Shown here: positions 1 to 64,000 of the stretch, one piece after another
Layout of the letters: the number at the start of each line of letters is the position of its first letter
How positions within the stretch are numbered: the stretch's first letter is position 1
Origin: Takakia lepidozioides
Taxonomy: Eukaryota; Plantae; Bryophyta
Direction of reading: 5' to 3'
NCBI GenBank assembly: GCA_030704615.1
Contig: CM060732.1
Span: 76,322,001 to 76,386,000 of the forward strand
Length of the DNA stretch: 64,000 nucleotides
Notes under the pieces: generated by a model
Databases searched by the model: none
What the model was told of the DNA's origin: nothing
Seen by the model: only the letters and a program-made list of their open reading frames with translations
Program-made: the position numbers and the translations under genes

Positions 1-278
1 ATGGATCTATGTGGGTAATGACAGTGTCAACTCCAGAAGTGGCCTGCAACCCGATTTGTTTCAAAGGGGAATTGGAAGTGGTGTCAAAAGGTTGACAAGC
101 GGTATGACGCCGTTGCTCCTGAAGGAGCTGAGAGTTCAAGTCTCTCCATTTCCTCTTGCTCCCCATGTCCTTCCATCAGATGGGAGGTTGTAAACAAATA
201 GTTGTCACTAATGAAGGGAGACAGAGACACACACAGATCTAGGTCCTAACTAGGCGGATTCATGTTTGCAAACCACAG

Positions 279-1838
279 TATGTTGCAGCCTCATCATTTT
301 TCAAAAGAGCAAGGAGTCAGTGCTGCAAAGCAGAAGATTGACCAGTACTTGCTGGAAGCTACCAAGGTAGGGTGTGTTGTGCTTCCTTCATGCACTTTTC
401 ACCAAATTTTCCTTCTTGTTGACATTTTCAGCTGGCTCGCACATATTTACGTATCATAATTGCTTTGTCTATGTGCTTTTCTAGCAGATCTGGGCAACTG
501 ACCTTGGTGAAGAGACACCTCTTGTAGAGTGCATCTGGAGTGCCATTGACGAGGTTGGCTTCCATTATTGCTGAGAATCAGCACCAGTCCTTGCTATGGA
601 TTGTTCACACACTGCCAGACTACATTGTTATGACAATTGTTTCTTTCCATACTAATGTGTAGACTTTGGTTTTGCTTCTCATCTTATGTTTTCCATCGTT
701 ACCTGTTCTGCGCTCCATTCGTTTCAAAATGCGACTTGGTGTGAAGTTACTCCTGACCTCATGTGACAAATGAAGTTCCACTGATTTGCAGGTTATGCGA
801 CTTGAGGAGTGTGATGTGTATAGTTATATGCCAGATGTGGAAGGAGATCCTTTTGCGGATATTGGCACCATGTAAGTGATTCGTTTAGAAGGTCATCACT
901 GGAGTGGTCACTTCTTACCCATTGTTTTTTCTTTCAATGCTAGAACTGACAATCCAATAAGTACCCTACTTTTGGCCTATGCAATTGGCACAAGATGAAC
1001 TGCTCACACAGTGACACCTATTCCGGGGCTAGCACCATTGACCCTAAGAACTTTTATCCTGGTACATATCTTCCCATGATTATGCTTGCAGCCTACCATG
1101 ACTTGCAATCTAAAACTAAGTAAGGTGCATTGCGGGATGACCACAACTGACGCAGCCATCTTCCTTCTGCCGAGGCTCCAGCAAGCGTCCAACCCACAAC
1201 ATACAGAAGGTCACAGAATCATTTAACACTTGCACAACAGTACAAACACAGTGTCGCATTCCTGACGAGGAAGCTGAAGGGCTGCTGCGCATTGCAGGCT
1301 CTGCAAAGGATCCAGCTACCAAGCCATGCCTGCCTCACGCACAGATAGATGTTTCTCTGCCCCCTATCCCTCACACTAATCTGCAAAATTGCAGGACCTT
1401 TCTCTTGCTGCTCTGCAACATTAATGCTGACTTGCAGCTAAAGTTCACCAGTTCTGTGTCCTGGCCTTTGAGGTCAATGTGGTGTTATATAAATGGGGCC
1501 AGGTGGTTCAAAGCATTTTTGCTACTCCACTGACAGGAAAAGTTGGTGGTGGCTTGTAGATGGTCATTCAACTACTTCTTCTACAACAAGAAGCTGAAGC
1601 GCATACTCTACTTCAGTTCACGCTGCCTGAGGTGAGTCTTGGTGTTTTTCAGCAGATTGTTGAATACCGGATATAGAACTTCACCTGAGTTCAATTTTGT
1701 TGTAGAAAATGGCTGAAGAAAGTGGCATTTTGTCTTGGTTAAATTGTGTGCAGTAAGTCCATTGATGAGTCTTCAAGTGATGATGGCGTCAGCGAAGAGG
1801 ACCTGGATTTCACGGAAGGCATGGACTTGGAGGAGTGA
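279..1838 (+). CDS. MAF1: Repressor of RNA polymerase III transcription MAF1, 3' part (5' exons lie upstream of the window)
   Basis: Phase-consistent GT-AG exons 279-366, 488-553 (NAGNAG alternative 485), 792-871, 1560-1631, 1754-1838. They translate ...KQKIDQYLLEATK/IWATDLGEETPLVECIWSAIDE/VMRLEECDVYSYMPDVEGDPFADIGTI/WSFNYFFYNKKLKRILYFSSRCL/SKSIDESSSDDGVSEEDLDFTEGMDLEE*. WSFNYFFYNKKLKR plus an acidic tail is the Maf1 C-box signature. Confidence 0.93.
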
Positions 1839-4800
1839 AGTTCCCCAGGCTTGTCAAATGTGTGCTTGTAGGTGGATGTAAAAGTTGTACCGTGACCATA
1901 GCTTGTAAATATTTGCCAGTTTTTGAGCTGGACAGACACCGTAGAGAAGTTTTTCCTTTGTATATTTGTGGCTAGGGTACAGGCCCTTCAGGCACTAGTG
2001 TTTGTTTAGTCCTCCCAAGTTTGCAGAAGACGCCCCTATGAGTTGGATAGCTGCTCACTTTTTGGGGTTGTACATTTGTACTTCTCTGGTTTTCGACTGC
2101 CATGGGCAAGTGCAAGCACTGCTGCACCTTGTCTTTCCTTGTATTCTGTAATTCTCTAGTAGTGTAGCATAACATTTTATTCAGCATAACGTTTCAAAGT
2201 CTTTTATCTTATTGTTGATGAGCGTCTATGTTGTACTCTTGTACTTGTAAGTTCCTCTGCTGTCAATTGGGAAGTGCAAGAAATCTTACATCTTGTCTGT
2301 CTAAATCTGTAATGGTGATAGACAACATTTGACGCGGCATGATTTTCTAACTCGTTGATGCCTGCAATGCAATGTCTTTGGTGCCTTCCCTCTCTTCTAA
2401 TCCAGCCTTCTGATTGTGTGTGATACTTTTCCATTACACAGATGCCACAGCTGTCTAGTTGGCTCTGGGGGTACACCGAAATGATCTCCCACAGCCAGGG
2501 CATCCTGTCTCTGCCCAGAATAGTTTCATGGGTAAAACAGCACATGGCCTCCATTCGATAAATCCATCCTTCTAGCACTCCCATTGCGCGACTTCTTTTA
2601 TACGGCTCGACCTTGCCCTCTGACTATTGCTGCCATTTACATGCTGTAGTCTAGTGGTCTGATACAGCGGTGGAAGACTCAAATGTCTGTAGTTTGAGCA
2701 GATTGTTGCCTGACCTAGGCTGTGGATCCGCCAAGTTTTCAAGCGGGACGGGTAAGGTTTTGCTCCATGTGCGCAGGACTTCAGTGTCTGGGATATAGTG
2801 CCGAGGCCAGCCGCCACAGCTTCTCGCTTCTTCTCCCTTGCAGCGCCTCGCCTCCTCATCTTCTTGGCTTCTTTCTCCTTCCACCATAATAACCCTCTTG
2901 CTTTACGCTTCTTTAGAGCTTCTCTTCATGTCTTATCGTTAAAGATGTCGTTTTCATATACCCCACCATGCTCGAGACGGTCGCCGCCATTGCACCCGGC
3001 TGTTCCATGTTGTTCATCTCTCTCCCTCACCGCAGCTCTCCCCAGAAAACTCTGATGCGCAACCCCAAGAATATATCGTCCAGTTCCAGTGACGTAACTC
3101 TTGCTACTCACTGCGCGCTGTGCTTGCAGCAGGCCCTTCCTAATCTCTACGTGCTTTCAACTCGCCTCTCGAGCTTAGGAGGCGTTAGACCATGTTTATT
3201 GTACCCTGTAACCTCAGTTCGCTCTCGCCTTTGGTTGCGTGACGAACGCTGTGGGTTTGTGGTATTTTTTGGAGCGCACACTTGCCCTATATGCATGACT
3301 AGGAAAGCGAGGTGCGGCTAAGCTTCCCCAAATCGGCTGGAACTGCGGGAAAGGCCGACTTGGATCCACCCTCTTTGGATCCACCCTCTTGGCACGTTTC
3401 AACTCGTCACTGTGGCCCCTCTGATGGGTGTAGCAAGCTGGCCAACGTCAACATCAAAACTCGCCTTCGTCGGACCAAGATGGGCACGGGCAAAACATAC
3501 TAAGTTAAGACGCTTATGTTTTCTTGTCCCTTATTTAATTTGAGTAACAAGGCCTATGCTCTTTTTTTGTTTTATAAAAACAAAAAAAATGAAAAAATGA
3601 TAATGCTATAACCTCAAAAATTCTACGGAATGATGTTAACCATAATACTTTCAAAAATGCACTAAGATCCATGATAAAGATGAAATATGCACCTCTTCGG
3701 GAAGAAAAAATAAATTACTTCTTTTAATTATTTTTAATCTCGGTCTAAAAATTTGTGTTTTTCAATCTCTGAAAACTTCATTTCTTTTGCTAATCAAATC
3801 AGTTTTTATATGACCATATTTTATCCAACCGTGAAACTCTCTACCAACCACCCTAAGAAGAAATCACACTGTAATTGAAAAGATGAATATGTCACTTTTA
3901 AAGTCCCTACCCATGTATATTTTTGCAGAGCGAACCTTTGTCCCCTAATAACTACCATTACATACTGAGAGAGCACCACATCTTGCACTTTTTCTCATTG
4001 CCCTATCCACATAAAGTGCATTGAACTCTATTTCAAGTACCCGTTTGAAGGCTTTTCACGGGATCTAATGAGCATCACCTTCCCCAATTGCTCATTGCTT
4101 GTTGTTCTTTGGAAACATTCTTCCGAGCATTGTTGGAGCAATCAAGGGTATACCACTAAGGGTTTCTCAATGCGAAACCCACCGCTGCTTAAGTTTGTAA
4201 CCATATCACCAAATATGTCTCAATGCGAAACCGGCCACCGTCGCTATAGGTTTAGGGTTTCTGACTACACTACTTAAGGTTTGGGCTCACTGAATTGGCA
4301 TAGATGCAACGTGTGAATGCACCAGTCCTCTATACCCACTTATGGTTTTATTCCGTTTTGAAAACATATAACTTCTATGACCGAGGTTTAAAAACATATA
4401 ACTCCCAAGACCATGGGTTGTGCTCATGTGAGCATGCTCACACGATACCAACCTCCCTCAGAATCATGGGGTCAAGAACCACCACTAACCGAATGAGTGG
4501 AGGTTGGTGATTAGAATCAAGTTCCATGGGTTTTTTTGTAATTTTTTTGTTTTGACTTTTGACGTAGGCGGGGGATGTGAATAAACAAGTATTGGGAGGT
4601 TTGAATCAATTACAAACCCCCGGAGGTTATCAAAAAGGTTATATGGATGCGGTTCTAAAAAAAACAAAGAACTGGCAAAGGGTCAAAATTGTTGGTTACA
4701 TAGTCTTGAAATAACTAGCCTGAAAACTGTCAAAGACTATTTGATGAAAACTGCCTCAACTGGAATAAACATCTGTCTGTCACCCTGCCGCAACCAACAT

Positions 4801-6075
4801 GCCCACCACACCATTCTCCATGTTTAAAAAAAAACAAAAACAAAATACAAAATCAAGTGTGTTGTGCCTCATCCCTAACTCTCTTTATTCATAATCAAAA
4901 CCGGAATCGCCATAATGTTTAAAAATCAGATGGGAACATGAACTCGATTTTTATTTTTTATTTTTTTCCAAATAACAGACCCCCTTACCCAAACCATATA
5001 TTAAAATGTTACTAGAACCAGAACCCAAGGTCGGAAACAACAAGAACTGTCCAACAGTGGTGGACAACTTCTAATGGCCATCACGGAAACAAGGTTGTTG
5101 CCCTACCCTCAGCACAGGCTTGAAAGTTTCAAGATACCAACCCATTAAGTAGCTAGTTGACTCCAGTATCTGTTTTATGGGTGGGTTTGGCCAATGGGTG
5201 ATATCCAACATACACCTATTTAACAACCAAGTTGTAGCCCAATGGGTGCATACCACCTCGAAAGTGGTTGTGGGTTCAACCCACCGATTGGTGTCAAAAA
5301 GGTGTCCACCTTCCTACCGTAAAGGTGTAGCACTTTGGGGTCAAGTGACACCATAATTTACGCTTCCTTTGGGAAGTGTCGTATATTATCATTACACCTA
5401 TGTGGAGCCTATGTGGTTTTGAAACCACCACCAACCTATAAGGCAATCTTATGCCCTCCCCATTTGGGACCTCTTATGGATGCTGCTAGCTAGAATATAG
5501 AAGTGAGGCGACAAAAAGTTGGTCAATTCCATCAAATGATGGGAATTGTTGTGCTCATCAATTGCATAAGCAAGCGACTGTGTGTCTTCATAGCATAGTA
5601 AGAGTTTTATTTATTTCAAGATGGTTCAGTTCCAAATTTTTATTTTCTAAGGGGGCCCTCCTTGCAAAGCTCACCAAAGGGAGGCAAAATTGTAAAATCT
5701 ATACCCCTTACCCTCTATATATATTGTCTTAAGGCGGTGGTGGAGCCTTCTAGAAGAGGGCCCACCGCCTCGTTCCCACCGCTTTTGGAATTCTCTAGAA
5801 GTAGAAAGAGGGCCCACCTCCAAGTTCTACGCTAGCCTATGCGTACACATGTCTACATCCCGTCGAGCCATTTCCCTCCTCTCCAAGCCTCCCCCGGTCC
5901 CACAGATTGGCCCTTCCCACAGTGTCAGGTTGCCTGACCTTCCCAAACAGGCCAAATGAATTGGGGTACATAGTGTCGGGACTATGATATAAGTTAAATC
6001 CACCAAACATCCTATGACTTTCATATAATATACAGGGTGATGTTCTGTAGACAAAATTGTGGACCTCAAATCACC

Positions 6076-6578
6076 AAGGTACGTTCACACTTGCTAATGT
6101 CTATTGATTGTCAATAGTGCTACCATCGAGGAGTTAGGGTTTTGACCTACTTTTCTTGCGCTACTTACGTACGTTACTTACCTAGCCTACCAGCATTCAT
6201 ACCTAGGCACGATAATACACTAACATCATATATACTTATCCATGTCCCTACCTCTGTTCATGATAGTTTGATGGAAAATAGGGATGACCGCTGTTGACGG
6301 TTACTGAGTGTCCCAGGATTCGTGCAAAGGGAGCAGCACATGAGAAGCAACACAAGAGATTGGTACTTTATTTGCTATGAATTTGAGCTGATAGTTTATC
6401 AGCGGAAAACAATAAGGTTTATATTGCGACATGCTGATAACGTAACAACACACACTACCGAATAGGTGTGTGAGTAAGCTGCCACGCATGCATGACATGT
6501 CACTTACTTACCACAGGGGAGGCTCGGTATGAACGAAGGTAGTTATTAGTGACGCTACACCAAATGTGAACGTACCTT
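6076..6578. mobile_element. Non-autonomous TIR element (MITE, possibly PIF/Harbinger-like)
   Basis: 18-bp terminal inverted repeat with one mismatch: aaggtacgttcacacttg (6076-6093) / caaatgtgaacgtacctt (6561-6578). No coding capacity inside. Confidence 0.55.
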
Positions 6579-7487
6579 TGTCGCTAGTCCTAGCTGTTGC
6601 AATTTTGGTACTTTGAGCTTTAAGTAGATTCTCTTAACTTTTTCTTACTTGACATGTTGGAAGTGTTTGTGGGCCAACCACAAAGACTTTGCAGAAGGAA
6701 TATTGCCACTGGTTGACGGTCTCGATATGTGCACCAACAACATAAAGGCTGAGAAGTATTGTCATTCTTTAAACCACATTCAGGTACAGCCAACTTATTC
6801 TAATAAGTATGTGTGCATTTCTTGGCAAAATAGCTTATCAGCAATTTCCTTTTGATAAAATTCTGCATTAGTTGGTGCTTGAAATCTTAGGAGAATTTCG
6901 CTCATGTAGTCACGCTTGTAACCGAGTCGTAACCTTCCAGCAACTGATGTTGGACGGGTTGCTTGCAAGTCAGAGTTGGAAGTCGACCGCACATTGGGAA
7001 CAGTCATAGTTGTGTTCGTAACCTTCTAGCCACCAGGGGAGGTTGCTACAGACTGCCTTCTTGATCTTAACAGCAAGTTCGATTGAGCATATATATATCA
7101 AAAGGCTGTCGAGTGCAAATACAATTTTAGTCCCTCTGACCTTTCAAAGCCGCCGACCAAGTGAACATTATTGGCTACTTATCTTTAGTATTGGATAATT
7201 TGCTTAGAGTTCAGAGAATGTATAATCAAATACTCTCAAACCACTTTCATTTTTTAGTCTTTTGAGAGTTATTCTCATGCCTAGTGCATGGGAGTTGAAA
7301 TCAATTGGAAATTACCCTACTAGACAACAGATCATTAATGTTGCATTTGATCTCTTAAACATACTTGAAGTGAAATTAAATCATTAAATTGTACGTATCA
7401 GGGTGCAATATGTTTGCAAATTCTTGATTCCACATGAGAAACCATGATTGACAAGCTAAAAAAGGACGTTTTTATCTATGGTACAGG

Positions 7488-7856
7488 ATGGCACGGTTCA
7501 ACTACCAGCTTGTTGCAACCATCGTAGCGGTAAGCTTTCTGATTATGACGGCCATGTATGCCGAAGGCTGTGACCGAGTAGCAGCTAGTGATCAAAAGGG
7601 CCATGTCCCCCTTCTCAATTGCAATGGATGCGACACCCTATCTGCAAGTTGTTGTCATCTCATCGAACGTCTTCCCAGTGGCACCTGCGTCGACGTTAAC
7701 TGTCGAAAACTAGGAGAACAGTTTTCTGGAGACCCATATTGGCTGCAAGTCTACACTACTTCAGAACCAAGAACATTTGGCTGGATTGCCGAAGCGTATG
7801 CGCAATGTGAAGGCATATGCAAATTTCCTGATTGCTCAGGTGGTATACATCCATAG
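7488..7856 (+). CDS. Small secreted cysteine-rich protein (122 aa, 10 Cys) with an SH3b-like motif pattern
   Basis: Intronless ORF with a hydrophobic signal peptide (LVATIVAVSFLIMTAMYAEG). A TATA-like tract lies at ~7089-7100, and an AT-rich stretch ending tacag just before the ATG looks like a 5'UTR intron. Confidence 0.72.
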   Translation: MARFNYQLVATIVAVSFLIMTAMYAEGCDRVAASDQKGHVPLLNCNGCDTLSASCCHLIERLPSGTCVDVNCRKLGEQFSGDPYWLQVYTTSEPRTFGWIAEAYAQCEGICKFPDCSGGIHP

Positions 7857-8300
7857 ATGTATGAAGGTTCTTTTGGACACTAGCTGCCATTCGGGCTAGT
7901 AAATCGCATACTTCTAAATTTTACGAATCCCGAAGACGCACTATATTGAAGCTTCTAGTATCATGTGGCCAGATCTCAACCTAGTATGATGTCAAGGCTT
8001 ATTATGATAGTGCATTGATAGATTTTGTAGAATAAAGGGCATATATCAAATGAGATCCCCATTGTCTCAAGGAGACTTGGTGGTTGCAAGTGAACCATAG
8101 ATTGGTAATGCAGGTCCTTCCCGGCTAGAGGAGGAGAAGCTCACCGTTTCTAACAAATGCTTTGTCGAGGACTCAGAAGATGCCACAAGTCTTTTTGTGT
8201 AACATATCTATTTTATGCTTTTAAGGTAGGGTGCAGATATTATAAAGTTCTATAATACTCCATGATATGATGTAACGTCTGAGGGGGAAGGATTTTTAGA

Positions 8301-9226
8301 TGTAATGTCCCTACTTGCCATCTGATAACCATTATTTACCGCATGAGTTTTGTCCATTTTGAGACCATTCCCATGGTCAGATAAACTAGGCCTGCCCTGA
8401 GCAGTGGGGTCACTGCATATTTTACCAAAACCTTTGGTATTGGATCTACTTCAAAAATGCATATCAAACCATGTGATGATCCTTAAGCTAGGGGTCGTTA
8501 GGCAGCTCCCTTTCATTTTTTTATTGTAGAACACCTTTATAGAATAGATGACATATCATGTCACTTCACATTTAACAACATCTCTCTCTCTTACTTTCAC
8601 ACTTCGCAACGCCTGTCACTTCACCCTCCCTACCTTGGTATATTCTCCAATCATAACATGCCACGATAAATTTGAATTTCAAACATTTTGTAAGGTTTTT
8701 TATTTTCATTGCTGAATATTGCACGTAATCATGAAAATATTTCATAAATGCTAGTTACAGATTGAGTGGTTAAAATGACTTCCGATTTTTGCCAAACTAT
8801 AATAAGAATTCAAATTAATTAAAAATATAATATGTAGTCGCAATTCTTAGTTGATCATATATGAGTTGCGACTACATACAACTCATAATTTTTGTAATTT
8901 GTAATTATTCTTGTCGAATATTTTCTTAAAAATGACAAAAAATCGGCGCCAAACCTGGAGTGTACGCGACTTTTTTCGATGCCAGCGTGGCAAAAATTTG
9001 TCGGTTGCGACTCCTAGTCGCTGGATGAGTGCTTTTGGACATCTAGTTGCATACTAAAGACCGGTTCAACCAAACACGATTCCTATAATGCATTAAGTCA
9101 CAAGGGCTAGGGCTATGCATTAAGTCATCGGATCCCTTGCCCCCTGCATCTTTTGCATTTGTCTTTAGGGTCCACTACAATGTCAGGAGGTAGTGCATTT
9201 AAGTTAATGAGAATTGGGACATTACA
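8301..9226. mobile_element. Solo-LTR-like or TIR element bounded by TG...CA
   Basis: Perfect 11-bp inverted termini tgtaatgtccc (8301-8311) / gggacattaca (9216-9226). The flanking 5-mers ttaga and tttgg match only 3/5, so no clean TSD. Confidence 0.5.
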
Positions 9227-11270
9227 TTTGGTGTAATAATTTTTATTGTGAATTTCTTTAGGCAACTAGGTGTCTAGATTAAGTTGTCTCAATCTGAACT
9301 GAGTTTGAGATGCAAATGTTAATATTCTTGACAATGTTTTTGGGGCTAGTAGGTATGGATGAAAGAGTGTCAAACGTTGAAACAATGTTGATTAGGAGTT
9401 TGACCCTGAATTAGAAGAGACCACAATGGAATCCCATTGGGAGCTCAGCTTGTTGGGTTGAATGATTTTATGGAGGATGAAATTTTGGCTACACGAGTTT
9501 CACTTATATTAACCCTTAAGTTCCCAAGCGACCTGAATGGGGTCACTTTGAATTTGCAGTTCGACCTAATTTTTGCAGATCTAATCTGATGGGGCCCACT
9601 CCTGAAGCTTTAATGACAAGGGATTTGTCTCGAGTACGATGAAAAAAACAAAATTAAAAAAAAAAACAAAAGCTACGACCTGCAAAAAATATCTAAGATC
9701 TCTCATTTACGTTTTGGGGCCTGAAAAGGGCTTGTTGACCGTTGACGTGGCAGTAAACAAGCCCAAAACAGATTGCACTCCAAAGGCCATTTTTGGCAGA
9801 AAATTAGCAATTTTGGAAAAAAGCGCTTCACCTTGTGGTGTGTGAGCATTACATACACACATCCACCGTTGGCTTTTAAAAATTTTGTAGATAAAAAGTA
9901 CTTCATTTGGAGGCACATTTTCTCTTGTCAATTTTGAGATTTCAACCCCCATGTAATTGCATGCACAGCAACCATAGGTGAAAAAATCAGTTGGACTTGC
10001 AATTTAGTGGGGTCATAGCCACTCCACTATTGATTTGGAAATGGTGGGTCTTGGGGCAAGCAAAATTGGATAAAGCTAGGTTTTGATTTGGTCAAACCAA
10101 TTTCTTTATCACTTTTTCTTTGGGACCTGATATTTGAGGTCCGCGCCAAGGTTATAATCTCATAATTTCCATGGTGGACTTGGCTCATTTTTTGGTATGT
10201 CATGCATAAATGAGCTGGGCCCATTGCTATAAGGCTGGAATCTCTGGATGATTTTTGGTAGGTTTCTAGGAGCAATTTACTACAGCTGGGTACCCAAAAT
10301 TGGTAAAAAGTCAAAAAAGGGCTTGGGAACTTGAGGGTTAATGACTTTGATGTGGACATTGCAATGTTTGCTGATAATATGAGGAATTTAGAGGAAAAAA
10401 CATTGCTTGCATATTGTTGTTCACCAAGATTCATAGTGGATTCTTTTAGTTTGTTTTGGTCCATGGGCATTAGGCAATTTGAGGAAAATTTGCATCCGGG
10501 ATCCACAGTTCACATTGACACAGAAGATATAATGGAGTGACAGTGCAAAGGAGATTAGTACTAGCCTCATCACATGGGTCATGCAATCCATCTGAGTAGA
10601 TAGCAGGAGGGATATCCGAAGAGCAAGTCTTGGTTGTCGGTCCACAGTCCACAGTCCACACCAATAGAGAGTATTGACAAGTTTGTGTGAAGAGTGTTGT
10701 GGAGGTAGTCTGAAGTCGATGTGACTTGGTATCATATTAAATGTACGGATCATGTGATACACGCGCGTGATATCACCGACCCATGCTTATTCATATCCTT
10801 CGCTTGGGGTTAATAGTCGATACCTTGATTCCTGTATTCCTCTAAATTTGATGCTCCCTTCTTCATGACCTGTTTGCAAGTTGAGAGTAGATTGTCTTTT
10901 CTTTACAACTTGCACTGACACCGAATTAAGGTGCCCGTTATCAGCCTCTTCGCAAGTTCGCCCACACACTCCACTAAGGACAATACCAATCACCACCACC
11001 CACGTGACCATTTGGCTGTTTGGCGGCAGGACGTTCGAATTCCCGCTGAGATTTCTGTTTAAGGCAACCGTGTGTGACGGCTAGCAGTCTTGATTGCTGG
11101 AGGAGGCTCGATCCTCAAGTTCGTGCTGTGTTCCCTTGTGAAAGAACTTCCATCTATGGTCCTATATGAGGTCAGCACATTTGTATGCTTCAGAACCGCT
11201 AAGGTATAGCTGGTGCAGGCCAAGTGTGGTCGTCTTCCCCATCCTTCTGTTCCTTTGTGATTTTGTGTCA

Positions 11271-13158
11271 ATGGCTGACGGCAAAATCGTAGTCGAGGTG
11301 CAACTTCCTGGCGTTCCTCACAAGCTGGAGACGTTTGCAGGTCATGAGCGGTAAGCCGTCCGAAATGGCATATTTGTGATAAGCAACAAGTACTTTTGAG
11401 TTGCTCAGTTCTTTTTCGTTAGATTCATGAAGCTGGCCAAACTATCGACGCTGTGCAATGTCCAGATCTCAAAAGCGTTAACGTTGTGCGATGGGTGCAG
11501 GGTTGCTGTGGCTTTGTCTCAGCAAACAACGCGGGTCGGGTTGGAGCTTCCCAAGCCTAAACTGGTGGGCATAATAAATAACACACTGTCTTGCCACGTA
11601 GGTTGTGGTCTGCTAATCTCTCGACCGGTCCTCTTTAACTGAGTTCTGTCTTGTTTGGTATAATGCACAGATTACAGACGATTCTTGCACTGACCCTTTT
11701 CAAACCCAATGTAGATTTTGCAGATTGGGTAAGTTTGCTGACATTTGGATTCCTGCTGCTGTTACCAAGCCGGTGGCTGCAGTTGCTGCATTTGTGTATC
11801 CCCCATGACATGATCGGGTCCTTAGGTTGGTCTCTGTTGTGCAGTTTGAGCATGTGCATACTTCAGAAGGCGATGATAGTTATAAACCTGAGGTAATTCA
11901 CACCGATGGTTGGGTCTCCAAGAAGACAGAAATCCATCGTTCTACCGAATACGAGGTGAGCAACTTGAAAATGAATATTGGCACTGATCATGGAAATCTA
12001 ACATGGATTTGAAAGTTTTCCTTTACGTTCTTGTTTGGTTTAAGTCCGGTGTGCAGTGAGCTGCTATTGTATGATTCTGCTCAAGCTATTTTGACGGCTG
12101 TTAGTGATCGTGTCTTTGGGTGCAGAAACGTTTCGCCACGCCTAGAGACCACTACGTCACTGCGCATGCTGATCATTATGGAAACGTCATTTGCAAGGTT
12201 TAGCTTGCGTGGAAATATCTCATCTCTGAACTAGTGTGGTGGTAATAATACCCGCGTAAGAGTCTGAAGTGCTGCACATTAGAACTTCACATACATGACT
12301 ATACTGATTATGCATTTGTTGGCTAAACGTTCATTTTGAAAGGCTTATCCCAATGTGTGCCTATGGTATACTGTTTAATTATTCTGACTTGTATCCTTCT
12401 GTTCAAAATACTTGCATGTAATTTTACATGCTTCTGATTCAAATCGAATAACTATTTTCTTTGCGGCCGATGCTTTGTGTAATGTTATCACAGCTTCCTC
12501 ATGAACTAACGCATCGGGAGTCGGTTGTTAACGTGAAGAGCGATGAAACTATCAAGCTGGAGTGGCTCCATCCTAAGTGCGTCATCTCACGACAAACTTG
12601 ACGTTCTTTTCAGAATGCTCGATTAGCTTACTGCGCAAGATTGTTCAGCAACGTAGTGATGTGATGATAAGTCTGTTTGGCAGCAAACCCTTCTGAAAGA
12701 GTAGGGCAGTTGTATGTATGCCCTACTACCTGATGTAGAGGTTAAAGTTCCTCTAACCTCTTAAGGCTGCAAGGACTAGTGAAATGTTTGCCTACAAGTG
12801 TCAGAAAAGATACTATCTCTGGGTGTTATCATGACGAAACCGAAATTTACTTCGTAGATGAACGTTCGTGCTGTTTCACGCCGGAAGGAATATTCCTGCT
12901 TGCTGAGATTAGACTCGTCTAAATCCTAGTAAGAGGCGTTCTGGGAGAAGTTCATAGTTCTCACCCAATTCGATGCCCTGTTCGCGGGGTACTTTGTTGC
13001 TGCGACGTAGGCACAAGCTTTTCGATGTGAAGTTGCATCAGCACCTTATTGAACTTCAGAAAATGGGTGAAGTTCCGGATGACGTCTTCATTCGCCTGGT
13101 TGAAAATGCACTTGAGGACATCAAAGCTCATCATCGTCATGCAGTGAAGAAAGGTTAG
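11271..13158 (+). CDS. Six-exon gene for a 162-aa protein of unknown function
   Basis: Exons 11271-11350, 11671-11728, 11845-11892, 12126-12197, 12494-12576, 13011-13158 all have GT-AG borders with matching phases (489 nt total). Protein: MADGKIVVEVQLPGVPHKLETFAGHERLQTILALTLFKPNVDFADWFEHVHTSEGDDSYKPEKRFATPRDHYVTAHADHYGNVICKLPHELTHRESVVNVKSDETIKLEWLHPKHKLFDVKLHQHLIELQKMGEVPDDVFIRLVENALEDIKAHHRHAVKKG*. The last exon may splice further at g|gttagt. Confidence 0.68.
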
Positions 13159-15460
13159 TCAGGCTCGCCCCTTCATAAGTTTATAGGCGCATGCTTAACA
13201 CCGAAAGTTGTGATGACCTGGAAAGTTGTACGCCCAGAGAGGAGGGAGTGACCCGTTGGAGATGTCGAGCTCTATTATGACTGACTGTTACAGGTCTGTA
13301 GCATCCTCGGTGTGACAGTCATCTTACCCCCCTGGGCTTTGTGGTATCGAAATATGCAGATTTCATATCGAAGCTGTGAGCTTGAAGAACTCCTTTAACA
13401 GTACATTTTGCAGTATTTTACCGATTGTGCGCAGTTTTGAGATGCTGTGCGTATCAGTCCATACTACCGGCCAGTTAGACGGACGGCCTAATGTTGTGCT
13501 AGGCCAGATTTCATCAACACTAGACCCTGGACAGATTCGATTGAGGAAGCAGAGGGAGGGAGGGGAATCGCCCGTCCGGAACTGAAACGTAGCACGTAGC
13601 CTAATTATCGTGGAATATTGATTTTACTTGGTAGTCGAGATGAAATAGACATGATATTAAGTGATAATTGATATCCATCGTTATTCTCTTTATGCATATC
13701 ATCTCTCTGCGAAGTGCTGTTCTTCGAAACTTCGGACAAATGTACTTAACTCTCAATATCAATGTGACAAATGTTTGTTTCACTGTTTCCTCTGCGTAGA
13801 GGCTATCGATGCAACTAAAGTTGTCTCAATAATACAACAATCACAATACATTTCATGTCGGGAAGCGATCTTGTATCAAATCACATAAACAAATATTGTA
13901 TTTGATAAACTGCACGACGAATAGTTGAATGCAGATAGTAATGGATATGACTGGATTTGTGTATAGCTATGATGATTGGAACTAAGTTTTGGTGAAATAT
14001 CCTCTGTACAATTTCAATTTCAGTTAAATTATCTGGAAAATTCACAAGCTTTTCGCAAACAAGTAGGTGTTGAAATGCAGATGTGCTGACTGCTGACTGG
14101 AACTATCGTTCTGTCTGGGAACTATAACTGTTCAGAAGCGATTTTTGACACAAACAGGTCTACGCATGTTGGTGGGCTGGTGTCAGGTGTATAGGATTTG
14201 ACTTAACCATCGGTCCATGCAAGAATACCCAGAAAGATCGTTGTTACAGCTAGACCAGTTGTCATCAACCCCAGACTCATTCGAAGCTGGCGGTGAGTTT
14301 GGCAAAAGCCTGCCTCGCCACGGACTGACTGGATCCCTGATCGCCAGCTCCGAGCAGTGCACACTTGCGTGGATCCTCCCTTTCTTCGACTCGCTGCCTA
14401 CTTGCTGCGTAGCTCCAACGCTACCTACCTACCTACTCTACTTACGCGGCCGAGGGATAGCAAATTTGGTCCATTGTAGGTAGCACCGGACTCATGAAGT
14501 ACTTGTCAGTTCAACTTGCACTTTGCGAGTTGCTCAGATTATTTCGAGCACCCAATCTCGCTCTGTAACGTTTAGTGCTCATGAGGGATAAAGCTAACGT
14601 TTGTTTAACGGCGGCGGATTTACAGAGCCTACTAATAGTGAGGATTGTAAACAAGTTGATCGATCACCGCAAAGTTGTGAGAAGATTGAGTATGTATTCA
14701 AAATTTATACTTTTGCATTCAAATTATGCAGGTCCTCAAGGAAATCTGCAACATATAAATTACTATAAACACCAAAAGGGTGCGAGCATGGACCTGTGAT
14801 GTGACTCTTCCCCAGAATCGACGTATGATTTCCTCTGGTGTCTCCACTGTCAGATATCCCACATTGTCCCATACAGTGTACATACACATGCGAAATCGGA
14901 CAACGAGTACACGTGAACGGTGTTACATTAGTAAGGCTCAGTGTGCAGTGTCCTATAATCAGTTCTAGATCCCTAGAAAGGGAGGCTGCCAATAGAGCAA
15001 TACTCAAAGGACTTTGTAGAGGGCCTGCACCACCGTGTTGAGTACTCGTGAAAAAGTACCCAATGTCTAACATTGATCCTTCCCATACCTGATGATTGGA
15101 AATGCTATACATATCACCCAGCGTGCCACCCTCAGATTGCACACAAGCCTGACTTGATTTTGCTAGCTTCACCAGGCGGACTATGGGAACTTCCAACTTC
15201 CCTCCAGAGCTACAGTTAGTACTCGTGAATGCGAACCCAAGACCCCACCTGTCCAATAGAAGGAAGAAAAAACAGCTTTCCCAACAGTAGCCCGGCAACA
15301 GAGCACAGTAGTGAATAGAGAGGTAACAGTTATCCACCTTTGACTGAAAAGCGTGTGGTTGGCTTGCTGGCAGACTTGTCAGCATCACACTGATCATCTG
15401 TTAGGATCTATAGACACTCCTCTGGGAACAAAGATTGGGCATTGAAAGAAAGAGGGAGGA

Positions 15461-16239
15461 ATGGAGTCATACAGGAAGTATGTGGTTCGTCAGAGAGCAC
15501 CAAATCCAGAGCAGGCAGTGTTGCTAGTGATCGACATGCAGGAGTTCTTCCGGGGCATGGGAGAGCCGATTCTACCAGAGCTGCAGAAAACCATAAACCT
15601 AGCTCGGCAAGCAGGCATACCAGTTGTCTACACACAGCACATGCATAAAGATCCCTCGGACTATGGCATGCTCCATGAATGGTGGGGCGGTGAACTCATC
15701 AAAGGCGGGACCCCTGAAGCCGAATTGATGCCTGAAGTGGGCAGGCTTGAGGTCAGAGTTGCCCTTTGCAATCCCGTGTTTCAGTGCGGTAGAAGAATGT
15801 TCGCACAAGCGTCTCATGCTCCTTCTTCGTCTCTTGCCATTGTATCAAGAATAGCACATGGGCACATAAAGGTTTCGTTCTGATATTCTCCAAGGAATCG
15901 ATCCGTCTATTGCTTCATAACCCTCCTCAATTGTGAATGCAGAGTGACAAACTTGTACCGAAGCACACTTACGGTGCATTCTACGACACGGATTTGGAGA
16001 GCTTTCTGAGAAAGAAGGGAAAGACAGAAGTCATTGTCACTGGGGTGATGACCAATTGCTGCTGTGAGACTACTGCAAGAGAGGCATTTGTCAGGGGGTT
16101 TCGTGTATTCTTCTCAACTGATGCAAATGCTACAATCAATGCAGATCTGCACAATAGCACCTTGAAGAATTTGGCCTATGCCTTTGCTTATCTTGTTGAT
16201 GTTAGTGCCCTCTCTAGTGCATTGAAAGTAGACAATTAG
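15461..16239 (+). CDS. NIC2: Nicotinamidase 2 / isochorismatase-family hydrolase (2 exons: 15461-15751, 15943-16239)
   Basis: Motifs LLVIDMQ, K..YGAF and [28 protein letters not shown] match plant NIC2 as I recall it. The phase-0 GT-AG intron joins the two ORF halves. Confidence 0.92.
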
Positions 16240-17350
16240 ATTGTTGATACTTCAATGGCCTCAGCTTGCCGTACAATTGACAAACGTAGGAGCAGACTGG
16301 TCATGGTCAGAGAGTCTCTTGGATTGACTATAATGGAGGATATTACATATAAGATGGGGATGACTCAAGAGACCCTTCACAGTTGTGCATTTAGCATTCA
16401 TATTTCTTTGGGAGACACTGCGGGCATTTGCAGAATGGAACTGCAGTGGTAACTGGTGCAGAACCCAAGAATAACCCTGTTAAGATCAATAGATGCAGGA
16501 AGAATGGAGCATGTTGCCATTTTGTAGGCCACCATGTCCCCACAAAATTCGAACTCCAGAGTGGCAGATACATTCTGGGCTTTTAGGAGATAAGAGGTAC
16601 CTTTTGATAAGAGATACCAAGATTTTAAACTTCCTGCGTGTACTAATTTCGAAAGATAGGAGTGAGAAAGTACGAGGGCCCGGCACTCCTTAGCCTTTGT
16701 CTCTGTTCACCAGCATTCACATCTGAAGCAGATGATGCACATACAGAAGTAGGTCAACATACCAATAAAGTTGGCAAGCTGAAACGTGCTAGACTATCAT
16801 GATGAGCAACTGTGGTGTGCTAAGAGAAAGCATAAACCTCACAAAGACTGTACTAACTTCCCACCACACATCTTACATCTTAAAAAATTCAGAATCACTC
16901 TAGCCATGCAGTCAGTAGTTTTCCATACATTTTCCTTTCAAGTTCGAAGGCCGCAGATAGTAACAAGAGCCATAGAGGTGCAATGTGCACCACTGTTTTT
17001 ACCAGCAAAGTCTTGCCTTGCGCAACACATGGTAAGTTCTCGAGCCAGGTCAACTTGGTACCTGCTTCTACTGGAAAGATCCACATATTCCATGATTGAA
17101 ACTGGAGGGTACTTTCCTTTGTGCCTGCTTTATTGTTGGAAGCAAGAGATACAGAGGTATTAAAAAAGGGACTAACGTAAGGACTCCTTGACCATCGAAG
17201 GTTAATACTATACAACCTCACTATGAATGTCCCAATTAGCCAAGAACAGCACATTGACATGAAAAATGAGACAACTGACTTAAGGCCTCTTCTCTCTCTT
17301 TCCTCTCTGCCTCCCCACACACAAATCCTCAAATGAACGAGAGGAAACAA

Positions 17351-20300
17351 TCACAACCCTGGGCTTCCCCCTGAACTGGAAGCCCCGTCACCTCTCTGGG
17401 GCAAACCTGTCCCAGAGGAAGACAAGTTAAAAGAGTTCCTGGCAACAGTTGATGCCCTTGGTGACGGTACCCAGATATCTCCCCTCTCCTTTTTAGCCTT
17501 GCTAGCGCCAGCAGTGTGAGTTCGAGGAAGGGGCGCGTGCACCGTGAGTGGCATTGACCACTCTCCTTTGTGCCGCTCACTAAGATCGAGCAACAGCGGA
17601 TGCTCAATCTTACTCCAATCTACATCTGGTTGGGATGCAACAAATTCGAAGCGAAGAACCCATTGGACAGATACAAGGGGAGTAGAAAAGGAAGCAGGCC
17701 CATCCATGGGTATAGAGAAGAGGAAATGGGTGTTGATCATATCGCACACCACTTCATAATACTCTGATTGGACCTGTCACAGTCCAGCCCACAGTCTTTA
17801 ATTTCCTGAACGCTCAACCCTTTATATTCAAAAGATAGAAGGTTACTTTCCAAGTCCATCAAACATAGGCTTGCTTGACCTTTGTGAACCAAATAGGATA
17901 AAGCTTTCATCCAGTTTAGGAACAACTTTGAGACTGCATTGTTGCCCTTCATGAACTGAAAGCTAAGCTCCATATCAGTGAGATAACAGAAGTTCTATAA
18001 TGGTGCCGCACTCAAATCTGTTCCTAAACGGCACTTTCTAAATTCCGAAGTAATAAAATAGTGGCTGCCAAAGCCCGGGTCAAACTCATAAGTTAGGTCC
18101 CATTTGAAAAATCCCTTTGGCAGTCAGTCGGTCACATATTGCGAAAATGCAAGAATGTTGATCCAAAAATTTGGCAAATTGTAAATCAAAGAGTATGCTA
18201 CACAGGGTGCAGAAGGAGATGTATGCTGGTGGTTTGGTCCAAAAGCAGATGAGACTAGAACCCCAATTTCACAGATTAACTCTAAAAGTGGATAAAAAAG
18301 TCAAATATCCTCCGACAGTATGTCCAGAGAGTTTGTGTAGCATGGAAACGGGGACTACAACAAAGACTGTTAGAGAAACAGATGAAAGTACCTTAGTAAT
18401 GGTTGATGAATTTTTACGGGAGGGGTGAACAGATGACAGATTCAAAACCTCCCGTGTCTCTAGCACTGCTGAGACCTGCCCCAATTACGAGATGAAAGCT
18501 CAACACTCCACATCATTGGTTGAAACCATCAGATATCTAAATACAACTTGGCTGTCTCTACAAACTTTGACAGAAAGACCTACATATGCCACACGTCTAA
18601 TATGCATATACGGGTATGCAAATTTCACATGCAAACAGAGAGTGAGCTTTCCACCTCCAAGCATCTCCTTGGGCCCTCATCGTGGAAGAACTGTAGGGTA
18701 CCAGCAACCTGCCAATAAGGGCACGTTAGCAACAGCGCTGAAAGATAGCCTGTACTTCACAGTTTCTGTTAGAGAAGCATTTGAATGCTGTTGATTATCA
18801 TAAGAACACTTTCAATTCCATCTTACAAATACAAGACCTGCTGATACGCACCATGTCCCCATAGTAGAAAGTGGATGTAGTATTCTTCGGTGAAAACCGG
18901 ACCAACACTTGATCATCCATCCGAATGTTATAGGATCTTCCTCGATTGTAGGCCACTGCCACATAGCAGACACACAACAGTCATCAGCCTCAACCTCAGC
19001 AGTTTCTAGGTGTATCCAGAAATCCTGAATGTCTGAAGGAACTCCAAGGTCCGCTTGCCCCTCCCCACGCCTAGACAATTAACTGTTGCTCATGTCTTTA
19101 CTATTAGAAAGTTGTGGGGCTCACATGCTGCAGCGGTTACTTGCGAACCTCGCAAGACAACTGCATTTGGTCAAACAGGCAGATGCAGGGTTACACTGCT
19201 ATGGAGCTGTGGTGACACGTGGGTCACATACCTGTGAAGCGTAAAGTTTGTGGTCACTAGGCCATCGGTTCACAACATATAGCACCACATGTGGACTAGC
19301 TCAAAGTCAGCCCTTGCACATTTACTTGCTAGTGATGTAATCATAAACAGGCACTAACAACACAACTGCCAGCACAGCTACAGCCTGCTCTCACAGAAAA
19401 ATGGAGAAAGACAGTCAGCTTTGCTGCAGCATTTACAAAATGAACACCTGGCCAACAAGATGGTATAGCACTGACTTTCAGTGTGAAAAGTGGATATGAA
19501 CCATCATGTGGCACTGACAAGATTTCTTACAGGAACAAATCTCTTTCAGATTCAACCTAAAATAGCAGCAGATTGATAAATTTCCCCAATATTCAAGCAT
19601 TACCAGCTGGTGATCGCGGTGAGCCAATGCCAATTTCCTCCTCCACTCGACCACTATAGCTGCCATAGCCACCTTCATAGCCATTCATGTTGCCAGCTGG
19701 CCATACATGGCTGCCATTAGCTGTCTGTGAATCTTCAGGTCCCTCACTGACAGAGCTCCCCAAATTCCCCGCTTTCTTCTGAGCTGCAGGTCTATTTGGA
19801 GCATTTTCAAAACGTTGTGAATCTGCCTCCAAGACACATGTAGAGCAGGTAAGGCATTGGAACTCTTTCAAGAGGCTTCATGTGTACCACTTGCTACCCC
19901 ACCACTGAGCTAAGCTGGTTTCAGTTGGCTCTAGCACACTCATACTTCTGGACAACTCTCTGAGCCCCTGTATGGAGCCCAACAAGTAACAGCAAACAAA
20001 GAACTAAAAAAAGGGATGGAATAAGAAAGGACATACTTGAACCAGGATCGAGTACTAGTTCCTCAGTAGATCCAGCAAGCATGTCCACTCTGTTGGAGTA
20101 TGCTAGCTGAGCTGAAGGATCCAGACTCTCCTTTGTCATCACTCTGGAAGTGTGTTCAAATGCAGGCTCCAATGACAGCAATTTCACAGGACTATTGAGA
20201 GTCGAGCTCCCTGACTCTTCACTGCTGATTCTGTCCTCTCTATAGCCTGAGGTAGTGTTCAAAGCCCAGGCCTGTCTCAACCATTCAGCCATCCAAAAAA

Positions 20301-22273
20301 CATTTCAATGATTGTAACCTTCGTTTAACAGACCAATGGAAGCTCCCTTTCTGGAGCAATTGGACAAATTTCAGATGTCATGCTGTCCGTACACTAAGAT
20401 GTTCATCTCTTTATTGCCACATGAGGCACAATACTAGTGAAATGCCTCACTGGAGATAGCCCAGTTGGAAGGAGAATGATAGCTTTAGGGAACTTACCCA
20501 GCTGGCCTCATCATTTTTTTCTTTCCATTGGATCTCAACCTCAATAGGGGATGACGGAACAATACCTGCCACATACCATCAACTATTTGCAAAGCTATCA
20601 GGGCAATAAATCAAACAAAAATCAAACAGAACTCCAGAACAAGAGAGACAGGAGTGCAGCAAAAGCCCTGCTACTTCACTTCCTCAATCATGCCAAGACG
20701 TCTGTAAGGAGGCATCGATAAACGAAGTTGTATGCAACATGACGGGCTGTATTTCTCAGCAGATGGGTTCTGCAACACTGCAAATGCACTTGCCTGGACC
20801 CTATCCCTCAACTCGACTCTCTGTTTTATGGTGAACTGCCAAGTCTTTTTAGTGTGGTGTTTAGAGAAAGACAAAACTCATTGCAGGGCTATTCAGGATA
20901 CATAGGATGTATCAATGTGAGAGCCTAGTAAACCCTCAACTCACCTTTGAGAGGTAACCATTATGCCCTTTCTTCAAAGGCATGCCAGCATTTTCAATAC
21001 TACTCAATAGGCATGAGGCAGGAGCGCTGAAGCACCACTTGGTTGAGTATTTCTAGGGGCTCAGAAACTGTGAGGAACCCACCGTATGATCTGTAATGAT
21101 CCTTAGCTTGAAGTTCCTCAGATGTGAGGCCACTGCTGTTGGGCATTGTCCAGATAGGAAGTGGAGTCCGTACTTCCTGCATACCCCATTCCACAAACAA
21201 TAGAAATTCTTTTGAGTGTTGAAAAACAGCAACAAACGTATAAGTTCCCAAAATGGTAACCCAGAGTGGACTCCTTCCCCATAGACACACTTCTCATACT
21301 GGAAATGACAGCCCACATGTACCTAAAAGCTCAGTTCTGTCTGATTAGCTTTTTGCAAGACATGCCATTGGCTTAGTCCAACCCCATGTATTGCATTGAC
21401 CTTTATGCATAATGGTTGGCGACTCGAATGAGGCACACGAAAGCTCCTCAAGTGATGGATTAAAGTTACTACTCTGCTCTGTTATCCATTTGGTACACGC
21501 AGAAAGCCAGAGTTCCATAAATCCTGAAAGTTCTTTTGGGTCTTGCCTGAAGTCTCTTAAGTCAGTTTCTTAGTCATGCTCTGGGCAGCTTGAGGTCTGC
21601 AAAGGGTGTGAATTTCTGAAACAAAGACAGTCCAAATGGCTGGGACAGTTCATTACGAGCTCTCGTTGAAGGGTGATTCCTAAGGTGCAAAGATGATTTC
21701 ACCCCAGCTCCCAAGTTTAGCCTTATGTTCATAACAGACTCCATGCCCAGATTAGACAGCAGAAAAAAGGGGTTTTGGAGGAAGTAATATATGAGAGAGA
21801 CATTGTTTGCCATAGCCTTGTGACCATGGACCCGATGTCCAGTTTGGACGGAATAACACTACCTTCATGACGGGCTCACTCCAGTAGTGGGAGTCAGCGA
21901 GAGAGAGAGAGAGAGGAGAAGAGTGAGAGAATGTAGTCATAAGACGTTTGCCATATAGTTGCCATAGACCCTGTGCCCAGTTTGGGCAGAACACTACACC
22001 TTTGTGAGGGGCTCACTCCAGTAGTGGGACTTACATTGATGTAAACAACTAGTTTAGGCTTTCCACGTTTCCTCTATGGAGCCCTTCACACAAGCATCAA
22101 TCTGTGTGTGGCTGCCCAGTAATTAGACCCCAAGAGAACAGGCTTTAGGCTCAGCCTAAAGCTTTTGGAAGTTGGTGAACAGAGGTGCAGGGACTATGTC
22201 CTAGATGGTCCTGAAGAGGGAGCTCTCTATGAGCCCGTGTCACAAACAGGGAAAATTTTCAGGGAAGTTTTAT

Positions 22274-22304
<31 letters not shown>

Positions 22305-25079
22305 TGTGTGTGTGTGTACTCATGCCATTCCCTGTGAACGTTGGCTTGCCTTACAGCCATTGACCCTGCGGGAATCTAACCCTCCTGGACACTTGTGGGG
22401 TTCACACCCCCCAGGGTTTAGAGAGAGAGAATGTACTCATAAGACGTTGTTTGCCGTAGCCTTGTGGCCATTGACCCTGCGCCCAGTTTGAGCAGAACAA
22501 AAGGGACAGAACCTACCTTTGTCAGGGGCTGACGCCGGTAGTAAGACTTACCTTGGAATAAACAATTGATCCGGGTTTTCCAGATATCCTCTAGAAATCC
22601 CTTTACAGAAGCATCAACCTGAAAGTCTCGAGGCTGAGCCAAAAGTCCAGGCCCTTTTGGGGCCTAGTTCTTGGGCAAACCACACACAGAGGCACAATTC
22701 CCTTGATAGATTTGAAGAGAGCGTCTCTCTGGTGAGAGAACCCCGGACAATGAATCAGAAAATGAATATTGTCTTCAGGTTGCCCACACAACGGGCAATT
22801 GCACTCTCCCTTTCCTCTCTGCTTCTGTTTGCTGTTCAAAGGTAGGCTTCCTGCCCTGTGTTTAAATGTCAGTCTAGTGCCGAGCGTGGGTAGACCCTTG
22901 AGGTCATCCATGATGTACTCCCCCAAGTCACAGACTGGACAAAAGTTCAGGGAAGTTTTCTGTCTAACTTCATTTTCATCAGACAATTTCCTGGCAACAG
23001 ACATGGCTGTGGAGAGAAGACTCCGGCCGAAGCCGGCGTAACTAAGAGCCACTTCGCCTTGCGGGTACTGCCCCCTTTCGAGGGTGGGCCCTATAAAACC
23101 ATGGCTTGTGGACACTACAGCCTCTAAGTCAGATTTATACAGCAGGGTCAAGACTTGCGGGCTAAGATTGAGATCCTTGAGAAGCTTCTACTCTCTTCCG
23201 CCAGGACTTAGCCTGTTTGAGAGGGCGATCCTGCATCCAAGATATAGAGTCGATTAACTTAGGATATCTGATGTTGGACATATGTTGCCCCACCATCTGA
23301 CCTTGAATTCATCTCGTCGGGAGCTTAAGGAAGGGACGCCAAACTCACCCCGAACAGCCACATTGGCTGTTTTGGAGCATGCTGACATGCACTCCTTGAG
23401 CACCCCCACTTGAATTGATTCTAGAGACCTTAGCCTGGTTGGAGTTATCAACCCATATTGCAGATGCGTACTCCAAGGTTTAGAGAGAGAGAGAGAGAGG
23501 TCGCAGCAGGCAGGAACCGAAAGACTCTTGCCCTTGTAGCTTTTCACCGCTTTACTAGCAAGTTTAAAAAGAAGATAATAGTAACTCAATAGAGATAGCT
23601 TATACAGCCTTGTGGCTTTAGACCCCTATTTGGGGAGAGAGAGAAAAACACTTACCACAGGATCCAATCCTGATTGCGAAGTTTGTCCGGGACCATGGCC
23701 ATTTTCAACAATGGCATGGGCCCAGCGGAGAGTGACAGAGATATAATAAAGATAGCGCACCGCAGTTCCTCGATATGTGGGTGGTAGAATTGTAGGCAGC
23801 ATTGTCCGTACCATAACTGTCCTCCATCCCCAAATACAAGCAAGTTAACACAAAAAATCTATCTTGAGCTTCCACCACCTGCAATGTGAATCTTATGTGT
23901 GTCTGTCGAAGTGGCTGACCCCTATTTTTCTTACCTTTCTATCTCGTTGACTTTTTAACTATAAGTCTGCCTGATTGTGTGTGTCCCTCCTGGGTATCTT
24001 CTCTCTCTCTCTATCCACAGCCAAAAGGACAACCCTACCTCGAAACTGAACAAAGGATTAGTGAAGAGACATACATGTTTTACTAGAGCCGTGCCCTATG
24101 AGGACATTGGAAACAATCGATGTTGGAAGAGACTCCAAAATACAACGCTCACCTGAGAAAATCCGCCAACAACATGCCATATACTACTGTGTTATGGGAA
24201 GCAGTCACCAAGGATTGCATTCTCTGAGTTTGCTAACCAAGGTAAAGCGCAAAAAGCTTGGGGTTCATAGACTATAACAGCACCCCGCTTGCATCATAAA
24301 CCCTCTAACACAGTCACCATCTCTCTGCAAACCTACCCACAATCCATGTGACTTCAGTTAAGATCTATTTCCCTGAAGCTCAGAACAGAACAATGCCCTG
24401 CAAGCTCCATTCGTTCTTCGGCGATCTGCCTGATCCAAAACCCTGCAAAAGAAGGTAGACATAGTGCAGTTTCTGTTCTAAGAGGTAAAGCAACCTCCAG
24501 AAACAGATATTTTGTCAGCTCATGCCATAGAACCCAATGTCCAGCAGGTAGCAGGCACAGGTTAGTCAAAGACAATGGTCGTTGCCTCATAGGGTCACTT
24601 GCTGCGACATATATCCATATGTTAGACCTGAAGGACCTGAAGGTATCTGGTTCATCTCCTACTTTGCAAACCAAACACACCCACTGGGAGAGACAGGGGG
24701 AGAGAGAAAATAGAGCTGCACCTCTGCGTTGCTTTGAACCAGGGGCTGGCTTAGGTGTGACCAACCATTGTGGATCCAATTTCTCAATTCCTTTGACTTC
24801 AACCAACAAATCCTCCATCAAGACTGCATCTGCAACAGTGCCTTTTGCAGGCCTTCGAGCTGAGGGGGCATCATTGGACACCTCAATTGTAGCTACGACC
24901 ATATCGCCAGGCCTGTAGCCTTTCCTTTCCAGATTCAAGTGCACTGATGGAGGAGAGACACCTGCTTTGGACGGCTGAGAGCCTCGTCGGGGTGAACCGG
25001 GGGCAGGCGTATCCAAGCCATCTTGAGGCTGAGGCCTTCCCCTTTTCAGAAAGGGAAAAGCCTCAATACTTGGCCACAT
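17351..25079 (-). CDS. RGP1: RGP1-family protein (Ric1-Rgp1 Rab6 GEF complex partner), 11 exons
   Basis: Exons 25079-24722, 24152-24075, 23816-23656, 21176-21083, 20565-20498, 20271-20037, 19822-19604, 18955-18852, 18708-18655, 18475-18392, 17773-17351 have GT-AG borders. Motifs: YRPGD..ATIEV, EVKGIEKLDPQW, LPPTYRGTAVRYLYY, RGRSYNIRMDDQVLVRFSPKN, FSIPMDGPASFSTPLVSVQWVLRFEF. Confidence 0.92.
21795..23476 (-). mobile_element. Stack of four 5'-truncated LINE copies in RGP1 intron 3
   Basis: Units: 23476-22431 (RT C-terminus and CCHC motif; 16-bp TSD ggtttagagagagaga at 22415-22430 and 23477-23492), ~22414-22315 (variant 3' end), ~22275-21931 and ~21898-21795 (degenerate). Each ends at a (TC)n tract on the element strand. 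A further very degenerate 3' end lies at ~23583-23628. Confidence 0.9.
23014..23099 (-). mobile_element. 86-nt structured insertion with target-site duplication inside a LINE copy
   Basis: Absent from the homologous position of the full-length LINE (~37110-37125). Flanked by catggctgtgga (23002-23013) and catggcttgtgga (23100-23112). Confidence 0.8.
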
Positions 25080-25799
25080 TTGGCTACTGCTCTCTGCCCA
25101 TCACCGCACAAAAAAGTTCCTGTCACAGTCTCCCTATCAGCCTCCGCCCCAATCTACGGATCTTTTATCAAGAACATTTCAATCCCTCTCATTATGGAAT
25201 GCACGTTGTGGAGCTATCGTCTTAACTCCATTGAGCTTTGTACACGTCTCCTGAACCTGGAACCTCCGCCATCAACAAGGAAACCTGATCCCTACATTCA
25301 GCCAAAAAGTACACTGATTGTGGAATAGATGCTTTTACGCATGCTCAAGATGAATGCCTCCACCGCTTCCCCTCCCCGAGAGGCTAGTGCAACCACGCCA
25401 CTTAATTTTCCCCTCATATGATCGACGAAAGCTCTTGTCTCAGATTAATGATCTCAAGAAGAACAATTCTTGAAAAGCCACATGAACTCTGCGTCTAGTC
25501 CTCTCCACTGCGCAGCCTCAACGCACCTTTGTCCCTCTCCGTCTCCGATGCTCACAATCAATGCATCCCTGTTTTCCTCACTCACTATCCCAAGGTGTGA
25601 AAACCTCGCAGCACGTAAACAGCTGCGCATCTATCTATCCAAAATGATCTATACGAATGCATCTTTATCTGTAGCTGTGAGGTCCCGCGATGAGAGCATC
25701 TCGCTCTGTCCGACTCTAAGCAGCACTGGAATCCATAATCGACAACGCGAGCATGATTACACCTCCTCTCTCTCCCCTCGAGCTCACCGTGAACCCATC

Positions 25800-26297
25800 G
25801 CCTTCCGCCTGCACCAAAGCACGGGCCGGGTCACCTACCGGGCGCGGTACCCAACCCGGCCCGTTTTTCAGACATTATACATGTTAACTTAATGATTCAT
25901 ATTTATCTTAAATGCTTCATAATACATCCATACGAGGAAATCACTGAGTACAAAAATAGCTAAATATAATTAAGTGAACTATATTTATTGCGGCCAGAAT
26001 CGCGGCCTCCTGGTTACCCAAGGGCCAGTACGGAGCTCGCCATGGGGACCTACCCCGAGCTCAAATTTCCAGGCTGCCCCATACCACGCTTCTAATTTTG
26101 TTTTCTGTACCTGGACAGCTTCGGTCGTGGGTTCGAATACACGAAGAGTAGCTCGAAGTGCAGGGAAGTGGTGCTGGTGAGGAATTGGGGGTGCGAGGTC
26201 TGCGAGGGCTTTGGGTTTGGGCGAGGAGTGGAGGTGGTGAGAGCGATGTAGTCTGAGGTCGCCGAGTGGGGGGGGGGGTGAAGGCTCGGAGGCCAGA
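25800..26297. promoter_or_regulatory. Candidate divergent promoter region between RGP1 and AUG3
   Basis: Head-to-head start codons lie 1.2 kb apart. There are GGGCC-containing GC-rich motifs, an 11-bp perfect inverted repeat acgggccgggt (25821-25831) / acccggcccgt (25854-25864), and an AT-rich spacer. Confidence 0.45.
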
Positions 26298-29200
26298 ATG
26301 AGCGGTGCAAGGCTTTGCGGAATCTTGGCGGATCTAGGGTATGAGGGTTGGCAGCTGTTGGATGCTGACAGTTTTGAGTGGCCATTCCAGTATGATGATA
26401 CGCGACCGCTTCTGGATTTTCTGTGCACGAATTTGAGGCCATCGAACGTGCTTTCACTTCCGGAGCTTCTGCAGTAAGTGTTGCATGCAAACAGGGCTGA
26501 AATTGCAGTATTATTTCAAATTTTACTTAACTCCATAATTAGTCTGCTCTAAGGGACTCAATAGTCTGTGGCCCAGCTGAGTTCGATGGATCAATGTGAG
26601 CGGAGTTGAGCGGTGTGTTGTGTTTTCCCATGCTTAAGCGGTTTGGGGTTTAGGTCTTCAAGTGACAGCAGAGCAATGCACTTACCAGTTGAGTTGGATT
26701 TCGATTTTATTCCTCTATAGGTCGTGGTGTGAGAATTGTCCGTTGCACTTGTATTGTATCTCAAGCTTCTTTCGAATGGCTTCTACACATATCGGCCTGT
26801 GTCAGCTTGTTTCTCTCCATTTTTGGCAATCTCGCAGTGAATGGCCAGCATCTTTGAATCTGACATTAGCAAAGCTATTGCAGCCCTATGATCATCCATT
26901 CAAGACAGAAGCCTGAGTGTGTGCGGTGTGGGGGTTTGCCAGGTATAACGAGCTTAAAGAAGAGGGAAAACTTCTAGAGGTGAGGGGCTTCTGTCTCCCC
27001 AAGTTTTGAAATAGGTGATGGCTACTTTATTATTTTTTCCAAACAGTGCTGCAATGCTGCCAACCTGGTTGCCATCGCATGAATGTAGATTATCTGGCCT
27101 ACTGCATATCACCTAGATGTGGCCAATAGTAGGAATTGCAGTAGCTGGCTGACCACCGCCGCAATCCCGTGAAAGAGACAAGGGATGACAGAGAAATCAG
27201 CCGCATGCCAGCTGAGGACATTGTTTGTTTCCAGGGAGAGGATCTAGATTTTGCATATGGAAGTATCTCGGCATTTGCAAGCAGACGCTCAAATCAGGAG
27301 GCCATCCTGGGGGCAGAGGAATCTCTCAGAGAAATCAAGTAATAATCCCTTTATTATGTGTGTTTTTCTTTCCCGCCGTCCTCCCACACTTGCTATGGCC
27401 TTCTCTCTGCCAGTCCACTCCTAGTGACATAGAGAGTAGAGCACATGACATAGACATTGTTAGTGAGTAGCGTATCTGTCACTCCCAATCATACCTTCAA
27501 TTAAGCTTAAATGGTCTGCAGATGATTTCTTGGAAGGTGCCCAGATTTCACGAGTATTGATTTCTTGACCTTTTGGTACATACAGAGAGGCGACCATTGC
27601 GTACAAAGCGGAGGCTGTAGGGCTGCAGAAACGGGTTCAGCGATTGCAGTTTCATTTGGAATCTCTGGGAGGTCAGACCTCATCTCTAATACAGGGGCGA
27701 AGAGCCCGGGCAGCAGCAGCATCAGGCACAGCTGGCAATCTCGTGATGGTGGAAGAGAGACTGGCCAGTCGAAATCTGGAGGTGACTTCGTTTTCTAGAG
27801 TTTTGTTTCATAATTCTCTTTCCTGACAGTTTCTGTAAGTGGCTATGCGCATGTCATACTTGGAAATAGCTCCTTAATCCATTGCTACCAGAGCCTTCTG
27901 CCTTCTGTTTTATTTTTTGCCACTGTTGCTTTGCTTGCCAATCCTCTCTGTCTTTCCTTCACAGCGAACATGGAAACCAGCCAATCCTACAAAAAAACTG
28001 CAGTTCAATGGTCAGACATTCTTGGTCCTCCATGACGATAGAAACTTGTGGTCCAATTACCTATCTGCAGCTCTATCTCCCTCTCTTCTAAGGGAACTGG
28101 GGAGGTTTAGGGTGGTCTCCCACAGTCTGCTGATAGAGACTGGTAGGTGGGACAACCTGCAACGTGAGGACTGCCTGTGCCCCTGGCCCACTTGCATCGG
28201 AAACAACAGAGGAAAGTGAAAATTTCTTCTTTCACTGTCCTCTGTACTGTGAGGTCCGTGGGAGATCTATTGTCTATTCCAAGGTACCCAATCTCTCAGA
28301 CATCTTCCATTATGAGGATCCGAAATGCTTAGCAGCATATCTGCATGACTTTTGGACTCTTAGACAATCCCTTGAACTATAGTTGTTTTGGGCTGCTTGT
28401 GGAGGGCTGCTCTCCCATTCTTGTTTCATGCTTTCTCGTCCCATAAACTCGTTGAGCTTTCCGCCGACCGCCAATGTTATAAAGTATTATTTTGTTTCTT
28501 CCTGTGGATGTAAAAGCTTCTTTCATCTCATTTCTTCTTCTTTCTTCTCTATCTTGCTCTCCCTGTCAAAGATGGGGGAGAACTTCAACATATAAGGATT
28601 GTTATGCTGCAAATATAAACTCTGATTGTGGAGCCTGAAGCAAATATCTGAATGATGGTTTGTTTTTGTTCAGATGAACACGGTGCTTGAGAGGTTATCA
28701 TCATCAGCCCGTGAACTGTCTTACTACCATTCTGGAGAAGGTTACCCCAGTGCTGCCCTCTTGCTGTGTTGGCCCAACTCTTACGTTCACCTTTTGTGTA
28801 CTCTCTCTCTATGGCTTTTGTTCCGCTCAAACTGAGCACGGGGTCAATGGCCAAAAGGCTACGGCAAACAACGTCTTATGAGTACATTCTCTCCATGGCT
28901 TTTTGGTATCCATTCATTTTATGTGGTTCAACGTTGATGCACTATATGCTGCACTATGGCCCTTTGAATTCCCCTATATCCAGTGAGTGAGCTTTTTGGT
29001 ACGAAGTCATTTTATCTGTTTCCACATGGACGTGCTATTTGCTGCACTGGGTCCTGTTGAGCAGCATTTTCGGCAAGATTGAACTTCCCTATGTCCAGTT
29101 GTTATAGGCTAGGTTGGTCTCTTCACTCATCGGCTGCACAAATTTTGTGGAACAGAGGATGGGATCTATATTTCATTTGCTGACTTGCGACCATACACCA

Positions 29201-32200
29201 GCCAAGACCAAGCAGGCACCAAAGCACTCAATGAGTGGTTCTCCAAACAGTTTGATGTGGTTTGTATGATAATTTACCAGCAACGGATTTCTTGTAGGAG
29301 GGGTTTGCTGCATTCTTTACCTCCATCTCAACACAGTAGAAGAGAAATATAAACGTGTTGATACTTACAATGAGGAAGAGGAACATGAGGTAATTAATAA
29401 GTAGGTGGATAGACAAACTCCAAGTGGATTAATTGTGTGGCAGGGTCCATCTCGACTTGTTGCTGAAGAAGGAAAATCAAAGTGTGCATGGGTGAGCCTT
29501 GATGATGTGACTAACCGCTTCGTTAGGGGTATACTCTCACTTTCTCACTTTTACTTGCAGATATACTGACTCACCTCATAGAACTGGATTTTGCAGCATG
29601 GTAGCAGTCTTAAGGTTTATTCTTTTACTACATCAAAGCAGACTAGTGAACCTGGTAGGTTTGGTGAGCTTTACCATTTTTATAAAGGGTAGTACTGACC
29701 CTGCGTATTCAGGATTGATGTACAGTTCAATCGGTGTTTTGATGAGAGGGCTGTGTGTCGTTGTACTCAGGGGACTCAGAAAAGACGTATCATCGTCGTG
29801 TGGTGGAGCTTCAACGGCTCAGATCCATGTGGGGTCCTACGGAAGCCTATGTTCTCTGTCTGCTGAGACAATTCGAATAAAATGACAATTTGAATCTGAA
29901 TTAGACAGACAATTGAATAAAATGGCACTGAAAGGTCTCATAGATGGTTCTGAGTTGTGTTAAATTAGCCTAAAGGTTCCAAATCAAGCTGTCTATCCTA
30001 ACAAGTACTGAGGATAAGAGGATGGATGCAATGGCAGCTTTGGAGTAAGTGAGAGACAATGGGTGGAGGCCCATGCAGAGAAGGCAAAGCAACAAGCACT
30101 CCTCGTGACAGTCCAGTCGCAGACCTCAGCTGACCATGCCCATGTCCACTCTGATCTGCAGACTCTTAGGTAGTAGCCTCTCTACCTCTGTCAGTCTGTG
30201 TTGAGGAAATTGTCAATATAGGCCTGCCATCGTACTCAGAAGTAGCTGTCATGCCACATTCCAGCATGCAATAAGAATGTTGGGAATCTCTTAGTTGGGG
30301 TTTGTTGGTGGGAGTACTGTAGGCGCAAGCATACAGATGTTGGGAGTGAACTCTACACCCTCGCTCAGAAAGAGGAAAAACTGCTATCTGAGGTCTCTCT
30401 CTCCTCTCCCTCTCCCCTCCTGTTCCAAGTTCGTCCTCCTACTCTTCCCACTTTGCACAGATGAAGGAATTTGATTTTTGTGATGTATTCAAGTCAGCAT
30501 GTGTCTATCCTGGTCTCGTATTCTGACAATGTATCTATACAGGTCATTCCCAGCCTATGTTGGGAGCTGGCTCAACTGCAGGACACGTACATTCTTCAAG
30601 GTCAGCTACCTACACCTGAGTTCTGTATCTACAAACGCAAATGTGTAGTACTTCACTGAATGAAAAATTTGATTGGAGGTTGAAATCATCACTATTTCGC
30701 TTTAAGCTCTTCGTCATGTAAGCAGCTAGGGCCAAAAGAAATGTCCTGACATCAGTGTTCAATTGCATCAGTGAAGCAGACATCTCTCAATGTACTCATA
30801 AGACTTTGTTTGCCGTAGCCTTGTGGCCATAGACCTGTGCCCAGTTTGGACGGAAACATAGGGAATAGGCACTACCTTGGTGAGGGTCGATGTACCTTGG
30901 TATAAACAGGTAGTCCGGGCTTTATAAAAATTGTCTTAGGGTATCTGGTATTAGGCATGCGATTCAACTGACCACCATCTGACCTTGAATTCATTACGTC
31001 AAGAGCTTAAGGGAGGTATGCCAAACTTGCCCCAAACAGCCACATTAGCTGTTTTAGAGCAAGTTGACATGCTTAGACCTGAATGGATTCTAGAAATTTA
31101 AATGGTTGGAGTTGTTGACCCACACAACAGACACCTTGAGTGAATGTACTCATAAGATGTTGTTCGCTGTAGCCTTGAGAGAGACACCTTGAGAGAATGT
31201 ACTCATAAGACGTTGTTTGCCGTAGCCTTGTGGCCATTGACCCCGCGCCCAGTTTGAGCGGAACACAGGGGGACAGAAACCTTTGTCTGGGGCTGACGCC
31301 GGTAGTATGACTTACCTTCGAACAGACAATTGAAGACACCTTGAGAGAATGTACTCATAAGACGTTGTTTGCCGTAGCCTTGTAGCCAGTGGCCCCGGGC
31401 CCAGTTTGAGTGGAACACAAAGGGACAGAAACTACCTTTTGTCTGGGGCTGACGCTCGTGGTATGACATGCCTCGGAACAGACAATTGAAGACACCTTCA
31501 GAGAATGTACTCGTAAGACGTTTTTTGCCGTAGCCTTGTGGTCGTTGACCCTGCGCCCAGTTTGATCGGAACACAAAGGGACAGAACCTACCTTTGTCAG
31601 GGGCTGACGCCGGTAGTAAGACCTACCTTGGAATAATCAATTGATCCGGGTTTTCCAGATATCCTCTAGAAACCTCTTTACACAAGCATCAACCTGCTGT
31701 GTGTGGTTTGCCCAATAACTAGGCCCCAAAAGGGCCTGGGCTTTTGGCTCAGCCTCGTCAATGTTGGTAAACAGAGATACAGGCAGAATTCCCTCGATGG
31801 ATTTGAAGAGAGCGGCTCTCTGGTGAGAGAACCCCAGACAATGAATCAGAAAACGAATATTCAGGTTGCCCACACAACGGGCAATTGCACTCTCCATTTC
31901 CTCTCTGCTTCTGTTTGCTGTTCAGAGGTAGGCTTCCCGCCCTAAGTTTAAATTTTAGTCTAGTGCCGAGGGTGGGTAGACCCTTGAGGTCATCCATGAT
32001 GTCCTCCCCCATGTCACAGTTCCGGGAAGTTTTCTGCCTAACTTCATTTTCATCAGACTATTTCCTGGCAATAGACATGGCTTTGGACCTACAGCCTCTA
32101 AGTCAGATTTATCCAGCAGGGTCAAGACTTGCGGGCTAAGATTTAGATCCTTGAGAATCTCTTCTAATCTCTTCCGCCAGGACTTAGCCTGTTTGACAGG

Positions 32201-35200
32201 GCGATCCTGGTTCCAAGGTATTGAGTCGACTAACTTAGGATATCTGATGTTGGACATATGTTGCAGCTGACCCCACCATCTAACCTTGAATTCATCTCGT
32301 CGGGAGCTTAAGGAAGGGATGCCAAACTCACAGCCACATAGCTATTTTGGAGCATGCTGACATGCACTCCTTAAGCACCCCCACTTGAATGGATTCTAGA
32401 GACTTGGTTGGAGTTGATCCCTCTGCAGTGGAAAATTTTAGTGAGACCCACTGGTTTGCGCTTGCCAGTTTGAACAACTTTCTGAATATGGGCATCCCAA
32501 TTACAGTTCGAGGAGAACTCAACGTCGAGGTATGTGTAGGAAGGGAGGACCGGTATCTCTTGGCTTCCCTAGTGCCACTTGAGATCACCTCCTCCCTCTC
32601 CTCGGTCGTTGAATGCCACCACTGCACATTGAGAGAGACAAAGACTAAGGAAAGAAGGAAATGCTTTTAAATCCATGGGAGGCCCTAACCATGGGACACA
32701 GTAGAGCAACACGAGCATTTTTTGTCGTGCATGAAAATGACTGATATTCAGTGGTGGGTCCATCAAGGTTTACGATTACTTCATGGAACCTGTGCTTGTA
32801 TTTGGAGGCTTACGCTTGGGCTTGGGCCTCAGGTGATTATGACTTGAAGGTGATGCGGCAAGAGTACTACATCTCCCAGCAAAAGAAGGTCTCTCTCTCC
32901 CCCTCTCTCTCTCTCTCTCATTCACTCACTTCTCCCTGTCCTCTAGGAAGCCTATTGACATTGGGTGGACTTGAAACGGGAGTACATTAATGTCTCTGTG
33001 ACTAAATGCCCGCCTTATGACCTCGTGTTCTTGTTTGTTTCGACCTGAAGCGCTTTGCTTCAGGTAAGGTAGTGCATTGGATTTAGTTGGAAAGCTTGGG
33101 GCCTTTCCCTCTTTAGAATATGCCTACACGGGCCATGCCCTGCAATTCCCTGGAGTGTGATCTCTGAATGGTAACAAGCGGACTCCTACCGCTTGGGGGC
33201 AGCCCCTCCGCCCAAATTGGGCAGTCGTATGCTCTGTCTAGCATACTCGGCACTTGGGCTCGGGTTAGTTCCTGTGCTTAAACTTATGGCCTGCGAAAAC
33301 AATCAAAAATTTAGCTCCTATCAACATCAACACTCCTCAGGGTGATCCCTGGGAATTGGTTACTTATGCCAAATCTAGGGCTTCATGTGTAGTTTTTGGG
33401 GTGAATCCCAGGATGGACGATGTGTCCTTTAAAACTACATGCTCTAGCTTAGGCTTGGATTTCATGGCTAATGGTACCATCTCGAGACTTGATAACAGGG
33501 GTACGTTGAAGGTTGCAATGACTAAAAGTGCTTCTAATAGAGTCCCGCATCAATTCAATCTCAAAGAAGTTCGTCCCTTGACTGGCTGGAGAGCGGTCTT
33601 AGACATTGGTGATTCAATGGGGCGCTCTAGGAAGACAACCAAGGGCAACAACTTCAACTTGAGAGTTTCTAATCGGTTTGATGCTCTGGATGAGGTTGAA
33701 TCCAAACAGCCAGAAGGACAAGATGCCCCTAAGTGTACGGAACCTGAACGTCCTGAATCTGAAGGATTTGGTACTCTGAATGGTTTACCAATCCTCAAGG
33801 TTTACACAAGACGAACAAATTCTATACACGGGGTAATTGTCCCCAAGCCGTCAGATGGACAATCTGTCCCTAAGTGTGCAGAGCCTGAACGTCGTGTAAC
33901 TGAAGGATTTGGTACTCTAAATGGTTTACCAATCCTCAAAGTCTACACAAGACGAGCAAAATCTATACACGGGGTAATTGTCCCCAAGCAGTCTGACGGA
34001 CAATCTGCCCCTATGTGTGCGGAGCCTGTGCGTCGTGTAACTGAAAGATTTGGTACCCTGAATGGTTTACCAATTCTCAAACAAGACGAGCAAAATCTAC
34101 ACATGGGGTAACTGTCCCCCCTTTGCAGAACGGTTGGCCGTCCAGGAGCAATCACAAGCTACCTAGACGACAAACAATTCACACGCAAAGGGCTGGCTTG
34201 CGGCTGGCCACTTTCAACTTCTCAGGGTTGACCAACCAAAGGAAACAACTTGAAGTGGGACAAGTTCTTCAGACTAATGATATTCATATCTGTGCTGGGC
34301 AAGAAACATGGGAAACGTCGGATAAACTGGTTGGAGATGTCATTGGTTATAAATGGGCAGGTAAGATGAGTACTCTCAAGGCAGCCTCTGCCAAACGCGG
34401 TCAAAAAGGGGTCGGATTCTTTGTCCGTGATTTCTTGTTTGACAATTGTGAAATTATCAACAAGGGTTTGAGGTATGAGCATAGTATCTGGCTAAAACTG
34501 AATTTGAAGGGCGGCATGAGTACAAAGGACCTCTTTGTTGGTTGTGTTTACATGCCCACAGAGGGGACCCTTAGCGCTGACGCAGACAAGGCCTTCGAAG
34601 ATGTAAAGCTGGACTGTGCTTCGTTCCTTGCCAAAGGTCAGGTGGTACTATTGGGGGACTTCAATGCCCGGGTGGGCAAAGGGATCTATCAGGACGATAT
34701 CATTGGACCTTTTGGTGAGGACGAGCTGAATTCTAATGGCAGACGGTTAATTAATTGTCTAGAAGAGCTTCAGCTTTTGACCTTGAATAACAGGACAAGA
34801 GGTGACCAAGTGCAGTGGACTCGTGAGAAATCCCAAACTGGGGAACGTTCCATTGTGGACTATATCATAATGGACAAAATTTTGTTCCCCCAGTGTGCCA
34901 ATGTGTTGATCGACAGAACTGATATTGGTACCTCTGACCACTTCCTGGTTTGGACTGAGATCAAAAGGTGTTTTCCCACCCCCAAGAGATCTGTGAAACG
35001 TTCGATTCGGAAGTGGCGCATAGAAAAATTCCACAATGAGGAGGTCAAGGCTGAGTACGTCCAGGCCTTGCAAGAGGCTCTCCCTCATTTTGTCCAATCA
35101 CTCCAAGAACTTCAGTCACGCTCTGTTAACGCAAGAAATGAAGTCGAAAGAGCAGTGGACTCTTGGGAGAGTTTCGTTTCCTCCGTGGCTGACAAGATCA

Positions 35201-38200
35201 TTGGGAGGAAACTAATTGTCTGCGGTAGAGCAGTTAATTGGTGGACTAATGAGATTAAACTCAAGATAGCTGAGAGACGAGCCCTCTATAAAGAGTGCTG
35301 CAATTTGGAAACCAACAGAGAATTGTGGGCGAGGTACTACCAGCTCCGTAAAGATATCAATCAGCTTGTTAGGTCTCAGAAGAAATTATACTGGGACAAG
35401 TTATACAGTGAAATAAACTCAAACCACCATGGTGGTAATGACAAGAAATTCTGGTTGGCCCTTCAACGTTTGTACAAGCCGAAAACCTTTGAAACTCACT
35501 CCTTATCCTTGGCAGAACTTCTAGGTCTAACAGTGAGGGGTCTTCTGCTGAATGGAGGGACACAGTTGGAAAAACTGTTCCTATGATTCAAAACAGCCCT
35601 GATGAACTGGAGTATATTTCAATGGCTTATAATGCTCCCATTAGTTCTTCTGAGATTGTGGAAGCAATTGAACATTTAAATGGATATAAAGCTGGTGGAC
35701 CTGATGGTATTGTCAACGAGCTTATCAAGCACGGTGGCGATCCCATGATAGAGGCCCTAGTTCTCCTCTTTAACCTTATCTGGAAGACTGAAATGATCCC
35801 CTTTTGCTGGCGACAGGGGGTCATTGTCAATCTATACAAGAAGGGTGACAGAGAAGAACCGGGGAACTACCGTGGCATCACGCTCCTCAATGCTGTTGGC
35901 AAGACATTCTGCAGAGTTATAAGTACTCGTCTCGAGGTTGATCTGGAGTCTAGAGGTTGTTTCCACGAAGGCCAAGCTGGCTTTCGGCAAAACAGGGGCT
36001 GTGTGGATCATATCTTCACTCTAAGCCAGATTATCCAGGGAAGGAAAAAAGAAGGGAAACCCACTTATGTCTTTTTCCTGGATGTCAAAAAGGCTTATGA
36101 CACAGTGTGGAGAGATGGCCTATGGTTCCGCCTCTGGTCTTGTGGGATCAAGGGAAAGATGTGGAGAGTTGTCCACAACTTGTATGCTCACACCAAAAGC
36201 TGTGTCACTGTTAACGGACAGAAGTCCAACTTCTTTGACATAGACCAAGGTGTAGCTCAAGGATGTACTCTCTCCCCTCTGCTCTTCAATGTTTTCATCA
36301 ATCAACTCCTCGAGGATGTGGAAAGTGAGGGATTTGGGTTAAGGGTGGGTGATACCACCATACCAGCCCTTATGTTTGCGGATGACTTCGCAGGCATAGG
36401 GGAGACTCCAACCAATCTCCAGGAGTTGATTGATTGCGCGAAGAGATACTTTGATCTTTGGGGGCTAGAGGCTAATGTCAGCAAATGTGCAGTGGTAGCA
36501 TTCAACGACAGAGGAGAGGGAGGAAGTGATCTTAAGTGGCAGTGGGGTAGTCAAGAGATCCCGGTCCTCCCTTCCTACACTTACCTGGGCGTTGAGTTCT
36601 CCTCCAATTGTAATTGGGATGCACATATCCGGAAAGTTGTTCAAACTGGCAAGGGCAAAGCTCTGGGGCTCACTAAATTTTTCCACTGCAGAGGGGTCAA
36701 CTCTGAGGTTAAGAAAACCACGCTTTGTCGTGTTATTAGACCTGCCTTGGAGTACGGATCTGCTATATGGGTTGATAACTCCCAGGCTAAGTCTCTAGAA
36801 TCCATTCAAGTGGGGGTGCTTAAGGAGTGTATGTCAGCATGCTCCAAAACAGCCAATGTGGCTGTTCGGGGTGAGTTTGGCATTCCGTCCTTAAGCTCCC
36901 GACGAGATGAATTCAAGGTCAGATGGTGGGGTCAGCTGCAACATATGCCCAACACCAGATATCCTAAGTTAATCGACTCTATATCTTGGAAACAGGACCG
37001 CCCTGTCAAACAGGCTAAGTCCTGGCAGAAGAGAGTAGAAGAGATCCTCAAGGACCTGGACCTGGATCCGCAAGTCTTGACCCTACTGGATAAATCTGAC
37101 TTAGAGGCTGTAGTGTCCTCAGCCATGTCTGTTGCCATGAGATTGTCTGATGAAAATGAAGTTAGGCAGAAAACTTCCCTGAACTTGTTTCCAGTCTGTG
37201 ACATGGGGGAGGACATCTTGGATGACCTCAAGGGTCTACCCACTCTCGGCACTAGACTGAAATTTAAACTCAGGGCAGGAAGCCTACCTTTGAACAGCAA
37301 ACAGAAGCAGAGAGGAAAGGGAGAGTGCAATTGCCCGTTGTGTGGGCAATCTGAAGACAGTATTCATTTTCTGATACACTGTCCGGGGTTCTCTCACCAA
37401 AGAGACGCTCTCTTCAACTCTATCAAGGGAATTGTGCCTGTACCCCTGTTTACCAACTTTGAAAGTCTCGAGGCTGAGCCAAAAGCCCAGGCCCTCCTGA
37501 GGCCTAGTTTTTGGGCAAATCACACACAGCAGATTGATGCTTGTGTGAAGGGATTTCTAGAGGATATCTGGAAAACCCGGATTAATTCTATATATGGAGG
37601 TAAGTCTTACTACCAACGTCAGCCCCTGACAGAGGTAGGTTCTGTCCCTTTTGTTCCTGCTCAAACTGGGCGCGGGGTCAATGGCCACAAGGCTACGGCA
37701 AACAACGTCTTATGAGTACAATCTCTCTCATTCACCAAGGTATAGCTCAAGTTTTCATTAATCAGATCCTTGATGATGTGGAAAGTGAGGGATTTGGGTC
37801 AAAGGTGGGTGATGCCACCATACCAGCTCTTATGTTTGAGGATGACTTTGCAGGCCTAGGGGATACCCCATCCAATCTTCAGGAGTTAGTTGATTGTGAA
37901 AGAGGTCCTTTGACCTGTGGAGGCTAGAAGCCAATGTTAGTAAATGCGCGGTGGTGGCCTTCAATGATCGTGGGGAGGGAGGAGGGGATATCAAATGGAC
38001 GTGGGGCAGTGAAATCCCTGTGCCCCCTTCCTACACATATCTTGGTGTTGGGTTCTCCTCCAGTTGTAACTGGTATGCCCATATGCAAAAATTGGGTCAA
38101 ACAGCTAAACGCAATGCTAAGAGCATCTCACTCACTTTTTCGACCGCAGAGGGATCAGTACCGAAGTTAAGGACCTGCTTTGCAACATTATTAGGCATAC

Positions 38201-41200
38201 TATCTGACGAATCTGATTTGCGGGATGGCAACTCCAAGTATAGTATCCACACAGCTTTTGGTGGTCAAAGAGAGCATGTCAGCATGCACTAGAACAGCTA
38301 ACGTGGCTGTTCGGGGCAAGTTTGGCATAGCTCCTTGAGGTGAGCTCATGGTCAGATGGCTTAGTCTGTTGAGCTGCACGCCTAATACCAGATTCAAGAT
38401 GATCTACTGGATCTCTTGGAAGCAAGACCATCCTGTTAAACAGGCTGGTGGAAAAGGGTAGAGGAAATTTTCAAGCACCTGACCTTTAGGCAGTAAGAGC
38501 GGACCCTGCTAGATAAAGCTGACTTGGAAGGCCATGTCAGAAGCACGAAGAATGTCCGAACAAAACAAAGTTAGACACGTTTCCAGTTTGTGACATAGTG
38601 CAGACCTTAAGGATGATCTGAAGCGCCTACCTACCCGCGGCACTAGAGTGAAATTGTGGGGGGTCTACCTTTGAACAATAATCAGATGCAGAGAGGAAAG
38701 TTAGATTGTCAATGCCCAATGTGGGGGCAGTGAAGACAGTGTCCTTTTTCTGATACAATGCGAGGTCCAAGTATAAGAACGGCCAGGGAGAAAGAAGGTA
38801 AGAAAGAGACATGCATTCCTTCATGTTCCAACTGGGGTATTCTCATCAGAGAGCACTCCTTATCAGGACCATGAGGAACACAGTCCCTGCACCTCCGTTC
38901 ACCAACTTTCAAAATCTCGAGGCTGAGCCTAAAGCCTGTTGGGTGCAGCTCACACACGGCAGATTGATGCTTGTGTGAAGGGATTTCTAGAAGCAATCTT
39001 GAATGCCGAACCAGTTGTTTATACCAAGGTTAGTCCCATTACTGGAGTGATCTCCTCACAAAGGTAGTGTCTGTTCCCTCTTGCTCCACCCTAACTGGAT
39101 CGATGGCTACAGGCTATGGCAGTCTATTGAGTACTTTCTCTCTACACACACACAGACACACGTACATATGTGTTTTACTTGCTATCGCAGTCAAAAGAAC
39201 CATTTTTAACCCATGGTTGGATTCGCAACAAAAGTCTTGGCATACGTATCTTTGCTTACATGGCTTTTGTGGATGGCCGTGGGAGCTGGGTGTAGTTCAT
39301 AGGTCATCTGGTGGATCAATCAGCAAGGCATCGCTTCCTTCAAGTTGCTTGCCATTTGGAAAAGAAGACAACAAACGGAGCCTATGAGCTGCTGCGCCTT
39401 GTAGAAGCTGAGCTGCAGGCCTACACCTTGAACACTTCAGGGCGCATTGTATGTTACCACTCAAAGCCCTTCTTTCCCCCTTGGTTAGTCTCTATAGGTT
39501 GATTTGTTCTGTGCACCTCTTGACCAACAGTTGCAGATGTGAAATTCTTGTTTTTTTTGCTTGAGATCAGGAATGCACTATTACTCCAGCTTACCCTGAT
39601 CTATGGTGGCACTATTCTCCACATCGACAAGCTCCCAGGGAAGCTTCACCATAGTGTGCACTGGCTAGGATTGGTTGAATGCTGCTGTGAAGGCTGGCAT
39701 ATGAAGCAATAGCATGCACTAGGATACTCCTTCCAACATCGATAATCTGTTAGAGTGACAACAGACCCTGCACTCAAACACAGATCTACATCTATGGTGC
39801 TCGCTGTGAGTCAGTGTAAGTGAAGTGCAGAAGATACAGTGACAACAATTAGAATTTGAAAAGACAAAAGAAACTGGCGACAGACATAAACATTGATGAA
39901 GCTTGGTTCTTCCCATCTCCATCAAATGAACTTGTGAAAGGATGTTTATAACTGTGCGGGGCAGGATCGATGTGTTGCCTTAACACAAGCAGGAGCAGAT
40001 GCACAGGAGCATGGAGCGGTTGATGACCGTGACGCGTTCCTTCACCGAGTCCGTGACTTACTTAATATCCACACACGTATGTCTCTTGCTACCTTTTGAC
40101 GGTCTTTGATGAAATCCTGGGCCCTGAAGATTAAGTAGAGTGCCTTCCCATGCTGAGCACCGGGTGGGAGTTCAATGCTGCCTGCCTCTGGGACGTTAGG
40201 TTAATGCAGCTCAATAAAACGAATTCCTGACGCAGATCTGTGGGCATCTAGGTGAGAAATAGGAGCATGTCTGATGCATTGTAATGGTATTCTCTCAACT
40301 CTCTAAAAGCATGAAACAGACCGTTACTGTACCTCTTTTGCTCACTTCCTGAAAGTTGTTGACCTCCTTCGGTCTGGATTCTGGGGGAATACAGATGGCT
40401 TCTCGAGCAAGCCTGAACCAACTATGTCCTACAGGCAATTCCCATTGCTAGACAGCCCTTCACAATGGTAGTGGGCCTCCTGATGCTCTCTCCCCCCTTC
40501 CCCTCCATTCTTTTCTGCTCCATCCAAACCAAGTGCAGGAACTTGGGCAACATTACAGGGCATCAAATGCTGTCTAACGATCACACAAGCCCTATCTCTC
40601 TCTCTCTCTCTCTAGTTCGGGCAAATCACACACAGCAGATTGATGCTTGTGTGAAGGGATATCTAGAGGATATCTGGAAAACCCGGATTAATTCTTTATA
40701 TGGAGGTAAGTCTTACTACCAACGTCAGCCCCTGACAGAGGTAGGTTCTGTCCCTTTTGTTCCCGCTCAAACTGGGCGCGGGGTCAATGGCCACTAGGCT
40801 ACGGCAAACAACATCTTATGAGTACAATCTCTCTCTAGTTCCCGCTCAAACTGGGCGCGGGGTCAATGGCCACAAGGCTACGGCAAACAATGTCTTATGA
40901 GTACAATCTCTCTCTCTCTAGGTGGCCACAAGGCTACGGCAAACAACGTCTTATGAGTACAATTCTCTCTCTCTAGGTCTCAAGGCTATGGCAAATAGCG
41001 TCTTATGAGTACATTCTCTCTCTCCAGTGCGTCACACCTGCAGCTGAGCTGCGGGGATAAGCTAAATCCTGGTGGATGCGAACCCCACAAGGGCTAGTTG
41101 TTTTCCCCTGGGGTCAATTGCTGGATGGCTGTGGCAAGCCAACGTTCACAGGGAATGGCATGAGTACATTCTCTGCAGTGCGGGGAGTCTACCTGTGAAC

Positions 41201-43315
41201 AATAAACAGAGCCAGAGTGGAAAGGGAGATTGTGATTTCCCGATGTGCGGGCAGCCTGAAGACAATATCCTTGTTCTGGTACATTGTCCGGGGTATTCTC
41301 ACCATAGAGTGGCCCTCCTCCAGGTCCATCGAGAACATTGTTCCTGCACCTCTGTTCACCAACTTTCAAAATGTTGAGGCTGAGCCCTGGCCCTGTTGGG
41401 GTCTAATTGCTGGGCAGCTCACACACAGCAGATTGATGCTTGTGTGAGGGCTTTCTAGAGGAAAGTCCAAACTAGTTGTTTTTATCAAGGTAAGTCCCAC
41501 TACTGGATTGAGCCCCTCACAACGGTAGAGTCTGTTCCCTCTTACTGTGAAAAGCACAACAAGTTGCGACATTCTGGAATGTTGCCCAGGGCGTAGCCTT
41601 GTGCCCAGGGCGCTGGGGTTTCAAACCCCTCTGCTGCCATTATTACTGGGTCCGGCCACAAGGCTACGGTGAACGACGTCTCATGAGTACATTCTCCAGG
41701 TTCTTCCAGGTTGTTGGGTAGCTCACACACAGCAGATTGGTCCTTGTGTGAAGGGCTTTCTAGAGGAAATTTGGAAGCCTGAACTAATTGTTTATATCAA
41801 GGTAAGTCCCATTATTGGAATGAGCCCCTCACAAAGGTAGTTTCCGTTGGCTCTTCTTCCACCCAAACCGGGTGCGGTGTCTATTGCCACATTCCACAGC
41901 AGACAGTGTCTTGTGAGGACATTCTCTCCAGGTTCTTCTACAGGATTGAGCCTTCAATGATAATAGTGGCCCTTCAAACCATAAGTATACTCTCCCCCTG
42001 AGGCCTTGGTTCAACATTGCAGTGACACTTCCCATTGAATACTTCGTGCAGATGAACAAGGAGGTCTGCCAATGTATGTGTCAGCACCAGGCCTAGTGCA
42101 GCAAATAATGCAATTGCAGACTGAGCTACAGGCGCTACAAGATCAGATGCACCATTCGTTGCTCCATGATAAGCACCAATGCATCAATGACCTGTAAGTA
42201 TTCTGCACATTTACTGAGAATACCCTCCCCTTTCCATCGGTTCTTGGAGCTGATTGGCAAGTCTCTTTTCTACCCTCACTGTTTAGAAAGTAGATTGGAT
42301 AATGTCAGACAGTATGCAACCTTCTAAGAAAGGCCAGTCAATCACCCAGGAAACTGTTTTACGGTTTCTAAGTGATTCTGTGTATTGAGGCATGTGAACA
42401 CGGGTCTTTTGAATGTTATTGGACTATGTAATGTAGAGTTGGGTCAGAGTGTGTAGTCCAAGGCACACTCCACTGTGTGCTGGAGAACCCTGCAGTTATG
42501 GCAGGCCCATTGAGATTCTCTGGTAGAGTTCAACCCTTGTATCTCCAACTGTATTACGCCATTTGGAGGATTGGGTTAAATGAACTATGGGGAATTTGCC
42601 CCAAGCCCCTGACATTCCTTCTTACTGGGATCCCTCACACCTTTTTTCTCATGATGTCACAGGTGCCATGTCATCCACAAAATGCAGCAGCTTCTTTTCG
42701 CATCATCAACCACTGCCCAACCAATATTGAGCCCCTGGGTAAATGTTGGTGCTCTTCAATACAACAAGAAAATCTGTTGGTGACATAATTAATTCCAGCT
42801 CTAGTTGTAGTCTTTTGTTGAACTTTTGTACTAGCTGTCTCTGACGCATACACCATTGATTTTGTGTTCGACGTGGTTGCAGCCACTGATGAAAGAGCTG
42901 GGGGAGATGGAAAAGGTGAACTCACAGCTCTCCGCTGCCATTGAAGAGGTTACACGTGAACACCGAGAAAAAGCTGAGGTAAAACCAGCTCATGTGTACT
43001 TGGTCTCAGCTATGTACCTCTTTATTGATTCTTCATCAACTGTAACAAGTCATCAGGTTCAGGGATCAAGTGTCATCTACACAACTATTGTGTTGTTTGT
43101 TGTTAGCTTTTGAGCTTTTAGCTGTTCAGGCTGCACTATGTTGTATGTTTTGTGGCTGTGGGATCTAACAGGGAGTGTTGTCACAGATTGTGAAGCATCA
43201 TCCACATGAAGTTGGACGTGAGCGACAAGTCTTTGTAGACTTTTTCTGTGCTCCAGATCGATTGCGCAGCCAAGTGCGAGAGCTCTCAGCCCGGGTCAAG
43301 GCCCTTCAAACTTAG
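26298..43315 (+). CDS. AUG3: AUGMIN complex subunit 3 (HAUS3 orthologue), 18 exons
   Basis: Exons 26298-26473, 26943-26979, 27235-27338, 27586-27781, 28674-28740, 29156-29259, 29444-29528, 29771-29828, 30038-30169, 30323-30392, 30543-30600, 32833-32888, 39296-39448, 39965-40076, 42052-42194, 42663-42738, 42883-42978, 43187-43315. Starts [28 protein letters not shown], contains [26 protein letters not shown], and ends [28 protein letters not shown]. Confidence 0.95.
27900..28490 (+). mobile_element. 3' fragment of a second, different LINE family in AUG3 intron 4
   Basis: Frameshifted C-terminal LINE motifs [23 protein letters not shown] and [13 protein letters not shown]. The 3' UTR does not resemble the GAGTACA-ended family. 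Confidence 0.75.
28820..28886 (+). mobile_element. Single ~67-nt LINE 3' end at a (TC)n tract in AUG3 intron 5
   Basis: Sequence ttccgctcaaactgagcacggggtcaatggccaaaaggctacggcaaacaacgtcttatgagtaca, flanked by near-duplicates tctctatggctttt / tctccatggctttt. Confidence 0.85.
30790..32630 (-). mobile_element. Stack of five LINE copies, antisense, in AUG3 intron 11
   Basis: A long RT/C-terminal fragment 32630-31505, two ~140-nt units, one ~33-nt unit and an older fragment ~31128-30790. The spacer agacaccttgagaga (or a close variant) recurs at ~31129, ~31182, ~31334 and ~31490. Confidence 0.9.
33356..37715 (+). pseudogene. LINE polyprotein reading frame broken by two frameshifts (ORF pieces 33356-34111, 34123-35586, 35583-37715)
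   Basis: A 7-nt deletion in the third internal repeat (~34080) and a frameshift, probably with a deletion, near 35500 split what reads as one ancestral ORF. Confidence 0.8.
33728..34120 (+). repeat. About three tandem 141-bp (47-aa) repeats in the LINE N-terminal region
   Basis: Units start at ~33728, ~33869 and ~34010 ([47 protein letters not shown]). Confidence 0.9.
37736..39134 (+). mobile_element. Older degenerate 5'-truncated copy of the same LINE family, directly downstream of the full-length copy
   Basis: Colinear with ~36247-37721 but with many stops and indels. Ends ...ttgagtac|tttctctc. Confidence 0.88.
40615..41921 (+). mobile_element. Stack of about eight LINE fragments in AUG3 intron 14
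   Basis: 3' termini (GAGTACA or variant) at ~40826, 40906, 40961, 41013, 41169, 41691 and 41921, each followed by a TC tract. TSDs include tctctctctagttc around the first unit and tctccaggttcttc around the last. Confidence 0.92.
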
Positions 43316-44844
43316 GGTTATTCAATGTACATAAATGTCTGCCTAGGCATCAGAAGCTTCAGGAGAGAATTGGAGGGTGGTTGATCTCTCTGTTGTGCAC
43401 ATGCGAACACACAAACACCCTCGCTCAATTGATAGCAAACACAATTCCATTGTCATGTTTGGCCGCACTTAGGTAATGCACTTCACCATTACACAAATAC
43501 CTTTCCTCAAAGATAACAAAGGAAAAAAGTTGAAATTTTTGCCATATTCTTGCAGCTGATTCTCACAAGTTACTGGGTACCATACTCCCAAACTTTGTAG
43601 TCTCCCCTTGCCTCTATCTGCATAGCTTTGGTCGTGCATTTGAATAGAGGAATGCGAAAACTGTCCAGCTCCCGAAGTTGCTTACTCAAGAAGCCGAAAT
43701 TAGCTGCTTCTGCTATACTATCTCTAAGTTGCAGTTGCAGAGTTATTTTCCAAGGCATGGAGTACACATATGGAGGCTCACCAATCCCTGCAGCCTCACC
43801 AACTTGATGGCCGGTACCTTCCTGGGACCAAAATGGCAGCTGTCGACCTCTCTCTCTCTTAATCTCCCAAAGATCCCCCCTCTTGGATGATATGCACATG
43901 CTCGGATTAGAAATTAGGGCATACAAAGTAGGAAAATATTTGAAAGAAAAAAACAAGTCGTAATGGCTCCACCCCTAGGAGATTTGGCGGTTTGGGAGAT
44001 AGGCCGTTTGGGAGATCTCAACGATGACACAAACAAAACAAAACAAAACAAAACAAACGTCTCGCTTCATATATTGATGGTTCAACTCAATACATGTTCA
44101 CTTCGACTACGTGGGGGTGCATATCGCGTCCAATTGAAGTGCAGCAGACTTATATGCACATAGATTAAAGTATCAAAATAAAGAGTCACAAAATAGATAC
44201 GTCGGGATGCATAGGTCCATAGTGCAATGGAATATAATCATGATGGTTGACGACAACATCTGCAAATGCACTAGTATGTTCGACATTAAGATCAAACAGA
44301 CCACTGCTCTGTTGCTGGAATGAAATATCAATTTGTAGATGTCGTTTGATGATGAGGACCGGAATAAAAAAAATATTCGCTTCATCTCTTCGATTCTTGT
44401 ATCCTTTGGAAATAGCATAGACCACCATAGCAATTCACATTTGCTTATATCCATTCCATTACACAAGAAGGCTCCAGATGCATAATTTTTTTGCCAAATT
44501 TTAACATTGATAGCAAACAAGCGATAAAGGAGCTTCTCAGGCACTTTTCAGGTCGTGCATGTATATGATAAATGAACGCTTTTTCAAAAATAGCAAAGTG
44601 GGCTTTCCTAGAGCAATGATTGGCCCTTCATGTGGGAGATTTGGAATTTCAAGTACTTTTGGTCGCTGAAAATTCGGGAAAAATAGCAAAGAGGATATAT
44701 CAATATATGAAGCCTCGACAGGGGAGATTGCAAAAATAACAAAGTGGGCTTTGATGGAAATAATGACGTGGAGGTCACCCAAACTGCAGGGTCTTTGGAT
44801 GCATAGGGGATTTTTGGACGTAGCTGACATTGGATACTGAGGTT

Positions 44845-45580
44845 GCACTTGGGCGTCTACATGGGAGAAGCACTTGGATACATAGGAGATTGCACTTGGA
44901 CTTAGATTTCAATTCTTCACACATAGGCCAACGGCACAGGCTACCCTAGATCTCCCAAAGTGTGGTGTGGGAGATCAATTCTTTACACATGGGCCTCGAC
45001 ATAGGAGACGTACTTGGATACATAGGGGATTGCACTTGGACTTAGATGACACTGGACACTTGGGCCTCTACATGGAAGATGCACTTGGATACATGAATAG
45101 AAGATTACACTTGAGCTTAGATGGGCCTCGACATAGGAGACACACTTGGATACATAGGAAATTGCATTTGGTCTTACATTTCAGTTCTTCACGCGTGGGC
45201 CAATGATATATGCTACACTAGAGGTCGCACTTGGGCCTTGACATAGGAGACGCAATGGGATACATAGCAAATTGCACTTGGTATTAGATTTCAATTCTTC
45301 ACATATGGGCCCAAAGGTACATGCTACCCTAGAGGTCGCACTTGGGCCTCGACATATGGGACGCACTAGAATACATAGAAAATCTTACACTTGGGCTTAG
45401 GTTGGGCTTAGGTGACATTGGACACTTGGGCCAATGGCTCCACATGATACCCTAGAGGTCGCATCTAGGCCCCCCACATGGGAGATGCACTTGGATACTT
45501 ACGGGATTGCACTTAGGTAGCTCAGATGACACTGGACACTAGCTTGGGGGGACACTAGCTTGGGCCAACGGCACAAGCTA
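44845..45580. repeat. Degenerate tandem (minisatellite-like) array, probably internal to a non-autonomous transposon
   Basis: Recurrent cacttgggcc..acataggagacgcacttggatacatagg..attgcacttggacttagat subunits. A second motif, aattt/ccaagtacttttggtcgctg, recurs at ~44645, ~45628 and ~45789. Confidence 0.75.
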
Positions 45581-45911
45581 CCCCGGTGCTTGGTACCATT
45601 GGAAAGCCCTTGATGAGGAGGAGTGGAATTCCAAGTACTTTTGGTCGCTGTATATTTACGAAAAATTTGGCTTTCCTGGGACAATGATTGGAGCCACGTC
45701 AGGAGAGATATCAAGGGAAAGGTCTCCGGTTCAAATCTGGTCGTAGGCTCTGTGGTAAAAAAAAAAAAATTAGATATAGCTAAAACCAATTTCAAATACT
45801 TTTGGTCGCTGGAAATCCACGAAAAATTCATTGGACACTTGGGCCAACGTTACATGCTAGCCTAATATATTCGTATAGTCCAGCGACGATTGAAGGTCGG
45901 AGACTTTGAAG

Positions 45912-46341
45912 GGCCGTACCACACTAGCGGCAAGAGGGGCAACGACACACAATTTCGGACCCTCCTATTGGTTTATTGGAGGACAGTGTGCCGCTTTCCC
46001 TACCACACTAGCGGTTGCTGCCGGCGGAGAGGCTCCAACCTAGTGCCTAGCTTACATGTCACATCACCGTGAAATACGGATTTTCCAGGCAGTGTCCCCT
46101 ACAAATCCACAATCTTAGAAAGACATTTTGTCTTTAATTCTCCCGCCATTGCGAAGCTGGTCTCTCCAACCCCGTCGTGCGTGATGGTCTCTCCTACCGA
46201 TTTTTTCGTCGTTGGGCTTATGCTATAGTGTGGTGGCCGACTCATTGCCGCTTGGTGACATGGACCTATGTCATCCCACAATCCCTAGCCTGCCACGTCC
46301 AAGTTAGTGCCGTTGGTGTGCCGCTAGTGTGGTACGCGGCC
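45912..46341. mobile_element. MITE with 18-bp perfect TIR (PIF/Harbinger-like)
   Basis: cgtaccacactagcggca (45915-45932) / tgccgctagtgtggtacg (46319-46336), with an internal third copy of taccacactagcgg at ~46001. Confidence 0.65.
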
Positions 46342-47921
46342 TGTTTAGTGTAGATCAGGAATAGGGTGTCGGAGTGCCACATCACCTTCGCCACATCATC
46401 GTAACCACGTTATCATCGTCACGCCAAGTCGTCGTCTTCAACCACGTCATCAATATCGTCGTTTTTCTTAAGAACATGCCCGAAATGCCCGAAAATAATC
46501 GGGATAAATATTTGCAATTGCAGCGGGGAAGGGATGGGATGATGATGTTCCCGCATCCTTGAGCGCGGAGGGGACACACCGATCTCAGAGGGAGATCCTA
46601 CATGGTGGATGCTGCACAACCTTCTTTCATTTCAAAATGGGGACTGGCTGCAGTATTCCAACTCTACAATCCACTCCCAGCACCAAATTCGGCAAGGAGA
46701 GATTCAATTCCCAGATACCCCACTTTGAATGAATCGGATGCAACTACACTGGTGCACTGGCAACATTCTCGCAGATGTGCAGTTGAATAAGAATGGTTTT
46801 TTGAGGTTCGAAGAACAGTTTTAATGTCTCAGGTGTACTTCAACTAGCAATTACATCCCAAAGAAGCATCTTCTATGGAGGGGGCATTCACACCCGCTTT
46901 TAGATGACCCCTGGTTTAACAAACTATCTAGACGTCGATACAATAGTACGTCCTGTACACCGAGATATGACAGAAATGTGAAATGTGCTAAGCAGTTGCA
47001 TACCTGACCACTTGTACTCTGACCTCTCCTTCCACAGACTGCATTTCCATGAAGTAAACTTGACAATGATGCTTCAGTGAGTAAAACGCCTCTTCAGATC
47101 TCAACGCATGAACATGAAAAAGGTGAGGCGTTAGTGACAAAATGTGTTAGGTAGTTACATACGTGAACATTTGCAATGTCGCGGCCTCTCTCAAACTGAT
47201 GTGAACTTGAAATGACCGTTCAATGAACAAACGCCTGTCTAGATCTCAATGCACTGAAATAAAACCACCTGACTCGGCGGTAGAGAGACAGTCAAGATCT
47301 GACCACCATTCGCACTCTTCCTTCTCTCCTGCTCTGCTTCCTTAACTGAACTTTAAAAGAATGCATGAATGAGCAAAGCTCCTCTTCATATCTCAACACT
47401 GAACTCTCTCAACACATTGAAATGAAGAGACACAACCTCTGAGGCGGCGGTAGTGCATGGAATGCGGCGGCTGTTCACTCATACCTAACGCTCCAAGACC
47501 CAAGACCGTTCACGCGTGAAGCCTGTAACCCTCCTGACATGTGCCCATGTGCCCACACTTGCAAGAAGCGGTTGCTTACTTGCCCTAAGAAAATGTGCAC
47601 ACAACCCCGGATAGCGTTTTAGTGAGCGTTTGAACGGTCATAGAACGACTTATGACACCCAGCATTACCCTGTTGTATATCACGTAGAAACATAACATTA
47701 TGTGGGTTATTAGTGGTTGCTTGCACTATGGGTCTTTTGCCCTTGTTTTGTACCCCCTCTCCTTTAGATCGACATAACATATCGTAATCTTGCCCAAAAT
47801 AGATGTTCTTACAGTCAATTTAAAGCCTATCTTACCAGCGTTCAAATGAACTTGAACGGATGAAATCCGTTAAGAAATTCATCCTCTATGGATGAAAACG
47901 TCCTTAAGTGTATGGTCGATG

Positions 47922-48229
47922 GTGAAGAAATACGCATCAAGGTTCAGAGTGTCCTCCCCAGGGTACAGATCAAGCTGCACGATATGACCCTTGTTGTCAC
48001 ATTGAACTCCCCACCACGAGCAGCAATCGACAGTTACCGCCCACCCGCTGATCACATTTTGGCTGTCCTCCGTGATTCCCGCTTTGAACGCCAACAATGC
48101 ATCTCTCTCGGCGGCCAAGCAACTCGTGGCATCAGTGAAAATAATGCGAGAGGTCGGTGCAACGACGAATGAACAGAACAGCAACACTGGTGTACACCTT
48201 GTTTGCCATGGCCTGCCAGTTTGCCCCAT
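47922..48229 (-). pseudogene. Truncated copy of the secreted LRR gene (signal peptide and LRR N-terminal cap only)
   Basis: Near-identical to the first ~100 codons of 60243-59173, then similarity stops abruptly after DAYFFT. Its upstream region 48240-48880 matches 60245-61040. Confidence 0.85.
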
Positions 48230-48929
48230 CTTGTCACTTTGAGCTCCTACATGTAAATTGATTAAGATCGCGAGCGTGCACTTGACGTCTTTCGAGATGG
48301 GTACAGAAACACAGATGTTTAGGGAGATAAGCAGCTGGAAGTGGAGGTGGGGAAAGGAACTGATGAAGGCAGACACATATATAGGGTTTGGCGTGGAAAT
48401 GGTTGACAATCAGACAGTGCCATGGGGAGCTGGAGTTTGTCGTAACTGGAGCAACCACGAAACTGGCTCATACCTCGTCTCCGTCACAGTTGTACGTGCC
48501 TCCTACAAACACGTGCACACGCTCCTTCGTTAAAAAAGTGCATTTCGAAGCGTGTTCCAACGTTCGAACCTCCGTTCGAAGCGTGTTCGACTCCATGTAA
48601 TCATGTTTTGACGGTAGGTCGAGGTTTGGGTAAATTTGATAATTAACAGGGGAACCCTCCCGTTGACTGAATATTTTGGTCAAATTCCGGCAGGCCATCG
48701 CTCGCGGCGCGTCGTTGTTGAAGATACGTACCTAGGTCTAGCAGCGGCAGATTTTCGTTCATCCAAGTGGCACCCAGCAATAGTTTGGTGGCCGATGAAT
48801 GAAAAGCACGAGGAAGCATCCAAAGGATGAAAGACGCGCGAGTGAAGAGCATCTTTCGGGAGGGCCGCCTGCTTTGGTATCCCTCGCGAGCTTCCTGGCC
48901 TCCGGTGGTCTAGCACTTGTTTTTATACT

Positions 48930-51648
48930 TATGGTACATGTGTTCACGTAGAGTCCATCCTTGAACACACTCGAGAAGAGGTGCTATGTACAAGCTTTCC
49001 GTCCGAGATGGCATCATAAACCTTCTGGATCTCCTGTCCAAGGGACACGGTTCTTAGTCCTGACAACAACTGGGTCCAAGCTCTGACCCCACAAACTTGT
49101 AGAGAGGGTACGTTCTGCAGTCATGGATACGGTTGGGCGCTGGAAAAATACCCTCGGAGTCATAGGCTTCCCGGACAAGCGGCACTGCGGTGTTGATGCG
49201 CGGCTTCAATTGCTCCTCAAAGACGGTAATTCGTTGGAAAACAGAGGTAGTCTCGAGTTTCTCATTCTTGGGATTTTTAAGCGCGTACTCCATCAGCACC
49301 TCCCTAAGCTTCTGCATGGTAGGTTTGACTCGTTGCATCGTCCATGTAGCTGAAAACAGTTGGAAATCCACCACACTCAGGAGGTCCTTCTCGCATAAAC
49401 GAGATGACAAAAGCCCGCCACTGCCGTTTGCACTTCTTGGCATACTTGGCGAACAACGAGTTTGACTGTAGACTGGATTGTCTCCTCAATGTGTCGGAGG
49501 TCATTGGGCTGGCAGAGACCAACCAAGAAAGTGGAACTCATGAGTTTCAATGGTTTAATGCATTCAGGACTCTTGCTGATCACCCTATGCCCAGTGAATT
49601 CACGTCCTGGTTATGCTGCTCGGCACACTGCACGTGGGTGGTCACTGGGTTGGCCAGATAGTTAAGGTCAGAGAGATAAGACGCCATAGCTATCTCCCCA
49701 TCCTTCATCCCATAGTACTGCACCCTACTGCCATAGAACTGCAACAGATTGCGGGATGATCTAGGAGTTGAGTGATTAATGTTATTAATTACTCAACTTC
49801 TAGATCATCCCGCAATCTGTTGCCTCTGGTGAATTTCCACCTGTATGTGAGCCAACGAAGTCAAGACACCCCCTACCCCTCGAGCTCACATACTGGTGGT
49901 AATTTGTCCAGACGCAATCGATGTACGCAACTACAATCCGACTCCTGCTAGACTCCTTCTACTCAGTTGTAAACAACTAAGTTCAACTAGCAAACTTTGA
50001 GTTTATATAGTACTTACCTGTAGACCGTTTTTGTGAAGCGTTTGATGCACGGCCATCAAATATATTGGGCCTCCCTCGAGCCTACATATATATATATATA
50101 TCGGATAGTTCTTACCTGCAGACCGTTGGTACTATTTGTGAAGCTTTTGATGCACGGACATCTTTTATCGGAAAAGCTAAAAATACTCCATGGTTGTCAT
50201 ATGTGGATTTCTCAACAGATAAATCATTATATTTTTGGTTTGTTGCTATCGGCCTGGCTGCACCCTTAACCATGCATTCACTTCCTCCCACTCTCATCTG
50301 CACATGTGCTTGGACCACAGATGTATTGGGTCTACATAAGGGGGCAAGGTTCCAGACGCATGCTTGTGAAATGCTTCGTAAAGAAATGAAAAATTATTCG
50401 TCCGACGTAGGAGTTATATGACACAGCGTGTTGGTGTACTCTGGAACGTCATTATAGAGGATCTGGGAAAGAACAAGTTTATGCGCCACACACTGGAGAT
50501 GTAGCAGGCTTTTCTTTTCCACGGAAGCTGGGTGGTCTATCCTAAGGATTACGATCCCAGGTTTATATATGTAAATGAAGGAGGGAAATGACACTGCATA
50601 TGTGGAGGGTTCAAGAAGGTGGTAGCAGCAACTATGTGGAGAGTAGGGTGCGAAGGCCTTCCTCCAAGGTAGGCGTGGTGCTCAGAACTCGCTCCTGAAG
50701 ACTGAGGAGAATCTAGAGATTAGGGCTTTGAATCTCCACTACATTTAACAGATCACTCCGACGCCTGGGCTCTTGAGCACTTTCTGCTGAGAAATTAATG
50801 TGAGAAAAAAAACAAGAGGAGGTTGTTCGAGGAGTGGCTGGGGTTAGGTCCTCCGCTCAGATGTGAAGGCAGCCCGTTGTTGTAGTAGTCATTGACAAGC
50901 TCGGAGAATTGTGTAAACATCAGCTTTCCAATCGCAGCAATTGCCAAGCGCATGTTATCCATAGACACTCCGACAGGGGTTCCCTGGAAGTTTCCACCAT
51001 GAAGGGCTCTGTTCCCACCAGCATCAATGATTGGCTTGTCGTTCACGGAATTGATTTCCCTCTCAAGAGCGTGAGTGGCAGTGCGAATGGCCTCGACCTA
51101 GACAGAATACATTCATGAACAATGTTTTAGTTGCTGGGCTATTCAACCACCAAGCGGAACGGAGACCTCAACGACTAATTAAATTTCTGAGTAATGTTCG
51201 GAAGCATAATTGTCGCGATCCGCTCAGACAAGCTCGTATTCAAAAACAGTATGTGCTCAAGGCATATAACTTTCCGCTTTGAGATGGACCGTACCTGCGG
51301 ACCCAGCCATTGTGAAGTGCGCAGCGCTTGTCGAGCTTGGACCATCGAGGATCCACTCCATGATGGCTGCTGCCTCCATCTGACCTGGTTGGTGCTTTAG
51401 CTTGTGTGTCAAGGGGTGAGCGAATTCCGGTTTTCGTTGCATCAACTCACAGAGTAGGACCAGGACGTTGGCATCGTAACAAACAGTGGATGCCAACGCT
51501 GACCCTACTGCCGTTCTGTTAACGAGGGCCAGGCCTCCTTTGGCTGCAGCTCAAAGGGCCACTCCACCGATAGCGAGAGCTTCTAGGGCTGAAATCTCCT
51601 CTCCGTCCTCTGTGATAGCTACGGAGTTGGCCCTGGCAGTAAGAAGAC
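48930..51648 (-). pseudogene. PAL: Phenylalanine ammonia-lyase pseudogene, fragmented and lacking its 5' part
   Basis: Motifs [140 protein letters not shown]. It has several frameshifts and deletions, one GT-AG intron (~51292-51098) and a ~1.1-kb interruption (~50835-49720). No ASG/MIO exon was seen. Confidence 0.9.
49741..49823 (+). repeat. 40-bp near-perfect inverted repeat (hairpin) with a 3-nt loop
   Basis: Arms 49741-49780 and 49784-49823. The only two mismatches are G:U pairs on the plus strand. Confidence 0.9.
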
Positions 51649-52478
51649 CTGTGCAATTGCACGGTATTCTTAGTGATACAAATGACATAATTAAAGAATT
51701 ATGATAATTCATGAATCGTAGATGGCTGCCTGTGTAGTGCATGTTGCAGGTAGGGCGTTGCCGTCCGCCCCCCTTCCATGAATGACTCCTGCATTCAGCA
51801 ACCTGAATCACATGCACATGGCATCCTGTCAATGAACTGATCATCGAGATAGTGATTTAGGGTGCAATCCCCACTTGATCTAGCATTTACCTTCCTGGGT
51901 ACCAATATGGCACAAGTGTGTGCAGGTCATGAGTCTGCTTGTCTTACAATTTTCTTTCAAGAGATAGATCAATGAAGTCACTGAGGTGGACCTTTGGAAA
52001 CGTGATTTGCTTCGCATTATGCCAGTGAAGCTCTCTCCGTGCGTTATTGAGAATCCAGTCGTGGAATAATCGTACTCTAATTTGCAATCTATTCTTCCAT
52101 GATGAGAGGCGGTGCTCATGATTATCATTTTGGTTGGGTAAATTGGTGAGCATTGAACTCGAAGATTTTCATGTTGTCTATCATGTGAATGCTGAGGGAG
52201 GTGAAAGAGGGTGCTCAGCTCAAAGTGATCGTTCCAATGGAAGGAACACTGGCACATTTAGATGCCTTCACTCTAATCAGCGCTCCTCTTGAAGTCAATA
52301 TCTGTCAGCCCCATTTACGTGCAGGAATGACTTCGGTGTCTCGAGAAACAATGTCGGGCAGTTGCTAGCTCCAAAGGTGCTTGGAAGCTGTCGACCTCTC
52401 TCTCTCTCTCTTTTAATCTCCTGGCAAAGCTCCCCACTCTGTTAGGAATGCCTGGATATTAGTAATAAAGGGATAATT

Positions 52479-52620
52479 CTTTTTAATAAAGGGGAATACC
52501 CGGGAGCGACTGCTCACAAATCAGGCCCTTATACCACACCCGACAAAGTAGCAAGATTTCAACCCTGAATCACCTGGGTGCCACCGAGTGCTCTGCTCTA
52601 TCCACATGAGCTACCCACTG
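52479..52620 (-). mobile_element. tRNA-derived SINE-like element downstream of LRR copy 2
   Basis: A-box-like tagctcatgtgg, B-box-like ggttgaaatct, a non-tRNA body and an A-rich tail. Paralogous to 58841-59086. Confidence 0.6.
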
Positions 52621-52688
52621 GTGGTAAAATTTTAAATATAGGACGGACACCTCTACTACAGATGGGTACTTACCTACCTCCATCTGGA

Positions 52689-53777
52689 TTATAAACATTC
52701 CGAGCAGATTAGAGCAGACGGCGGTGCTTGCAGGCAGGGAGTGGAGAGCCACACAACCCGGGGTTTCCCGCAAAATAGTGCGCACGAAATGTGGAGAAGG
52801 GAGCGCCCTGAGGAATTGGTCCGGTCAAAATTGTGGGACAGGTATACACCCACCAAGCCTTTCATTGTTGCGAGGATCGTTGGGATGTGCCCAGAAAGCT
52901 TGTTGTTGTTGAGAAAGAGGTTACCGAGCAGCTTGAGTTTGCCAATACTTGCTGGAATGGGGCCAGTCAAGCCATTCGATGAGAAGTCTAAATTCTGAAG
53001 TTGCGTCAGATCGCCCAGGTTTGTGGGTAGCTCGCCAGTTAGCTTGTTTTTCGAAAAGTCCACGTGTTGTAGTGCGGCTGAGAGCTGGGTAAGAGCTTCG
53101 GGAATGCCTCCAGTTAGCTCGTTCTTAGCAATGTGGAGCCATGTCATGTTGGACAGTCGACCCAACGATGCTGGGATGGTCCCTGTCAAAGAGTTTGCAG
53201 TAAACATCAGGTAGATGATGTGAGGACCGAGAAAGTCAGGGACGGAGCCGGTGAGCTGGTTATATGCCAGGTCTAGGTACTCAAGATTTGGAAGATGACC
53301 TAGAGTGGTAGGAATGGGTCCTGTCAACTTGTTTCCTCTGAGGTTGAGAACGGCCAAGTGCTTGAGGTTGCCGATGGCTGCAGGAATTTCACCAGTCAAG
53401 TTTTGTGCATAGCTCAGATCCAGGTTGAGCAGCCGTGGGAGAGTAGCTAGAGAGCTCGAGATGGTGCCTGTAAGGTAATAAGCATCAGGGGTCAAGGTGA
53501 TCTCATCAGAGTACAGATTAAGCAGCATAACATGACCGTTGTTGTCACATTGAATTCCTACCCAGGAGCAGCAGTCAACAGTTGCCGCCCACCCGCTCAT
53601 CAGATTTTGGCTGTCCTCTGTGATTCCCGCTTTGAACGCCAACAATGCATCTCTCTCAGAGGCGAAGCAACTCGCGGCATCCGTAAAAATAAGGCAAGAA
53701 GTCAGTGCATCGACGAATGAACAGAACAGCAACACTGTCGTACAACTTGACTGCCATGTCCTGCCAGTTTGCCCCAT
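52689..53777 (-). CDS. Secreted LRR protein copy 2 (PGIP/DRT100-like) with frameshifted C-terminus, possibly a pseudogene
   Basis: Likely start is MGQTGRTW at 53777. It has a signal peptide, LRRNT (CCSW.G..CD) and plant LRRs LxxNxLTGxIP. A 2-bp deletion at ~52829 relative to copy 3 removes the GNPGLCG cap from the frame. Confidence 0.8.
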   Translation of the reverse strand: MGQTGRTWQSSCTTVLLFCSFVDALTSCLIFTDAASCFASERDALLAFKAGITEDSQNLMSGWAATVDCCSWVGIQCDNNGHVMLLNLYSDEITLTPDAYYLTGTISSSLATLPRLLNLDLSYAQNLTGEIPAAIGNLKHLAVLNLRGNKLTGPIPTTLGHLPNLEYLDLAYNQLTGSVPDFLGPHIIYLMFTANSLTGTIPASLGRLSNMTWLHIAKNELTGGIPEALTQLSAALQHVDFSKNKLTGELPTNLGDLTQLQNLDFSSNGLTGPIPASIGKLKLLGNLFLNNNKLSGHIPTILATMKGLVGVYLSHNFDRTNSSGRSLLHISCALFCGKPRVVWLSTPCLQAPPSALICSECL

Positions 53778-54289
53778 CTTGTCGCTTTGAGCTCCTACGT
53801 AAAACGATGAAGATCGTGAGCGTGCCACTTGACGTCTTTGCAGTTGGGTACAGAAACACGGATATACGGTGGCAGCATAGTAGCAAGAAGGAGAGGAAGA
53901 CAAGCAGCTGGAAGTCGAGGAGGAAAGGGAACTGATGAAGGCAGACATATAGGGTTTTGCGTGGAAAAGGTTGACTATTGGCAAGGACGATCACACAGTG
54001 CGCCATGCGGAGCTGCAGTTTGTCGTAACTGGAGCGAAGTAAGGTTTTCTGGGGCTCATAACTCAGAGGGTGTTCACGGTCGGTTGAGGTTGGGTAAAGG
54101 CAAGTAAAATTGATGACAGGGGAACCAGGGTCCCGTTGACTTAATAGTTTGGTCAAACTCCTGCAGGCCATGGCTGGCTGTGCTTTAATGGAGAGTGCGT
54201 ATGTGGTATGTAGTCTTGGACCTACGCGGCCGCGAGTAGGCACTAGGCATGACTTCAGATGGTTAAGACAAATTACACTCACTCACTGA

Positions 54290-55931
54290 CGCCAGCCCAC
54301 CAACATACGTAGACCTGAATGTGTTAAAAATCGCTTCTTTACATTGCAGCTACGGTTCACAGACAGAATGATGGTTTTCCAGTCTACACATCAACACATA
54401 CCTACTCGTTTGGAGAAAATTTGTGAACTTTCTCCCTAATTTTACTAAAATTGAAATTGTACACAGGATATTTCACCAAAACTTAGTTTCAATCATCATA
54501 GCCATGCACATATCCATTTACCATATCTATGAACATTCAACTATTCGTTACAGTTTGTATCAAATACGATGTTTGTTAATCTGATTTGATACAAGATCGC
54601 TTCCTGACATGAAATGTATTGTGATTGTTATATTACTGAGACAACTGTAGTTGCATCGACAGCCTCTACGAGCAGAGGAAGCAGTGAAATAACAGTTATC
54701 ACATTGAGAGTACATTGTCCGTTCAGCTTCGAGGAACAGCACTTCGGAGATGTGATAGATGCATAAAGAGAATGACGATGGACAATTATCACTTGATGAA
54801 TCATGTATATTTCATATCTCTTCCTCACGACTACCACCATGCCTTTTCAGTATCTGAGAGGTATAGGTACGAAGTAAAATCAACATTTAAGAAAATTAGG
54901 CTACGTACTACGTTTCAGCTACGTTTTATTCGGACGGGCCATTCCCCTCCCTCCCTGTGCTTCCCCAATCGAAACTGTCCAGAGTCTAGTGTTGATGAGA
55001 TCTGGTCTAGCACAACATTAGGCCGTCCGTCTTCCAACTGCCCGGTAGTCTGGACTGTTACGCCCAGCATCTCAAAATGTACTGTGAAAAGGAGTTCTTC
55101 AAGCTCACCGCTTCGAGATGAGGTCTGCATATTCGATACCACAAGCCCAGGGGGTAAGATGACTCTGTCACACCAAGGATGTTACAGACCTGTAACAGTC
55201 AGTCATAATATAGCTGGAATCCACGAGATCTTCAAACAGATAAACTGATATGAAAGGGCGAGCCTAACCTCTCTTCACTGCATGACGATGATGAGCTTTG
55301 ATGTCCTCAACCTGTCCTCAAGTGCATTTTCAAGACGTCATGCGAAACTTCTCCGAATTTCTTAAGTTCAGTGAGGTGCTGATGCAACTTCGCATGGAAA
55401 CATTGAAATATACCGAGGAAATTCACGTTAGAAATTGACGTAACAAATTGACCTATTGTAGTATGTAGTTACCATAAGGGGAAGCAACCGACTCCCCAAC
55501 CCACTAGCCGGTTGGTTCTCGGACTGAGGGGCCACGGTCGGGTGGTTCAACTCAAATTATTCCCCGGACGCACCAATTTGAGGATCGAGCCTCCTCCAGC
55601 AATCAAGACTGCTAATCGTCCCACACGGTTGCCTTAATCAGAAATTTAAGCGGGCACTCGAACGTCCTGCCGCCAAACAGCCAAATGGTCACGTGGGTAG
55701 TGGTGATTAGTATTGTCCTTAGTCGAGTGTGCGCGTATAACTGGAACCTAAGATCGGTGTCAGTGAAAGTTAGAGGAGAGACAGTCTACTGTCAACTTGC
55801 ACACAGGTCATGAAGAAGGGAGCATCTAGGAATACAGGAATCAAGGTATCGACTATTAGCCCCAAGCGAAGAGCATGGGTCGGTGACATCATACGCGTGC
55901 ATCACATGATCTGTACATTTAGTATGATACC
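54290..55931 (-). repeat. Inverted, internally deleted duplicate of the 10.7-14.2 kb locus
   Basis: 55931-55576 matches ~10728-11120, 55400-55250 matches ~13020-13180, and ~55225-54290 matches ~13260-14190 (all reverse complement). Exons 1-5 of the unknown gene are replaced by ~175 bp of unrelated sequence. Confidence 0.88.
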
Positions 55932-56714
55932 TTCCAACCCTTTCTTTTTCATTTCTGCAGAGGTGTGGAGGTGGCTACAAAATGTATAGAATAAGTGCAG
56001 AGGTGGCGACTATATGTCCACCTGGATCCTACCTGGCTACAGGTATGCTGATCTACTATACAATTTGGCGATTTTCGTACATCATGTATATATTGCATGG
56101 GCGACACATCTGCAAATGGGGGCCGAAATAGGTGGGCTCCATGAGCCCGTGTATTGTTGCAAACTGGCTATCATTAAAACGCCAAGGTATCATTTCAGGC
56201 ACCATAGCCCAATTTCAAAGAGCAATATGGCGCTATTGACTAAAGTGAAACAACGCTGGAAGCCATGATGCCAGCGGCTGATAACCAGCCCTACCATTTT
56301 ACGCCATATTCAGCCTAAAAGCACCAAAATAACCAAAATAACCATGTTTCATATATGTTTTAGTGGCTAGTATCCATGATGTCAGTGGCTCACATCACTC
56401 AGTGGCGGCTGGGAGCCATGATACGAGCGGCTCATGACCATGTCTCATGTATATTAATATCGATGTTTTAGTGGCTGGTGTCCATGATTTTAGTGGCTCA
56501 GATGTTTTATCCCCTTGCAAGTTGGGACTCACCATAGTCGATTGCCGGTAGAAATTGTCTATCCAAGCTCAAATAATATGGCGCCGAGGAAGTGGCGATC
56601 GACTAGCTCCAATCGACGAAATGTATGACATTAATATGTTAACTTGGCAACCAGCATGTTTCTTCGACATGAAATTGTTGATTGGATTGTCAAATGAACA
56701 ACTTTTTGTTCATG

Positions 56715-57400
56715 TGTTACATATTAATGATGAAGCATGACCCTCCATTAGGACAAATAGATCTACTGAAGTACGGGAGTTACATAGCAACCGTATTCAT
56801 GGTGCATACAATTTTTAGATAGTGGGGGCATAAGCAGTCAAAGCAAAAGTTGTGGGACCACTGTATATATTGGGGAGATACGTGAATGAAAACATTTGCT
56901 TCTGTTCCTCCAATACAGTGATCTCTACATGGTATCAAAGCGTGGTGATCAATGTAACAAAGTTCGTTTTTTGAAAGAAATTGTTAGACTTAGCTGTAAG
57001 GACCAATAGAACTAGATTATTTGTGACAAGGCTCACAATCTTAAACCACCATGAGTTTCAGTTGGGGATGCTTCCAAGCTAGAACCAAAACTACCGTGTC
57101 TGTAGCTTCAAGCTCGTGAACATGCCAGCTGACACGTGAAGACCTATGGGAGGTAGTGGAGCCTACACGAAGAACGTTGATCCTAGCCTCGGACGAAGAG
57201 ATGGCTGTTCTCAAAGTACGTCGCAGACAGAAGGCACTAACGATGATGGCTGAGAACATCGCAGACAGAAGGCACTAACGATGATGGCTTTGTCTGTGTA
57301 AGACAACATAATCCCTCATTTAGCCAATATCACCTAACCTCACCACTGGTGGGCAATCTTAAAGGAGGTGTCTGCCTATATAACACTTGTTGGTGACCAT
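56715..57400 (+). mobile_element. Degenerate Ty1/copia remnant (5' LTR, PBS, start of gag)
   Basis: An LTR-like segment ends ...ctaca at 56929, followed by the tRNA-iMet PBS-like tggtatcaaagc (56930-56941). Gag-like peptides REDLWEVVE and RRQKALTMMALSV*DNIIPHLANIT. A 30-nt internal duplication lies at ~57222/57260. The 5' LTR start is approximate. Confidence 0.75.
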
Positions 57401-58840
57401 TTGAAAATGCAAATGAGATAGACTCCCACATCTTCCAATTGCAAAAAACCCATGCACTTGTTTTGAATGAACTTTTGCAAATCTTCAAACAGACCGAGAT
57501 CAACATCATGTCCACCAATTCCAATCATGCATAATAGCTCAAGTACAACTTGCCCTGTTTTGTCTGCTCTAGGTTCTTACTTTGGACACCTCTACGCTTC
57601 ACCAACGTTGTGATAGCTATGGGCATACTCTCCATCTTACATATTCCCTCTTCTCAAGTATCCACTTCAAACTAACGTACTAGACATTTACCGCTTTCAC
57701 ACAAAGTCCTGCCAAACCAATGCTCACCTTCTTCCGTTGCTTTCATGCCTATAGTCAAGTGGCATTTCCTGAACATGCAATAGTCATGCAAATAGCCATG
57801 TGGGCACGACATGCAATAGCCGGGTAGAGCCTGCGTCCAATCGCCGCCATGTGGCCCCCATGCAGACGCCACTTAAATTGAGACAACATTTACACATTTA
57901 GCCTAAGTTGGTTATTTTTATTTTTGAATGGATTGGGGAACATATCGATTCAATAGTCCCAGCTAAACATGATTGATTTGGGCAGGCTTGTCCAAATATG
58001 ACAAGTCCTATCGAGAACAGTAGTTAATATGACGAATTGGAATTTGTATGATAAATGTTATTAATTATTTTTTGAATAAAAAGTTATATTGTAAAATAAT
58101 TATGGTGAAATATCTTATAATAATTGTAGCTTTATCGTTTGTTTGGAGGCGAAATAAAAATGTACTCAATACATAATTCGTCCATTTATATGAGATCATA
58201 AAATTATTGATCTTTGCAAATAGTAAACACAACACGTTGTCATATTATATATTTATATGTGCGGCGCTCATAACCATTTTTATTTTATTCTCAAGTCATG
58301 AAGAGTAAGCTATCAATATAGTCCAAAGAAAGCCTCAATATGAAATAACTTTGAATAACTCGATATTTGATATTTTATGAGATCAACTTGACATTCAAAA
58401 TTTGACCATAATACAACAAATCAACAAACAATCGCCAACAATGTATCAGCAATTGACACTACCATATAGGCAGGATTATAAATAAAATTATTAAAACAAA
58501 CCGAAATATGTATTTTATTTATTATTTATTTATTTATTTATTAACATTTCAAAAATGAATGCAAAGTATCGACACTGGTATTTTTGTGTCCTTGACTTCA
58601 ATAGGAATAATAAAACAAATATCGGATACAAGCAATTAATGTGAAAAAATAAAGTGGAAGGAAGCTGAAGGGATAAATCTGCAGGGAAGTGAATATTATG
58701 GAACTGAAGGGAACTGCATGACAGGAGGTGAGTATAATGTAACACATGATAACACCGAAGGGATAAAATTGCTGGAAACTGAATACCATCCAACTACTTC
58801 CCTTAGGAATGAATGGGTAATGAATGAATGAAGGGATAAT

Positions 58841-59086
58841 ATTTTATTTTGTAAAGGGGATCAATACCCCGGAGCTGACTGCTCACAAATCAGGGCCCTT
58901 AATTATAGTGAGAGGAGAAAATAACATCTTTCTGGTAACCTTGCCATGAGGCGCCGAGCACGAGGCTCAAGGGACACTGCCCAAGGGAGGGGGGAGAAGA
59001 TTATACCACACCCGACAAGGTAGCAGGATTTGAGCCCAGAATCACCTGGGTGCCACTGAGTTCTCTATCCAACTGAGCTACCGACT
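58841..59086 (-). mobile_element. tRNA-derived SINE-like element downstream of LRR copy 3, with a ~100-nt secondary insertion
   Basis: A-box tagctcagttgg (59080-59069) and B-box-like ggctcaaatcc (59036-59026). The acceptor and anticodon stems do not pair cleanly, so it is not a tRNA gene. Confidence 0.65.
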
Positions 59087-59172
59087 GGTAGTAAAATGTT
59101 AAATATACGACGGAGCCCTCTAGTGCAGATGGGTATTTGGCTCCCATCTGGATTGCAAACATTCCGAGCAGA

Positions 59173-60243
59173 TCAGAGCAGACGGCGGTGCTTGCAGGCA
59201 GGGAGTGGAGAGCCACACAGCCCGGGGTTTCCCGCAAAATAGTCCGAAGGAAATGTGGAGAAGGGAGCGCCCTGAGGAATTGGTCCGGTCAAACGATTGT
59301 AGGACAGGTCCACACCCACCAAGTCTTTCAGTGTTGCGAGGATCGCTGGGATGTGCCCAGACAGCTTGTTGTTGTTGAGCCTGAGGTTACCGAGCCCCTT
59401 GATTTTGCCAATACTTGCTGGAATGGGGCCAGTCAAGCCATTCGATGAGAAGTCTAAATTCTGAATATGCGTCAGATCGCCCAGGTTTTTGGGTAGCTTC
59501 CCTGTTAGCTTGTTTTGCGAGAAGTCCACGAATTGTAGTGTGGCTGCGAGCTGGGTAAGAGCTTCGGGAATGCCTCCAGTTAGCTCGTTCTGATCAATGT
59601 AGAGCCATGTGATGTTGGACAGTCGACCCAACGATGCTGGGATGGTCCCTGTCAGAGAGTTTCCAGAGAACATCAGGTAGTTGATGTGAGGACCGACAAA
59701 GTCAGGGATGGAGCCGGTGAGCTGGTTATATGCCAGGTCTATGAACTCAAGATTTGGAAGATGACCTAGAGTGGTAGGAATGGGTCCTGTCAGCTTGTTT
59801 TTCCTGAGGTTGAGAAACGTCACGTGCACGAGGTTGCCGATGCCTACAGGAATTTCACCAGTCAAGTTTTGTGCATAGCTCAGATCTAGGTACTGCAGCC
59901 GTGGGAGAGCAGCTAGAGAGCTCGAGATGGTGCCCGTGAAGAAGTAAGCATCAAGGTTCACAGTGTCATCCCCAGGGTACAGATCAAGCTGCACGACATG
60001 ACCCTTGTTGTCACATTGAACTCCCCACCACGAGCAGCAATCGACAGTTGCCGCCCACCCGCTGATCACATTTTGGCTGTCCTCCGTGATTCCCGCTTTG
60101 AACGCCAACAATGCATCTCTCTCGGCGGCCAAGCAACTCGCGGCATCAGTGGAAATAATGCGAGAGGTCAGTGCAACGACAAATGAACAGAACAGCAACA
60201 TTGTCGTACACCTTGTTTGCCATGTCCTGCCAGTTTGCCCCAT
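59173..60243 (-). CDS. Secreted leucine-rich-repeat protein (PGIP/DRT100-like), 356 aa, intact, single exon
   Basis: Signal peptide, LRRNT cap (ERDALLAFKAGI..DCCSWWGVQCD), about nine plant-specific LRRs and the C-cap FAGNPGLCGSPLPAC. No transmembrane or kinase domain. Confidence 0.92.
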   Translation of the reverse strand: MGQTGRTWQTRCTTMLLFCSFVVALTSRIISTDAASCLAAERDALLAFKAGITEDSQNVISGWAATVDCCSWWGVQCDNKGHVVQLDLYPGDDTVNLDAYFFTGTISSSLAALPRLQYLDLSYAQNLTGEIPVGIGNLVHVTFLNLRKNKLTGPIPTTLGHLPNLEFIDLAYNQLTGSIPDFVGPHINYLMFSGNSLTGTIPASLGRLSNITWLYIDQNELTGGIPEALTQLAATLQFVDFSQNKLTGKLPKNLGDLTHIQNLDFSSNGLTGPIPASIGKIKGLGNLRLNNNKLSGHIPAILATLKDLVGVDLSYNRLTGPIPQGAPFSTFPSDYFAGNPGLCGSPLPACKHRRLL

Positions 60244-61059
60244 CTTGTGGCTTTGAGCTCCTAGATGTAAATTGATTAAGATCGCGAGCGTGCCACTTGA
60301 CGTCTTTTCCAGATGGGTACAGAAACACAGATCTATAGTAGCAGCAGCTGATTGTCCGAACTGAAGTTATGCTTCCAACTACAGAGAGAAGATAAACGTT
60401 TGCGCTTGCTTGATATCAGACGGTGCGTAGTAGCAAAGAAGGAGAGGGAGATAAGCAGCTGGAAGTCGAGGTGGGAAAGGAACCGATGAAGGCAGACATA
60501 TATATAGGGTGAACGGTTGACTATTCCCCAGGACGATCAGACAGTCCATGCAGAGCTGGAGTTTGTCGTAACTGGAGCAACCACGAAACTGGCTCATACC
60601 TCGTCTCCGTCACAGTTGTACGTGCCTCCTACAAACACGTGCACACGCTGCTTCGTTAAAAAAGTGCATTTCGAAGCGTGTTCCAACGTTCGAACCTCCG
60701 TTCGAAGCGTGTTCGACTCCATGTAATCATGTTTTGACGGTAGGTCGAGGTTTGGGTAAATTTGATAATTAACAGGGGAACCCTCCCGTTGACTGAATAT
60801 TTTGGTCAAATTCCGGCAGGCCATCGCTCGCGGCGCGTCGTTGTTGAAGATACGTACTACCAAACCAAAGTCTGTTCCAAAATCAACTCACGGTCCCTAG
60901 GTCTAGCAGCGGCAGATTTTCGTTCATCCAAGTGGCACCCCAGCACTAGTTTGGTGGCAGATGGATGAAAAGAACGAGAAAGCATCCAAAGGATGAAAGT
61001 CGCGCGAGTGAAGAGAATCTTTCGGGAGGGCCGCCTGCTTTTGTTTCCATTATCTGTGC

Positions 61060-61435
61060 GTAGGTAGAGTTAGGTAGGTAGGTAGCGTTGGAGCTACGCG
61101 GCGAGTAGGCAGCGAGTCGAAGAAAGGGAGGATCCACGCAAGTGTGCACTGCGCGGAGCTGGAGATCAGGGATCCAGTCAGTCCGTGGCGAGGCAGGCTC
61201 TTGCCAAACTCACCGCCAGCTTCGAATGAGTCTGGGGTTGATGACAACTGGTCTCGCTGTGACAGCGAAATCCTTCTGGGTATTGTTGCATGGACAGTTG
61301 GTTAAGTCAAATCCTGTACGCTGACTCACTGACGCCAGCCCACCGACATGCGTAGACCTATTTGTGTTGAAAATCAATTTACGGCCCGTCCAACAACAAT
61401 TGGACGGGCCATTCCCCTCCCTCCCTGTGCTTCCT
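61060..61435 (-). repeat. Second inverted duplicate of pieces of the 13.5-14.4 kb region, upstream of LRR copy 3
   Basis: ~61365-61060 matches ~14150-14445, and ~61435-61400 matches ~13545-13580 (reverse complement). Confidence 0.85.
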
Positions 61436-63757
61436 CAATGGACTCGCTTGTTTCTTGCAGCTTTGAAGGCGATTGGGAGCCATCACGATGGCATCAGTGA
61501 TGAGCTTGCCTCACAAGTCTGCCACCTTTTATACAGATCTGGATCAAGCTCGCTGTTTCCATCTCAAGCCGTTTATTTTCAAATGTCTGCTTTTTCCACA
61601 TTTGGCCATCTTTTTAGGAAAATTCTATAAACAGTCCATACTTTCCACAGTAAACGAGAAGAATTTGAGTCCCCTCTTAATATTCCGTAGTAAGCATTTT
61701 CGAACACATCCACAGTAAGCGAAAATTGTGGAAAGCTCTTGGGAATTACTAGCTTCGAATATTGCAAACTATCTTTTGACGTAATTGAGGAGGTCTATCG
61801 CAGTTGATTAAAGAATGTCGAGTATCAATTGATCGGTACTCTGAGCTTTCTGTGTAAATTCTAAGAGACCAAGTGTGTTTCTGCACACAGATCGTCTTGG
61901 GTTATTCAACAACCTGAACTTTAGTTTGTAACTGGAATGTATTAATAGTGTTGTTTTGAGTGACCTGCATAATTATCTCAAAAAGAGAGAACATCTCTTC
62001 GGACGTCGTCCTCACTCTCTTTGATAAAATGGCTCTGCAGCCAATTGATATACAGTTCTCTTTTGAGATAATTATGCCCAGGTCACTCAAAACATTTGAC
62101 AGGTACTTGAGAAACCCTCGGTTGTCAGATGCAATTTGGTAACTTCCCCCATATATTTTTTTGGGTCTTCTTCAAGTCCAACCAAGCCCTGTTAACACCC
62201 ACAGCAGAAAGTGCTCAAGAGCCCAGGCGTCGGATTGATCTGTTATTTTAGCGGAGATCCAAAACCCTAATCCCTAGATTCTCTTCAATCAAACGCTACT
62301 CAAACGCTGTACTTGATCCATTTCAATGTGATCCAACACATGCCTATTATCAGAACAAAGGGGAGTCTGCTATGCAATTTACTTCAGTGGTGGAAATCGC
62401 CTCAAAATGAGCAACATTTGCTGGTATCTAAGAAGATAGATGTTTGCAAACATCTTACCAGAAGGATTCTGCAGGGGCCAAGAAATCCTTCCCCCTCTAA
62501 AATGACATCTAGAAAAGACAGAATGCATTTCATGTGACTATGGACCCACAACGTCCTCAACAGTACAGAAAATAGGTAAACATCAGTCAGAGAGAAAAAC
62601 AACAAATGCACCCACCAAAAGCATGGTAATCTTCTTAATTAGCAAATCTATAAACTTATTAAGTACCACTGACAGAACTTTGTCTCTTCATCAAAGCTCC
62701 AGAGCTGATTAGTGGTGGTGGTCTCCTCCGTTTGAGACTTGTGTGATGCTGCGAGTTAGCCATTTCCTCGCAGGTCGCTCTCCTGAACGCTTCCAGTCAG
62801 ATGGGCAATGTCTTTGGATGTAAGGGGGCAGAGAAAAGTATAAAGAGATGTTGGAATGTCTTCAGGCTCTGAAAAGTTATGAGAAAGTTTGCCTGTGCGG
62901 AAATAGGGGTGGTGGGTAGTAGCAGCAATTGCATAGACATTGCAATGCATTGTGAGATATTGAGCAGGCCCGACCACAATCCGAAATTGGTATGTCTTCC
63001 TGACTATCGACAGCTGATCGGCACCCAGGGAAGGATTGTCTTTTTTCGAATGGCCCTCACTCCGGCATATTCAGACTACAAGGACGCATGCGATCAAATA
63101 GCTCAGCTTGCTGATGACCGTTCCATCCTTCAGCCTGGGGCAAAGGGGTAAGGGACTGGTGGTGTTCTTCTGTTCATGAGGTGGTGCAGGTTACTGCCCA
63201 TAGGCATTATATGACACAGCTTGATGGTGTACTCAAGAACGCCATTACAGAGGATCTGGGAAAGAAAAAGTTTAGGTGACACACACTGGAGATGTAGCGG
63301 GCATTTCTCTTTCAAGGTTCAAGCTGCGTGGTCTGGAATCCTAAAGACTATGATCACAGGTGTATATATATATAAATGAAGGAGGGAAATGACACTGATA
63401 TTTTTTTAGGGTTCAAGAAGGTGGTAGCAGCAACTGTGTGGAGAGTAGGGTGGGAAGGCCTTCCTCAAAGGTGGGCGTGGCGCTCAGAAGTGTGCGGTGC
63501 ACTGTCATGAGGTTTTGATCATACTACAGGGACTGTATCCATGCAATCAAACTCAAAAGGTTGACAAAAGTAAATCGGGATAAATCTCATCACATTTGGG
63601 CGATCAACACACAATTCGCTAAGCTAGCTGCAAAAGAAAAAGCACGGATATAGACGGTCAATGAGGAAATAGAACTTTTAGATCAGCAGCGTCAATGTTG
63701 CTGGACAAGGCCTCCTTCCCTCCAACACATATGGGCGTCCTTTTCTGTTGAAGCCTT

Positions 63758-64000
63758 CTAGTCATTAGGCTTTCCTGGCCAGACTGAGTCACTGAACGAG
63801 GGCTCAAACACAAAAAATTTCCTCAAAACTGAGTCCATTCCAGGTATGGTAAGGTTGCTGAGCTCCTGCCAAGAGTTCTTCTCGAAGTCATATACCAACC
63901 CAGAAACAACACCGTCTTGGAAGCCTAGCAAATAGACATTATCCCCTTGCCCCACACATGCACGATTGAAGCCTGGATATCTGAAAGAAGTGAAAGAACA
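63758..64000 (-). CDS. C-terminus of a probable F-box/kelch-repeat protein (gene continues beyond the window)
   Basis: The frame is open to the window end. CVGQGDNVYL...GLVYDFEKNSWQEL...FVFEPSF is the typical final-blade pattern and FxFEP ending of plant F-box/kelch proteins. Confidence 0.7.
   Translation of the reverse strand, partial: CSFTSFRYPGFNRACVGQGDNVYLLGFQDGVVSGLVYDFEKNSWQELSNLTIPGMDSVLRKFFVFEPSFSDSVWPGKPND

Follow-up and report, generated by a model that had tools for sequence, protein, structure and literature searches.

The question raised by this locus is how a row of LINE 3' ends came to lie head to tail beside one short TC tract. A preliminary description had placed about eight such fragments at positions 40594-41939 of the window (the whole stretch of DNA analyzed, 64 kb in length) and had attributed them to independent target-primed insertions at that tract. 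A 3'-end profile and a terminal motif confirm the head-to-tail LINE ends, with seven clear fragments (U1-U7) and a tentative eighth (U8). Judging from the structure of the array alone, we propose at least six separate insertions of an RTE-X-type LINE next to a single short TC repeat, each of them regenerating its target, and we consider repeated, independent target-primed reverse transcription by an RTE-X-type lineage at that tract to be the probable origin of the array. Its parts, all on the plus strand, are as follows:

40384-40585, plus strand: U0, an old LINE 3' end with strong divergence, lying upstream of the TC tract at a distance of 9 nt
40595-40612, plus strand: (TC)~10 tract delimited by TRF, the target still intact
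40619-40827, plus strand: U1, 209-nt 3' end of the young subfamily, terminus ACAA
40838-40906, plus strand: U2, ~69-nt 3' end of the young subfamily
40923-40963, plus strand: U3, ~40-nt 3' end with tctctctctctagg on either side
40976-41014, plus strand: U4, ~38-nt 3' end of another subfamily, terminus ACAT, 4 mismatches in 35
41031-41169, plus strand: U5, 3' end from a second family of RTE-X-like elements, the end of the ORF followed by GTACA
41179-41692, plus strand: U6, 514-nt copy of an old subfamily
41707-41922, plus strand: U7, 216-nt copy of an old subfamily, terminus GTGAGGACA, bracketed by tctccaggttcttc
about 41929-41989, plus strand: U8 (tentative), a very old and weak LINE fragment

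The tract is thus followed by seven clear 5'-truncated 3' ends and the tentative eighth, which range in length from 33 to 514 nt and derive from at least three (sub)families. The units terminate in ATGAGTACA (U7 in its own variant), followed by A or T and then TCTC; the U5 family ends in GGCATGAGTACA and has a second copy on the minus strand at 22320-22415. The 30-nt terminal motif has 12 matches in the window at ≤3 mismatches, with 0 expected, and four of these are U1-U4; as a 30-mer with three degenerate positions, it found no match in metagenome contigs. U0 was recovered by the 3'-end profile (nhmmer E=6e-9), and its local alignment score was reached by 0 of 500 shuffles. U8 aligns with two of four references at a score reached by 15-19 of 500 shuffles (p about 0.03) and with the other two (U7 and S4old) at one reached by 95-164 of 500; in family D8, 14 of 15 bases match U6. 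The profile places U1 at 40617-40826, U2 at 40832-40905, U3 at 40923-40961, U4 at 40977-41013, and U7 at 41710-41921; it matches U6 at 41407-41544 and 41618-41691, with an extra segment between the two at about 41544-41617. No tRNA or credible Rfam match was found in 40500-42000.

The element itself is represented by a full-length copy in the same window:

32926-37721, plus strand: full-length reference copy with three ORFs in three frames (33356-34111; 34123-35586, EN; 35583-37715, RT)

Matches to the Pfam families Exo_endo_phos (3.6e-7) and RVT_1 (5.7e-34) indicate an APE-type EN and an RT. The RT ORF is 41% identical to the Ectocarpus protein P0010 (96% coverage, E=5.4e-161), the C terminus of which matches the published text of the RTEX-1_Ec32 protein. 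The best labeled relative is RTE-X, and a “Transposon TX1” cluster comes no higher than rank 13 in the Atlas feature search. The ORF2 stop codon, TGA, lies inside ATGAGTACA, within the terminal 9 nt, and TC follows without an A-rich tail; the element thus has a very short 3' UTR that leads straight into a simple-repeat terminus or duplication, as annotated for the RTEX elements of Ectocarpus. We accordingly classify the element, from its protein and terminus, as RTE-X-like, and the lineage appears to comprise at least two RTE-X-type families and several subfamilies with the terminus ATGAGTACA in common. Shuffled versions of the last 89 nt fold just as well as the sequence itself (z = -0.22), giving no evidence of a 3' stem-loop. 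The window also holds plant-type LRRNT_2 LRR genes with best matches in Sphagnum and Diphasiastrum, which, together with the Ectocarpus similarity, bears out the earlier assignment to an RTE-group element of a plant. A brown-alga host, to which the first protein matches had pointed, was rejected once these genes were recognized.

The junctions of the units provide evidence for separate insertions. U1 is flanked by an exact 14-nt target-site duplication, tctctctctagttc, the left copy of which (40605-40618) overlaps the (TC)~10 tract and the right copy of which begins at 40828. Around U3, tctctctctagg is found at 40911 and again at 40966; U5 is bracketed by tctct(c/g)cagtgc, with cagtgc at 41025 and 41176; and caggttcttc flanks U7 at 41697 and 41929. 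All four repeated flanks quoted in the preliminary description were thereby located as exact or nearly exact copies. These four duplications measure 12-16 nt, the length around which duplications cluster, and consist of TC units plus 4-10 unique bases; duplications with unique bases also surround the full-length copy, an isolated copy, and units of other stacks. The unique bases include the LINE-derived start of the next unit, namely, gttc of U2 (the first bases, (g)ttc, falling in the U1 duplication), g(g) of U4 in the U3 duplication, and tgc of U6 in the U5 duplication; those of U8, if it is real, would likewise lie within the U7 duplication. In the 64-kb window, all units whose duplication is defined have TC on their 5' side, and A or T and then TCTC follow 16 of the ~18-20 LINE 3' ends. 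A published criterion for microsatellite targeting is that >20% of copies be flanked by the same repeat (PMC4494074), and the family exceeds this value in this one window.

The evidence for stacking comes from one 64-kb window and consists of the end products of insertion, from which we infer the following steps. The EN would nick the GA strand within the tract at a constant phase, as the junctions read ACA, then A or T, then TCTC. Synthesis of cDNA would be primed at this nick and would frequently abort after 35-210 nt, leaving 5'-truncated units. The second strand would be cut about 14-16 nt downstream, past the end of the tract, so that the duplicated target would contain 4-12 nt of TC and 0-10 unique bases. 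The earlier proposal that the duplication takes TC units plus a few downstream bases, and thereby regenerates the tract beside the newest copy, agrees with this; its placement of the cut at the 3' edge of the tract does not, as the cut would lie 4-12 nt inside. The entire tract would be kept upstream of the new copy, and the next insertion would land between the tract and the previous copy, where its duplication can take up that copy's first bases. Newer copies would therefore tend to adjoin the tract and older ones to lie further downstream. The short TC run behind each copy would be a target too, making this order a tendency rather than a rule.

Two further features of the TC runs bear on this mechanism. 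Each of these runs in the array leads into YAG, in the form tag on the left of U1 and behind U1-U3 and in the form cag behind U4-U7; this suggests a single C>T change in the copy to the left of U4 that was passed on to later duplications. Moreover, the right-hand TC run is no longer than the left-hand run in all scorable units except U7, which fits duplication of the target and not a tail carried by the element. Since the total length of the duplication is nearly constant, such a tail is also not needed, and an element-borne (TC)n tail was judged less likely on both grounds.

The nesting of one unit's first bases within the duplication of another allows some of the insertions to be ordered. 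As the first bases of U2 are inside the U1 duplication, U2 would have been in place before U1; by the same reasoning we read U1 as younger than U2, U1-U3 as younger than U4, U5 as younger than U6, and, tentatively, U7 as younger than U8. Every readable relation makes the upstream unit the younger. Three of the seven adjacent pairs (U2/U3, U4/U5, and U6/U7) are compatible with both possible orders, since every unit leaves behind it a short TC run that can serve as a target in turn. Divergence gives a coarser picture. U1 is 97.2% identical to the full-length copy, in keeping with the original observation that the unit nearest the tract is almost identical to its 3' end; the values then run to 93.5% (U2), 100% (U3, over 40 nt), 90.9% (U4), 74% (U6), and 74.4% (U7). 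Downstream units are hence more diverged in broad outline but not strictly so, and alignments of 33-77 nt are too short to rank U1-U4. The idea of a chronological tape survives in the readable relations, whereas a strict order is not demonstrable in view of the three ambiguous pairs, the old U0 upstream of the tract, and two other stacks in the window, one with a target of only TCTCTC and one with long TC tracts inside it; the analogy drawn with CRISPR spacers serves only as a picture.

Might the array instead have arisen by local tandem duplication, with one or two insertions multiplied by slippage or by unequal crossing-over between flanking direct repeats? Within 40759-41024, TRF detects repeats with periods of 79 and 56 nt, and the final 56 nt of U2 and its flank recur as U3 and its flank; U3 could thus have arisen as a local duplication, 56 nt long, of the U2 end together with the flank. 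For the array as a whole we consider this origin quite unlikely. Unit length (33-514 nt) and family vary, and neighbors are not one another's closest relatives: in the identity table, U1 and U2 share 94.2% versus 97.6% for U1 and the full-length copy, U3 and U2 97.4% versus 100% for U3 and the full-length copy, and U6 and U7 73.4% versus 79.1% for U7 and S3old. The differences among U1-U3 are all private, and no neighboring pair is closer than either member is to copies at other loci, contrary to what the preliminary description had named as the mark of tandem duplication. The terminal base of U4 also differs from that of U1-U3 (ACAT versus ACAA), and the tagttc to the left of U1 holds U2 bases that do not adjoin U1, a feature that duplication does not explain. 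The differing lengths and (sub)families, with no neighbor pair closer than to dispersed copies, make independent insertion the better account.

A row of very short units (33-40 nt), with U3 and U4 starting at the same LINE position to within 1-2 nt, and a unit of another stack, S2D, ~6 nt further in, could also recall a single retrotransposition with repeated template switching that deposited several 3' ends at once. We regard this as exceedingly improbable: identity to the young copy spans 100% to 74%, different families are present, and unique flanking bases are duplicated around single units, implying a separate staggered cut for each. The mixed ages and families contradict such an event.

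Besides the U1-U8 array, the window contains three further stacks, one of which is formed by the full-length copy and the old copy directly downstream of it (37747-39135). These stacks, as well as U0 and U8, are absent from the preliminary description. The remaining copies are as follows:

30791-32630, minus strand: second stack, four units (S2A-S2D) and an older unit (S2E)
21798-23478, minus strand: third stack, four units with TC tracts between them
28813-28886, plus strand: isolated copy of 72 nt with a 16-nt duplication (TC units and atggctttt)

The full-length copy is inserted at (TC)8 with the duplication tctctctcattcac. In the second stack, S2A-S2D are each bracketed by one 14-nt duplication, tctctcaaggtgtc or a near copy, and the target tract is TCTCTC only; outside the main array, then, a bare TCTCTC appears to suffice as a target. 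That four units share one 14-nt flank, and that S2B and S2C have a common LINE start point as well as some common variants, counts against independent insertion and speaks for tandem duplication, but S2C is nearer to S3top (93.3%) than to S2B (90.0%). In the third stack, the duplication of the top unit, tctctctctctaaacc, takes in 5' bases of the next unit (taaacc), and long TC tracts also occur within the stack.

The distribution of these copies raises the possibility that the TC tract is not a host microsatellite but grew from the TC run of an earlier LINE copy (U0 or U8), with later copies homing to the TC ends of residents in a Zepp-like manner. The 3' end of U0 is 9 nt upstream of the tract, TC trails every LINE 3' end in the window, and the termini of relatives carry different simple repeats, (TTA)n for L002-L004 and (C)n for the Ectocarpus element. 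Further, the window has 77 TC runs of ≥6 bp, mostly empty, and yet about 20 LINE 3' ends fall at only five loci, each insertion adding a TC run. Against this, the isolated and full-length copies have 5' TC with no LINE upstream, the right-hand runs do not exceed the left-hand ones, and the nearly constant duplication length makes a tail superfluous. We therefore view self-seeding as conceivable though doubtful, and as a variant of repeated target-primed insertion rather than an alternative to it.

Comparison of the termini suggests a broader, speculative scheme. Relatives L002-L004 end in TGA GTA (TTA)n and the Ectocarpus element in TAA GAGTAC GCCAA (C)6. RTE-X LINEs across kingdoms might thus retain one conserved GAGTA(C) right behind the stop codon and vary chiefly in the simple repeat that comes next, which is (TC)n in the plant element, with target choice depending on a short and exchangeable match of the element end to the nicked target, and with each insertion renewing and multiplying the target; we hold this only tentatively. 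If it were true, self-reinforcing, mostly polar intron stacks could serve as a built-in relative clock for the succession of subfamilies. Independently of this, nested duplications offer a rare sequence-internal ordering of some insertions without a molecular clock. The stacks lie in sense orientation near what is likely an exon, and every unit contributes a pyrimidine run with YAG behind it; splicing might be affected.

Published work describes target-specific retroposons that insert sequentially in tandem (PMC4494074) and plant transposon arrays built on microsatellites (PMC5907723). That a target-specific retroposon renews its target and thereby accumulates in tandem is a known principle, and the array is a tidy case of this behavior rather than a new mechanism.

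LINE copies also accumulate at one place in the telomeric HeT-A/TART arrays, where growth occurs at a free DNA end. The Zepp LINE clusters of Chlorella and Coccomyxa, nested and present once per chromosome (PMC3446292), resemble the array in that copies pile up at one place, into or beside earlier ones. The SaTar MULE arrays of guayule and rice are likewise formed by plant transposons targeted to microsatellites, being linear, non-nested rows of unrelated elements joined by a microsatellite (PMC5907723), but these are DNA transposons without fixed orientation, polarity, or 5' truncation, for which a recombination mechanism was proposed. Closer are the crocodilian SINEU-3/Tx1-Mar retroposons, target-specific elements whose tandem copies “sandwiching a TSD” were interpreted by the author as sequential insertions (PMC4494074); there the target is a Mariner transposon, the tandems comprise two copies as against stacks of 7-8 here, and order was not read from nested duplications. 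The Ectocarpus elements RTEX-1/RTEX-2 and RTEX-N1 are annotated with “(C)n termini/TSD” and “C-rich” duplications, and RTEX-N1 “can be present in tandem” (PMC12477816, supplement 3). Besides the RT similarity, they share with our element the C-terminal motif G-x-VNG-x-x-A and a GAGTAC just past the stop codon that is followed by a simple repeat, whereas the repeat is (C)n, the host is a brown alga, and nested duplications or ordered stacks are not described there (PMC12477816). Finally, Kibi, the (TC)n-specific Tx1-clade LINE of teleost fishes (compare Koshi, Waldo, Mino, Dong, and Togen; PMC3812793, PMC4494074, PMC4640811), is also an APE-type LINE inserted in one orientation into TC repeats, with TC on both sides. 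It differs in that the host here is a land plant, the best labeled relative is Ectocarpus RTEX-1 and not Tx1, the ORF2 stop is inside the terminal 9 nt without an A-rich tail, and bare TCTCTC is enough. Neither a microsatellite-targeted LINE from a land plant nor an RTE-X element directed to TC is described in the literature searched; should this hold, TC targeting here would be of an origin independent of Kibi.

Re-reading the sequence at 40594-41939 bore out the preliminary description of an array there: LINE 3′ ends, each of them plus-strand, line up behind a (TC)~10 tract (40595-40612 by TRF). Their 30-nt terminal motif occurs 12 times in the window at ≤3 mismatches, where none is expected, and has no match in the metagenome contigs scanned. 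Unit boundaries were set by BLAST against FL, the full-length RTE-X-like copy at 32926-37721 (+), and by a profile search made from the 3′ ends; U0 and the tentative U8 were absent from the preliminary description.

Members of the array
40384-40585, U0, old copy upstream of the tract (profile search E=6e-9; 0/500 shuffles)
40619-40827, +, U1, 97.2% identity to FL
~40838-40906, +, U2, 93.5% identity to FL
40923-40963, +, U3, 100% identity to FL over 40 nt
~40976-41014, +, U4, 90.9% identity to FL
41031-41169, +, U5, of a family other than that of FL, terminus GGCATGAGTACA
41179-41692, +, U6, 74% identity to FL
41707-41922, +, U7, 74.4% identity to FL
~41929-41989, U8, tentative fragment (15-19/500 shuffles for two references; family D8)

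The units range from 33 to 514 nt and end in ACAA (U1-U3, as in FL) or ACAT (the others); the U5 family has a second member at 22320-22415 (−). U6 also carries ~75-110 nt at 41544-41617 that are absent from other copies. Within this segment, TGCCCAGGGCG appears at 41583 and again at 41602, alongside a T-arm-like GGGGTTTCAAACCCC; the window has a single instance of the segment, and neither ARAGORN nor Rfam gave a match to it.

Local duplication of LINE ends, for which the TRF periods of 79 and 56 nt in the array might speak, accords poorly with units so unlike in length (33-514 nt), terminal base, and family. Neighbours more alike than dispersed copies, the pattern that the preliminary description had set against its own reading, were found in no array pair compared; each pair is matched or surpassed in identity by comparisons of its members with copies elsewhere: U1-U2 identity is 94.2%, as against 97.6% for U1-FL and 95.7% for U2-FL; U3-U2 is 97.4%, as against 100% for both U3-FL and U3-S2C, the latter a unit of the second stack (30791-32630, −); and U6-U7 is 73.4%, as against 79.1% between U7 and an old copy at another locus. 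Within that second stack, units S2B and S2C begin at one 5′ end, but S2C has higher identity with a copy from a different stack (93.3%) than with S2B (90.0%). No fewer than six units must have arisen by separate insertion; only U3 could alternatively be a 56-nt local duplication.

A script matched the right flank of each unit to the bases immediately preceding its 5′ end, which gave the following duplications.

Duplications flanking LINE copies
U1, tctctctctagttc, 14 nt, exact
U3, tctctctctctagg, 14 nt, exact
U5, tctct(c/g)cagtgc, 12 nt, 1 mismatch
U7, tctccaggttcttc, 14 nt, exact
FL, tctctctcattcac, 14 nt, exact
Isolated copy at 28813-28886, TC units plus atggctttt, 16 nt, 1 mismatch

U2, U4, and U6 share with their left flanks only TC units and “tag,” “yag,” or “cag.” Since duplication lengths, counted from the first base beyond the terminal A/T, cluster at 12-16 nt, and since the right-hand TC run is never longer than the left-hand run of the same unit (U7 excepted), the TC flanks fit better with a duplicated pre-existing target than with a tail carried by the element. 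The junctions all read ACA, A or T, and then TCTC, never CTCT, which points to a fixed phase of the cut or join. From the insertion products we infer what the nick phase and stagger would be, and that cDNA synthesis may be abortive. The window has two exceptions to the TC rule; one is the old copy S2E at 30791 (−), which has TTGAGAGATG, a flank of GA type, in place of the TC seen behind other copies.

The preliminary description had further claimed a chronological order. The tagttc left of U1 includes gttc, the start of U2, where the LINE reads tttGTTCCCGCTC; thus, U1 was inserted after U2. Likewise, tagg around U3 includes the first g(g) of U4, cagtgc around U5 includes tgc, the start of U6, and caggttcttc around U7 probably includes the start of U8. 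The array's TC runs all lead into YAG, which is “tag” in the upstream part (40613, 40836, 40919, 40974) and “cag” in the downstream part (41025, 41176, 41697, 41929). The simplest history is a single C>T change in the copy left of U4, passed on through the duplications of U3, U2, and U1, so that U1-U3 are younger than U4. In every readable relation of the array the younger unit is the upstream one; the third stack (21798-23478, −), where the top unit's duplication takes in taaacc of the next unit, and FL, which immediately precedes an old copy of 70% identity, agree. A polar tendency thus holds, but a strict tape is more than the array can demonstrate, as U2/U3, U4/U5, and U6/U7 would arise equally well in either order. 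A new copy can enter a short TC run behind an older one with no distinct trace, and such runs are real targets, given that the second stack has a target of merely TCTCTC, with one 14-nt duplication common to all four units.

Although the window holds 77 TC runs of ≥6 bp, mostly empty, its ~20 LINE 3′ ends are confined to five loci, much more stacking than if TC runs were used at random. Among the copies compared, all from this one 64-kb window, this fits either a feedback, with every insertion supplying further TC runs nearby, or a preference for particular loci. The array ends ~65 nt upstream of a likely exon (42054-42192, +; open frame, acceptor-like gcag, donor-like gtaagt), which would place the stack in sense orientation within an intron, close to its 3′ end; each unit adds a pyrimidine run and then YAG. 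Plant-type LRR receptor-like genes are clustered further downstream (47879-60243, −).

Genes of the LRR cluster (LRRNT_2 and LRR repeats)
47882-48409, −
52692-53984, −
59176-60243, −

The best same-length matches of the LRRNT_2 genes are in Sphagnum and Diphasiastrum (~50% identity), indicating a land-plant host.

FL has three ORFs in three reading frames (33356-37715), namely, an ORF without a Pfam match, an APE-type endonuclease (EN) ORF, and an RT ORF, whose stop codon lies within the terminal ATGAGTACA, leaving a 3′ UTR of ~5 nt. The first contains an internal tandem repeat of ~141 nt (33702-34119; 86% between copies). The EN stop overlaps the first RT ATG (ATGA, 35583-35586), and FL is the only copy in the window spanning this junction. 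By analogy with RTEX-2 of Ectocarpus, annotated as a “single EN-RT ORF w/ frameshift in consensus” (PMC12477816), the EN/RT frame shift may be a family trait and not damage. In the minus-strand copy at 22432-23478 (at 22620-22689 and 23013-23100), a ~70-nt segment matches FL in inverted orientation, suggesting a small in-place inversion, and ~86 nt are inserted between two BLAST pieces.

The RT ORF aligns with the Ectocarpus protein P0010 (E=5.4e-161, 41% identity, 96% coverage), whose C terminus agrees with the published RTEX-1_Ec32 protein text; its matches share a C-terminal motif, G-x-VNG-x-x-A. Relatives with 45-52% protein identity end in TGA GTA and then (TTA)4-5 (L002 7870-7900; L003 10845-10875; L004 10750-10780); L003 also bears animal-type SRCR and LDL-receptor genes, pointing to an animal source. 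The Ectocarpus element instead ends in TAA GAGTAC GCCAA (C)6, in accord with the published “(C)n termini/TSD” (PMC12477816). Judging from these sequences, the terminus beyond the stop codon is kept across kingdoms, and the repeat following it differs.

Our literature search, whose coverage did not extend to the main Kibi paper, found no description of TC targeting by an RTE-X element of plants. Kibi elements are (TC)n-specific Tx1-clade LINEs of fishes, and other microsatellite-specific LINEs are known (PMC3812793, PMC4494074, PMC4640811). Zepp clusters are nested (PMC3446292), and MULE arrays are targeted to microsatellites in guayule and rice (PMC5907723). Tandem SINEU-3 copies “sandwiching a TSD” were attributed by their author to sequential insertion (PMC4494074), and the Ectocarpus element RTEX-N1 “can be present in tandem” (PMC12477816). 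In an Ectocarpus contig (CACKRE030000925.1, 7020-7150 of L005), the RTEX-1 3′ end and (C)6 are directly followed by two ~58-nt direct repeats with (C)8 between them, a layout that is stack-like in a brown alga too.
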